Both the position numbers and the translations under genes were made by a program. From NCBI RefSeq assembly GCF_011386835.1, contig NC_088815.1:13516001-13580000 (forward strand): a DNA stretch of 64,000 bases, in the 5' to 3' direction. Numbering within the stretch: position 1 is the first letter of the stretch; each line of letters opens with the position of its first letter. Positions 1-64,000 of this stretch are shown piece after piece. The notes beneath the pieces were generated by a model. It was not told the DNA's origin and ran no database searches. It saw nothing but the letters and a program-made list of their open reading frames with translations. This stretch comes from Chrysemys picta bellii. Its lineage: Eukaryota.

Positions 1-379
1 AGACGGAGCGCTGGAGTGCCCGGAAGGGATGGACTGGCTGCCCACTCTGGCAGCTCAGCTCTCCAGCCAAATCCGGCCCCACAGCTCCCCTCCGCAGCCA
101 GCCCGTGATACCCGGCTTCCTCCTGAGGCCTCTGCCCAGCATCGGCTGGGCTGATCACCTGCCCTGAGGCCCTGCCCTCCCCCAGTGTCTGTACTTCAAC
201 CTATTCATTCATGTGAAAACTATAACCTGCCTCATTGGCCCCGGGATTTTACCTTGCAGGTGTTACTGTGAGTCCTGCAAGCCCATTTTCCCCCTAGCGA
301 AGATGCACCTATTGTGGTCCAAGCAGGAGTATGTCTAGCCCTGGGGCCCAGGATGTCCCAGCCCCTAGATCCCGGGCTC

Positions 380-825
380 ATGGGACTGCCTACAAGGGCG
401 TGTAGCCAATCAGCGACTGCTAGCAGCAAATATCTCCCACGGTCGGAAACGGGGCACTAGCTGGGGAGGGCTCTGAGTTACTACAGGGAATTCTTTCCCA
501 GGTGTCTGGGACTTGCCCACATGCTCATGGTCTAACTATGTGGGCTTGGGCAGGAATGTCCCCCTGGTCAGATTGGCAGAGACCCTGGGGGCTTTTCACC
601 TTCCTCTGCAGTACGGAGCAGGGGTCACTTGCAGGTTTAAACCAGTGTAAATGGTGGATTCTCTGTAAGTTGAAGTCTTTAACCCGTGATTTGAGGACGT
701 CGGTGACTCAGCCAGAGGTCAGGGGTCTATTACAGCAGTGGGTGGGTGAGGTTCTGGGGCCTGCGAGGTGCAGGAGGTCAGACCAGATGATCACGATGGG
801 CCCTCCTGACCTTACCGTCTGTGAG
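380..825 (+). mobile_element. CR1 LINE 3' UTR fragment (turtle type)
   Basis: Matches the recalled turtle CR1 tail, e.g. gggagggctctgagttactacag...aggaggtcagaccagatgatcacgatgg. Confidence 0.75.
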
Positions 826-1719
826 CCCCTGAAGGGCGACGTCACACAGCCAGAGCCCCATCACTCTGCACCGAGGGATGAGCCAGGATGTAGCCTTCAA
901 AGAGAAATCCCTTCCCTGGCCTGTCTGCCACTTTCCAGCCCCCGCCACGCGCCCAGGAAATCCCGTGCTCCAGCCTCAGGGGCTGGCTGGTCCCCGCAGG
1001 CCCATTAGTGTGTGTGGGCTGGACAGCTCCAGTGATTTACCGTCGGGGACACAGCGTCCTGGTGGATCAGCCCTGATGCTTCTTGACAAGGTGGAATCGC
1101 TTTGCGATGAGGCTCTGGGGGTCCCAGCCCTGGCCCGTTTCATCCATTGATTTTCCACCCTTTGGAGTTAAGCCGCTAAGCGTAGCACCTGGGCCTCGTC
1201 TCCACCTACTTAAGACTCGCTGAGCCAGGCGGGCTGAGTTACGGCCTGTCTCTCAAGCAGCCTTGGCCCCATCCGTCCGGGTTCCTCGCAGAGCTTAGCG
1301 CCGAAATGAAACAGGGGTTTCACCTCCCCTCAACAGGCTCCAGCAGTCGGAGTCCCCGGCTCTTTGCAAGCATCAGTAACTATTGTACAGCCTGGGGAAA
1401 CTGAGGCAGGAACGGTGAGACTGGCAGCGTTAGCTGGCGGCAATGGGATTAGAACCCAGCTGGTCCCGAGCCCCTTGGCTTGCGCTGCACCCCCTGAGCC
1501 AGGCCTACTCACCCTGCTGCCAGGGCTTGCTTCAGCCCCCGGCAGGGCCCGTGCCCAGCGCCGTGCCCGGGGCCCAGCGGCAGGGTGCTCCTGGCACATG
1601 GTCACCGCGCCCCACGGGAAGCCGGATGGAGGGGCGGCGCCCTGGGGCCAGGAGGCTAAAATCCATCACAGGTGGCCTGGTGCTACCAGACAGCCCCGGC
1701 CGCCCCCGCCCCCGGAGGA

Positions 1720-1800
1720 GCCGTTTCCACCAATCCGGCGCCTGAGGAGGTGTCGCTCCGCATTCAAAGTGCCGGCGAGACGCGGTATAAAGCCGAGCGC
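1720..1800 (+). promoter_or_regulatory. CART-like core promoter (CCAAT and TATA, CpG-rich)
   Basis: CCAAT at about 1728 and TATAAAG at 1786-1792, in CpG-dense sequence just upstream of the ATG. Confidence 0.7.
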
Positions 1801-1838
1801 CGGTGGAGCCAAGGGGGTCACGCCGGAGCATCAGGACC

Positions 1839-1961
1839 ATGGCCAGCTCCCGCCTCTGCCGGCTCTGTCTGGGCTACTCGCTGCTCGTCCTGCTGGCCGC
1901 CGGCCAGGAGCCCCTGGGGCCCAGGGCTGCAGACAGCAAAACCCAAGAAGAAAAGGACCTG
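1839..1961 (+). CDS. CARTPT-like: CART-like exon 1 (signal peptide and short pro-segment)
   Basis: ATG at 1839 about 50 nt after the TATA box; hydrophobic core [14 protein letters not shown]; ends EEKDL then donor GTAAGG. Confidence 0.9.
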
Positions 1962-4900
1962 GTAAGGGGGCGAAGGAGCCAAGGGACGGGGGCGGCGTGC
2001 AAGGGGCTGCCCTTCTCCTCAAGGGCGAGGTGGGAGATGGGGCGTGTGGCTCAGGCGCTGAGCTGGGCCTCCGGGGTCGTTTCCCGGCCCTGCCACTGGC
2101 ACCAGGTGCCCTTGGGCAAGTCGCTTAGGCTGAGATTTTTGTCTACGGCCGTGCCCAGCGCCCATTGAAAACCCCTGGCAGCGGGTCCCTTCACCGCCGC
2201 CCCTGGAGGTGTGATTTCCAGCCCACGCAAGTGCTGATCAGGCCAGCCCTGGGGCTAGCTGCCCCGAGCACAACCCTGCCAGGGACTCTAGGTCGATACT
2301 GCTGGTTTTAGCATGCTGGGTCTGTCAGTGCTTGCCTGCGCACCTCTACCCCGGCTGGCAATCACAGCGCCAGCTCAAAGGGTAGATGTACTCTGGTCTC
2401 TTTCCGGCCCCCGTTCAATAGCATGGGCTCAAGTCCTTTGCTGAACCAGGGTAATGCTTGGGTCTGGCAAGGATAAAGTTGATGCTCGGGAGGCACTTGC
2501 ATGCTACTGCGATCGGATCAGATAGCTAGAAAGGGGCTTCCTATGTCCAGGACAAACAGGCTGGCAAGTGTCTAGGGACGTAACAGTGACAACTGGACTC
2601 TCCTCTCTCCCAGACAGAAATCAGTCACGGCTGTTGGTTTGCTAAAGGTTTTTCCGATGAAAACCAGGCACTTTCTTTAAAAAGCGGATTGGTTTTTATT
2701 GCACTGATTTGTAGCCGTTGTTTGGTTAAAACCAACATGAAACAAATAGTAAATATGCCATTATAGTTAGATTAAAACACACACAGCCTCCTGGTACAGA
2801 CGGTAGCATAAAGACAATGAATGGATCCCACTGCTTTAGTGTCACTTTCATTTCTTGACCCTGGATGCAAATGTATTAGAGTGGGTGATTTTTCTGGAGC
2901 TAGTGTTTTAAACTTTTTAACTAGACTTTCAGTGCTCGAGGCGGGCTATTGGCAAAAGAAATATGGCTCAGGGCTCTGAATTTCTGAGCTTTCATGCTGT
3001 TTATTTGGTCTCCGTTTTTAAAGTTTGTCAGCAAATGGCTGTTCTAGTGCATGTAACGCTCCTTTTGTGCCACATTTTATCCAGGGTCTCAATACCAACA
3101 GGCCGTAGAGCTTCAAGGAGTTAAGGTAACAAGAGTTGATAGGGCCAGAAAGATACAAAGATACCTTCTCCCAGCCTGAGAGAGATCTACAGAGATCCCT
3201 GCTGCTCCTGGTAATAGAATGGGAAATAATACTTCAAGAGGCACTTAAATACTGCAGTAATAGGGACCATCAATACTGAGCGAGAGGGAGAGTATTTACT
3301 GTGTTGTCATAGCAGCTGGAATCCTGAACTCAGGTCAGGGCGCATTGTGCCAGGCGCTGCACAGATGCGCAGTGAGAACAGTCCTTGCTTTAAAGAGTTC
3401 CTGGTCTAAGCAGCCAAGGCCGAGAACAGGGAGGTGAAAACAAGAGGCATCACCCCCCTTTTACAAAGGCAGGCCCAGCTTTGGAAAGGTGCAGACAGGG
3501 ACACGTGGGATTTTCAAAATCACCTATAGCTGCATCCTCCGTCTGGGCCTTGCCACGCCGCTTGCCCAAGGTTGCAGATACATGAGCTGCCCAGCAGGTG
3601 TTTAAGGGGTAGCAGAGGGTGGCAGATGGAACTGAGCGAGCGAACACCCTCTCTCCGTAACAGACCCCAGCACCCAGTCCGATTACACGCCCTCCAGCGT
3701 CCTCCTTCGCGGAGTGATGGCTAAAATCCTAAGCAACAGGAAAACACCAGTGCAGCTGCAGAATAAACATGCCTCCCTGCTGGGACGGGGGGTTTGAGGC
3801 TAAAGCACCAGGAGAACGCAGGAAGCACCAGTCCTGGTTTGTTGGTGCCACTGGCTGCTCCAGTCACCCAAACGACCCCCTAGAGATACTGATTCAGGGG
3901 CTTTGAAAGTCAAGTGGTTGGGCTTGTGGCTAAGGCGCAGGGCTGGCACTTTGGGGTCAGTTCCTTGGGGGAGTCACTGAATCGCTCGGAGTGCAATAAT
4001 TCTGCCTTGCAGTGTGTATACTCTTTGGGGCGGGGACCATCTCTCGCTCAGGGTACAGCTATACTGCCAGTAAAATGTGATTACAGCGCAGGGCGGCACA
4101 CCCGGACTAGCCTTGATCCAGCTAGCATGGGTCACAACAGGAGGGTAGCCGGGGCAGCTAGACTACAGACCCAGGCTCGCTGGTGGGCTTGTACTCTGGT
4201 TCCCAGCCCATGCCGCCATGTCCACACTCCCGCTGTTACCAGCATGAGCTAGATTTAAGCTGGCGCAGATAGGCCAAGCCGTGCTGTCCGGACAGATGTT
4301 CCCTGCGTGTCTGGGCAGCCCCAGGCGGGGTGAAGCTTTCCAGCCCACTTCAGTCACCTAAGACCCACTGACAATTCTTAGCACCCTAGCTCCATCGCTC
4401 AGGGTCGTGAGAAATTCACACCCAAGAGGACCTTCCCCCACCTCGACACTGCTAGGGGGGTGGGCGAATTCTTCCATCGACCAGGCTACTGCGGCTCGGG
4501 CAGGTGGAAGGGAAACCCTGCAGTGCTGGCAGGAGATGAGGACCCTGGCGCCCGCCCCACTCGCTCTCTCTCGCCCGCAGATTGACGCTCTCCAAGAGGT
4601 GCTGGAGAAACTGAAGACGGAGCGGCTGCCCTCCATAGAGAAGAAGCTGGGCTCAGTGGCCTCGGTAAGGAGCCTTTATTTCGGGCCCTCGCAGCTCGCT
4701 CCGCCCATGTCTGGCTCAGGGCTGAGGCTTTAACGAAGCCCTGGGGGTAAACGTGACCTGGCCGCTTTGCCCTGGGGAGGTGGTGAGTAAATCTCCCTGC
4801 AGCTGCGAGTGCCACCTCGGCACAGCCCCTGCCAGATTGCTGCGCCCAGCTCCCACGCGGGAGCCTGAATGAAGACGCCAAATCTTCTGTAGTGCCCAAC

Positions 4901-5667
4901 CCCCAGCAGCCCCTATGGCGAGCAATGGAGACATCCCGTGTGCCCCTGCCAGTGAGAGAAGGGGGGGGGGCTCCCCTAGCCCTGCGTCCCCCCGCCAGTA
5001 TGAGCAATGGGGGCTCTCCCAGCCCCCATGTTTGCCTCCTTGAATGATACGATGAACCCCCCCATTCTGCCCTGCCAGCGGTTACGCAGGCAGGTCTCCC
5101 AAGCTCTGGAAGCAGGCCAGCCATCTCCCAGCTCTCTGCAAACACAGTCCACCGTCCAGAAGGCCCCCCCATTCTTAAAGGGACAACACCCAGTAACCAA
5201 AATGCAAACAATGCAACATCCAACGTGGCTCCTGAGACAAGGTTTTGCCATATAAACTCCCTGTTTGGCCGCCGTAGATTTGTAGTTTCTCAGGCCAGCA
5301 GGGGCCATGGTGATCCTCTAGTCTCACAGATCCGGTTACTCCAAGGGCCTGACACGACAGTCGCAGCTGCGGTGTTGCTGGGAGTTGAGCGTGAGCTCTC
5401 GGGGGTGGCAGCCGTGTCCCATGCATATTTGCAGCTCTCTATAAGCCCTGAGAGAACGGATCAGTGCCTGGGAATGAGCTGTGGGCCAGGCGGGCGGCAG
5501 CTTTGAGCCAGGGGCATCCGCCCGGCTGTTCCAACCCGCGTGGCCCTTCTCTCCCCTAGTGCGATGCCGGAGAGCCGTGTGCCGTGAGGAAAGGAGCCCG
5601 GATCGGGAGACTCTGCAGCTGCCCCCGCGGGACGGCCTGCAACTTCTACATCCTCAAGTGCTTGTGA
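1839..5667 (+). CDS. CARTPT-like: CART (cocaine- and amphetamine-regulated transcript) prepropeptide paralogue; join(1839..1961,4581..4664,5560..5667), 104 aa
   Basis: Three phase-0 GT-AG exons give [41 protein letters not shown] / [28 protein letters not shown] / [35 protein letters not shown]. It has a signal peptide, an 84-nt middle exon and the 6-Cys CART domain. The family is certain; orthology to CARTPT itself is doubtful. Confidence 0.95.
4090..4270. mobile_element. Degenerate palindromic MITE (Harbinger-like turtle family)
   Basis: Internal inverted arms ctagccttgatccagctagcatg and agcatgagctagatttaagctgg; related to the copy at 19861-20095. Confidence 0.5.
4581..4664 (+). CDS. CARTPT-like: CART-like exon 2
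   Basis: Acceptor ctctctctcgcccgcAG; [28 protein letters not shown]; donor GTAAGG. Confidence 0.95.
5560..5667 (+). CDS. CARTPT-like: CART-like exon 3 (six-cysteine CART domain)
   Basis: Acceptor cccttctctcccctAG; [35 protein letters not shown], then TGA at 5665-5667. Confidence 0.97.
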
Positions 5668-6779
5668 GGAGGACAGGACAGGGCGGGGGGACGGGGGCCT
5701 GTGGAGCAGCTTCTGGTCCTAATCTCTCCACCTTGCCTGTTTGGCAGCTGGCAGGAGGTGGGGTTGGTTTTTCTCCTGTGCTCATCACTTCCCCCACGGC
5801 CCTGAAGGCTCCCTCCCCATCCGAGTGCCTGCGATGGAAGGAGCTCTTTGTGCAAAGTGCGCCATTGCTTTGCTCCCATGCTGCCCTGAGGGATGCTAGG
5901 AGAAGCCAGCCTGGCCTGCTTTTCCACGGTGCCAAGCCGCTGATCTCAGTGGGGCCAGCAGCTCTGAGAATCAGCTCCCATGTCCCTTCTCCCCGCTTTC
6001 CCTGCCTGGAGATCTGGGGACAACGGTTCTCTGCTCAGTGCAGAGGGAGAGGCTGCTGGCTGCAGCCTCTCGTGTCTCTGCTTGGTCCCTGGCTGTGGGT
6101 AGAGTAGCCTGGGGGTTGCTCTAACATGGCCCCGAGGTACCAGCTGCCAGCACGCTGCTCTCTAGCCCCATCTCACCCTGCCGTGGCTCCTGCACAAGAG
6201 GCCATGAGGAGGCTAGCATAGGAGCCAGCCACAGAGACTTCAGTGCCTCCTGGGAATCTCTCATGCCAGGGGAAGGGAAGCAGGTGGACGAGCTTTGCTC
6301 CCAGGGGCTGGCAGCTGAGGCCTGGTCTCCGAGTTCTCGGTTATCTGAGCACCAGGGGCATCCCTGCAGTGCCAGTAGGGGTGGCTTTGGATTATCTCTC
6401 CCGGGGAGGAAGGAGCAGCAGGAAGAGGGGACCTGAGCAAACTATGCCACATGCAAACACCGGAGATGAGCAGAACATCCCCCCAGCCAATCATTCTCCC
6501 TGCTCCCTAGCGCCAGTTCCCTGGCTGCTGCATGGAACCTGCTTCCCCTGACACTGGGCAAAGAGCCAGGCTGTGCAGAATGGCAGGGGAGGGGAGGGGA
6601 GGGGAGGGGAGGGAGTGCTGGAGGCAATAGGTACTGAGAGGAAGGCTAGCCTGGGGGGTTAAGGCACAGGGCTGGGATCCAGGTTCAAGCCCCTGTTCTG
6701 CTATGGACTCCTGGTGTGACCGGGGCAACCTCACGGGCCGCTAACATGGATAATAATGCTTCCTTGGCCCATCGTGTCT

Positions 6780-6885
6780 GTTTAGACTGTGAGCTCCCCG
6801 GGGCAGGGACCATCTCTGACTCTGTGTTTGTGCAGCACCCGGACAACAGGGCCCCCATCGCAGCTGGGACCTCTGGGCATAGAGA
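6780..6885 (+). mobile_element. L2 LINE 3' tail fragment
   Basis: ttagactgtgagctccccggggcagggacc...tgtgtttgtgcagcacc resembles the L2 tail; reverse-strand relatives at about 3340-3400, 21850-21910 and 53810-53905. Confidence 0.6.
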
Positions 6886-9800
6886 ATCAGACTTGGTTCC
6901 AGATAATCTTCTAGCATTCCCCACAGACAGCAGTCCCCGTGGGGGGGGGATTTTCTCTTGTTTCCAGATCGTATCGGCTTTAGCCCATCCCTGCAATTCA
7001 AACGGTCACCGGGAAATAACCAGAGACCAAGGCAGACCACAGCAGCAGCCTGCACCCACGGAGATACAGGGGGTGTTTGCACGGTCTGTGCTCTCAGCTG
7101 GTAGCAGCAGCAAAGAAACCTGCCCCCCGAGATACAGCATGAAGTGTGCACATTGACCACCCCTTGCAGTGAGCATCAGAGCTCCCCGTGCTGGAGCAGG
7201 AGGGCAGCTCGAGCTGCTGGTGCAACAGGAAAATGGTCACATTGAAGGCCCTGATTCTCCAGGTGTTTATTAGCTCCGGTGCCAGATGGGTACGAGAAAT
7301 GTTCCCGAAGCAGCCTGGTAAAACAGCTGCTGTGCACTTTGCCTAGTTGTGCAAATGGCTGAACAAGGGGCAGGCCCAGGGAGGAGCAGCCCCCGGTGGG
7401 CAGGGAGCGTAAAGGAGATGGGAAAAAAATAGTGACATGGGCCCTTGTAGGGGTCGGTTTCTTTCAAAAGCTGCATCTGCCCTGAAATCCCACCCCTGTC
7501 CCGATTCATTTCCCAGAACACATTCAGCCTGTGGTGAGCCCACACAGTCATGGACGAGGGTGCTAACGCCAGGCCCCTATTAAATGATTTGTACTCAACC
7601 CTGTGGCTCACGCCTGCTCTTTTCAGCGATGCGCCGTTTCCACTTCCCTGCCTGCCAGCATCCCAGGGGACCCTCATCCTGCTCTGAAGGTTTCCCAGAA
7701 CTCCCAGGCCTGCTCAATGCAGAGTTTGTCCCTGTGAAACAGCATCAGTTTGGGAAAACCGACAGTTCTAGCAGAGACCAGGTGGGGCCAACGCAGCATA
7801 CAACATACAGGACCAGCCCCACTTCCACCCTGGGGGGTTGGACTGGTGGCTACCAAGCAGGACAGCGTGTATTTAGACCAGCCCCAGGGGTGCCTCTTTG
7901 CATCAGCGCTGGAGGCACCGTGAGGAGCTTTGCAGAGGTGTGGGCCCACGGTACCTAAATGCCCCTTGAAAGCATCTGTTGAGTTCTTCCTGGGTCAGCT
8001 GGTGTTTACGGCAGCACCTACGGGGACTGCTCAGGACCAGGGCAAACCCAGCCCATGGAGAGGTTCCAAGTGACCCCCGCAGGATGGGGAGGGTCTAGCC
8101 CCATCAGTACATGACTGTGTCCCCAGTCAGACTGGCCACACGCTGGGAAACACAGTTAGAGAAACAAGGAGCTTGTCAGAGCCTTGCCTGGGAGGAGAGT
8201 GTGGGTAACAAACGGTGCAGGTGCAACCTGCCCCTCCCAGCTCCCCCCCTCCGGCAGGGCTCACTTCCCTCCACAGAGCCAGCCCCTGACTTGCTACACA
8301 GCCTAGCCCTGGTCCAACGGCCCCTTCCATTGAATGCCCCCACCCAGGCAATTAGCAGATCAGTGAGTCACCTGAGACACACACCAGGCTCCCACCCAGT
8401 AACCACACGCTCAGCAGAGGTGTGGTGAAGCTGGAAGGGTGATAGCCGGCCCTCCCTGCTGGCGTCACTGCAGCCAGGCTCCCGGCCAAGGCCATCACTG
8501 CGTGGAGAGGCTGCTTCCCGCCTGGCCAGGGCGAGTGGCCCCTAGCTCAGAGCTGCCACCAGCCCAGGTGGCTTTGGCTGAGTGCAGGCCCTGGCAGTAT
8601 ATGAGCAGCACCCCCAAGGAGCCGGCACAGACCCGCTCTGCTCAGGGGCTAGGCACCAGCTGGCCTGAGCAGGAAATGCTAATGATCCTCTCCCCCCAGG
8701 CACTCTGCAACTTGTTAGAGATCCCTGCCCTCACCAGCTCCATTCCCTCCATAATGGAATAGACCCTGCAAATACCAGATGCACATGGTCAGTGCACTGC
8801 TCCAGCTCTAGAATATTAGAGGGGGAGAGAACTTCCCTTCTCCCGAGGCCACAGCCTCACGTCTGAGCCCAGAATCAAGGTCAGCAAAGGGAATTCAAAC
8901 GCTCCTGCAGCAGTGTCACCCCAGGCTTCAGTCTTCTCTGGGAGCAGCCACTTCTGGCCACGTTCTCCTCCCTCTGCAGCCCAGGCCCTGCTGTCTGTCA
9001 TGCCACCAGAGGACCCAGCACACCCCACAGCTGACCTAATGCACCCAGGGGGAAGAAACTGAAACCCGCTGTTTTGCCATGCAGGCCAGTTGCTGCAATT
9101 CTCTGTCACATGCCAGAGAGCAGCTGGGTGCGTTAGCCAGGCCAGGAGGCAGAGTCCCACCACAGGCCTGCTGGAAACCCCACAGCCTGAGGGAAGGGGC
9201 TGGGCTGAGAGACTAGGTCACACTGGTCCTAAGAGTCTCACGAGGCAGAGCAGCTGGAGCCCTTTCCCCACCAGCATGTGGCCCTTGGAGTGGACAGACC
9301 CCTGCCCAGCCAGTGCTTTGGTTCCCCCAGTAACAGCGTTACCAGTGAGCCTCTGCTGCCCTCACCCATGTTAATTAGCACCTGTAAGGCTCAACCTGCC
9401 CCAGGTAGCAGGTGTGCCAGAGAAGCCACCACTTACCTGCCCCTTAGCTTGCAGGGAGGGGCAGCAGAGGCCAGTCTGGCCCTGCCCCACCTGTTTATTC
9501 CAGGCCAAGTGGGATATTTACCCTAGGCCAGGTCACTTGAGCAACTTCACTCTGACTGACAAGCCTGGGCCTGGAGTAACTAAGGGGAATGGCTTCCCCC
9601 TTTGAAAGGAGGATACAAGAGACACTCCCCACTTGAGCTACAGAACAGGGTGTAGCCTTGAACCAGCCCAAAGAGACTCCCTCTTGGGGACCTGGTCCCC
9701 CTCCTCTCAGCACCCAGCAGCAGAGTGCCTGGGTGCCCTTGCTGAAGGAGGAACTGTGGGAGTTGCTTGGTGCCATGGTGGATGATGGGTTACAGCGGAA

Positions 9801-10982
9801 GGTCTGGCTAGAGCCTTGGCTACAGTTATTTTACTCACGGTGCCCACACCTAGCTGAGGTACTGCCCTGCTCCACGGGGAGCCCACCACAGCTGGAGGAT
9901 CAGGCCTGCCTGATCCGCCACCTTCCCTGCAGCTACTCACAGGCAGTTCGATGACCAACTTCTCCCTTCCCAGACTGGGCCAGTGTTTGGATCCCTTCTC
10001 ACGGGACAGGCAAGGCCCCAGCTGTCACCAGGAGCTTAGAGGTAAGTGGTACTAGAGTTCACCTCACTGTAGTGGCTCAAGGTGGAGTTTACACCATGGA
10101 CAGCCTCTTTCTACAGTGGAGTCCAACCTCCCCCCCCCCCCCCCCCCCCCCCCCCCGGACTGGGCCCCAGAATAAGCCTATAGGTGAGTCTAGAGCACAC
10201 ATCCCATCCACCCCAGAGACAGCCAGAGTCCACTTGTTCCAACAGTGGAAATCACAACAGCAGAATGTGGCTCACAGAGCTGTAAGACCAGCCCCATAAC
10301 AGAGCCCCTGTACCAGAGCCAGGCCTGCTGTGCCTTAGAGCTCATGTGTTCCTGCCAGCAGGAAGAGCGAGATATCAGGGTTGGCCAGTGACTCAGCCAG
10401 TGCAGAAGCCCCTGTTTGTCTTTCTGTAGGCGGAGGGTTTAATTTCCGCCAGAGAGCCCTGTCCATTAACCTTCCCCATGTAGCAGCTGATGAGTGTGTT
10501 CAACTGAGGGAGGACCCGCTGGGAGGGCACCAGGCCAAGGCTACTGAGCAAGTTTCAGACACCAGCTTGCAGGAATCAGGGTCTGTCTGCTGCCCCCCCG
10601 TGCCCCTCCCCCATTCATACAGGGGCCTGAGCCCAGGGTATGGGAGATTCAGCAGAGCTCTGGAACCAGCTGCCTTGGCAAGACAAGACTTTGATGAGAG
10701 GCCCACCCTGCTCTCCCTATGGGTCTTTGCCTTCTAGGTGCAGGGTCTTTGCCTCCTTTAAGCACTAGCTGCTGCCAGCCCTGCAGGTCCCCCTCCGCAC
10801 CACTCCCCTAGTCAGCAAGGCCATTAGCCTTGAGCTGCCTCTTGGTGCAATGAGCCAGGCCTGCCTGGTGCTATGGGTCCCCAGTGCCAGGATTCCTTGC
10901 TTCTCCCCTGCCCCAGACCCACACTGCCGAGCAGGCTTCCCCACACACCAGTAAGGACAGGAGGCATCAGTCACTTGATCTG

Positions 10983-10988
10983 TTTATT
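10983..10988 (-). terminator. ZP4-like polyadenylation signal
   Basis: AATAAA on the minus strand (plus strand TTTATT) 2 nt after the stop codon, implying a very short 3'UTR as is usual for ZP mRNAs. Confidence 0.7.
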
Positions 10989-10990
10989 CC

Positions 10991-11145
10991 TTAAGCACGT
11001 GTGGTCCCATTGGCACGTCCTCGCCTGCCCCAGAGCTTCCTCAGGCCCAGAGCCACCAGGACAGCAACTGCAACAGCGGCAACAGCCCCCGCCAGTGGCA
11101 CCAGCACCTCTCCCCACTCCACCGGGGGCCTGAGTCCATGGGAAC
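10991..11145 (-). CDS. ZP4: ZP4-like exon 12 (TM helix and tail)
   Basis: [51 protein letters not shown], then TAA. Confidence 0.88.
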
Positions 11146-14100
11146 CTGTGGAGGGAGGGGCTGGTTAGGAGCCAGGACACAGCTGGTCACTGCCAGATCC
11201 TGCCCTAGTCCTCCCCACTGCCCTGCAGCAGCCTCCCCCCCCCCTGCAGTTCCTAGGCCTGCCAAGGCTTGGCAGAGCTCAGCCACCCCTCCACTGAAGG
11301 AGGTGCACTGCTTTGAGTCCAAGGGGCTCCCTCAGACTGATACACCTGCCCCCCCCCCCCCCCCCCGAGATTGACTGGCTGGTAGGGAGCCACTGAAGCA
11401 TTAAGCAGCTTTATGCTAGGCCCTGATGGGAAGCAAGGGGCTCCTCACATCTCTGGCCTCATTGTGCCACCAGCAGCCTGGGGGCTGTTCTGTGTCCCCT
11501 CCCCTGGCTCAGCAGCCCGGCCACCACTGGAGGGAGGGACAAGCCCCTCCTTATACTATGCCCATTGCCCCTCACCCTCCTCCAGGAGAGGGGACCTGGG
11601 AGGTTCTGAGCTGGCCATTCCCAGAGTACCCAGCCCCCCAGTTTAATACTGAACACCTGCCTGGTGAGGTAGGTGGATGCTATGGTCCCATTCCACCCCT
11701 AGGAACCATTCCCTCCACCCCCCAGGGCCTGCTCCATTACCTTCTTCCTGGACAAGGTCTTCCTCCACTTCCTGGCCAGCACGGAAGTCCACAGGCCCGT
11801 CAGCGGTCACCAGGCTCAGGGGCTCCTCCCGCCATGCTTGGCTCTGGGAGTCTCTTCTTGCTGAAAGAGTAAAGTGGTGTCAAGACAGTTCTCTTCCCAG
11901 TCCCTGAAGAACTGACCCCCCGCCCAGGGCTTTGCAGACAAGGCCTATGGGGCAGCAGCCCAGTTCCAGCCCCCATGGGAAAGTCCTGAGAAAGTGAAGA
12001 TGTCACTTCAGAGGTGCTCAGGGTCACAGTTGGGGCAGAGGAGGCTCCACAGAAGTGGTCGTTGTGCACCCAGGAAGGGGAGATCCATGGTCTCCCTTCA
12101 AGCCCCTTGGCTAGTGCCTGGGTGTCTTGCCAGAGGCCTATGGCCAGTCTAAGTGTGTGTGTGTGTGTGTGGGGGGGGGTGTCTTAGAGGTCCCCTGAAG
12201 GGGTAGCTTGCAGGAGGCCTGACAAGACAGCTTCAATCTAGCAAGAGCCATGACTGCTTGTAGCCAAGCCTTCATGGCCTGTCTTAACCCAGCACCCCAG
12301 ATACACGGATCTGAAGGCCCAGCAGTCTGCTAAGGGAAGGGGTGAAGGGGACAGAATGGGAAAGGCCCAAGTGTTTGGCTCTCAACAGGCCTGAGAGGTC
12401 CAAGAGGCAGATGCCAAGAAGGAACAGACTTACTCCTCCCCTGTAGGCTCGTGGGGCATTGGACTACACAGCGTTCCAGCCCAGAGGGCATGCAGGCAGA
12501 GGCACTGCAGTGGAAATATACCTGGAAGCAGAGAGAATTCATGCTTGGCAAGGATGGATTAAGGGGGGGGGGGGGGATCTGCATCAGAGGGTCACTGGCC
12601 TCCCTCCACCCTAAGAACTTCCAGCTCATGACAGCCACAGGAGAGACATCCAGCCAGCTACAGTAATGGGATTCTTTGCCTCCTGCAGAGCTCTTCAGAG
12701 CAGAAACTTTTGTCATGCAGTTGCACAAAGCATGGGGCTTTGCAGCGAAGGCCAGGAGACTGGCCTGCAGGGTCATGATCGGCTCCAGACCCTGGATGGG
12801 GTCGGCTTTAGGCCAGGCAAGCCAGTGCTGGTCACACTAGGCTAAATTAAGATCTTCTGTCCACTCAGGTGCTCCCCACCCAGCTGCCAGGAGAGGGGCA
12901 GGCAGCAAGATAGCTTCAGGTCAGTCTCTGCTCCATTTGCGGGAGGATCCCTGACCCACCGGCTTGGCCAGGGCAAGTCCCAGGACTAATCCCTTCCCGG
13001 GAGTGGGACCATACCGGGCCTGAGAGCGCTCGCTGGGAGGTGGCGTCCACAAAGGTGAAAGTGCTGACAATGAAGCGCTGATGGTGAGATGGGAACTGCA
13101 GCCCTGAGGCCTCGCTCACAGGTACCAGCTGGGTCTGGTAGTTGTCACCTTCATAAGGGCACCTGGAAGGGCACAAGCAGGGATGGGTTGAGGCTTCTCA
13201 CTTGGCAGTCACTGCCCTGCTCCCATCCCTGCCCACTCACTCACCCATCCACAAGGATCGGCCAGTCTGGCTGCTGCAGGGGGTTGGTGCTCGGGGTGGC
13301 CCAGCACTGGTGCAGGACTAGAGCCAGGCTCGGGTCTGTTCTCTGGAGGATACGGACCTCCACATGCACAGGGTCCCGGAGAAACTTCACCACTGGGTAC
13401 TCACGGTCTGCGTAGTAGGTGCTGTAATACTCATCTGCAGCAAGAATGAAGTGAGATGACCACGTCCTGCAGTGACCGGATCACTGATTTCATGGAGGGC
13501 TTGGCAGGGCAAGTGCTGGGGCAGAATCACCCACTTCCCCTGGTTCCTATTCTCCTCCTGGTGACCAGATCCCACTGGTATTGGTCAAGTGTCTGAACCA
13601 TGCCCTGGGGCCTAGCTGGGACACTGGGAGGCAGACCAGGAAAGTCATCTCCCTGAAGGGAGAGAGACCAGTGCAGCTGTGCCAAGAGACCATCCAGGCT
13701 GGCTTGGCCAGGACCTAGATTTCCTTCCCTCCCAGTGGGTACAGGAGCTCTGGGAGCAGAGCCACCCCCACCATCCAGGCAGGTGGGTCTCTGCCACCCC
13801 CCAAGGAGCAGTGATCCAAGTGGGCCAGACACTTAAATGTTTCAACAGCCTCTCAAGTGCTTGGCAGGCCTACATGCAGTCACCTGTAGCAAGCCTCATC
13901 TCCAAGGCTAGGGGTCCCTGCCCAACCGCAGGGGGCGGTGGAGGAAGGGTGGAGACCACGACATTCACAGGGAGGAAGTCCTCAGCCGAGTAGCTGCAGC
14001 GGATGGTCAGCCTGGGTGGGGAAAGAAGCTAGACAGCTGGTCCCCTCTGGACTCTCCCAGAGAGCACGCTCAGATGACAGGCTGAGACCTTGTCATCAGT

Positions 14101-17100
14101 GAGTGGTTAGTGCCTGCCCCCCTCCCTTTAATTGCAGGGGATCAGGTGGCCTCCCCCAGCAGGATGAGATCCAGGCAGGGAGCTCAGCAGTGGGTTGAGC
14201 ATGCCAGTGCACATCCCCTAGCCCTCCCTGGGAGGGGAGGTTCCCCCTAGGCAGGGGACCCAAACTCTGCTTGGCTGACAAGGGACCCCACCCTTTCCAG
14301 CAGAGGCCTCCAAGCTTTGCCAGGCCTGTTACCTGAAGGTGCTGTCCCGAGTGATGGAGCCAGAACGGGAGGTGAGCACTTGGCGGTCTGCTACCAGCTC
14401 ATTCTCATACACCCGCTGGTCTCCAGATGCCTGCAAAGGGAGGAGGAGAAGAGAGGCTGGACACACAAGAAAGGCCTTCCCATGGGAGAGCTTCTCAGAG
14501 CTGCTGAGTTCTTGTGCAAGGGAGAATTCACATGTGGGAGCCAGCTCAAACCTCCACAGCCAACAGGTCCAAGATCTAATGGCCCAGGCTGTGCCCCCCA
14601 CTACCCTTCTTTTGCAGGAGAAAAGTCTTGAGGGGATGTGACTGGAGCCAGTCTGCATAGTAGAGGCCCAGCCCAACTTCGCTCATGTTCTCAAGTTGAC
14701 CAGAAACTTGTCAATATACTAGGCCCTCCCCCTGACCTAGAATCTCAGGTGGCATTCCAGGACTAGTACACCCCAGTGTTCACATGCCACTAGACCACCA
14801 GCTACACCAAACAGGCTGTTTTCATGGCCAGCACAGCTTCCAGAGACACTAAGCTCATTCCATGTAGGGACCCAGACAGAGCAATGGGCACCATGTCCCC
14901 TCTTTTCCTGCCCATAGGTCCCTTTGCCTCAAGGCGATTTGGCCTTTCCATGAACCACTTTCACAAGCATTAGCAGCTGCTAGGGAGCAGGGTCTGTAGG
15001 CTGCTTGTGTTTCATCACAGCTCCGCATTAGCGGAGCTTGTAGGGCCCAAACCTTGGGAGACCACCTGTAAGCAGAGGCTGTAGGCTCAGAACCCCAGGC
15101 TGCAAGGGGCAAGTCTAATAGTCTCAGGACATATCAGATACAGCCTCATGGTGACTGTTAGCGACACTCTCCCCCGACCCATAACCTCAAGGACAATCAG
15201 GTGGCATCAGAGAGTGATGAGTTCAGGAAGTGCCTTGCCCAGCAGAGGGAGGACTGACTGGTGCCCTCCTTTACCTGGACAGTGGTCCCGCAGGCCGAGA
15301 GTGGGAAGCGATACACAACAAAGGCTTCATTCCTAGACACCGGGGCACATCTGCTGCCATGAGCGCTGACCAGGTGCACTGAGCTCAGGTCCAGGGGTGG
15401 CACGGTCACATCCCTTGAGATCGCAACTGAGAACTGGCCATCTGGGGTGCACTGCGCAGTCACTGGGGAAGAGCCATGCAGCATCTCAGCAGGGAGCGGC
15501 AGCCTCTGCTGGAGCCATTTGCCTGGGGACCCCTGCCCACCCCCACCGTGAAGCAGGAGCCTCTAGACAGGGGAGAAGACCAGCTAGAACTAGTCCTGCC
15601 CCCTGACAGTCACTGGGATGAGAGTGACAGGACAGGCCTGGGCTCAAAGGGGCAGACTCCATCACTGGGTCCTAAAGCCCACCCAGGCCCTGGTCCCCAA
15701 GCCCCAACTGGTTTCTTCCTCCCAGACACCCTCCAGAATCTGCTACAGAGATGCCCCAAGGCTCCCTGCGGCAGAGGAAAGCCTTTGCTCACCCTTGTCT
15801 CCATAGTAGCAGGGAGTCAGCCTGTCACCGGGCTGGTAGCAGCAGCCCAGCTCTTCACAGTCGCCTTGTGTGGTGGGTGGGGCAGCACACGGCAGCCGAG
15901 CTGAGGCCTGGACGGCAGAGCACACGCTAGGGCTCGGGGCATCCCGGGCTAGGGAGAGGGGCAAAGATGGGTGCTTGCTCAGACAGCCCTCCCTGTTATT
16001 CACCCTAAAGGGAGGACCAGGAAACAGCATCTCCCATGGCCGAGTCCCTCCTCAGGGAGGTGTCTAACTCCTGGCAGCTGGTACAGCAAGCCCAGAGACA
16101 AGGTGTGACTGTTCTTAATGTTTCCTCTGAATACTGTGTGGGTGCCTCAGTTTCCCCTATGCATTTTGTAAGTCTCCAGCGTGCATACATGGCTGACATG
16201 GTCTCCTGGCAACTAATGGCTGGGGCCCTTCCCCCCTGCAAGGGGATAGCTAAAGGTGAACCAAGATCAGGTGACATCCCAGCCCAGGAAAGCCACAAAA
16301 CCCAGAGAGGAGGGGCTGGGGAGTTTCAGTTTGTGCAGAGGGGGTTATCTGGCTCACTGCCCCCCAAAATGGACCCAGCTGAGGGGTCCCCTTCTCTGTA
16401 CCTACAAGCTCTGTTTTAGACCATGTTCCTGTCATTTAATAAGCCTCTGTTTTACTGGCTGGCTAAGAATCACATCTGACTGCAAAGTGGGGGTGCAGGA
16501 CCCCCTGGCTTCCCCAGAGCCCCACCTGGGCAGACTCGCTGGGGGAAGCGCACGGAGGGGCATATGCTGAATGCTCCCAGGAGAGACCCAGGAGCTGAAG
16601 CCATGTGAGCTTCTTGCCCTGAAGACAGTCTGCTCCGAGGGAGAGGAGGCTCCCCAAAGTCCTGACTGGCTTTGTGGGGAGCAGTTCCAGAGCATTGCCC
16701 AGGGACTCCATGACACAAGGCCTCCAGCTACACCAAGCAGCATCCTTCAGGAAGATCCTAGAGACAGTGCAGTCCCATCCCTGGCCCCAGAGCCCCTTAC
16801 CTAGAAGGTGGTTTGGGCACCTCAGCTCCTCCTTGTAGGAAGCCACAGGGCCTTCAATCTGGACTGTCATCACAAAGCTGCCATCCTAGGCGGGAAGCAG
16901 AGGATACACCACAGTGATGGTTCAAGCCACCCAGAGTCTCTCCCCAGCACCATGTGCTCAAGGAGAGCCAGGGGGCACGAATGATTTAAGGGGGACAGCA
17001 GGATTCACAACCACCCCCAGCCCATGCCCTGGGTGGGCCCATGGACCCATGAGTCAGTCCCACCAGGGGACAAGCAGGCAGCTGGGAGTCCTGGAGAGCA

Positions 17101-19226
17101 AAGATCACCCTCCCCCCAGCCTTGATACTCTGCCTTCGGTGCCATGTTCTCCCCTTGAAGAGCCAGTGGCATTAGCCAATGTCACAGACCCTAGCCCTAG
17201 TTGGCCTGGATGGATTGAGCATCTCAGGGGCAGAACAGACAAGAAACCAAGATTTGACTTTCACTCCCTGACCTAGCAGCTAGGCCAGATCACTCCCCGC
17301 ACAGGCAGGCCCTGAGCCACAGGCTAACCAAGGGACAGAGCCAGCTTTACTGGGAGAGAAGAAACGAGGTGGAGGATTTCAGGCCTCCCCACACAGACTG
17401 GGGTCATCCTCCTCCCTGCATTGCTGCGGCCAAACTCTCCCTCTGCGCGGTGGACTCCACCCTCTGAGCTGGGCCAGCAGAGCAACCGATGGCCAGAGCA
17501 GCAGATCGAGGGGGCCAGACAAGTCAGCTGCAGTGACATCACTCTGAAGCAATGAGATCACTAGCTCCAGGGACAGAAGCCAGGTCAGTGCAAGTGTTTC
17601 CAAGGCAGGGGTGGGGAAAGGAGTAGAGCGAACACATGTCGAGTCCTCCCCGGCTAGTAATGCTGCATGTTCGCAGCGCTGGTCAGCCTAGGCTCTCAGG
17701 ACGCGGTGCAGACAGTGGCCGTGCCTCAGCCTTCCTGAAGCTCCGGAGCAGGCTTGGACACATGGAAACTGAGGCACAGATGTGAAGAGACTTGCCCCCC
17801 ATGGGAAGTTAGTGGCAGGGGCAGGATTAGAACTCAGGTCTCCTGACTCCCAGCTCCATGCACTAATGGCTAAATGCAGACAGATCCAAGCATGGTCCCC
17901 TCACACCCCCTTCATAAGCACTGCTACCCATCCCATTCACACCGAGGGGGTCCCAGACAGGGCCTTACTCTCTCGTTGACATAACACCCAGTGTAGAACG
18001 CCTCGACCACCACGGAGCCATTGGCGTGCTGCTCGACACGCGTCCCGCAGGCAGGGTTGCTCTGCAGAGCCTGGGGCCTGCCCTCTGCATCTGGAGGCCA
18101 AGAGGGGCAACAGATGAAGCACCATCAGCCCTGTTCCTCCTAGTCCCAGAGCTACTGCCTCCCCCATTGCCAGACCCGGAGCAGGGAGGCGCTGCAGAGG
18201 AGTCCCGCTGTCGGTCACGCCAGCCTGGAGGGGCCACTGACCCCTCCCTTCCACCACAGACATTTGAAGCGTGGCCAGTTAAGGTCAGCAGTGGTGATGG
18301 AGTAGGAACCTTCCTTACAGGGTACAGACTGTTCAGAGACAGGCCAGTGCCATGGACCAGCCCACATGGTTTAGGGCTGGTTTCACTCCATTTCCTCCCC
18401 TTTAGCCTCACAAAGGCCACCCCCCCCCCCTCTTTGCACCACCTCAGCAGCTTGGCATTTCTCTGCTGTATTTGGGGTTAGTTCTCCCCCTACAGCTGTA
18501 ACTGAGGTATAACCTTAGCCAAGTCATTCAGCATCCAGTGCACCTCACCCCAGAGCCAGGTCTCCAGCAGAGACAGGGGATGGGTCACCAGATGATTCCC
18601 TGTTCTGTTCATTCCCTCTGGGGCACCTGGCACTGGCCGCTGTCAGAAGACAGGATACTGGGCTAGATGGACCTTTGGGCTGACCCTGTATAGCTTATGT
18701 TCACATGCATTACTGGATTAGTTAGTACACCAGCAATCAGGGGAGAGGGGGGGAGTTGACCCACTTCAGACAACTTGCCAGTTTCTGCCAAGTAACAGGG
18801 CCAATGGCTCCCAAGGTATTCCCTGGTCTAGCACCTTTTATCTGAGGAGCTCAAAGCTTTGGGGACAGTCAATATGCATTGACTTTGTACCCTCATTGGA
18901 GGCAAGCAGACAAGACCCAACACCCCAGGAAGTTACTTATAGTCAGAGACCCCACAGCACCTCCTCAGCTTTACCTGCTAGGGGATACTGCCTCCCAAAA
19001 TCCCAGCAACACCTTAGAGAGACCAAAGAAGTTTCACTTTGCTCAACTTACCCAGAGCTCTCAGCACAAGGGGAGCCACCTCAGTCTGGTTTGGGAGCAG
19101 GCTGAAGACCAAGCTTCTCTGCCCACAGGTCAGCCAGCTAATATCCCAAAGAGCCCCCCCATTCCTAAAGCCACCCTGAGCCCCCCCACTCAGAAAAAAT
19201 AGGCTAAAAAAGAGCCAAAACATCAT
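10991..19226 (-). CDS. ZP4: Zona pellucida glycoprotein 4-like (ZPB class); complement(join(10991..11145,11741..11860,12434..12521,13015..13162,13245..13434,13884..14011,14333..14430,15275..15462,15793..15948,16801..16885,17969..18090,19052..19226)), 550 aa
   Basis: Twelve GT-AG exons with consistent phases sum to 1653 nt with no internal stop. Domain order: signal peptide, ZP-N1 (4 Cys), trefoil (6 Cys), ZP-N ([14 protein letters not shown]), ZP-C (LHQCWATPS; [13 protein letters not shown]; FPSHHQRF), furin site RTRR, EHP-like [11 protein letters not shown] helix, basic tail. Motifs such as LLARDAP and RLPC match human ZP4 as recalled. Confidence 0.93.
11741..11860 (-). CDS. ZP4: ZP4-like exon 11 (furin site and EHP)
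   Basis: [40 protein letters not shown]; completes RTRR across the splice junction. Confidence 0.85.
12434..12521 (-). CDS. ZP4: ZP4-like exon 10
   Basis: [29 protein letters not shown], then donor GTAAGT. Confidence 0.92.
13015..13162 (-). CDS. ZP4: ZP4-like exon 9
   Basis: [49 protein letters not shown], then donor GTATGG. Confidence 0.95.
13245..13434 (-). CDS. ZP4: ZP4-like exon 8
   Basis: [64 protein letters not shown], then donor GTGAGT. Confidence 0.95.
13884..14011 (-). CDS. ZP4: ZP4-like exon 7
   Basis: [42 protein letters not shown], then donor GTGACT. Confidence 0.93.
14333..14430 (-). CDS. ZP4: ZP4-like exon 6
   Basis: [33 protein letters not shown], then donor GTAACA. Confidence 0.95.
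15275..15462 (-). CDS. ZP4: ZP4-like exon 5
   Basis: [31 protein letters not shown]...[16 protein letters not shown], then donor GTAAAG. Confidence 0.95.
15793..15948 (-). CDS. ZP4: ZP4-like exon 4 (trefoil domain)
   Basis: [52 protein letters not shown]; six Cys; donor GTGAGC. Confidence 0.93.
16104..16715 (+). mobile_element. Solo LTR (612 bp) in ZP4-like intron 3
   Basis: Begins TGTGAC and ends TGACA, flanked by an identical 5-bp target-site duplication CAAGG (16099-16103 and 16716-16720); internal degenerate poly(A) signal at about 16437. Confidence 0.85.
16801..16885 (-). CDS. ZP4: ZP4-like exon 3
   Basis: [28 protein letters not shown], then donor GTAAGG. Confidence 0.88.
17760..17870 (+). 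mobile_element. MIR/CORE-SINE fragment (one of many)
   Basis: ggaaactgaggcacag...ggattagaactcaggtctcctgactccc. Similar fragments at about 1395-1470, 20985-21060, 21930-22050, 29100-29250, 35310-35420, 36110-36260, 54030-54250, 58520-58620, 61370-61500, 62350-62510 and 63155-63440. Confidence 0.75.
17969..18090 (-). CDS. ZP4: ZP4-like exon 2
   Basis: (D)[40 protein letters not shown], then donor GTAAGG. Confidence 0.9.
18575..18700 (+). mobile_element. CR1 LINE 3' tail fragment
   Basis: gatgattccctgttctgttcattccctctggggcacc...gggctagatggacctttgggctgacc; nearly identical to 28930-29027. Confidence 0.85.
19052..19226 (-). CDS. ZP4: ZP4-like exon 1
   Basis: [18 protein letters not shown]...[27 protein letters not shown], then donor GTAAGT in phase 1. 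Confidence 0.85.
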
Positions 19227-19289
19227 GGCAGTCTCACTTCCCAGGATAACCCACCACTGCTGCTACTCACAACTTTCTGAGCCCTTCGC

Positions 19290-19365
19290 ACGGGTCTTAT
19301 ACCTTTCAAGGAGCTGTGATTGGCCAGCACTGAGGTCTAAATTCCTATATGGACCAGGTGTGACG
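19290..19365 (-). promoter_or_regulatory. ZP4-like core promoter (TATA, CCAAT, E-box)
   Basis: Minus-strand TATAA at 19301-19297, CCAAT at 19323-19319 and E-box CACCTG/CAGGTG at 19355-19360, in the correct order upstream of the ATG at 19226. Confidence 0.6.
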
Positions 19366-19860
19366 CCAACAGGCCAGCAGTCCGTTTACACCTTCCAATG
19401 GGCCTTGATTTGAAACTCACTGCACTTACTCCAAATTGATCAAAACCTTCCCACCCACCCACCCTTCTAAAGTGTTCTGTTGATTCTTGCTCATCCCCAA
19501 ACCCTTGTTAAGACCCTACAGGTTTTGCTAATGCAACAGGAAACATTTTAAAAGGGGGGGAAAGTATTTGAAGGCTGAGGGGGCACCTAGGGGGCAAGGG
19601 GCTATTTATTGGCTGGAAAAAACAAGTGTGGAAAAGGAAGCAAGCCGGAATGCTTTGGAGATTGAGAACTCCTTTTGTCAGACGACTGTAAAGTGCTAGG
19701 AGGGTTTATTATTTATAGAGGGGTAAACTGAGCCCCGGTCTTATCCCCCCTCCCCCCATGTGAGTAGTATCTGTGCAAATTAATCCAATTGCAGCTTCCC
19801 CAGGCCTAGCCTCTCCTTCCCCCCTGGATCACTTTTCTCATCTCATCCCATCCCCCCACA

Positions 19861-20095
19861 GGTTACGTCTGCAGTGCAATCCAGGGAGGTGACTGCAGCA
19901 CAGGTAGGTGTACTCCAGCTCGCTCGGGGGTGGGAACAGCGAAGCCACACGGCATGGGCTGTCCAAGCCTGCCTGGGCCCCTGGGTTCTTACTCAGGGGT
20001 TAGCCTGCGCTGAGACCCGTGCTGCTGCAGCTTCGCTGCTGTTGGTACCCACGTTAGCTAGATCAAAGCTAGCTCTGGTATGTGGAGACATGCCC
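19861..20095. mobile_element. Degenerate non-autonomous DNA transposon (Harbinger-like MITE)
   Basis: Ends GGTTACGTCTGCA and TGGAGACATGCCC form an imperfect terminal inverted repeat; internal gctagatcaaagctagc motif. Confidence 0.6.
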
Positions 20096-20369
20096 TCCGT
20101 GGGCCCCGCGCTTTGCCCCTCCCTGTACGTGCGCCTGCGTCTCTAGACCCACAGTGCAGAGCAGCAAATCCGAAAAAGGAGCGGTGCCAACATATGAAGT
20201 GAAAAAGGCAGTTCTTGCTGGGGAGTCCTTTATATCCCTTCTTCACCCATGGGTCACCACCAACCACCATGGCAACTATGGAAGGTTCTCACGCCAACTT
20301 TTCATGAGCATCAGGGCCTTGACTTGCCTGGAAAACAGGCATGTTTCCTGTAGGCTGGGCTGGACCTGC

Positions 20370-20660
20370 CAGAGCTGCTCAAAAATGTCCCCCCCCCCTG
20401 TAAAAATTTCAATGTTTTGGTGAAAAATCAAATACTGAAAATTTCGGCCAAAACTCAAAATCTTGGAAAGGAGAGGCAGCATGGGACTCCATAGCCATGG
20501 TGCATTGTGGGAGATGCAGTGCAGCCAGGGAGCCTGGCCCATAGAGGAGAATGGGGATTTGGGGTAACCGAACTACAGTTCCCATGAGGCATTGCAGCAG
20601 CAGCAGCGCCAAACTGAAATATTTCGGTTGTCAGGTGTTTGGAGGGTTTTTGGAGCCCCC
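20370..20660. mobile_element. Non-autonomous DNA transposon fragment (hAT-like)
   Basis: A/T-run subterminal sequence (gaaaatttcggcc; ctgaaatatttcgg) flanking the motif gaactacagttcccatgaggcattgc, which I recall from turtle MITEs. Confidence 0.45.
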
Positions 20661-23600
20661 ATCTCGGCACCTCAGTATTCAACTATGGAAATCCACACGG
20701 ATTATGCATTTTATGCAAAGTTGCATACATTTAATGCCAGTAAAAATACACTGGGTTTTGCCTTACTGGTATGGTTCTGTCTCTGAAAAGGAGGCTAATG
20801 ATGTTGAGCTACATCCTAGGGTTAGCTGGTGTTTGACTCGTGCTGTGGGTTAGACAAGTGTGGGGAAATGCCTAAAATCCACAGCAGGAAACATTTTCAT
20901 TCACTTCTGAAATGAAGCAGTGGGGCCTATGGGTGAAAGCAGATGCTCGGCCGCCAGGAGGCCTGGGGGTCTATCCCATTCTGGGAGAACTTAGGCAAAT
21001 CACATCCCCACGCTGTGATTCAGTTTTGCCATCTGTAAAATGGGAAGGATCATACAGGGATAGCGCACACCAAATTCCCTCGGCAGTTGGGCAGCTGAGT
21101 GAGAGTGTGTGTGTGAGTGTGTGTGTGCACGCACACACACACGAGGGCATGAGTGTACTAGAGATCCAATCTTGCACTTCATTTCTCAGTCAGATCAGCA
21201 GGTGGCAGCTGTCAATTGTATTTTCCCACTGAAGGGCTCTAGCATGCAGTGGTGAAATCAGTTTCACTTCAGCAAAGACCTTTAGATGTTAGTTGTGGAG
21301 TGTAACTACCTATAGCCCTCGTCACCCCAGTCCTCAGTTTCACTGCCCAGGGGCAAGTCGCCTTCCCGGGGATAATGGCTACAAGGCCCTTCTCCCAGTT
21401 GCTAGATTTTAAAATAGAATTGCGCAGAATGTGGCCAAGGTCTCTCGCAGAGGGGACTCGCGTGGCGCTGACTTTCCCAAGGAATGCTCCGTTCATTTCC
21501 CCCAGCACCTTCCCTGTGCCATGGCTTCTCCCCAGAGCCAGAGGAAAGAGTCTAACTCCATGGCCCATTTCACCCTCACCTCTCTGCTGAGCCTGCCGTC
21601 AAAGGGCCGTGTGTCATGGGTGCCCACCTGGACCAAGGCCCACCTAACCCACCAAAGAGCCACTGGATGGTCACAAGTTTTGGCCACTGCCAGCCTGACC
21701 TTGCGGGTTGCAACTTTTCAAACGTCATCCCCTGGGACAAGGATGTCACGTCGTGACAACACCTGCATCACAACGTCACATTGGCCCCTCCCAAGGCCAC
21801 GGCTGTGGTTTATATTCCAGCAGCACCTCCAGGCCCCTTCTGAACTCAAGGAGCAGTTGTGCTAGGTGCTGGATATTCACACAGTGAGAGACGCTCCTGC
21901 CAGCACAAGAGACAAATCCCCATTGGGCGGGTGGGGAACTGAAACACACAGCGGTTCAGTGAGTGGCCTGAGGGGACACAGTCGGGGAGACGGCAGAAGC
22001 AGGAGTTGACCCCAGGTCTCCAGGCTCCCAAACCAGAAGGCCACACTCTCAAAACCAGAGAGGGCTGCATTAGCCCCAAAGGTATATCAGTTCTGTGGGT
22101 GTGTTTCCATGCAGTGTTTAATGGCTCCCGTGATTAGGGCTGGGGCTGTAGGATAACCAAATCCATATTGGGAGCATCTAACCTAATCCACCAATTGCCA
22201 CGGGGCAGAAACCCACACAGGCTCCTGGCGGTGCCCGCTGGAGAATGCACCAGAGCAGCAGCAGGTGTGGGGTAAGGTTTGATAACCTGCTTTCAGCCCC
22301 GCTTCTGCAAACATGTTGTGGTTTGGGTGCCACTGGAAATGCAGAAGTGGCCAAGGAGCAGGTGACCTTTGACAGCAGACGGTCTTGCACCCCTAGCACG
22401 CACACACACACAGACACAGACACACACACACACACTCTGGTGGTTTGTTTTCAGACTGGCTTTTCTCCACCTTTCACACCCAGCAGAGCGTGGGGCTGGC
22501 TGCCAGCCAGGTAAGCTGTCTCCTGTCCTCGGCCAGCCTGTGCAGGGTGATGCAAACCGGCCTGGGCATGGGAAGCAGGGCCAGCCTGGAGGGAGTGGCA
22601 GTTCAACTGTCCTGATTGCAAAAAGCCTAACGAGCAGAACACGGGGGAAGTGGCAGCTGCAGCTGTCTGCCTGTCCTGATGCCGCTGTCTAGTGCTCTGA
22701 GTGAAGCAACGGGGAATTAGGGTGTGTGTGGGGGTGGGTGCTCACCCGGGCTGCACCCCCCTCCGGGGGAAATGCTCAGAGCCAGGCGGGGGAGTGTGCA
22801 GTTCCCAGTGCTGGGGCGTCCTCGCCAGGCAAGGTGATAACAGGGTGGGGGGAAGCTCTTGGCGGATGGCCTTTGCTGTAGCTCTTCGAACAGAGTCGTG
22901 GCAAGTCGGATGCTCCAACTTCCTTCCTTCCCTTGCAAATGGGCCCAGAAAAGAGGCCGATAGGGGAATCCATCCCCAACATAGCAGACTCCCACTCAGA
23001 TGGCCCTCCCACGGCCAGGCTGCAACCCCCAGCAGCGGAGGAGAAATAGTCACCCTCATGGATGCAGCCCTGGCAGATCCACCTCGCTCCAATACTGAAA
23101 GTATTCAACCAGCATTGAGCCATACACCGAATATCCCATGCCACACAGATAGTCACCACACAGATACAAGCAGCTACAACCAGGCAAACTGCAAGCACAT
23201 CAAGACACATGGAGAGCAGGATCCCAGCCCTGTTACTACAGGCCCTGTCATTTGTCCTCTAAAATATGAACACTGGCAAAAATGACCCCAGCTAAATTCC
23301 TCTGGTTCCTGAAAGGGGAAGATCAGCAAAAGACCAGCATTAAAACATAGAGCAAAGCGTTTGTCCTACAAACCTGTGCTTAACCCTGCAAGACATTTTA
23401 AGATACAGCTGTCCTGCGGCTTTTTACTTTAAGCCCCTTCTCTAGTTCTTTTTTTTTTTTTTTAATTAAAGGAGAGTTGCGGCTGTAAACTGAGGCTGTA
23501 ATGTATTATTATGAATGACATGTGATTAATAAAGGGGGTAGTTTCGCTTGGTGGGAGTTTTATATCCTGTTAAACAGAAGGTGTTGAAATGCCCCCTTTA

Positions 23601-24859
23601 AACGAAGGTTTGGTTGGGAGAATGTCAAGCCAAAACCTTTAATCTTTAGTCAGATTTGGAGTCTGTAAATATGGCTCTGTATTCAACACCCTGGTGGATT
23701 ACTCAATGCAAGGCTCTGAAGGGATGGTAGAGAAATCACTCCGCCTGTATGTTTCCTAGCTTCACTTGACAATGGGGCCGGCCTTGTGCAGCATGTCCTG
23801 CTCCTTCCCCAGAGGTGGCTGCACTTTGGTGGGGCTGTGATTAGACAGTCAGGATGTATGGGAATGAAAGATGCTATGGGAGGGTCAGAGGTCATTGGGG
23901 ATAGACACAGTGGGGAGTACTGCTCTTTGCAAATGTCCCTGCCATGATGCCTCCCCCCAGCGTCCTGCTCTGATGCCCTCACTGCTCCCTACCGTGTGTT
24001 CACCTGTATGTAAGTACACTTGTATTAAGTGCACACTTAAGTATTTAAAGTACTCCACATGCTTGTACTTAAGTACCTGACATATTCTGTACTTCGTGCT
24101 TGTATTTCAATACATTCTAAAAGTACCTAAAGGATAATTTTCTTTGATCTAGGAGTACCTTTTCAAAATAGTTTTTTGAAACAATCACCTGCCTCTCCAA
24201 TCTCCTGTATTCTGTTTGGTCCCTAGAACCTGGCTTGGGAGCTTCAGGCCCTGAGTTCTGCCTGCCAGAGCTTTTTCTTGCTTGGTAGAAAATGGGAAGG
24301 CGGGACTTAGAAACCGGTTTCGGAATATTTTGAGCTGTGATACAGCTGCAAGTAACAGAAGTACAAAGTCATTTGCTGCTGCTTCTGTATCCCAGTCATT
24401 TTTTAAGTTGCGTTGGCTGCAGAATCAGGATTAGAGAAAAAATGCAAAGGAACTTTTTTTTTTTTTTTTTATAAGATCTGGATTTTTGTGACAACCTCAA
24501 GCTACAGCATCCAAAGGTATACAGCTATATACACTGGAAAGGAAATGTAGACATTTATTTACATTGCTAAGAGATTTGTTCATTGTTATTCCATGCTGCC
24601 TTGTGTAGATGAATAAAAAGTCATCGCTGCTCTTTTTCTTTCTCTTCCACTATGTGCTTTTATTATTTATGTAGTTGTCCATATATTGACCAGACAATCG
24701 CAGGGAATACGGGAGTTGAGAACACTTGCACATGTACTTTTAAATACATAAGTACTGTCTCCACAACATACTTGTACTCCGATGTACTTCTGTAACGGTG
24801 TACTTGGCACCTAGACTTAAGTGCTTTTTATGGCAACACTGCAGGAGCAGCCCTGCTTC

Positions 24860-25290
24860 CTCCCCAGTTCCCAGCCCTGATAGTCCCCAAACTCCAGCCC
24901 TGATGCCCCCCAGTCTCCATAAGTCCTGATGCCCCCATACCCCCCAGGTCCCCCAAGCCCCGATGCCCCCCAGCCCCAATGCCTCCTGATCTCCCAGCCC
25001 CGATGCCCCGCAGTCTCCATAAGTCCTGATGCCCCCCATAGCTCCCCAGGTCCTCCAAGCTCTGATGCCCCCTAGCCCCAATGCCCCCTGATCTCCCAGC
25101 CCCGATGTCCTCCAGTCTCCATAAGTCCTGATGCCTCCCGTACCTCATCCCAATGCCCCCAGGTCCCCCAAACCCTGATGCCCCCTAGCCCCAATGCCCC
25201 CAGACTCCATATGTCCTGATGCCCCCCATACCCCATCCCAATGCCCCCCAGGTCCCCCAAGCCCTGATGCCCCCCGCCCTGAAGCCCCCC
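24860..25290. repeat. C-rich higher-order tandem repeat (about 100-bp unit built from about 15-18-bp monomers)
   Basis: The anchor AGTCTCCATAAGTCCTGATGCC recurs at 24912, 25012 and 25114, with a variant at 25202; monomer ccc(c/t)gatgcccc throughout. Confidence 0.9.
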
Positions 25291-25399
25291 AGCCCCCAAT
25301 CTATGCTGTCCCCATCCCCATCCCCTCTGGTCCCTGGGCTTTCCCCTCTGACACCCCCACCCCCATTGTCCCCTCCTAGTGGCCGGCCCCTTTAAGAGC

Positions 25400-25830
25400 C
25401 CCGCCCAGCCGGTCTCCCCTTCGTGCCCCCTGATTGGCCGGCGATGACATCAGCGGGGCGGGGTGTTCGCCGCGGTGACGTAAAAGCGGGAAGGGGCGGG
25501 GCCAGCCACCGCACGTCGTGCTGGAGCCCGAGCCGGAAGATGGCGGCGGCGGGAGCCGCCGAGCGCGCGAGCCGGGGGGAGGCGCCGCCCCGCGAGCCCG
25601 CCGGGCCCCGCCGCTACTCGCTGCTGGTGATCGTGGGCGGCGGCTGCCACCGGCCCGGCCTGCTGGGCGCCGTGCTGGCCGCGCTGGAGAGAGGTGAGCA
25701 GGGCCCCGCCCGCGCAGCGCCGTGCACACCCCCCCCCCCGCCGGGCCCGTGCAGCGCCGTGCACCCCTCGGCCGAGTGCCGCTGCAGCCCCGGGCAGCAC
25801 GGGCCGAGGCGCTGCGGGCCCCATTCATCG
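25400..25830 (+). promoter_or_regulatory. MAP1S CpG-island promoter
   Basis: Very CpG-dense. Reverse CCAAT (gattgg) at about 25433, TGACATCA 25445-25452, GC box GGGGCGGGG 25455-25463, CRE-like TGACGTAA 25476-25483 and a YY1 motif AAGATGGCGGC over the ATG. Confidence 0.8.
25540..25693 (+). CDS. MAP1S: MAP1S exon 1
   Basis: aagATGgcg context; [51 protein letters not shown], then donor GTGAGC. Confidence 0.9.
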
Positions 25831-28800
25831 CCCTGCTTGCACCCAGTGCACCGGTGCATGCAGCTCCTCTGTCCGGGACATCTCCCCGCCCTTCCCCCCC
25901 CGGCTTTCCCGGGGCTCCCCCTGGCACCGTGCACCTCCTGTGTCCGGGGCTCCCCCATGCACCGGTGCATGCAGCTCCTGTGTCCGGGACATCTCCCCGC
26001 CCTTCCCCCCGGCTTTCCCGGGGCTCCCCCATGCACCGGTGCATGCAGCTCCTCTGTCCGGGACATCTCCCCGCCCTTCCCCCCGGCTTTCCCCATGCAG
26101 GCGCCTGTGGGAGGCGTTGATACTTCAGACTGGGTGGGGGAAGGGCGTGCAAAGTCCAGTTGTGGTGGTCTAGTGCAGCCCTCCCACCCAGTTATTGCTT
26201 ATGTTTAAAGGGAGTCTCTCCTATTGGGGGGGGCAGTTTATGGTGCTTTTAACCTGGGTGGGGGTGACAGCAGGGCTGGCCCCAGCTCCGTGAATCCTGG
26301 ACTCTTGTATTGCTTAGCGCTCCCTTTGCCTAGGTGTAGTTCCATCCCATTTCCCCCTCTCGACTTCTGGTTGCACCTGGGCACCCTGGGCATGGAGACC
26401 CACGGTGCGGCGTGTAGCAGCAGCAGACAAAGGTTGGGGGTGGCTTTGTTAACGCTGGGATGGGCTGCGACCCGTTTGCAACTCAAGAAATGAGAGCGGG
26501 GCGGGGGAGCATCCGACATGATGGATGGGGGGCAGCTGGCCCGCGCTGGGCCTCGGGAGAGCCGTCCGCCTGGAGAAGCTTGTCTCCACTCGGGAAGCGG
26601 TCTGGAGCGCTGGTCTGTCCGGGTGTGTTCGGGCTTAGTGGGGCAGCGTGGTTTGAGGAAACGGCCAGCTAAAACTAGGAAGGGCTGAGTTGTAATGAAC
26701 CCTGCTTCAGAGCTTCCTCCAAGGACTTGCTGGGGAGCTGCATTTACTGTTCCCGAGCCGGTGATGGAAACCGTCGCCTGGAGCGGGATGTCTGAACGTT
26801 GGCCGGCTGCGGGGGGTTCCGTGTTCTTAGCCTGGCACTGGCATTATGGTATTAATGGGGGGGGCCTAGAGGTGCTGTGAGCACTGAGCTAGTGTCTCCT
26901 TCTGCCGGAGGGGCTTTCAAGGCCTGGAAGGGGCACAAATTTGGAAGTGATCTTTTAAAAAAAATTCATCCACCACGCGTGAACTGAGTAAGCAGCCTGA
27001 GAAGGCTAAAACTGTTACGTTGAGCAAGGTTTATGCAACTCTGCATTTTCTTGCCCCCCCCCCCCCAATCGCTTCTAATACCCTAATCTTGCACCATCTC
27101 CCTTTGGTTGGAAGATCGTTAACCGTTCCACAGACTGGGGGATGGTGGAGGAAAAATACCGATGGATTCGTTCCCTATGATGGGCATGAGGCCGGCCTGC
27201 TAAGCTGGTTTGTAAATCACTAGACGTGACGGGAGTGAAACAGGCTGCGTCTCTGTAATCCCCGCACAGTGGCTGTACGGGGGCCTGGGGTTTGTTGATG
27301 AGCTGGGGTTAGAATTCCTGACGCATTAGTGGGCTCAGGGAGCAAACCCACTCTCCTGGAGTGGGGAGAGGAGCCCAGTTGGCTGGTGTGACTGGCCAGC
27401 GTGGGACAGGAATGAACAGATGGCTGCTGTATAAGGGCGTACGGTAACTGGGGAGGCAGAAGGCAGAGAGACGCAGCGGCTGTCGTTCGCTTTCGGAACA
27501 GCGTTTCTAATGCAGCTGATGGCTGTACGTGTTGCCTCTTGAAGGCTGCGCTCCTGTAGCCGGAGGGAACGCTCTTCTGTCTGGCTGAGCCTGGCGCGGC
27601 TGAGTCACTCCTGCAAGGTGCGTGCCTCCAGGGGAAGCAAGCGTGCACCTGTCTTCAGTGGTGAACATCAAGGAACCTGTAACGTGTTTGGAACCTGAAG
27701 GCACGTCTTTGGTGCTGCCTTTAAAGACGCTCCTGACCCCGCTCTGTTAACATCCCGTATGAGGCAGGCATGTCCCAGCCAGGCCTGCGGAGTGGCTCTG
27801 TTCTCCCCAGGAGGTGGCTGCCCAGATGTGTGGGAAGCTGCGAAGGACGAGTTGGGGCACATGGACGGGCTTCTCACACGAGAGCGGAGACTGAACCTCA
27901 GGCCGTTACGGCTGCAAAGAAACCGTCAGCATGTGGAGTGTATCGGAGCTTGGGGAGAACGTGAAGCAGTAGCTGGGGAGTGTTCATTTCGCCGGGGGCT
28001 GACTCAGAGGCCGTCAACAGTTAAAGCTGTAAGGAAGGGGGCAGAAGTGTCATTGTGAAGATTTCCACCAGCCGTCTGGGGCAGGGAGTGTGCAGCTATA
28101 AACCAAGGTTCATTGAACTCGCAGGGGAGGCTGTGAGGGGGAACGCGGCTGGTTTCCTTTCCCCGAGGAGCCGCTCGGCGAGCGTCAGGAGTTCGAAAGC
28201 CCTGGGATAAAGCTGTCTGTGGGTAGCAGGGGCGTTTGATCCTGTTGTCTTCGAGCTGACTCATCGGGAGCGTTCTGGAGCCAGTGACTGGAGGGAGTTG
28301 GGCTGTGACCCCTTCTGACCTTTCGTTTTCAAACCCGAATTGTAGAAGGATGTTACTCAGCCAGGGGTGGGGGGTCAGCTGAGGCATCAGCATGTGTCAC
28401 CGGGTCCCAGTGTCTAGGAAATGCGGCAAATGCCATAGATGCTCTGACTCTGTGCGCCTAATTAAGCCTATTCCGGAGCGTAATTATCCTTTAGAGTTTT
28501 TCCTAATATCGAACCTAAATCTCCTTTGCAGCAGATTAAGCTCATCACCTCCCATCCTACCTTCAGTGGTCATGGTGCACAGTTGATCACCATCATCTTT
28601 ATAACAGCCCTTAGCTGTCTCCAGATATGTTATCCGGTCCCCCTTTGTCTTCGGGGTGAGCATATTGGACCTAGTCTCCCCACCACGCTGCCCCGGGGGC
28701 CCTGATCACCCTGCGTCTGACCCACACCTCAGAACTGTCCGAATTGCCCTGGACTTTTCCCCTGCTGGTGTCCTGTCTCCTGCCCGCGCGGGACCAACAG

Positions 28801-31800
28801 GGTTCAAAAGCACTAGATAAGTTCATGGAGGATATGTCCATCAATGGCTATTAGCCAGGCTGGGCTGGGACGGTGTCTCTAGCCTCCGTTTGCCAGAAGC
28901 TGGGAATGGGTGACAGGGGATGGATCACTTGATGATTCCCTGTTCTGTTCATTCCCTCTGGGGCACCTTGCACTGGCCACTGCTGGAAGACAGGATACTG
29001 GGCTAGATGGACCTTTGGGCTGACCCAGTCTGGCAGATCCGCCTCCAGCCCTGTCTTCACTCAGCAAAATCCTCCCAGTGGGTTCTGTTCCCACACTAGA
29101 GGGGTGGGGGAGTCTGCTGCTTAGAGCAGGGGTCTGGGAGTCAGGGCCCCTGGGCTGTATTGCTGGCTTTGCCAGGAACTGACCTTCACATCCCAAGTGC
29201 ATGTCACTGCACAGCTGTGCCTCAGTTTTCCTTCAGTGTAATAGTCTGTGAAATCATCGACCCTATTTACAAGCCTCGAGACTCAGTTCCGTGGACAGAA
29301 GTCGCAGGGACAGGGTTGGGGCAGGCTCCTGATCTCGTCTCTGTTGCCAGCACATTGATACCACTCCTGGCTAGCATCGCGTCCTGTGCCGGCGGTCCAG
29401 CTGTCCCTCTCTTGGCCTGCTGGGCAGTCACCCGGCCTGCAGCCAGTAGCTCTAATGCAAACTTGGGGGGAAGCCTCTTAAGGTACTTAAAAGCCTGGAT
29501 GACCCGATTCGTGCTGGCTCTGTTCTTATCTGGCTTGCTGTGGATGTTCCTTTCCGTTTTCCAGGGCCCCATGATGAGCTCAGCCTCCGGCTGACACACT
29601 GCCCTGTCATGCAGGCCTCTCTCCTGACACCAAACAGGAAGCGAGCCACAAAGGGATCGTAGTCAAGTGGTGTGTACAGCCAAGGTGGCGACGGTTCCTG
29701 CCACGTTGGGCTGTTGCTACAGTCTGTTGGCTGAGTTGACATAGCAGTGGGGAGTGTTTTGTTTTGCTGCTGAGAGTTTTGGGCCGGGCGCTGTCCTAGC
29801 AAACTCTCCGCTTGGAATTCCGCTGGCGCTCTGCGGCCGGCTCATCCCCGGCTTGTGCAGGTCTTGGCAGCGTAAGCGCTCATTGGGAAAGGCAGGGCAG
29901 TCCTGGTACTGGGCCCCCAAGGGGCCTCTTCAATCGCAGGTGCTGAATGAGGCAGCCTGGCTCGGCTGCCTTGTGCAGGAGATCGGAGCAGTTCCAGTAA
30001 GTCTCCGAGCAGTACGGAGCTGGGGGAGAAGAGAGATGGCAGGTCGGCTGGGTTGGTAAGTGCAGAGCCCCGCTGGATGGGGCCTGGCCTGCAGACTCCG
30101 CTCGAAGGAGGTGTGGGAGCCACTGCAAACGTCTAGAGGCAGTGCAGTGACCCTGCTTTGCAGCAGGGTGTGACTTGAATTGGTTGCAAGAGACCCAGGT
30201 TAACCCAGTCAGTGCATGTGAGCAGGGACTAGTCAGTGACTCCAAATGCAGGTGAAGTGACACCCATCGCCACTGAGCTGTACTTAGCCGCAGCTGGTCA
30301 GTGACAGCTTCCCTATACGGGGGGAGGGATAGCTCAGTGGTTTGAGCGTTGGCCTGCTAAACCCAGGGTTGTGAGTTCAATCCTTGAGGGGGCCATTTAG
30401 GGATCTGGGACAAAAATCTGTCTGGGGATTGCTCCTGCTTTGAGCAGGGGGTTGGACTAGATGACCTCCTGAGGTCCCTTCCAACCTGATATTCTATGAT
30501 ACTGCCCTGGTAGCACCCCTTAGCCCTGCTCAGCAAAGGGGGGGCTCCTTTGCAGAGGCCAAGGACTGAACGGGCCAAGGGCGCTGTGAAGTGAACAGCT
30601 GTCCCAGGGGAGCTTGCCTGTGAGCACCTGAACTCCTCCCACGGGGGCCACCAAACAGCGCATGGTCACGACCGAGCATCTGCCCATCTGGGCCGGGGTT
30701 TGAACCTGTGACCACCAGGAAGGAAACCGAGGGACCATCTGTTTGGAAGAAGGCTGCGAAAGTGACTCCAGCCTGGAACGCCGCTGGAGCTGGTTGGTCG
30801 GGCTCCCTTGCCACTCATGTCTCTAGTTCTGGGTTGCGAGGAAGAATCGGTTTGGGAATCTGACACGGGCAGCTGCAGGTTAGGGGGCAAGAGGCGCCCT
30901 GAGCTGGACTAGAGGGGAGGTCAGTGCAGACATGGAAGAGGCTGTGTCTTGTGCCAGCCAGCCCCGTAGTCTTGTGGCCGTGGGGGGCAGGAGGGAAGGC
31001 TAGAAGTGCCTTAGCTCACTACCTCTTTTCTGCCAGACAGGTTCTGCAGAGATACTGTCCCTCCAACTTCACCCCCGTTTCCTTCCCCTCCCTCCCTCGT
31101 CGCAGGCCCGTTAAACCAGGACAGCGTTGGAGCAAGGCTGCTAAAGGCCAGGCTCGCTGGGTTGCCTTTAGCAGCCTTGCTGCTGGGTTGCTGGGCATGG
31201 GCCCCTTCTCTCTCTGGCAAGGGTTCAGGGCAGCACTCGACTCCATGCTCCCTCGATCAGCACGGGGAGCTCCTGCTCCCTTGGCGCTGCGCTGACCTCC
31301 CCTCGTGAGGCTGGGAGCGGCTCTCGCTGCCCTGTCTCGCGCTAGCCTGGCCCCCGCGGGTGTCCGCGGGCGCTTGCCCTTTCCCTGGCCAAGCAGCAGA
31401 GGGAAACGGCCTGTTGTTGCCGCAGCCGGAAGCCCTTTCCTTCCCCCATGGTTCGTAGTCCCTCAGACGTCCTTGTGTCTGTCCCAGGACACGTCCTGCC
31501 AGGTAGGAGGAAGGCTGAGGAACCTGCCGGTCTTCAGCAGTTGCGGGGCCAGTGGCAGCAGCTTGTGCCCTGGGCTGGGGCAGCGTCGCGGAGCTGTCAG
31601 GGCGCCCGGATCACGCTGTAGTTTATTGAAGGAACTCTCTCGTCTCCTAGCAGCTGCTCGTGTTTATAGGCCAGGCTTGCAGGGCTGGGCACTAGGCAGA
31701 AGAGGCGTGGGCCCTGCCTGGGAAGGCTTGGCTTGCACGTGGGAATGAGGACAGGGGTGAGGCTGGGGGGAGGTTCAGCACAAGCCTTTAGGGCCACTCC

Positions 31801-34800
31801 CTCTGCTCAGCCCTGGAGGGCAGGCCTAGCACGGGAGCTGTGGCTTCTAGTCACTTTATCCCCCCCTCCCTCGCTTGCAGAAGTGATGGCAACTGCGTCG
31901 TATTGCCCAGTGTGCGTCTGCATTACCCCTTCCCCTCCCCGTGCGGCGGTGGTGGGGGGTGTGTCTCTGCCCGCACTGTGGGGCCGTTCTAATGCATGCG
32001 CTGTAACCTGGGCCTCCGGTCTGTCCCCGAGCCTTGGCTGTGAGCGGCTCGCATGACCCTGAGGATTTACGGTGCAGGGTCACATGCTCCTCCCTACGGT
32101 CCACTTTGTGCATTCCCTGTTACTTGCAATGAGGGGCAGCGACCCCTGGGTGAGCTCCCATCCCTGCTGCTCGGGCTGCTAGCTGGCAGGCGTCAGGCTT
32201 CTCTCCGGCCGGGGCTGGGCACAGCGTGCGCTGCTGACGGAGGCTGTCGCAGGGGCCTGCGGTTGCTCTTCTGCCTGACGCGGATTGTTCCGCGAGGCCG
32301 TGCCGTGCCAGGGATTAAAGAGCCTGGGATGGGAGCTTGGTTCCCCCGACTTACCTGGCTGGTAACTGATCCTCCCCCCACAGGCAGGAGCAGACCCCCC
32401 ACTAGGTGGCTCCCTGCTGACCCATCCCCTCCCAGTGTATTCCTCACCTGGGGCGGTTCTGCTGGTCCCGGTTTCCCTTCCCTGGCTGGTCCTGGCCTTG
32501 CAGCCGCCTGGGCAAAGGGGGCCCTCGAGGGGACTGCTCCGGGGGCTTCGCTGTCCGTGCTGCTGGAGAGGAATCTGCCCTGCCAGCCAGGCACGTCCGC
32601 TCCCTCTCCCCTGGAGCCAGGTTCGTGCAGGGTCCCTGGTGCTTGCATTCCCCAGGGGTGAAGCCCTCGGAGCAGACCGATTGCTCACCCCTGTGCCAAG
32701 GCAGCCAAAGGGAGGCAGAAGCCACTGAGGAGGAAGTTGCTTGCCCAGCCGGGGGAAGGGAGGCTGGCGTCACTGCCAAGGTCAGCCCTGGGAATCCCTG
32801 CGGTGGCTGGTCTCTGTGAGCCTGGTGCCTCTCCTGGCAGGGGCAGGGCAGGGTGGGCTCTGCACCCCTTTGAAAGCTGCGGGTGCTGATTGTTCTCTCC
32901 CCAGGAATCCGCTGCTGGGACATCGACCTCACCTCCTGCAACCTGGACGAGCAGCTGAAGCTGTTTGTGTCCCGGCACTCGGCCACCTTCTCCAGCATCG
33001 TGAAAGGTAAGGGCCATCTGCCAGGCCTCTCCCGTCTCCACCTGCCCAGCTGTGCATCCCCTAGTCCTCTGCTGGTGTGGGCTTGGCACCGCGCTGGAGA
33101 TGGCTCCCTGCCTGCACAATGCAGCTTTCTGGCCCGGAATTCCCAGGGACTGTCCTGTCCCCGCACTCTGGGACACCCCGGGCTCCCCCCGGAGTATTTA
33201 AAGGAGCTCTCCAGGCTGCTTGGCCCAGAACTCGCCCTGCTCTGGGGGGAATCTATTGCAAGTCCAACTGATTGTCTGAACGTTGCTGGAGTGAGGCAGC
33301 AGCTCGGTGCCGAGCTGGCCCTGCTGTGGGAGGGGGAGGGGAGGAGGTTTCACAAACAGCCCCCCTGCTGTGGAAGCAGCATTGGGAATAACCTGTCTGG
33401 GGTACTCCAGTGCCCCCCAGTACCGCAGTATCTGAGCATCCCCCCCCGACTGCTCTCTGTGAGGCTGGGGGTGCATAGGACTAGTCCCCTTTGCTCAGGT
33501 TTTGGGGGGGGGGGGTTGTATGCCACTCAGATCCATGCTGTCTGCCCTTGACAAAGTGCTGGCTACGCCCACCAGGAGCAGATGGCAACGTGCGCCCTGA
33601 CACATCCAGCGGCAGAAGCAGCATCTGGGAGCTCGTGTTCTGCTCTGCATCGGCAGAAACCTCGCGTGACCCCCTCCACGCATGCCCCTCCTGGCTCTTA
33701 GCAGTGTTTAATTCGTGTTGCAATCCGTACCTCAGCCCAGACTGCAGGGGAAAGCCAGGCCGCCCAGTGAGTTGGAAATAGACAGGGAGGCAGCACCGTC
33801 CTGCTGTGTGCGGAGGGGTCGCTCCGGGGGCTGCCGGTCAGCTGCAGACCCGGACCTTGCCCTCTCCTGATGGAGTTTTGCTGGGTTGGGCAAACATTTA
33901 GCCAGGGCTACAAAGCCTGCTTTTATGCAGAGTTGCTTGCACTCTCCCTCAGCTGATGCCTCCGTCCCGGCCCCTCCAAGCAGACAAACGCGCTGATTCT
34001 TCCTGGGGAGCGGCTCTCAGAGGAGTTCCTGGGCCGGCGGCCCTCTCCATGCGCCTTCCCGTGAGGCCTCGTCACGCCCCGGCTGGCTCCTGGCTGCGTT
34101 GCTCCACTGCAGTGTCTAGACTCAGGCCGGCCCTCCCAGACCGAGGGACGGGCTTGTTCTGTCTAACTCGCTCGGAGTGGGACATCTTGACTCCAAGTCA
34201 AAACCATGCTGTAGCCAGATACTCCTTGGCTCATCTTGTGGTGGGGGGAACCGCTGGTTCACCACATCTGTGCCTAGACACAAGTGTTGGTGGTGGGGGG
34301 GTCTCTGCTGCTCCACTGTGTGGGGTTAACCCACTTTGGTACGCCCCCCCCCACCCCCTTCTCTAAGGCTCCAGAGCAGGGGGCTCCTTGCATGAGGGTC
34401 TGAGCTCTCTGTTGCTTGTCAGGTATAGCTGGCTCCTGCAGACCATCCCCTTTCCAGGGGTGCTGAAGAGCTCGGGGACCCCGATGGGTGGAGCAGGACA
34501 TTGGCCTGGCTACGCTTCCTCGTGTAACGCCCGGAGGCTGGCGGAGGGGAAGCCAGGCCTTGTGCTCCAGAGTGGGGAGAAGCTTGGCTGTCTGGGGGTG
34601 CTAGGCGCTGTACAAACAGAGCAGAGCCCCTCCCCCAAGGAGCTTAGAGAGGCCCCTGTGCCGGTAGCATCCCTCCCCTCTGGCACGGGTAGAGCAGAGG
34701 CACTGGTTGGGCTGGGTTCAAACGCTGTCGGCACCAGCTAGTGCTGCTGTTAGGGGTAAAACCCTCCCCCAGCCTCGGATACCAGTGGGTGCCAGAGAGA

Positions 34801-37800
34801 GTGCACGGCCATGTGCCCCGTGTGGAGCCCAGGGAGAGCTCAGAACACCAGGGGAGCTCGGATTTCAGCTGCTCACGTGCAGTTCATCAGCACTATTGTC
34901 CGTCTCGTGACCGCGGCGCAGGGAGAGGTGGCTCGTGGGCTAGCGCTGTGCGGCGTCGGTCCGGGAAGAGCAGCTGATCCCGTCCGAGGGGCTGGGGTTG
35001 AGTCAGCCATGCACCGGGGTACCGGCAGCCTACAGCCCAGGGCAGGGTCTCCTTGCTGGAACTCGAGTGCTGAGGGTTTTACGGGCCTCTCTCCAGAAGT
35101 GACCGGCCATCGGAGAGTAGAAACGCCTTCGTTCCCGACCAGCTCAGGCTGCCCTGTGTCTAAGGTAGCTGGGGCGTGGATGCAAGCGGCTGGAGGGAGA
35201 GCCCTTCCTTCGGCCTGTCTCTGGCAGTGGCTGGCCCTGGATGTGGTGGAGGAAGGTGGAAGAAATACCCTCCTGGGCTGGTGTCCCACATCTGCCTGTG
35301 TCTGGCTTGCTCGGGGATCTAATGGTCTGGCTTAAGCCCCAAAGCCATGAGGTTAAAATCCCTTCTGATGCTTCTGTCACGGCTCTAGATGCCTTTGCCT
35401 TCCCTGGCTGTGAAATGGGCTCCCTGCAGCCAGCTCCGCGGTCACGGTACTCTCCCTCCCAGCCAGGCGTCTCCGGCTGGCTCCTCCAGTCCGGCTAGAC
35501 CGGCCTCCCCGGCTACTTTCCTTTGGGTTCGTTTGTTCACTCTTCTAAACGAGCTCTCTGGAAACTGGGGCAGTTGCGCTCACAGAGGCCCCTTCTGTGC
35601 ACGGGGCTGGGTAGCTCGGGGGCTTGGTAACCAGATAGGGAGCCGCTGACCCCCAGGCTGCTGGTTCAAAGGCGGCCCTGGCCAGCAGTAACTGAATCGC
35701 TGCTCGCCAGCAGCTGCTCAGTGGCCTTGTGACATGGGTGTGGCGAGGGGTGTCCCGTTCCTGGTCCACGTGCTCGATCAGGCTTCGCTCTGGGGGAGGC
35801 CAAGGGTGGAAGGAACCATGGGCTGCTCGGGGGGCCTGCAGCTTCCAGCCCCGCTCAGCTTCTTAGGCCTGGACTGGGCAGATTTAACTGTGGGTTGGGG
35901 TGGGATGTCTCTAAATGGCTAGTGGCCCCAGTACACCTGGACGGTGTTGTAAAGGTGCCACGTCCCAGGAAGGCTTAATCCCGTTCCAGTAAGGGACTAG
36001 CCTCGGGTGTGAAACGCCCCACGCCGATACAGCTGCGTCGGCACTGGGAGCTTGGGCTGGCTTCAGTTGGTCCAGCGTCCTAGTGTCTGAGCCCCGCAGC
36101 CCATCCCCCACCCTTGGGAGGCAGGGAAGTCACGCCCGCCCATTGTACGGATGGGGAAAGCGAGGCAGTGACTTGCCCACGGTTAGTCTCTGGCAGAGCA
36201 GGGAATTGAACGTGGGTTTCAGAGTCCCAGGCCAGCCCTTAGCGATCCAGCTCCCCCGTTCTGTGGGGTACAGGCCTCCAGACCCCAAGGCACTCGGCCC
36301 AGCAGCCAGCTAGCTCCCAGAGAGGGAATTTAGCCGCCGATGGGCCCAGGCTTGGCAGGCTCGTGAATTCTTCATTCCTGGGTCTGAGCTGCAGTAAACA
36401 GCGGGGCTCCCTGGCACCAACGCCCTGCGGTGCCCTGTGGCCTAATTGTCCCTCTAACCTTCCTGCCCCCCTGGACTGTACATTGGCCTTCGTGGGCCTG
36501 GAGCCCTGTGAGCTGGGGCGTGCGGAGCAGATTGCTAGCAGCTCAACGGAGCCGCTTTCCTCCGTGCCCGGGGCCCCTCATTGAGCCGTCTCCCCCCCCC
36601 CCCCCCCTTCACTAGGGGGCTGGGCTGCCGGCTCGTAGAGCAGTGGGAAAGTCTCCGTTCCTTTCCTCCACACTCAGCCTCAGTTCTCTGCCCCTTTGCT
36701 GCCCTCTAGCGATGGGCAGTGCAGCTGTCTGCATTAGATGGCATCTGCATGGTGCCTGACTGCATGCCCGGGGGGGGGTATTGGGCTTGTGGGATTGCTC
36801 TTGGGAGCCTGCCTGCTCCAGCGAAAGGCACAGGCTCCCCAGGGACGCATGGTCCGAGCTCCGGCGCTGCAGACTAGAAGGCAGGCTGCAGCGTGGTGTG
36901 GGGCTGAGAGCAGACAGGGCCCCTGGCCGCAGCGTGGCCGAATGGTTGTCCTGCAATGCCCATGATGGGTAGCTGGGCCCTGCCAGAGAGCTCCCCGCCT
37001 GGGAACGCTGCGGCACAAGCTCCGGTTGGCAGGTGGGGTGAGCTGAGACCCATGCAGCTGCTGGCCGGGAGGGGTTCAGTGCCTTGGACCACCCCCAGCA
37101 AATAAAGGTGGAGTCTGCCCCCCCCCCCCACGCCTGCAGGGAGGAGGTGGGGTTGAGCTGACGGCCTCAGGAAAGCAGCTTCAGTCCCCTTGGCCTTCCT
37201 GAGCTGGGGCTGCCTCGTCCGGGCGCGGAGCAGGAAACGCCAGTGGCCGTGACGCTGCCCTCCAGCTGGGACTGCACGGGGCCAGCCCTGTGTGGCCCAT
37301 GACTTTCCTCGCAGAGGGGAGAACAGCTCCGGCATGCCTAGGGAGAGGGCTCCAAGCGTCTGTTCCCAACCCTGCACTGGACTGGCTGGGGCAAGTCGTC
37401 CAGCTGTTATGGGCCGGGCCGGGCCTGTCTTCCGGTGGGGTCAAAAGTTGTGTTCGTAGCTTAAAAACAATCCCTGTCTGGCTCCGGGGGCAGAACATGG
37501 GGGAGGGGGGTCCCCCTCGTGGGCTGAGTCAGCCCCTCCGCTTCCTTCCTTCTCTGGCAGCGGAAGGGGCGGGGGGGCACCTCTCGTCCTTCGACTCAGC
37601 AGATCTGCTGGCCTCTGTGGTATCCGGGCTCACGGCTCCGCTTCCCAGCCAGCGGGGTCCTGCAGCGGCTGTGAGCCCGGCCTGGAACTCCTGCCTCAGC
37701 CTGGCTGAAAGGGGTGGGGAGGCTGGGAAGGGGGCAGCGGGGTCTGCGTATGGGCCTGTGTCCCCTGCCCGAGCAGGCTGCCTGCTGCCGGCACGACTGG

Positions 37801-40800
37801 TCCAGCCTGGGGTTGGCTGGAGCTCGTGCCGGGCAAACTCCCCGTTGTACCTGGGTTCTGCGGTAGCTGCCGGTGCGCCGATCCCGTCCGGCACCTCTAG
37901 CTTTAGCTGGGATTGTGGGGTGTTCCATCAGGAGTTACGGGTACCCCATTCTCTGATGTTAGCCCATCCAGGGGCTGACTTGGATCGCCCCACTTCCCAG
38001 GTGGAGAAACTGAGGCACAGACTCAGCACCTTGCTGCAGGCTACTCAGAGCCAGGGACCCAACTCTCTTGGCTCCAGGGTCTCAGCCCCAAGACCAGCCT
38101 TCCTCTGCCCCTCCCTGCGTCCTGCCGTCTCTGCATTGCACTGCCTGATAGGTGTCTCCTTAGCCCGCCTTGGCTACTGTCCAGCCCAGGCATCTCCCTG
38201 AAACCCCACCCGGCTGTGCTCTCCGTGCCCAGGGTCCCAGAGGTACCGGGGGCAGTGCTGTGCCATTGCAGGGGGGAGCAGTGGCGCAGAAGGCAGGCGA
38301 GCCGTGCACGCTCTGAACGGCCGCTTGGGTCAGCCGGGAGCTGCCTGGGGTTCCCTGCTCCAGGCCGGGTTGCGTACGTTGGGGCAGACCGTGCCAGCGG
38401 AGTGCTGCATGGCATGCTGCCAGTCTCCCCACCTGCTGAGCTCCCCTCTGGCGGCTCCTCGCTGCCTGGCCTGTGCCCTGGGCAGCCATTCTCTGTGCAG
38501 CTCTCGGGCCAGCCTGACCCTTCCCTGGGGGAGGGTGGGGGCCAAAACCTGGGCGTGACTGGGGGAGCTGGGCTCTTAACGCCAAGGCCTCTTATTCCCG
38601 GGCAGGTCAGCGGACCCTCCACCACCGGGGGGATGTCCTGGAGACACTGGTGCTGCTCAACCCTTCGGATAAGTCCCTGTGCGATGAGGTGAGCAGGTGG
38701 GGAGGGAACTGGGGTCCAATGGGGCCCTTACCGTGGGGGGGGGGCAAGGAGGTGCAAGAGCACCCTGCGGGAGTGGGGCGGGGTTTGCATTCCCCTCCGT
38801 AATAGTCTCGTGTTCTGTCATCCTCCCCCTCTGTCGGGCCAGGCACCCTGCTGTCTCCCCAGCCCGAGCGCCCCACTCGGAGCAGCCTGCAGTCCAGGTC
38901 CCCAGCCCCCAGCGCTTGGTCTCGGCTCCATTGTGTGGCAGCAAAGATCCCCCTCGAGCTGGTGTAGGCCTGGGTGGCGGGGCTGGGGGTGGGTGGGGAC
39001 ACCTGAACTCAACCAGTCTCCGTCCCCAGCTGCGGAACCTGATCACAGACGTGTCCCAGCACAAGCTGCTGGTGTTCGCCGGGCCCTGCGTGGAGGAGAC
39101 CGGGGAGCTGATGCTGCAGACGGGCTGCTTCTCTCTGCGGGACTTCATCCAGATCTTCACGGACAAAGAGGTGTGTCCTGGCACAGTGCCCGTGATCCGC
39201 CTCTTGGCGGCTAACCCTCATGGCTGTTATCCCCGGGCCAGGAAACGCCTTCCTTCAGGCAGCTCTGGCTCTCAGCAGGCCTGGGGGAGAGGCCTCTGTG
39301 ATCCCGTTACTGTCTGATTCGGAGACACGCGTGTGTCTCTCCCAGCTCGGGGCGCGTGTGCACTTTCACCTCTGGCTGCTGGAGGAAACGCTGCAGAACC
39401 TTGACACGGCGGGTGGCAGTGAAGGTGACTCCAGTGTGGGCCCCTCTGGACCCAGGTCACTTTTTTCTCACTAGCCCTTTGGATCGTGAGCCCCAGCTGG
39501 GCTGGCCGTAAGCTGACTGAATGTGCAGCTCCAGGCACCAGCAGCCCAGCCCTGTGGGAAGGGCGTGGGGCTGGCGGAGTCCGTCTCTAGTGGTGCTGAT
39601 GGAGCAGTTTTCCATGGAGCTGGGTTGCTGCCCATATGGGGCCTCTTCACCCCCACCCCCACCATCTAGCAGGTGTCGCAGCAGTTTCAGTCTGGCAAGC
39701 TCGGGTCCTCTTGCCGTGCATGGCGAAGGCTTTCCTTCCCCAGCAGCCCTGGAACTGCTCCCCCGTCCCAGGCCCACGCTTCTGCGCGAACGTGGCCTTG
39801 CTTAGTGATAGCAAGCTGTGAATCCCAGCAGCGGCCAGGGCTGCTCCGCTAGGAAGTGGAGGGCAGGGCGGGCATTGGAGGACCAGGTGCGGGGTGGGTG
39901 GGCTGCTGCACTCGGAGTTCGTGGGGCACATTCCCAGGATGCAAAGGGAAGAGTCTGGGCTCGCAGTGATGCGCACCCCACTGCACAGTCATCCGGTAGC
40001 ACGGACCACGGGGGGAACGATGCTGAGGTGTCATGGCCGAGCCTGCTATGGGATGGCAGCCCTCCCAGGGCCTTCCCTGTACTGGTGAAGGAGGGCGGGG
40101 AGGGACTGTCCGGTGGCTGCCGACTGGCCTCGCCCCTCTGGGAACTTGTGTCGAAGTCCAGGTTGGAGGTGGAGTGTCTGTCTAGCCCCTGGGATGACCT
40201 GCTGACAAGGGACAACTCAGCAGCCTGTCGCTGAACTCTGCCATGTGCTGGCATTGACCCTGGCTTGTCTCTCTAGGTCGGGGAGATGCTGAGCTCTGCA
40301 GACCCTTCGGCCAAGGCCAGCCTGACTGTCAGCTGCCCTGACTTCGGGGAGTGGCAGGACTCCAGCCTGGAGCAGTACAACCTCCAGGACTTCATCGAGC
40401 TGCGGATCAACCCGGGCTGCGTGTTGCCGGAGATGGAGGGGCTGCAGGAGTTCGTGGAATACCTCTCGGAGTCCCTGGAGCCGCAGTCCCCCTTCGACCT
40501 CCTGGAGCCCCCGACCATGGTGGGCTTCCTGAAGCTCTCTAAGCCCTGCTGCTACGTCTTCCCCGGCGGGAGGGGGGACACGGCCTTCTTTGCCGTCAAC
40601 GGGTTCAACGTCCTGGTGAACGGGGGCTCCAACCCCAAATCCTCCTTCTGGAAACTGGTGCGCCACCTGGACCGGATCGACTCCATCCTGGTGACGCACA
40701 TCGGCACGGACAGCCTGCCGGGGGTCAACAGCCTGCTGCAGAGGAAGGTCGCTGAGCTGGAGGAAGACCCCTCCTCGCAGGGTTCCCAGAGCAACGGGGA

Positions 40801-43800
40801 CTGGGTGAAGAACCTCATCTCCCCCGAGCTGGGAGTCGTGTTCCTCAACGCCTCCGAGAAGCTGAAGGGTATTGAGGGGAACTCCAGGGTGCTGAAGAGC
40901 TGTGACGAAGCCAGCCTGACCCTACGCTACCTGGAGAAGCTGGGGGTCAGGCCCAACCTGCTCTGCAGGGACAGCGGCCCCAAGGTGGAGCCCACAGTGC
41001 TGTTCCAAAAGATGGGTGTTGGCAGACTGGACATGTACGTGCTGAACCCGGTGCGGGGCACCAAGGAGCTGGACTTCCTGCTGCAGCACTGGTCCGGCAA
41101 CGGCCACCCCAGCGAGCAGGAGCTGCCCTTGCAGTGCCTTACCTCCGTCTGCGCCCTGCTGGTCTGGCATCCCGCCAGCCCTTTGGAGAAGATCATCCGG
41201 GTCCTGTTCCCAGGCTGCACCCCGCAGGGCAGGATCCTGGAGGGGCTGGAGAAGGTGAAGCACCTGGAGTTCTTGAAGCGCCCGGTGGTCACTGAGAAGG
41301 ACTTGAAGGCACAGGCCGCTCTCCGTCCCGAGAAGCCGCTCACGCCGAAGAGGGCGGAAAGCAAGGAGAGCCTCAAGTCGGCGTCCAAGGAGAGCCTCCG
41401 GTCTGCTTCGAGACTGAGCCTGGTGGAGGCCGGGCCCCCGGCTCCCAAGGAGAAAGCCCTCAAGGCTGAGAAGAAGGAGGTGAAGCCAGCGCCCAAGGAG
41501 AAGGCCAGAGGGCCAGGCGAGGTGGCCAAGGCAGGGCCAGAGGAGGAGAGAGCCAAGGACCCCAGAGCCAAGCCTGACTCTTCAGCTGAGAAGCTCAAGC
41601 CAGATGTGAGGCTGAAGCTTAGCAAGGAGAAGGCCCCACCCAAGAAAGAGCCCCTGCCCCAGGAGGCGAGGAAGGAGGAGAAGAGGCCTCTGAAGAAGGA
41701 AGATGGTACCGAGGGGAAGGCGGACGGCAGGAAGGAGGTGAAGGCCCTGAAGAGGGACGGGAAAGCCGAGTTGCTGCGGAAGGATGCCAAGGAGAGCAAG
41801 GCTGAGGGGAAGGCCGCAAAGCCCCCTGCCCGCAAACTGCCCGGGCCGGAGCCCCGCAAGCTGGCCCTCAGGGCAGGGAGCCTTAAGAAATCCACTCTCA
41901 AGAAGGAGCCGGAGAAGCCCAAGGCCAAAGCGGCCAAGGAGGCAGGTGCAGCCAGCAAGGAGCCCCCGAGCCCCGGGGCTGGTGCGTCAGAAGGCTCCAA
42001 GTCACTGTCCCTGGAGGCCCTGACGCGGGAGGCGGCATGGGCGGGCGCTGAGGCTGGGCGGAAGGAGGAGTCGACAGATGAGGGGATCACCACGGCAGAC
42101 AGCGAGCTGGAGCCGTCCCCGCTGGAGAACGGGGAGGCTGGGCAGTGCGCTGGCACTGAGGGCCTAGCTGGCTGTGCCGGGCTGGGGCCCACGGACTGCC
42201 AGGAGAACGGCGTCGACCCGGAGGAGCTGGACAGCCCCCAGCGGTTCCGGTACCTAGAGACCAGCCCGCTCAAAGCCATCTGGCCCCCTTCTCCCCTCGC
42301 CAAGACCCCCAAGAGCGACCGCAGCGTGGACTTTGACCTGACGCCCACGGGGCTTCTCAACCACTGCCAGGAGGGCGCCGAGGACCCATGCGGCAGCTCT
42401 GAGGAGAAGACCCTGGAGATGATGTCCCCCTCTAGCTCGGGGCCGGCCAGCGCCGGACACACCCCATTCCACCAGTCCCCGGTGGAGGACGCAGTCATGG
42501 TAGAGGAGCCAGCGTCGGGCCCCAACGACAACAAACAGTTCAACTCCTGCCGTTCCTCCCACGACAGCTCCAGCTCCTCCCAGGAGAAGCAGGCGGGCTG
42601 CTTGTCCCTTAGCCCCTTCAAGGACGAGCTCCCCGATGTCTCGCCCACCATCACCACCCCCTCCCTGCCGGCTGAGGTGGGCTCCCCCCACTCCACCGAG
42701 GTGGACGAGTCACTGTCGGTCTCCTTCGAGCAGGTGCTGCCCCCGGTGAGTGAGTCGCCCCAAGAGGAGCTGAACCAGCCGCAGGGGGGCGGGCTGACCC
42801 CGGAGTCAGACGCCTCGGTGGGCAAAGGCGGGCTGTCCCTGCCCCTCCGGCCCTGCCACCATGCTCAGCGGCTGGACAGCGATGGGGCAGACGGGCTGCG
42901 CCGGCATGGGCGTCGCTCCGACTCCCCCCACGACGTGGACCTGTGCCTGGTATCGCCCTGCGAGTTTGAGCACCCCAAGTCTGAGCGCCCCCCCTCCCTC
43001 AATGTCAGCCCCCGGGACCTGTCCAATGACAGCGACCTCTCCCAGGAGCTGGCCAAGCCCCTGGCCCAGAGGAGAGGTCAGAGGAGCCAGGGCCGCCGGC
43101 TGCAGCCACTGCCAGGCGCCGAGACCCCCCCCACCTCTGGGAGCGAGTCCCTCCCCACGCTCTCCGACTCGGACATCCCTCTTGCCACCGAGGACTGCCC
43201 CTCCATCACGGCTGACGGTGGGCTGGACTCAGACGAGGAGTCGGAGCCCCTGGCCAGAGTCCCTTCCCGGGCCAGAGACCCTCCTCCAGGCCCCCTGAAA
43301 GACCCCTGCCCCCTCCCTGCCCAGCCTGGCATCTGCATGGTGGATCCAGAGGCCCTGCCCACGGAGCAGGCCCGTGCGGGGAAGAAGGAGCCCGCCGGCA
43401 AGGTGAAGAGGACTCCCTCCCGCCTGGGCTCGGCCCCTGTGTCCCAGAAGGCCGAAACCCCCAAACACTCGACCCTGGGCAGCAAGGCCAGAGGCCCCGC
43501 GGGCTCAGCAGACAAGGCCAGGACGCTTCCCCTAGCCAAGGGCCCACGCCTCGGGGCCGGCGGGGACACCAGAGCTTCGCTCACGAGCCGCAGCGCTGGG
43601 GCCAGGCCACTCTCGGGAGCCGGCAGATCATCTCCCGCAGGTAACTGGGAGTGGGGATGGGGCGTTGAGGCCAGCTGATCCCAGGCCAGGAGCAGGGCCT
43701 GTTACTCCCATGCTAACCCAACCCCAGGCTGGGGAGGGTGGAGGATATATGGGGCCTTGCAGCCCAGGGTGCTCTGGCCTGTGGCAGGAGTTGGGTTGCT

Positions 43801-45868
43801 GTTGGTGCCCATGGTGCCGCCAGAGTTCCCATGTGCCAGGTGGGAGCTGCTCTGGCTCCGGGGGAGTGCACCACGGAGACTGGGCTGGCCCTGGCCCTTC
43901 GGGGCTGAGTTGGAGCACGTGAGCCTGGCAGTGAGGGGGGCCTCGGCCAGCTGTTGCCTGGGCGGTCTGGATCCTGGGAGATCCTGCAGCACGTAGGAAC
44001 TGAAAGGCTGCTGAGTCCGAGTCCCATGTGACTCGGTCCCCAGATGTGTGGATTCCAGAAGAGCCTCTTGGTGTATTGCAGATCCAGCCTCCTAGGCCAG
44101 GGAGCCAGTGACCCTCCCGGGCGCAGCCAGATGCAGTGACCGTCCCTAATAGCAAAGGGAGCGAGAGGCTGGATTTAAAATAGTTAAAGCTCCAGTAAAG
44201 AGACAAGGCCGGGAGTGCCCCAGCAGCTGAGCAGGTGTACGAGAGGGAACCTGGGATCCTGGATCAAAGGTGTCCAGTGACTGGCCATTGTTGGGTGTCC
44301 CAACGGGAGATGCCTGGGTGGGCACTCAGTACTGGGCACAAACTGAGCCCTTCTGCAGTGTCTGAAATCAAGGCTCCCCAAAATCACCGATCCTACTCCA
44401 GTAGTGGGGCCCTTGTGTACCAGGCCGCCTGGCGTTCCCTGCTGGAGCCCCGGCCCTGCCCCCTGTGTCTAAAAGGCCCCCCCGTCTTGCAATTTCAGGC
44501 TCCAAAGCCCTTTCTCCCCCAGAACCGCCGATCTACTTGGATCTGGCCTACATCCCCGGCTCCTGGAGCGCTAGGACGGTGGACGAGGAGTTCTTCCGGC
44601 GGATCCGCTCCCTCTGCTACGTCATCAGCGGAGACGACCATGTCAAAGAGGGCGTCATGCGACCCATCCTGGACGCGCTGCTGTCGGGCAAACATCACTG
44701 GGGGAGCGATGTCCAGGTGGGGCTCGGCGGGATGGCAGCAGGGGGCAGCATTGCGCACGCCCAGGCAGGCATGGGGGGGCCGCGTTGGGGTCTCAGGTAA
44801 CCGTATCCCTGCCCCCATGCTCCAACCCCGAGCCCTCCGCTGTGGTGGGGGATTTCTGCCTCCTGCCTGCAGCAGGACCCAGGAGTGGTGTGAATGCTGC
44901 TGGCCTCCTTCCCCGCAGTCCTGTGAGGAGAACCTGCTCCCCCTACTGGCCGGATCCAAGCAGTCCCCGGTGTGTATCGTTCGGGGCGTCCGGCTCAGCC
45001 GGGGGTGTTGCGGGGGGGAGGAGGGAATCGGCAGAGGCCACCAAGGAGCTGGACTCTGGCCTGGTCTGAACAGCGGAGTTATGCCGGCGTAGCTGTCGGC
45101 GAGGAGTGGGGGGCAATCGCCCCGTGCCAGAGCAGCTACCCTGACAACCCCACAGTGCAGAGGCCCTCGGGGGGGCAGCTGTGTCTGTCGGCTTGGTGGG
45201 GGCTGGCCGCGTAGCCGTGGCTTGGAGCAGGGGTGGCTGGGTTTTCCTGAGGCAGGAGGGGTCCTGACCTTTGAACTGGGAACTCTGTGACCTCATCTGG
45301 GGGATGGTCACTGGTGTGCCTCAGTGTCCCTGTTTGGCTCAAGTGGTGGCGGCTGGGGGCAGGGTGGCTCTGAGCTGGCACGTGGTGAGGCTGTGTCCGT
45401 ATTTCGAGGAAGGCAGAGCCTCCCCTCGCTCCGGCCTCCGTCTGCCCCACCAGCGTGTCTAACACAGCACCGCCCCCTCCCCAGTTGAGATCAGAGCCCC
45501 GTGGGCCGGGCGCTGCACAGACACACCGCAACGAGCTGGGATCTGGAATAGACAGGACAAAGGACGGGAGGGGAAACCGGCAGAGACATGACATGCCCTC
45601 AGCAGGGCAGTGGCAGAGCCTGGAAATAAAAGCCAGGCACCCTGGCTCCGTCAGGGCCAACCCCACTAGACCCTGCTGCCTCTGAGTGACTGTATCAAAT
45701 TGGTCTCCTTAGGTGACCCTGATCCCAACCTTTGATTCGCTGGTGATGCACGAATGGTACCAGGAAACCCATGAGCGCCAGCAGGAGCTGGGCATCACGG
45801 TGCTGGGCAGCAACAGTACAGTGGCCATGCAGGACGAGACCTTCCCAGCATGCAAAGTGGAGTTCTGA
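25540..45868 (+). CDS. MAP1S: Microtubule-associated protein 1S; join(25540..25693,32905..33006,38606..38688,39030..39170,40277..43640,44499..44716,45713..45868), 1405 aa
   Basis: Seven GT-AG exons with consistent phases, 4218 nt. MAP1 hallmarks: [79 protein letters not shown]-terminal [12 protein letters not shown]. The short exon-1 N-terminus (SLLVIVG...LERG) and adjacency to FCHO1 identify MAP1S rather than MAP1A or MAP1B. Confidence 0.96.
25847..26100. repeat. About 74-bp tandem repeat (3 copies plus a partial) in MAP1S intron 1
   Basis: TGCACCGGTGCATGCAGCTCCT(C/G)TGTCCGGGACATCTCCCCGCCCTTCCCCCC starts at 25847, 25958 and 26032. Confidence 0.92.
28485..28655 (-). mobile_element. CR1 ORF2 3' fragment (reverse)
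   Basis: gagtttttcctaatatcgaacctaaatctcc...ctttataacagccctt resembles the reverse complement of the CR1 ORF2 end. Confidence 0.65.
28800..29030 (+). mobile_element. CR1 LINE 3' end (ORF2 terminus and UTR)
   Basis: ctagataagttcatggaggatatgtccatcaatggctattagcc ([13 protein letters not shown]) followed by the CR1 tail. Confidence 0.85.
30320..30500 (+). mobile_element. Tortoise Pol III/SINE (tRNA-derived head, CR1-derived tail), full length
   Basis: A box TAGCTCAGTGG 30330-30340, B box GAGTTCAATCC 30373-30383, and tail ttggactagatgacctcctgaggtcccttccaacctgatattctatgat. Confidence 0.92.
32547..32567 (-). promoter_or_regulatory. RE1/NRSE-like element in MAP1S intron 1
   Basis: Minus strand TCCAGCAGCACGGACAGCGAA matches the consensus TTCAGCACCACGGACAGCGCC at 17 of 21 positions. 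Confidence 0.45.
32905..33006 (+). CDS. MAP1S: MAP1S exon 2
   Basis: [34 protein letters not shown], then donor GTAAGG. Confidence 0.96.
35604..35770 (+). mobile_element. LF-SINE-like ancient SINE
   Basis: tRNA-like head (gtagctc...ggttcaaa), then gcagtaactgaa...gctgctcagtggccttgtgacatggg, resembling the recalled LF-SINE body. Confidence 0.5.
38606..38688 (+). CDS. MAP1S: MAP1S exon 3
   Basis: [28 protein letters not shown], then donor GTGAGC. Confidence 0.95.
39030..39170 (+). CDS. MAP1S: MAP1S exon 4
   Basis: [47 protein letters not shown], then donor GTGTGT. Confidence 0.95.
40277..43640 (+). CDS. MAP1S: MAP1S exon 5 (large exon)
   Basis: Acceptor ctctctAG then [11 protein letters not shown]; open for 3364 nt (supplied ORF 40286-43678); donor GTAACT gives the phase needed for exon 6. 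Confidence 0.93.
44499..44716 (+). CDS. MAP1S: MAP1S exon 6
   Basis: [45 protein letters not shown]...KHHWGSDVQ, then donor GTGGGG. Confidence 0.94.
45713..45868 (+). CDS. MAP1S: MAP1S exon 7 (last coding exon)
   Basis: [51 protein letters not shown], then TGA. Confidence 0.96.
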   Translation: MTLIPTFDSLVMHEWYQETHERQQELGITVLGSNSTVAMQDETFPACKVEF

Positions 45869-48068
45869 AGGCAGCCCGCATTAACCCTTTCCAGCCAGAC
45901 TTGGAGGAAGTGCTTTGGACCTTGCAGAGGGGAGATTGCAACCTACAGGAAGCGGGGGGAAGGGCTTCCCCCTGCAGGACTTGCCGAGGCCCTGTTGGCC
46001 ACGGGTGATTGGGAAGAGGCGCTGTAAGATTGGAATGAGCTCTCCATGGCTGCTCCCTGCAGGAGGGGAGGAGTGGGAAGGAATCTCCCCTGGACTGGAA
46101 AGGGTTACACTGAGCACTCCTCTCCTGTCTTGTGCGCCACAGTCACTCACCGTCTGGTTATTGCATGCACACAGGCCCCAGCCTCGTGCTCTGCATCCCC
46201 ACAGGGGGTGGCGTGGGGGCTGGATCACAGATTGGCAGGGTCTGTAATCCCCATTGCTGGGCTGGGGGCCGAAGCCTGCTACAGGATAGCTGCTCCTCAC
46301 TGCCCTCCCCAGCCCAGCCACTACCCCCAGCCTCTGCGTAGGGACAAGCACAGCCCTTTTCTCTTTGCCCTAGTGATGGGAGCAGGGGACCACTCTGCCC
46401 TCCCTGATGTCAAGCAGGGACCTTACCTCGGTCAGGTAATGCAGCAAGGGCCACCTCGCTGCAGCATTGCCCTGGGGCTCCTACGGGCAGCCTGAGCTGG
46501 GGCTCCGATCGCTGGTGGCATCCAGTGGCTTCCTCTGGCTGACGGCACAAGTGAAACGAGTTTGCGAGTCATACACCCCAGTGATGCCACTGCCAGCTTG
46601 GCCATGTGCCAGGAAGGGGGGCTGCTATTCTGGGGGGTAGTGTGGGGGGGGCTGTATCCCAGTTTACTGCCCTTCCCCCAGCTGCTATTAGTTTTGGGGG
46701 GCACAAAAAGGAGTTTAAAGTCCCAACTGTCCTGTTGCTCCTGCAGAGATGCCAGATTCCCAGGTAGAGACAATCTCTGCCCCAGATTAAGGGAGGTTGG
46801 AGTGGGGGGTTTGGAAGCTGAAATTTGTGGGGGGGATGAGGGAGGCTGGACTGGGCTGAAGGCTTCCTGCATTCCACAGCAGTGGAGCCTGGAGTGGGTG
46901 CTCCCTGGGTGGGTTGCAGAACTGTGGGCCCCCCCCCCCACTAGAGCTTTCCCATGCCAGCCCAGCCTCCCTCGCCTGGTGGGGGTGGTTGGGCTGGCAA
47001 CCCCAGCCCTGCCCCACCCCATGTTGGACCTCAGAAGCACTAATGTTGCTGTAAATGTTTTAAAGCCAAATTTCATGAGCGGTTTGAAAGTTCATGTGAA
47101 GTGTGATCGCTGGGAGCAATGAGGGCTGGGGGGGAGGGGGGGAGTGTCTCCTGGGGAGGAGGGGAATTGTAGTTGTCTCATGACCCCCCCCCTCCCCTTT
47201 TCTCCAGTCCCTATGTCAAAACTGACTGGGAAGGGGGGCTCCCGACTTCCGCTAACCTCCCCCTTCTGCAAACCCTGCCGCTTCTGTCTCCCACGCCCTG
47301 CATCCCTGCTGCTGACCCCAGCCCTCTGCATAGGCCAAGCAGATCTCTTAGGGCACCGCTGGGCATGAAACCTGCTGGGGACCTGAATCCCCAGCCACGT
47401 TCCAGCTTCTCCACGGCTTTCGCCTCTTTCTTTTTCTCTAACTCATCTTGAAGAACAAGTTTGGGGAGAGAATGTGACACTAACCTGTTCTGTAAGTTTG
47501 CAACTTACCTTTTTTTGTAACTTTTTTTTTAATGAAGAAAAAAACCAAAACTGTTACACACAGAAGGTTCTTATTTATCTGATGGCCACTGTGAGGCACC
47601 AGTATGCCCACCAGGCGAGCTGCTGGGAAGGGAGGGCTCCCCAGCCCCCCCAGATTTCATCCCCTCTGTATCCAAGGCAGAAGGGTTTAATCCTGTTCTC
47701 AGTACTCGCCTGGCTGGGCTTGGAGGCCTTTTTACATTTGATTGTATTGTACTACGTGTCTAGGAGATGTTTGGGGGGTGGGTGGGGAAAGGGGAATTGA
47801 ATGTTTCACCTTTTAGTGCTTTATATATTTTCTTAGCTAGAAGATGTTTTTAAAGTGGGTGTGAGGGAGGGAGCTCAGAGCTTGACCCACCTCCTCATGG
47901 CTCAAAACCTGGGGGCGTGGGGCGTGGTAGCCACCTGTTTCTCCGTCCCCTTGTGCCTCTTCTCCCAGGCCAGGGCAGTGGGTGGGTTTGCTAGAGGTTT
48001 AGGCACCGACACACACGCCATGATGTTGCACACACGATGTGATGGTTTGGTAAATGTATTGAACAAGC

Positions 48069-48074
48069 ATTAAA
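48069..48074 (+). terminator. Candidate MAP1S poly(A) signal (ATTAAA)
   Basis: Variant hexamer at the end of an AT-rich, UTR-like stretch (about 47400-48070); other sites are not excluded. Confidence 0.35.
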
Positions 48075-50079
48075 GAGACACTAGCCCAACAAATTGCCGT
48101 GTGCTCTGTGGCTTCCTAGCAGGGCCGGGCGGCCTTGGTTCCAAATGCACCATAAGGGGGAGGCAGTGGGGTGTGCGGGGGTTCTTGGAGCAAGACCCAG
48201 GGGTGGCCAGTGAAAGTTCAGGGGCTGATCTGCCCAAGAACTCAAACTGGTGCAACAGCCCACAGCTGTTCACACAGGCTTTTGCACCAGTTTTCATTGA
48301 TGGAAATTCCTGCCTCAGGCTCTGGGGGTTCAGCTCTCACATCACCAAGCCCCCCTCCCTGGGCAAAGCCAGGGAAGTGCAGACATCAAGCTGGGGCCTT
48401 CAGGCCAGCCCCTGATGGAATTGGCCTGTGCTTCGCAGCCTCGGCAGAGGGGGACGCTGGATTGAATTAGCCTTGGCAACTGCCCTCTGATCTAACTATT
48501 CCAAGCCAGAAGATGAGGACCCCAGGTAGGGCCAGGGCCGGGTAAGCACTGCTACCAGCAGCCTGTACCATGCAGCTGCCAGAGATAGCTGTGGTCATTG
48601 GTGCTAGACTCACCCTGGGTACTTCTACAGTGAAAATGCAACAGCTGCACTGCTGTACCCCTCAGTGTATCTGCTCACTACAGGGGTTCTCCCGTCCCTG
48701 TAAACTAATCCACCGCCCCAAGGGGCAGGAGCTAGGCTGCTGGAAGGCTTCTTTCATCAGCGGAGCGCTGTCTACACCAAGGCATGGTTGTGGATTCCCC
48801 CCCCCCACGCCTTGAGGCTGCGTCTCCACCAGCGCTCGAGGTGTAACTCCCGGCTTGGTGGTGAGAGCACGCTAAACCCCGCAGTGTCATACTGCTGGGG
48901 GCCTGTGCTGGGAGGGGCCAGCCACCCCGTCTGTGCCTAGGGTTCAGCCGGTCGCACTGGGGGCTACCTCTGCCCAGCCGTTTGTGCTGCAGCGGCTCAG
49001 CTGTTTGCAGCAGGTTAGTGCTGATGGGGCTGAAACTTGCACCTCCTGCTCCCGGGGAGATGGATTTTAGCGGCTACACCCGGAGCTCCCTTTGGCAGGG
49101 CAGCCCCTCATGGTGGGGGAGGTAGCTGCTCACTGATCCTATGAGAAGAGTAGATCCTGGATGGGAGGGCTGGCGGGAGGAGCTGCCTGTATTCAGCGTT
49201 TCCCGCTGTCCCTCCTCCCTGGCATTACCAGTTTCTCCACTGCTAGGCAGGGCCGGGTTACAACCAGGCCGTGCAATTGCTGTGGCTCCAGGAGGAGGGG
49301 CTGCCTCTGCATCCCTTGCTGGAGGCTGGCTGGGCACTGCCCTGCACTGTCGGCGATCAGGGGCCAGGCGGGTGGGGGTCTTTGCTGCGACCCTTGTGGC
49401 CCAGCAGCAGCGTGATGCAGCTGCCGGAGCTGCAGCCAGACCCCTACTCCTCTTTCAGCTCAAGCAAACTCCGCTCACCTCCCCCCTGGGAGCTGCCCGT
49501 GGAGTGAATCTCCAGTAGCAAGGGGCATTGACTGACCGAGGGGCCAGGCCCACTGAGCTGCTCGTGCAGACAGGCCGTGACGGGCGGGAGGCCTAGCGCT
49601 CCCACGGACCTGCCCCAGCTGGGTGTTGGCCCGTTTCCCCCCCCCCCCCCCCCAATCCTAGTGTGGCTGCCAGGAGCCAAGCAGGGCTGTGCCGTCAAGC
49701 TGCCATCCCCACGTACTGTACACGGGGCTCTGCCTTGCATGCGCCATGAGGGCTGCCTGCTGCGGAGGTTGCCCCACGGCCCTGGTGCTGGGCAGGTTGG
49801 GGGGAGGGCACAGGCCCTTCCATGGGTTTGGGGTGGAGGGGGATGGAAATCACTGACTCGGGGTTGGTTTGGGGTTTTTTGTTTTTTAAAGCCGAGCGAA
49901 ATCAGGCCCTGGGAAGCATGAGGCCTGGGCCTGTGCCGGTGCGTTGCCATTGGCTACGTAGCCAGGGATGGGGTGAGGAGTTGCCATGGCAACCGGCTGG
50001 GAAACTTCTGAAGCTGAGATCCCTGCATTTGGGGGGGAAGGGGGGGGTGCCTGGCCTGCAGCTGTAACCACTTCCCTCC

Positions 50080-50202
50080 TAGGGTGACCAGATGTCCCAA
50101 TTTTATAGGGACAGTCCCGATTTTTGGGTCTTTTTCTTATATAGGCTCCTATTACCCCCCACCCCCGTCCCGATTTTTCACATTTGCTGTCTGGTCACCC
50201 TA
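50080..50202. mobile_element. hAT MITE, 123 bp, intact
   Basis: Perfect 13-bp TIRs TAGGGTGACCAGA and TCTGGTCACCCTA, with a perfect 8-bp TSD TTCCCTCC (50072-50079 and 50203-50210). Confidence 0.95.
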
Positions 50203-52568
50203 TTCCCTCCCCGGTGAGGGGGGCGCTTTAGGCCCAAGACAGAGCAGGGCATGCTCCCTGCAGACCTGTTCCTGCTTCCGTTGTGGGGGGGATTTCTGGG
50301 GTGGGGAGCGGGGCTGGGGGCAGGAGCAAGAGGGATGGGGAGTTGGCCTAGGGGGAGTGAGGGAGGAACGGAGTGTGATGTTCAGGGACTGGCACATTTA
50401 TAAGGTCTTGGGGGTATCTGTGCCTGCCTGGCCCTGCCATTCCTGCACCCCCGGCTACTGCTGCTGGGGCAAGAGGCAGCCACTCCACGGATGCTGAGGA
50501 GTCCCGCAGGGCCCTGGCTGTGCTCGGAAGTGGGAGTGCCCCATAGCGGCAGGGGCCGGGGGCTCAGAGCTGACTGGTTGGGCATTGCTCAGCCCCGTTA
50601 ACCCGGTCTGCTAGGCCACGCCAGCCCCTTCTCTCGTCCATCCACCCAGCTGCTGGTGGAGCAGAGAGGGGCTGCCGGACAGGCACTGTCCTAGCATGCT
50701 GGCTCTTGGCCCGGCTTCTCCTGTGTCCGTTCAGCTGGGGCAGGACCTGCAGCCAGCAAGGTGGGGGTGAAGCAGAGGGATGCCCAACCCTGCAGCCTTC
50801 ACCCAGCTCTATGGAAGGGGAGAAGGTTTGAATCCTGCCTTCGAGTGGGCCTGTCCCAGCCCTGCGCCTCCGAGCTCCTGCGCTCAGGCCCAGTTTCCGA
50901 AGCAGCCACGTTTCCGGTGCCCAACTTCAGAGCTGGTTCTGGGAGGGGCTGAGCCCCAGGCCCTGAGTGGGAGCTGGGGGTGCTCAGCTCTGCTGTGAAT
51001 CGGGTCCAAAGGTGGTGCTCCAGCTGTGGGTGTTTTAAGTGGCATGCAGCCCTGGGCACCTAGCTCCTACGCCTCTGCTCCAGCCCCTAGCACAAGGGAC
51101 GAGGTTGGGTCTGGGTTTTGCCCCCCTCCTAGCGAATCCTGAGCGTGGGGTCCATGGGGCTGTGCTGACCCCCTGTAAGCAAACTGCCTCTGTGCTGCGT
51201 AGAGACCAGCTGGCGTCCACCTGAGCTACAATTCAGTCTGGCTGCTCCTGAGGGGCTAGAAACCCCTCACCTGCACTAGCTGTGGTTGGCGGGCAGTTGG
51301 GGGATGAGTCGACCCCTCTGTGCTGCTCGCTGGAACCCAGGCTTGTCCAGAGCAGTCAGATAAGAGCCAGGCAGGCAGCTTCCCAGGCGCCAGAGTGCTC
51401 CCGCCATGGGCAGGGGCAGCCCGAGGCGCCTACAACTCTCACGGTGCATTGATAAGAGCAGGCCAGGATCTACAAAGCAATCCCCCAGCTGTTCCCACTG
51501 TCTGGCCCTGGGCTTCAGGCTGGGCCCTTTGCCCGCTGCAGCAGTGGGCAAGGCTGCTAATCCAGTCTTGGGGAGGCAGGCATGGGAACCATGCTTCCTT
51601 GGGAGGCCAGGGCTCCATGCCAGCTTCTGGCAGGGCGTGCTGTGAGACCTGGGCTTGGTACGTGTGTCCCCGAGATTCAGCAAGGCACCTCCCTGCCTTT
51701 ATCTCCAGCCACCTGCTGTTAGCGCCCCAGCCCTGGGCCGGAGATGGCCACTCCCCAGCGGGTTGGATTGGGTTACGCCTTGCACAGAGCAGCTCCCAGC
51801 TGAGCCCGGCTCAGTCTGGCCCAACCCACTGAGGCCAGGGGTAAGGGAGGGAGCAGCTTCCCAGCAGGTCAGTGGGTCCCCCCACAGCCCACTACGGTCT
51901 TGGGTCCCAGCTTGAATCCATGTGGTCCATCCCCAGCAGGACCATCCCTGGTCCAACCTTCCTCTCTGCAACTATTCTCTGTCCTTGCTGTCTCTCTTCT
52001 CCCCCACAGCCCTTCCTCGAACCCTCTCTCCACCGAGTGCTCCGGGAGGCAGGATTTTCACCCAGGATTCAGCTGGGAGGGAAGCGAAAAGCTGTCGGAT
52101 AGATGGGCGCCAGCTGAGCCGACCGGCCCAGTTTTAACCATCGGTTGGAATGACACCTCTTTAAACCCAGGGGCCTGCTTCACCACGGCCTGGTGCAGCC
52201 CTGAACGCCAGTGCAAAGTGGGAGTGAAATGCTTCCCTGCTGGCTGCGCGGGGCGGGAGATTCACTTCCTCATGGGACTGACAACATGAGGTGCTGGGAG
52301 CTGTGAAAATGGCCATGCTCCCCCCCCCCATGGATTCCCTGACTCCAGGGCTCAGCTGCTGCTCACAGCTGCACCCTGTAACCCTGCAGAGAGCAGAGAT
52401 GAACTCAGCGTCTTGGTGGCAGTTGCACCACCTGAGTGTTAAAGAAGGGGAGGCAGCAACATTTGGGTGAACTCTGACCTCCCTGTGACCCCTCCAAAAT
52501 CAACCAAGTCTTTACAAAGAAACCCCAGCTCCTTCCCCTTTACTCCTTAGCATTGGGATTGTGTGGAA

Positions 52569-52896
52569 CAGGGGTTCTCAAACTGCATTGCACCACAAGC
52601 CCCTTCTGACAACAGAAATTACTACACAGCCCCAGAAGTGGGGATGGGAGCCTGAGCCTGCCCGAGCCCTGATGCCCCAGGTGGGGGGCCCTGCTGCGCA
52701 GGACAGGGGGGCCCAAAGCCTAAGCCGCACTGCCCCACACGGGGGGGGGGGAGGGGGGCAAAGCCTGTAACCCTCGAGCTGTAGCGTCAGCCCTGGGTGC
52801 CGGGGCTCAGGCTTCAGCTTCGGCCCCAGGAAGTCTAACACCAGCTCTGGCGACCCCATTAACGTGGGGTCACGCACCACAGTTTGAGAACTGCTG
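52569..52896. mobile_element. hAT (Charlie-like) MITE
   Basis: TIRs CAGGGGTTCTCAAACT and AGTTTGAGAACTGCTG; decayed 8-bp TSD gtgtggaa/gtccggaa (6 of 8). Confidence 0.85.
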
Positions 52897-53134
52897 GTCC
52901 GGAATGTGCAAGAGAACCAGAACCAGCTTGCTTCTGTGGGTGAAAACGGGCTCACAATTTGGGAGGGAAAAGGGGTCCATTTAAAAGGGTTTTAAAATGA
53001 GCTGGGTTTTTTTCCTGCATCAGACTTTAAAAAAAAGAAATAAACCCCACGTACCTCAAAGTAGCAAAGAATCCAGCTTTGAGAGCTTGTTTGAAAGAAT
53101 GTTTTCCATAAGCCCACCCCATGGGTCAGCTCCT

Positions 53135-53674
53135 CAGTGTTATTGCCAGCTCTCACAATTTGTGCGATATTGGGTGATTTTCTTAAAGCCCCAGCTCCTG
53201 GAGTCAGGAGAATATAGGATTAACTCAGCTTTCATTAAGAAGGAAATTTGCCATGTTGTAGTAGACTTCTTGTTCCAGGATATGAAAGAGACAAGGAGGG
53301 TGAAGGAATATCTTTTATTGACTCACTTCTGTTGGTGAAAGAGAAGCTTTCAAGCTTGCACGGAGCTCTTCTTCAGGTCTGGGAGCTCTGTGGAGCTCGA
53401 AATCTTATCTCTTTCACCCACAGAAGTTGGTGCAATAAAAGATATTACCTCATCCACCTTGTCTCTCGCATTAAAAAATAAGGACGTTTCTAACCCTTCT
53501 GCTTGCAGAGAAAAACTTGCCCCTGAGTGTGGCCCTGAAGGCTCAGAAATCAGAAGGCAAAGAAGATGACTCCAATGGGTCATGTTTTGATAAACTCTCA
53601 TGATTTTAAAGTCACTGTCACAATTTTGGGGGTGTCTGACCCAGAGTTTTGCATGCTCAGGTCCGGCCATACAG
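53135..53674. mobile_element. Old hAT MITE interrupted by a Penelope-type insertion
   Basis: Left end cagtgttattgccagc and right end ggccatacag are decayed CAGTATTGCC-type TIRs; subterminal ctcatgatttt motifs. Confidence 0.55.
53286..53467. mobile_element. Penelope-like element inverted pseudo-LTR remnant (long hairpin)
   Basis: Arms of about 85 bp (53286-53368 and 53383-53467) are mostly reverse-complementary, e.g. atatcttttattg / caataaaagatat and gagacaagg / ccttgtctc. Confidence 0.8.
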
Positions 53675-55219
53675 AGCTCCACTGTGGAAGAAGATCGGTG
53701 CAGAAATGTCTTTCAGTGACTTGCCTAACAGGAAAACCTGACACAATCCAGCAACTCAAGGAGTCTGGCTGGGTTTAGTATCGCTGTTATTTGGGTTATA
53801 CAGCCTAGGAGCTCCAGTCACGGCCCAGAGCCCCCCTCTGCTAGACACTGCACAGACACAGAACAAAGCACCAGCCCCTGCCTCCAAAACCTTACACTGC
53901 AAATACTTAACATCAGGCCAGCTGGTGCCGCCTTCCTTTAGCTCTCCTCTGCTTCCCCTTTTGTGATGGGTTTTTTTTCTGGCTGGTTCCCTGTAGGGAA
54001 GTACCTACAACTCAGCCAGCAAGGAGTGGTTGTCCAGCGGTTAGCGCAGGAGCAAGGAGTCAGGTTTCCGACGGGCTAGTTCTGAGGTGTGGTGGAAGTG
54101 GAGCGGAGTGGTTAGAACAGGGAGCTGGGACTCAGGATCCGGGGTTCTAGTCCTGGCTCTGATGCTGTCTGGCTGCATGTTCTCAGGCGAGTCCCTGTCC
54201 TTGTGCTTCACTTTGTCCCTCTGTTCCCGGGGACAAGTCATGCCCCAAGCCTTGGTTAACGAATGTGTTTACGTGAAGCCCGTTGAGAGGCACCACTCAG
54301 TGCAGGAGAAATAGGAGGGTTGCCCAGCCGTTAGCAGGACACGGAGACTGATGGCACGTCAGGGCACATCTGGCAGTCTAGTGAGCGCATCCTCACCCCC
54401 CTGCCCCCCCAGCAGCTGCTGAACGGTCAGTGATGGGCTCCAGCCTGAAAACAAACCTGTCCTGGTGTCAGCCGGAGCAGGGCCATGAGCTCACTTCAGG
54501 CTGCAGCCGGAGGGATGGAACGTACCAGCCAGTGTGAGCGCTGGCAGTGCAGACAAAGGCCCGTCCAACCGGGGCCACCCTGATCCTGAATATCCTCGCA
54601 GGGCCTCTGGGCCTGGCAGCGTGGTGAAATGGGACATGATGGAGTCGGGGCATTAGACCCCAGTGCAGGCGTGTTACAACCAACGCTAGGGACGCTGGAT
54701 TCAGGCTGAGGAGCGTTCTAGGGTTAGGAGCCGTAGACGCAGTTTTAAGGGCATTGGCTTGTAGGGGCATTGGATCCAGCTGGGTTTAGGTATATTCGCT
54801 TCAGGGGCTTTAGAGCCAGATCTCAGTGGATTAGAGGCTTAGGGGCATTAGAGGCCGATCAGGGTGCATGATAGGTTTAGGGACATTAAATCCATGATTG
54901 CAGAACTGCTGCCCAAGGCACCTACTTCACGCTCCTCCCCTCCCCGGCAGGTGCCCAGATCCAGGTTTCAGGGTTTATTATTTATTCATTGTTTTTCCCT
55001 TGGGCCTGGCCCAGTGCCCGGCTCCTTTGGCCACTGGCAAAGGCCCCAGGTCCCTGCCCCCAGCCGCGCCCAGCAGAGGAGCAGCCCAGCTCCGGGGGGG
55101 CTGCAAGGGGGTGCCTCGGCGGCTCCCCCCCCGGCACCATACAAAGCAAGGGGGGGTGAGGGAAAAGGGGGCGCTGTCACTTTAAAGATGCAAATAGTCA
55201 GCCAAGAGCAACAGCCCCG

Positions 55220-55700
55220 CCGGCTGGGCCAATCAGGAGCCGCTCCTGTTTCCTTTTGTAACCACTACCTGCCCACCCGCCAATCCCGAAGGGGCCCCCG
55301 CGCGGGTCCCGCCCCCGCTCCAGCCCGGCCGGCGGCGGGGCGGGCAGGCGGCTGCAGCCCGAGCCGGGGCACTGGGTCCGGCTGCGCTCGGCGCCGGGGC
55401 TCGGAGAGGTGAGTGCGCCCTGCCCGGGGGCCGGGCTGCTGCTCGGGCCCCCCCTCGGGGCCCGGTCGGGGGTGGGGGTCCCCCCGGAGGTGCCCCCCGG
55501 AGGCCTCCCCTGGGATCCCGCCGCTCGTGACCTGCCCTCGCCATGGGGAGCTGCCGCTCCTCTGATCCCCCCCATATAGGGGGCCGCCCCTCCCTTGTAC
55601 GAGCCGACTGCGCCTCCCTCCCCGCGGCCGATCCCGCGTGGGGTCCCCCTCTGTGGGTCTGGCCGGGGCGTGCACGGGGGTGTCCTGCGGAGACCGGCTG
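55220..55700 (+). promoter_or_regulatory. FCHO1: FCHO1 CpG-island promoter and non-coding first exon (ends 55408)
   Basis: CpG island with two CCAAT boxes (about 55229 and 55280) and GC boxes GGCGGGGCGGG, followed by donor gag|GTGAGT at 55409; the next coding gene downstream is FCHO1. Confidence 0.7.
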
Positions 55701-55860
55701 CTCTGAGACCCCTGGCAGGGACTGGCCGCCCCCCGCAAACCTCTCAGTCTGGGGGGCAGGTGCCTGTCTGTCATGGGAAAGGGAGGAAAAAATGAATTCT
55801 GTGTGGGGCCACTTTCCCCTCCCTCCTCCGGCTGGTGTCAGTGGGTGTCCGCCCCACTGG

Positions 55861-55975
55861 GGGCCAGATTCCCCCCTCCCCTGTTTGCTGTGGGCCAGAT
55901 TTCCCCCCTCCCCCGTTTGCTGTGGTCCCCAGCCCCAGTGTGGGCCAGATTCCCCCTTTTCCACCCGTTTGGTGG
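55861..55975. repeat. About 31-bp minisatellite in FCHO1 intron 1
   Basis: gggccagatt(t)ccccc(c)tcccc(c/t)gtttgctgt at about 55861 and 55892, with a variant at 55941. Confidence 0.75.
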
Positions 55976-58900
55976 CCATGGGCCCCAGCCCCACTGAAGA
56001 CAATAATCCCACCAGCTGAGGATCTGGCCTGGAAAAATCCAGTGTTTGTCATTAGCAGGCAAGGGCCGGGGGAGGGCGTGAGCCGAGCCAGGTGCTAGGA
56101 AGGTGAGACTGGGGGGGGGAGCTCGTGTGTGTGTGTGGGGGGGGGGGCTGGCAGGTGCGTAGCTTCCCTGGGAAGACGCTTTTAATAATTTTTGCAGAGT
56201 CCTCTGTGGCGGCCCTGCGGCCGGGGGATTCGCTCCCGAGCTGCCTTAGCCAAGCCACCTGCCTGAAATCTTCCAGCCCTGCAGGTTCAAGGCGGCTGTC
56301 TGCGCTCTCGGGTGAAGGCCGTTGGATACGGGGACTCGGAGCTGGGCTCCCCCGTTGTCTGATCCTTGCAGCGGATTCGGATTTCTCATCCCACACCATG
56401 GGGGTGTGGAAGGATTTTAGTGTGTGTCGGGGTGTTCTTTAACCCCAACCTTACTTGGCGCGCATGCAGGACGTGATCCCCGTGTGGGGTGAGCGGTTGC
56501 CCCTTGGCTGGCTTCAGGCGGGTGCAAGATACCAGCAGGTTTCTGTCTGTCGGGGAAGGGGGGTGGGGAGAACGCCTTCCCAGGCAGTTGTCTCTGCTGA
56601 AGCCTGAATGACGGCGAGCTGTCAGGTTGTCTCCGCGCCGCGGCTTGCGTGTGGGAGAAGCAGACCCGAAAGCGCGCCAGCTCGCTAAGCGTTCTTCAGA
56701 GGCGCTGTTTAAACGTTCTGTTTCTCTTTCATCTGCCACGCACATGGAAGCACGCGCCGTTTGATATCTCTGACGTGGGGCGACAGGGAGCGCTCGCTGG
56801 ATGTGGCTTGTGGGCGGCCGCCGGGAGCACTCGCTGGGGTGGGTTGTGTGCTGCACGCCCTTCGGAGCGAAGTGGCTCATGGATGGCCTGAGCTCTCCTT
56901 GCAAATGCACGGATCCTCGCCTTTGAATGAAGGGCTGACGCTCAGGTGGGTGGAAACGTTTCGGGAGGGGGAGAGCAGCTGCGTTTGTTGGCATCTGGCC
57001 TGGGATGACCCACGGTTTCCTTGACCCGTTGCCCCTGGAGCGAGTGGGCGGTGGGGGCTTTGAGGTCCATCGTGCCTCTCTGCCCCTCCCGGGATGCGTC
57101 CGCAGTGACCTTCTTGCATATTTCATTCCCTGGGGTGCTCCAGTTGTCTGGGCCTTGTGCCCTTTGTCATCTCGGTTGTTGAGGATCCTTTGAGAGTCCG
57201 CGCCGTGACTGGATCCTGGGAAACACCGTTGCTGGGGCTGGTGCTTCAGGCTGGTGGGGCTGGCTTTGCTCCCTGCCCCTTTCTGACGAGCTCCAGTAAT
57301 ATTGCTCCGCATCTCCCGGCTCCCACCTGCTCTGGTGCCGATCTGAGCGGGGTTTGAACCTGCGATCTTCAGCCCAGACCTGGGTGAGCCAAAGGGGTAA
57401 TGCCATTAGCTGGTACCAGTAGTAGAGTGTTATCCTCCATGCACCGGCCACTAGAGGGCAACGTATTGCCCACTTTGCAAGCATGGCACATGCTGAGTGG
57501 GGAAGTGGGAAGTGCTGCCAAGTCTTGCTCTAGTCCTAGGCTGGTAGAGTAGTACAGGGCTGGCACGCAGTGGCTCCCAGACCGGGCCATCCATGGCTGT
57601 GGCTAAGGGAGGGCCCGTTTGCCTCCTCAAACATAGATGCTAGATCTGCTGAGAGCTCTGGAGCCCTGCCGGTCCTGGGCAGAGCTTTCAGGCCAGTTCT
57701 GAAGCCCGGCACCTTGAGCCGTAAAGCTCCTAGTTTGGGACCGTCGATGGGAAGGGTTGAAAGCCTCGTGGGCTGCTTTGTAAGGTAGTGGGAAAGGGCT
57801 CGCTCTGCCGCTGAGAGCTTGGCTCTGCGCTGGGGCATGTTCTCCTATTGCAGCTTCTCCCTGTGCCTGGATCTGAGCCGGGGAAAACCTGCTATGCCAG
57901 CGACTGAAGGAAGCTGACTGGCAGTACCAGAGCTAGAGCCCTGGCAGGCTTTGTGCCCTGGCATTTGGGGGGGAGGGGCAGGGCCAAGCATGCCCGGGGG
58001 CGGGGGGAGCTTCCTGATGCAAATTTGCTGTGATACCAGTTGCCCGGGGAGGTTTGGCAGCTGCTCCGGGAAGGGGGTGAGATCGGGGCCTGGTGTGCTC
58101 ATTTCCTGCATCCACGCGGGAGGCACGGGCAGTGCCAGGCTGCTGAGACGAACGCTTGTTGTTTGTTTCTGTGTTAATCTGCTCCAGCGCACTGCCCAGT
58201 GCCCCGTAGGCCCAGCCCTGCGCATCTTCCTCTTGTGTCTTATTCAGGCCTTGCCCAGAGTGGCAGCTTGGCCTGGAATGACCCCGTGGAGCAGTGCAGC
58301 TTGTGTGGCTAGCTGGGAGAGCTAAATTCCTTCCCCAGCTCGGGCCCCCCCTCCCGGGGCCGGGCTGGGAGCTGCACAGCTGGGTGCTGGGTTCCGGAGA
58401 CGTCTCTCCGTGGCTGTAACTGGGGCGCCTGGAAAAGCAAAGGCAGGCGTGCGTTCGTGTGCCTAGAGCAGGGGCCTCGGGATCGGGGGTGCGGGGGGTT
58501 GGAATGCCTGTGCCCTAGAGATCAGGGCATCCATGTGGGAGAGGATTCCTGGATACCGTTCCAGGCCCTGCCATGGACTTGACTGATTTCAGGCAAGTCA
58601 CTTCCCCTGGCTGGGCCTAACTCGGCCCTGGCATAAGCTGGCAGGACTCTGATGGGCTCTAGGCGGAGGGATGCCTCTGGGAGCGGGTGGCAGTAAGAGG
58701 GAGGTAGCCAGCAGGAGGTCAAAGCCGTGGGAGGACACCGCAGTTTGTAGCTCTGGCTTGAGTGAGCAGGTGACGGCAAAGGACGGGAGGGAGCTCGGAA
58801 GCCTGGTAAGGCGGGTGAGAGCTAAGAACACCCTGGTGGAGATGAGGCCTAAGGGCAAAGTTTTGGTTGGGTGCTGGGCTGGCTGGTCCCAGGGTCGTGG

Positions 58901-61816
58901 TGGAGAGAAGCCAGCGGGGTTAGGGGATCAGGTTTGTATCCCCAAGGAGCCCCAGCGATGGTCCCGGCCTAGCGACACCTGGCCAGCTTCCCCAGGACCA
59001 GCCTGTGGGCTTTGGACGAGGCCCCTGCTCGCTGGGGCCCCTTTCTCGCCCGTCTCCTGGCCCTGGGTTAGTTTGTGGCTTGTCAGTTCGGCTGAGCGCC
59101 AGGGACCGGGGCTGGAGCGACCCAGGGCCGAGGAGCTGCTGGGCGGGGGGTGCTGGAGTTCGTCTCGGTGCCTAGAACTGCCGTGGCGGGGGCATGAAAG
59201 GAGCCAGCAGGAGGCGTCGCGTCCTGGGTTATGGTTCCAGGGTGGGCTGGCAAGCAACGTGCCCCACTCCCCCCATCTCTGTCCCCTCCTCCTCTGCTGG
59301 GGCACGGGGACCGGGGAGCCCTCCAGCCAGCGCCCTGCCCCACCATCCCCTCGCGACTCATCCTAGGATGTGGGATGGTGCTGGGCCTCTTGGATGCTCA
59401 GGGAGGGAAGGCTGGTTTGAGCGGCCCCAGCTGGAGAGAAAGGACCTAGGTGTCCAACTCCCCAGCCAGGTGCACACAATGGGCCTGATGCACAAGCCCC
59501 TCCTTGAGAGCTTCTGTTGCCTATGGGAGGGGTAACTCAGGGACCTGCACCCACTCTGCCCCCCCCCCCCAAACTGTGCCAAGTACCCTCAAGAAGATAC
59601 AAGTACCTTGAACCAGGTACTCTGCTCTAGAAGTCGCTGGGGGCATGCGGCGGGGCCAGGCCTTGGGCGAGCAGGGGGCAGCGCTCGGGGTGGGGACCTG
59701 GTACTGAGAAGGGCGGGGAGGTGGCTGGAGGGAGGGGTTATCCCCATGTTTAAGGCAGGCTCTGTGCTCCCTGCCCTGCTCTGCCTGGGCTGAGGTTAAT
59801 GTTTACACCCCAACCCCTGATATCCCCTGGCCGGGGCGGACACGTCTGGGTCTGGGGACTCCCTGGGGGCCGGTGCTGCTGGACCCGATCAGGCTGCGCC
59901 CCCTCCCCCCCCATGTTTGCTTTGTTCCTTGCGCTCTGGGCCTTTTCCATCTTCTGTGGGTTAACGTTAGTGCTTATAAAATGGAGAGATTGGCAGCGCG
60001 GGTGGGTGTTGTGCAAGCTTCCCTCTGCGACAGTTTGAATGTACCCCCCCCCCCCCGCAGCCCCTGGCAGAGCTCGGCTGAGGCCCCGCAGTCCTGACCC
60101 ACAGCCCCCTGCCATCCCAGCGCCCTCCGTGGGCTGGCGCTGTACCTGTCCCTAAATGCCGGGCTGACTCCAGCGGGTGTGACTCCCCACCCCAGCTCCA
60201 GGCTGTGTTTGCGCCCCCTGCAGGTCAGATCCTGGCAGTATGAGTCTGGCACCGGCCCTGGGGCACCCCGGGGGAGTCACAAGGCAGCTAGGGCCTGTCG
60301 ATCCCTCTGACTCCCTTCCATGCTGCCAGGTGACCAGCGTCTGCTGGGCCTGTGCTGGCGGACATGGCACCAGCGCTGACTGCTGCCCGTTGCCATGTGG
60401 GTGCCATACCGTGGCCTGAGCCACGCCTTGCCAGCCTCTGTGGGAGGTGTGCATAGAAGATCCCAGTCCGCCTGGCAAGGCGGAGGGGTGGGGGCATTGT
60501 GAGACCTGATCTGGGGGTCTTATGGCTCAGATGCAGAGCTCCAGGGTGCAGCCTGCGTTGAACTGCCCTGGGGAGCTTCCATCCCTTCTGCAGCCGGGGG
60601 CTGTGTCCATCCCAGCCTGCTGTGGGGGTTCCCTGCTCGTTGGTGTGTGCCGCGTTGCTGTGCGCGGTTAAACAGCCTCCGTCCCAGAGGTGGCTGCATT
60701 TCACCGATGAGCAGGGATCACGTTGGCCGAGGCGCGGGGGGAAAGAGGAGGGACTATAGAAATAGGAACCCTTTGGTTGGCACAGTGCCCTCCAGGCTGG
60801 GAATGGGAGCAGGCTCTGACCACCCCACCCCCAACAGTTGCAGCGGATCCTTGACACCCTTGGGACGCCGAAGCCCGTCAGAGAAGAGGGCTGGTGGAGT
60901 CATCCCCTCTGCCTGGCAAGGGGCTGTACAGGGGATGCCAGGCTGCCCAGCTCTTGGGTGCCATCCCCGCGCTGCCATGGGTGCATCGGGGAATCTCTGG
61001 CCCGTCTAGGATAGTCTTGCTGCAAAGCCCGTCCCCATTTGGTGTAAGGGTGTGCTTGGCTGGCGTCCCAGCATTGGCAGAGGGGCCTCTGGCTTCCTCC
61101 CCCTGCCCGGCAGGTGCCCCCTGTTGATTCCCGAGCCCACAGGCCGAGCAGGGCAGCGGGTTTGATCGATTTCCACGCTGGGTCATTGCTCCCAGAGTGG
61201 ATTCCGCTCGGCTCCTGCCTGGGCCCCCCTCCCTGCTCCTGTGCCCGGCCCCACGTCTGCGCACATGAGGCTGCTGTGGAGAGGCAGGGCTAGCAGGGAC
61301 GGCAAGCCCCATCTCACTGGGTGTCTCCGGTAGAGCGGACGGTGGTGGTGGTGGTGGGGGTGAGTGTGACTAGGCCGGAGGCAGCGGGGCGTGGTGGGTA
61401 GAGCATTGGCCGGGGACTCTGGAGCTCTGAGTTCTATTCTCGGCTCTGCTGTGTGACCTCAGGCAAGTCGCTTTCCCTCTCTGTGCCTCAGTTTCCCCTA
61501 CCCGTTTTCCTCCTTTAGAAAGTGCCCTGAGCCCCGGGGATGGGAGGTGGTAAGTGTGTAGAACAGCCCCACATGTGTGGGAGGGGCAGACGTGGCTGGC
61601 GGGGGGGGGCTGGCTCTCCGGGTTGAGACTTGCCCATTCGTGTCACGCATGCGCCAGCCAGACGAAAAGAGGAGCTGGGGCGCCAGGCTGGGCCGGGGAC
61701 GTGGGCGGGGGCAGCAGGCACTCACAGGTGTTGGTTCTGCTTAACTGGCCTGTGGGCCCCCCCGGGCCCCTGCAGCGGAAGTGGTGCTGTGCTAACTTCT
61801 GGTTTCTCTCTCTCAG

Positions 61817-61886
61817 CAGCGCTGGGTCCCCCAGGAGGACAGAGCCGAGGATGAACCAGCCGGGACTGTGCGCCTGTCAGCGCTGG
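61817..61886 (+). other. Candidate internal FCHO1 5' exon containing an upstream ATG
   Basis: Branch-like GCTAAC, polypyrimidine tract ttctggtttctctctctcAG, 70-nt exon, donor tgg|GTGAGT. Confidence 0.55.
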
Positions 61887-63712
61887 GTGAGTTTGGTGGC
61901 CCTGGGGGGCCCAGGGGGCTGGCCCTGCTGCAGATGGGGCCAGAGCTCAGCACCGGGGCAAGAACCAAGCAGCTTGCCCCCCGCCCAACCCAAGGCCCGA
62001 AAGAGAGAAGGAAAAAACTGAGCACGCAAAGATTTTCTAGTTTCCTGTTTTTCTCTCCTGCGCCGCCGCGGAGGGGGAGGGGGAGGCTGGGAGGAGAGCT
62101 GTGGGGGCTGTGACCGAGTCCAGGGAATGGGGCTGCCCCCACGGACCGCGGGGAACTAGAGACCTCACGGGAGCAGGTGCTATGGGGGCGGTTACAGGCC
62201 AGCCAGGTGCGCCCCCACCCCTGGGCTAGAGGACTAGGGATCCGGCGGGCTGTGTGGGTCTCTGCAGAGTCGTGCCTGTGCATCGCCTTGTTATATGGCC
62301 CAGGGATCCCCTCTGTGCCGGGGGCTCCAGCAATCCGGCGGGCGCGGCTGGGAGCCAGGACTCCTGGGTTCTCTCCCCAGCGCTGAGAAGGGAGTGGGAT
62401 TTAGTGGCTAGGATGGGGGAAGAGAGAATTGGGAGTCAGGACTCCTGGGTTCGGTTCCCTTTTCTGACTCGCTCTGCAACGCCCTGCCCCTGTGCCTCAG
62501 TTTCCCCATGGGGAAGGTGCCCCAGGCGTGAGGCGGTTTGGTGAGCGGCTGCCTGTGAAGCTCTGTGACACGGCGGGCGGAGGTGCTGCGGGAGCACAGC
62601 GGAGCCTCATTCATTATTCAGCCGCGTATCCGGTGTCAGTGCTGGCCGCGTTCTTCAAGCGTCCAGCCCCTGGGTCCTCGCCATAGCGTTTAGCACCTGC
62701 TCGCTGCCTGGTGCTGATCAGCCCTCCTTGTTGGCTTGTGCCAGCCCCGAGGGAGGCTCCCTGCGTGCGGGGACTCGCGGCCGGGGTCCAAAACCTCCTC
62801 GGGTTCGGAGAGAGCCACCCTGCACTCACCACCCGGTGCCCCAGGGCAGTGGCTGCTCCAGGACCAGAGCGGGTGTCTGGGTGGCAGGGCCGGCCCTGTT
62901 GAGGAGTGCGAGGACAGGGCGGCACGCGCAGGCACAGCCGCTCTTTGGGCTCCAGCGAGTGTGGGATACAAAGAACGGCCTGTTTCCATGGCTACGGCAG
63001 CCCGGGGTCTGGGAGCTGATTAGTTTTGAAAAGGAATGTGCACCCCGTTCCAAAGCGCTTCGCCCCCGTTAGACCCTAGCTCTGCCCCCGAGCATCACGT
63101 GGGTGCGGCTGATCCCCGCTAGCCTTCGGGGAGGCTGGCCAGTCCTGCTTCAACTGGGGAAACTGAGGCACAGGGGTGCACTGACTCATGCAGGGAGTCG
63201 GTGGCAGAATCCGAGATGGAACCCAGGTCTCCCGAGGTCTTGTCTGCAAGCTGCCCTTGTGAGAGGCTCTGTGCCTGGGGGGGGGTGGGGAAACTGAGGC
63301 ACTGGAACAGTTAATCATTACAAGTCTGGTAGAGCTGGGAATAGAACTCGAGTCTGGAGTCCCAGTTCCCTCCAGCTCTAACCACTAGATCCCATTTCCT
63401 CCTGGAGTTGGGAATAGAACCCAGGAGTCCTGATGCCCCGCTTGCCTTGCTTTAACCGCTCGAGCACGTTCCCACCCTTGGAGGATTGTGTATCACACCC
63501 ATTCCCCGGTGTCCCCGTGGGCCTGTCCCCTTGTCGTCTCGTTAAGCAGCTCCCCCCTCCCCCGAGCAGAGATCTCTCTGTCCCGCCGTGCTCCCTGTGG
63601 GGCGTGACGGGAAGAAGCCTGCCTGGCATCACCTGATCTCTGTGTTTGCTCCAGAGGCCGGAGAGCTGAGCTGTGGGATCCGGGAGGGAGCGTCGTCCCG
63701 CCCAGCTCCAAG

Positions 63713-63739
63713 ATGTCCTGTTTTGGGGAACATTTCTGG
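63713..63739 (+). CDS. FCHO1: FCHO1 first coding exon (MSCFGEHFW); the gene continues beyond the window
   Basis: Exon 63655-63739 (acceptor tgtgtttgctccAG, donor GTAAGT). ccaagATGtcc encodes MSCFGEHFW, matching the human FCHO1 N-terminus MSYFGEHFW; lies downstream of MAP1S as in human. Confidence 0.9.
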
Positions 63740-64000
63740 GTAAGTGTCTCCTTTGGGGGCGTGGGGGGGACACACTCTGAGCTTTGCGATTCAAATGGAG
63801 CCGGGTTGTTCACACGCATCCTTGGAGGGATGGGTCCTGTCCATAAACCCCAGAGCTGAGCGGGGAGCAATTGCTGGGGAAGCTGGGGGCAGCCCAGGTG
63901 GAGGGAGAGCCTAGCAGGACGACATATCCCAGCGTGCATTGCTCCCCCTCCATGGCTCTGGTCTGCCAGGTTTGCAGCCCCTGGCGCTGGCATGGGGCTG

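Follow-up and report, generated by a model that had tools for sequence, protein, structure and literature searches.

The painted turtle, Chrysemys picta bellii, carries a gene for a CART peptide ahead of MAP1S, which raises the question of where this gene comes from and whether it is still functional. We take the human arrangement to be CARTPT, MAP1B and FCHO2 at 5q13.2, with SMN1 nearby, and MAP1S and FCHO1 at 19p13.11. An initial annotation of the turtle DNA had proposed that its CART gene and CARTPT are sister copies which arose in the vertebrate genome duplications. Having analyzed a window of 64 kb that contains the gene, we conclude with high confidence that the stretch at 1839-5667 is painted turtle CART2, a functional gene for a presumably secreted neuropeptide and the probable genome-duplication sister of CARTPT in a conserved gene block. 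The gene tree, approximately unbiased (AU) tests, the adjacency to MAP1S and the earlier work of Cai et al. (2015; PMC4436185) all support the proposal.

The gene is intact, and it was found exactly where the initial annotation had placed it, as three exons with GT/AG introns and 104 codons on the plus strand (Table 1). The three exon translations correspond, with zero mismatches, to residues 1-41, 42-69 and 70-104 of XP_005278980.1, a Chrysemys picta bellii protein that RefSeq names "CART protein-like". Taken singly, exon 2 (E = 1.4e-7, 32.1 bits) and exon 3 (E = 7.8e-19, 68.1 bits) match the Pfam CART family above the cut-off of 27. The whole-length search was done with the database protein (P0352) in place of a model joined from the exons, and gave 123.8 bits over profile positions 2-70 of PF06373, with the same cut-off. 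One phase-0 intron precedes the I(E/D)ALQ helix, the other the first cysteine. Residues 70-103 have the cysteine spacing C-x5-C-x11-C-x-C-x5-C-x6-C, in which the six cysteines of the solved structure are paired as three disulfides, and exon 3 can be aligned to the human CART structure 1HY9 without gaps over 35 residues, with all cysteines aligned and 28 of the 35 residues (80%) identical. A dibasic KK site is found at residues 62-63. The position of the first KR site, in exon 2, is occupied by ER, as in other turtles. Dozens of reptile, bird, amphibian and fish species have CART2 annotated in RefSeq.

Table 1. Features of the 64-kb window, in order of position.
Feature	Position	Strand	Details
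Promoter-like motifs	1730-1791	+	CCAAT at 1730, TATAAA at 1786 (53 nt before ATG); direct reading and motif scan
CART2 coding exon 1	1839-1961	+	Residues 1-41; ATG, hydrophobic N-terminus resembling a signal peptide, beginning of propeptide
CART2 intron 1	1962-4580	+	GT..AG, phase 0; absent from 793-nt contig of run X3
Alternative exon in CART2 intron 1	3347-3486	+	X1 record 3 joins 3486 to 4579 (GT..AG); single low-depth contig
CART2 coding exon 2	4581-4664	+	Residues 42-69 (28 aa); conserved propeptide helix, putative K62-K63 cleavage site
CART2 intron 2	4665-5559	+	GT..AG, phase 0; absent from contigs of X1, X3 and X4
CART2 coding exon 3	5560-5667	+	Residues 70-104 (35 aa) and TGA; six-cysteine knot domain
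CART2 3' untranslated region	5668-7600	+	Transcribed to at least 5881; ATTAAA at 7579; putative 3' end
ZP1/ZP4-like gene	10991-19226	-	550 aa; Ig-like, Trefoil, ZP-N and Zona_pellucida domains (Pfam)
MAP1S coding exons 1-4	25540-25695, 32883-33020, 38605-38691, 39006-39173	+	tblastn of Chrysemys MAP1S P0001
MAP1S coding exons 5-7	40277-43645, 44483-44725, 45713-45865	+	tblastn of Chrysemys MAP1S P0001
FCHO1 first coding exon	63713-63739	+	MSCFGEHFW, then GT donor

The same exon structure is seen in assembled transcripts. One contig of run X3 joins all three exons at 1960|4580 and 4663|5559, and the junction between exons 2 and 3 is present in three runs (X1, X3 and X4), which represent three studies and two organisms. 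We presume these coded runs to be RNA, and the GT..AG joints could hardly be derived from genomic DNA.

Neither the gene nor its origin is new. The existence and name of CART2, its absence from mammals and its origin by genome duplication have been known since 2015 (Cai et al., 2015; PMC4436185). The paralogon identity, which the initial annotation had listed as an open question, had therefore already been published, with CART2 named and linked to genome duplication. The table of Cai et al. lists painted turtle CART2 as XM_005278923 (104 aa), together with CART2 of green sea turtle (XM_007072062, 104 aa); their CART2 also comprises coelacanth (XM_006002318) and chicken (cCART2, KC249967) sequences, and in mammals, CART2 was not found. 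In that table, a length of 104 aa occurs for CART2 only. Judging from the species, this unique length and the clade membership described below, we take XP_005278980.1 to be the product of XM_005278923. The same authors report three exons for chicken CART1, chicken CART2 and all six coelacanth CART genes, and a single KK site with a 41-aa peptide for chicken CART2 (PMC4436185). The gene in the window is the same as their CART2 in its three exons, the turtle length of 104 aa, the single KK site, the predicted 41-aa peptide and the six cysteines, and differs in nothing of substance. What we add is confirmatory, namely exon coordinates, RNA splice junctions, evidence for purifying selection, direct observations of CART2 next to MAP1S in taxa between bowfin and birds, and the pattern in which the first processing site has been lost.

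MAP1S had been expected downstream on the plus strand, and its seven coding exons indeed span 25540-45865. Over the large exon, identity to the Chrysemys picta bellii MAP1S protein is 100%. The gene matches Pfam MBL_MAP1B with E = 1.9e-126, and all named matches of the window's MAP1S are MAP1S or MAP1S-type proteins. The order of CART followed by MAP1S also holds, but the initial annotation had omitted the minus-strand ZP1/ZP4-like gene between the two. As to the proposed block of CART, MAP1S and FCHO1, all three are on the plus strand, but FCHO1 is present only with its first nine codons, the translation of which is identical to the N-terminal nine residues of the Gopherus and Chelydra FCHO1 proteins. 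Searches of the 64-kb window with turtle FCHO1 proteins detected no further FCHO1 exons, and tblastn of the FCHO1-like tail of a flycatcher fusion model (P0082) against the window detected no FCHO1 exon. The region from 46 to 64 kb has ten long open frames that were considered as FCHO1 and rejected; a Pfam scan of them was empty, and they are chance products of high G+C.

The neighbourhood is not confined to the painted turtle. CART directly precedes MAP1S at a distance of 3 kb in the bowfin Amia ocellicauda, and lies before it on the same strand, 1 kb away, in the loon Gavia stellata. In a gene model of Aegotheles, CART is even fused to MAP1S. The CART2-MAP1S adjacency is present in three emydid turtles, a CART2-like gene and MAP1S share one scaffold in 13 species, and FCHO1 and MAP1S lie on the same scaffolds in many sauropsids. 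A ZP4-like gene follows CART in turtles and in the worm lizard Rhineura, and is absent in the loon. In turtles and a gharial, an SMN-like gene immediately precedes CART2, and in a tinamou one lies close to MAP1S. The conserved block would read SMN-like > CART2 > (ZP4-like, minus strand) > MAP1S > FCHO1. As the CART2-MAP1S adjacency is common to birds and bowfin, the arrangement predates the split between ray-finned and lobe-finned lineages.

According to the model that we favor, CART2 and CARTPT (CART1, which has MAP1B as its neighbour) would be sister copies that go back to the genome duplications early in vertebrate history. Most non-mammalian vertebrates would have retained CART2, whereas mammals, as the literature has it, lost it. 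An ancient regional (segmental) duplication of a CART-MAP1-FCHO block is an alternative to the whole-genome duplications, and the content of the window fits a large segmental duplication as well as a whole-genome one. Human 5q13 and 19p13, however, have many other gene families in common, which speaks against a duplication of this block by itself. So does the distribution of CART genes, which, according to the 2015 paper, extends over several paralogous regions that also contain MAP1A/MAP1B/MAP1S and CRTC paralogues; the presence of MAP1A/MAP1B/MAP1S beside CART genes is cited there as support for two rounds of genome duplication (Cai et al., 2015; PMC4436185). That it is MAP1S which accompanies CART2 specifically is our reading of their text, combined with our own synteny data. 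On the side of regional duplication, the same authors explain CART3/4 and CART5/6 by a further, local duplication (PMC4436185). On balance, we regard a purely regional origin as quite improbable and retain the whole-genome duplications as the source of CART2.

CART2 could also be a relic without function, an expressed pseudogene that is heading for the loss already seen in mammals. Chicken CART2 is weakly expressed, and the authors who described it doubt a substantial role (PMC4436185). Moreover, the CART2 alignment indicates that the first KR processing site is gone in turtles, birds and squamates. The pattern of sequence divergence, however, argues for constraint. Between Chrysemys and Trachemys, 1 of 315 coding sites differs, compared to 91 of 3500 intron sites, and among emydid turtles divergence is about eight times lower in the coding exons than in the introns. 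Both exon differences among the three emydid species are silent, since all three have one identical CART2 protein. All turtle families sampled, pleurodires as well as cryptodires, have retained the open frame, the six cysteines and the KK site, and the mRNA is spliced correctly. We consider it very improbable that the gene is a relic, and treat turtle CART2 as functional.

The position of turtle CART2 among CART genes was judged from a tree of 65 columns. It was built without near-identical teleost and frog sequences, unspliced models and gene calls in which no exon-2 region could be recognised; the representative search for CART relatives had returned many read-through or partial gene calls. 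Turtle CART2 falls outside CARTPT/CART1, into a CART2-type clade of 37 rows with a support of 99/95. The clade comprises fish, amphibians, squamates, crocodilians and birds, and its members include turkey CART2 (113 aa), a 107-aa coelacanth CART, medaka ch22 and zebrafish "CART1", the last of which was renamed CART2b by Cai et al. (PMC4436185). A box-turtle sequence that we take as CART6-type is in a separate clade from turtle CART2. The CART1-type rows form an unresolved grade and not a clade, so that the tree itself does not show CART1 and CART2 to be sisters. AU tests rejected turtle CART2 and turtle CART1 as members of one clade (p = 0.009), and likewise a clade that unites turtle CART2 with every CART1-type row (p = 0.0125). 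CART2-type genes are present in bichir, sturgeon, gar, bowfin, teleosts, lungfish, coelacanth and tetrapods, and CART1-type genes in a shark, a reedfish and tetrapods; the CART1/CART2 duplication predates the divergence of bony vertebrates. One might also suppose that CARTPT/CART1 was duplicated or transposed recently, in turtles or reptiles only, and that the copy landed beside MAP1S by chance. This idea can point to the 80% identity between its mature domain and human CART and to the missing clade of CART1-type rows, but it is refuted, as far as present data go, by the AU tests, the taxonomic breadth of the CART2-type clade and the MAP1S adjacency in loon and bowfin.

Tree and AU tests place CARTPT/CART1 and turtle CART2 in separate orthology groups. 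CARTPT/CART1 (111 aa in turtle) and turtle CART2 have the Pfam family, the intron positions, the cysteine knot and the KK site in common, and both types have a MAP1-family neighbour, which is MAP1B for CARTPT and MAP1S for CART2. Differences are found in short motifs, with C-terminal NFYILKCL and CSCPRGTAC in turtle CART2 as opposed to NSFLLKCL and CDCPRGTSC in CARTPT/CART1. By analogy with CARTPT/CART1 and chicken CART2, the signal peptide would direct the CART2 precursor into the secretory pathway, where a prohormone convertase would cut after K62-K63. The product would be a released peptide of 41 residues (64-104) with three disulfides (C70-C88, C76-C96 and C90-C103). Since the upstream KR site, which yields the long CART(55-102) form from CARTPT in mammals, is ER in turtles, the short CART form alone would be expected from turtle CART2. 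The one novelty that is conceivable for CART2 itself, though unlikely, would be a short-form peptide that is distinct and non-redundant and acts through a receptor of its own. In our literature searches, neither the function of CART2 in reptiles nor the synteny of SMN turned up as the subject of a paper.

The presence of an SMN-like gene near CART2 and MAP1S mirrors the location of human SMN1 near CARTPT and MAP1B. It is conceivable, though on the whole unlikely, that the block is one gene longer than published, with an SMN-family member, and that sauropsid SMN and human SMN1 are different ohnologues, a case of hidden paralogy. If the working SMN of sauropsids does belong to this MAP1S-type block and that of mammals to the MAP1B-type block, bird or reptile SMN and human SMN1 would not be strict orthologues.

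Some observations concern the flanks and the first intron of CART2. The RNA contigs reach 1742-1743 at their 5' ends, and as this is upstream of the TATAAA motif, the motif does not settle the transcription start. A search for a CRE as in the mammalian CARTPT promoter yielded a single site with 7 of 8 positions matching, about 1 kb ahead of the turtle gene, to which we attach no significance. At the other end, X1 record 5 and X3 record 10 cover the 3' region, and about 1.58 kb of a 1983-nt contig is unaligned beyond 5881; we take this part as 3' UTR from further downstream. A transcript that starts from the alternative exon in intron 1 would be without the signal-peptide exon. The Ensembl/UniRef model P0121 likewise begins near this alternative exon.

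The initial annotation had proposed an intact three-exon CART gene at 1839-5667. Reading of the exons, Pfam matches and exact tiling of the RefSeq protein XP_005278980.1 (P0352) by the exon translations all confirm it. The exon translations correspond to residues 1-41, 42-69 and 70-104 of this protein, which is named "cocaine- and amphetamine-regulated transcript protein-like" in Chrysemys picta bellii, and all exon junctions are in phase 0. Assignment to the CART family rests on exons 2 and 3, each of which scores above the Pfam curated cut-off; scored against the CART profile, the full-length protein reaches 123.8 bits. In an ungapped alignment to the experimentally solved domain of human CART (1HY9), exon 3 shows 28/35 identical residues and has all six cysteines aligned. 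The P0352 locus (CM062342.1, assembly GCA_011386835.2) matches the window letter for letter across the gene, which puts the window at about 13.516-13.580 Mb of that chromosome record, and the protein sequence is also deposited under two further accessions, with Trachemys scripta elegans among the names given.

Features of the CART2 gene and its neighbours (window positions unless stated otherwise)
Feature	Position	Strand	Remarks
CART2 exon 1	1839 (ATG)-1961	+	41 codons, GT donor at 1962
CART2 exon 2	4581-4664	+	28 codons, AG acceptor; Pfam CART E = 1.4e-7
CART2 exon 3	5560-5667	+	35 codons + TGA, AG acceptor; Pfam CART E = 7.8e-19
ZP1/ZP4-like gene, 550 aa	10991-19226	-	Ig-like, Trefoil, ZP-N and ZP domains; between CART2 and MAP1S in emydid turtles
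MAP1S	25540-45865	+	seven coding exons (tblastn)
FCHO1 first coding exon	63713-63739	+	MSCFGEHFW, then GTAAGT; matched by turtle FCHO1 proteins
SMN-family gene, 344-348 aa	L008:1-3208 (Chrysemys locus), outside the window, ~6.8 kb upstream of the CART2 start	+	SMN_Tudor + SMN_YG-box

A profile search with exon 3 and a word search with P0121, an Ensembl-derived CART model, together yielded about 250 members of the CART family. The window gene shares its C-terminal signature, with EKKLG..S before it, with the NCBI "CART-like" proteins of turtles, crocodilians, squamates, amphibians, lungfish, coelacanth, gar, bowfin and teleosts. The CARTPT orthologues carry a different signature, CDCPRGTSCNSFLLKCL, preceded by EKK[FY]GQVPM. 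In a maximum-likelihood tree of 81 rows, built on a short alignment of 65 columns, the window gene falls into a turtle clade (97/91) that is nested in a 37-row CART2-type clade (99/95). The latter also holds turkey CART2 (113 aa), the 107-aa coelacanth CART, medaka "ch22" and zebrafish "CART1", which was renamed CART2b in 2015 (Cai et al., 2015; PMC4436185). CART1-type, KCI-type and RCY-type sequences and one further clade lie outside it, the CART1-type rows as an unresolved grade in the 65-column tree. The approximately unbiased (AU) test rejects a clade of turtle CART2 with turtle CART1 (p = 0.009) as well as its grouping with the full set of CART1-type rows (p = 0.0125). The CART2-type clade and these tests bear out the proposal that this copy is distinct from the CARTPT orthologues.

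The initial annotation placed CART, MAP1S and FCHO1 on the forward strand. All three are indeed there; its entry for this block does not mention the minus-strand ZP1/ZP4-like gene between the first two, and FCHO1 is represented only by 63713-63739. The nine residues encoded there are identical to the start of Gopherus and Chelydra FCHO1; an F-BAR exon was found in the window neither with a bird sequence query nor in the long open frames. MAP1S is identified by a large open frame (40286-43678) with MAP1B-type N-terminal and MBL-like domains; this frame matches Chrysemys MAP1S at 100% identity, and its named matches are all MAP1S or MAP1S-type proteins.

The gene order of the window is common to three emydid turtles, and in the worm lizard Rhineura, as in the turtle, CART2 is followed by a minus-strand ZP4-like gene, which is absent from the 1-kb gap between CART2 and MAP1S in the red-throated loon. 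In that bird a 107-aa CART gene precedes MAP1S on the same strand, and in bowfin the pair lies 3 kb apart. In the owlet-nightjar (Aegotheles), adjacency follows from an annotated "MAP1S" (P0028) that starts with CART2 sequence and is thus a fused gene model. The expected CART gene beside MAP1S is therefore present in further lineages. In 13 species, including salamanders, caecilians and coelacanth, the scaffolds that carry CART2-like and MAP1S proteins are equal in length, and in many sauropsids FCHO1 is on these scaffolds too. Adjacency in loon, bowfin and the other lineages implies that the arrangement is older than the split between ray-finned and lobe-finned fishes. Three bird "MAP1S" models, P0028, P0082 (Ficedula) and P0074 (Tinamus), are fusions with a neighbour: CART2 in the first, FCHO1 in the second and an SMN-family gene in the third. 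They are annotation errors that document gene order.

The SMN-family gene, whose Gemin2-binding domain is matched weakly, lies just upstream of CART2 on the same strand in turtles (loci L006, L007 and L008) and in the gharial (Gavialis, L002:5691-9080), and the tinamou model contains an SMN Tudor domain. In human, SMN1 is near CARTPT-MAP1B. The two SMN genes may be a further ohnologue pair of the block, or SMN of mammals and SMN of sauropsids may be hidden paralogues.

The idea that the block is the genome-duplication counterpart of human CARTPT-MAP1B-FCHO2, lost in mammals, is supported, its human half being taken from established map knowledge and from Cai et al. (2015; PMC4436185). These authors, who cloned chicken CART1 and CART2, used orthology to the six coelacanth genes to define CART1-6, listed a 104-aa CART2 for both painted turtle (XM_005278923) and green sea turtle, and reported it as not identified in mammals. 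In their view the family arose through local duplication together with two rounds of genome duplication, for which they cited the presence of MAP1A, MAP1B, MAP1S and CRTC paralogues next to CART genes. There is little doubt that the window gene is their painted turtle CART2, since species, unique length and clade agree between XM_005278923 and XP_005278980.1. The gene is therefore already known, and the ohnologue inference is in substance contained in that paper. Our literature search found no paper that deals with the function of reptilian CART2.

Contigs from four public runs, tentatively taken to be RNA, were aligned to 1700-5900. A 793-nt contig of run X3 joins exons 1, 2 and 3 at 1960|4580 and 4663|5559, both GT..AG, and the second joint recurs in runs X1 and X4, that is, in three studies under two organism labels. 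Such joints are what a processed transcript yields. One contig splices an extra exon from intron 1 (3347-3486, +) to the normal exon-2 acceptor, and the partial P0121 begins in the same area; as an alternative 5' exon, it would give a transcript without the signal-peptide exon. In two runs that carry different organism labels, contigs begin at 1742-1743, ~44 nt upstream of a TATAAA at 1786, a candidate promoter element; contigs cannot show where a transcript starts.

An expressed pseudogene is unlikely. Compared with two other emydid assemblies, the Chrysemys gene shows 1 or 2 differences in 315 coding sites and 2.1-2.6% in its introns; the exon changes are silent, since all three species have one identical protein. 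Moreover, every turtle CART2 orthologue found, including those of pleurodires, has an intact reading frame, all six cysteines and the KK site.

The hydrophobic N-terminus would take the precursor into the secretory pathway, and a cut after K62-K63 would free a peptide of 41 residues bearing the CART cysteine knot. At the position of the KR site from which mammals obtain their longer form, every turtle has ER (codons E55-R56, 4617-4622), birds have RE or SE, and squamates have SQ or HQ; KR is kept in CART2 of crocodilians, amphibians, coelacanth, gar and bowfin. This pattern points to repeated loss of the long form in CART2. The second site (KK or KR) is universal among the orthologues compared. 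For the cloned chicken CART2, Cai et al. (2015; PMC4436185) predicted the same single 41-residue product. By hand count, the predicted turtle peptide shares 30/41 residues with the short form of horse CART1, above the 59% reported for chicken CART2.
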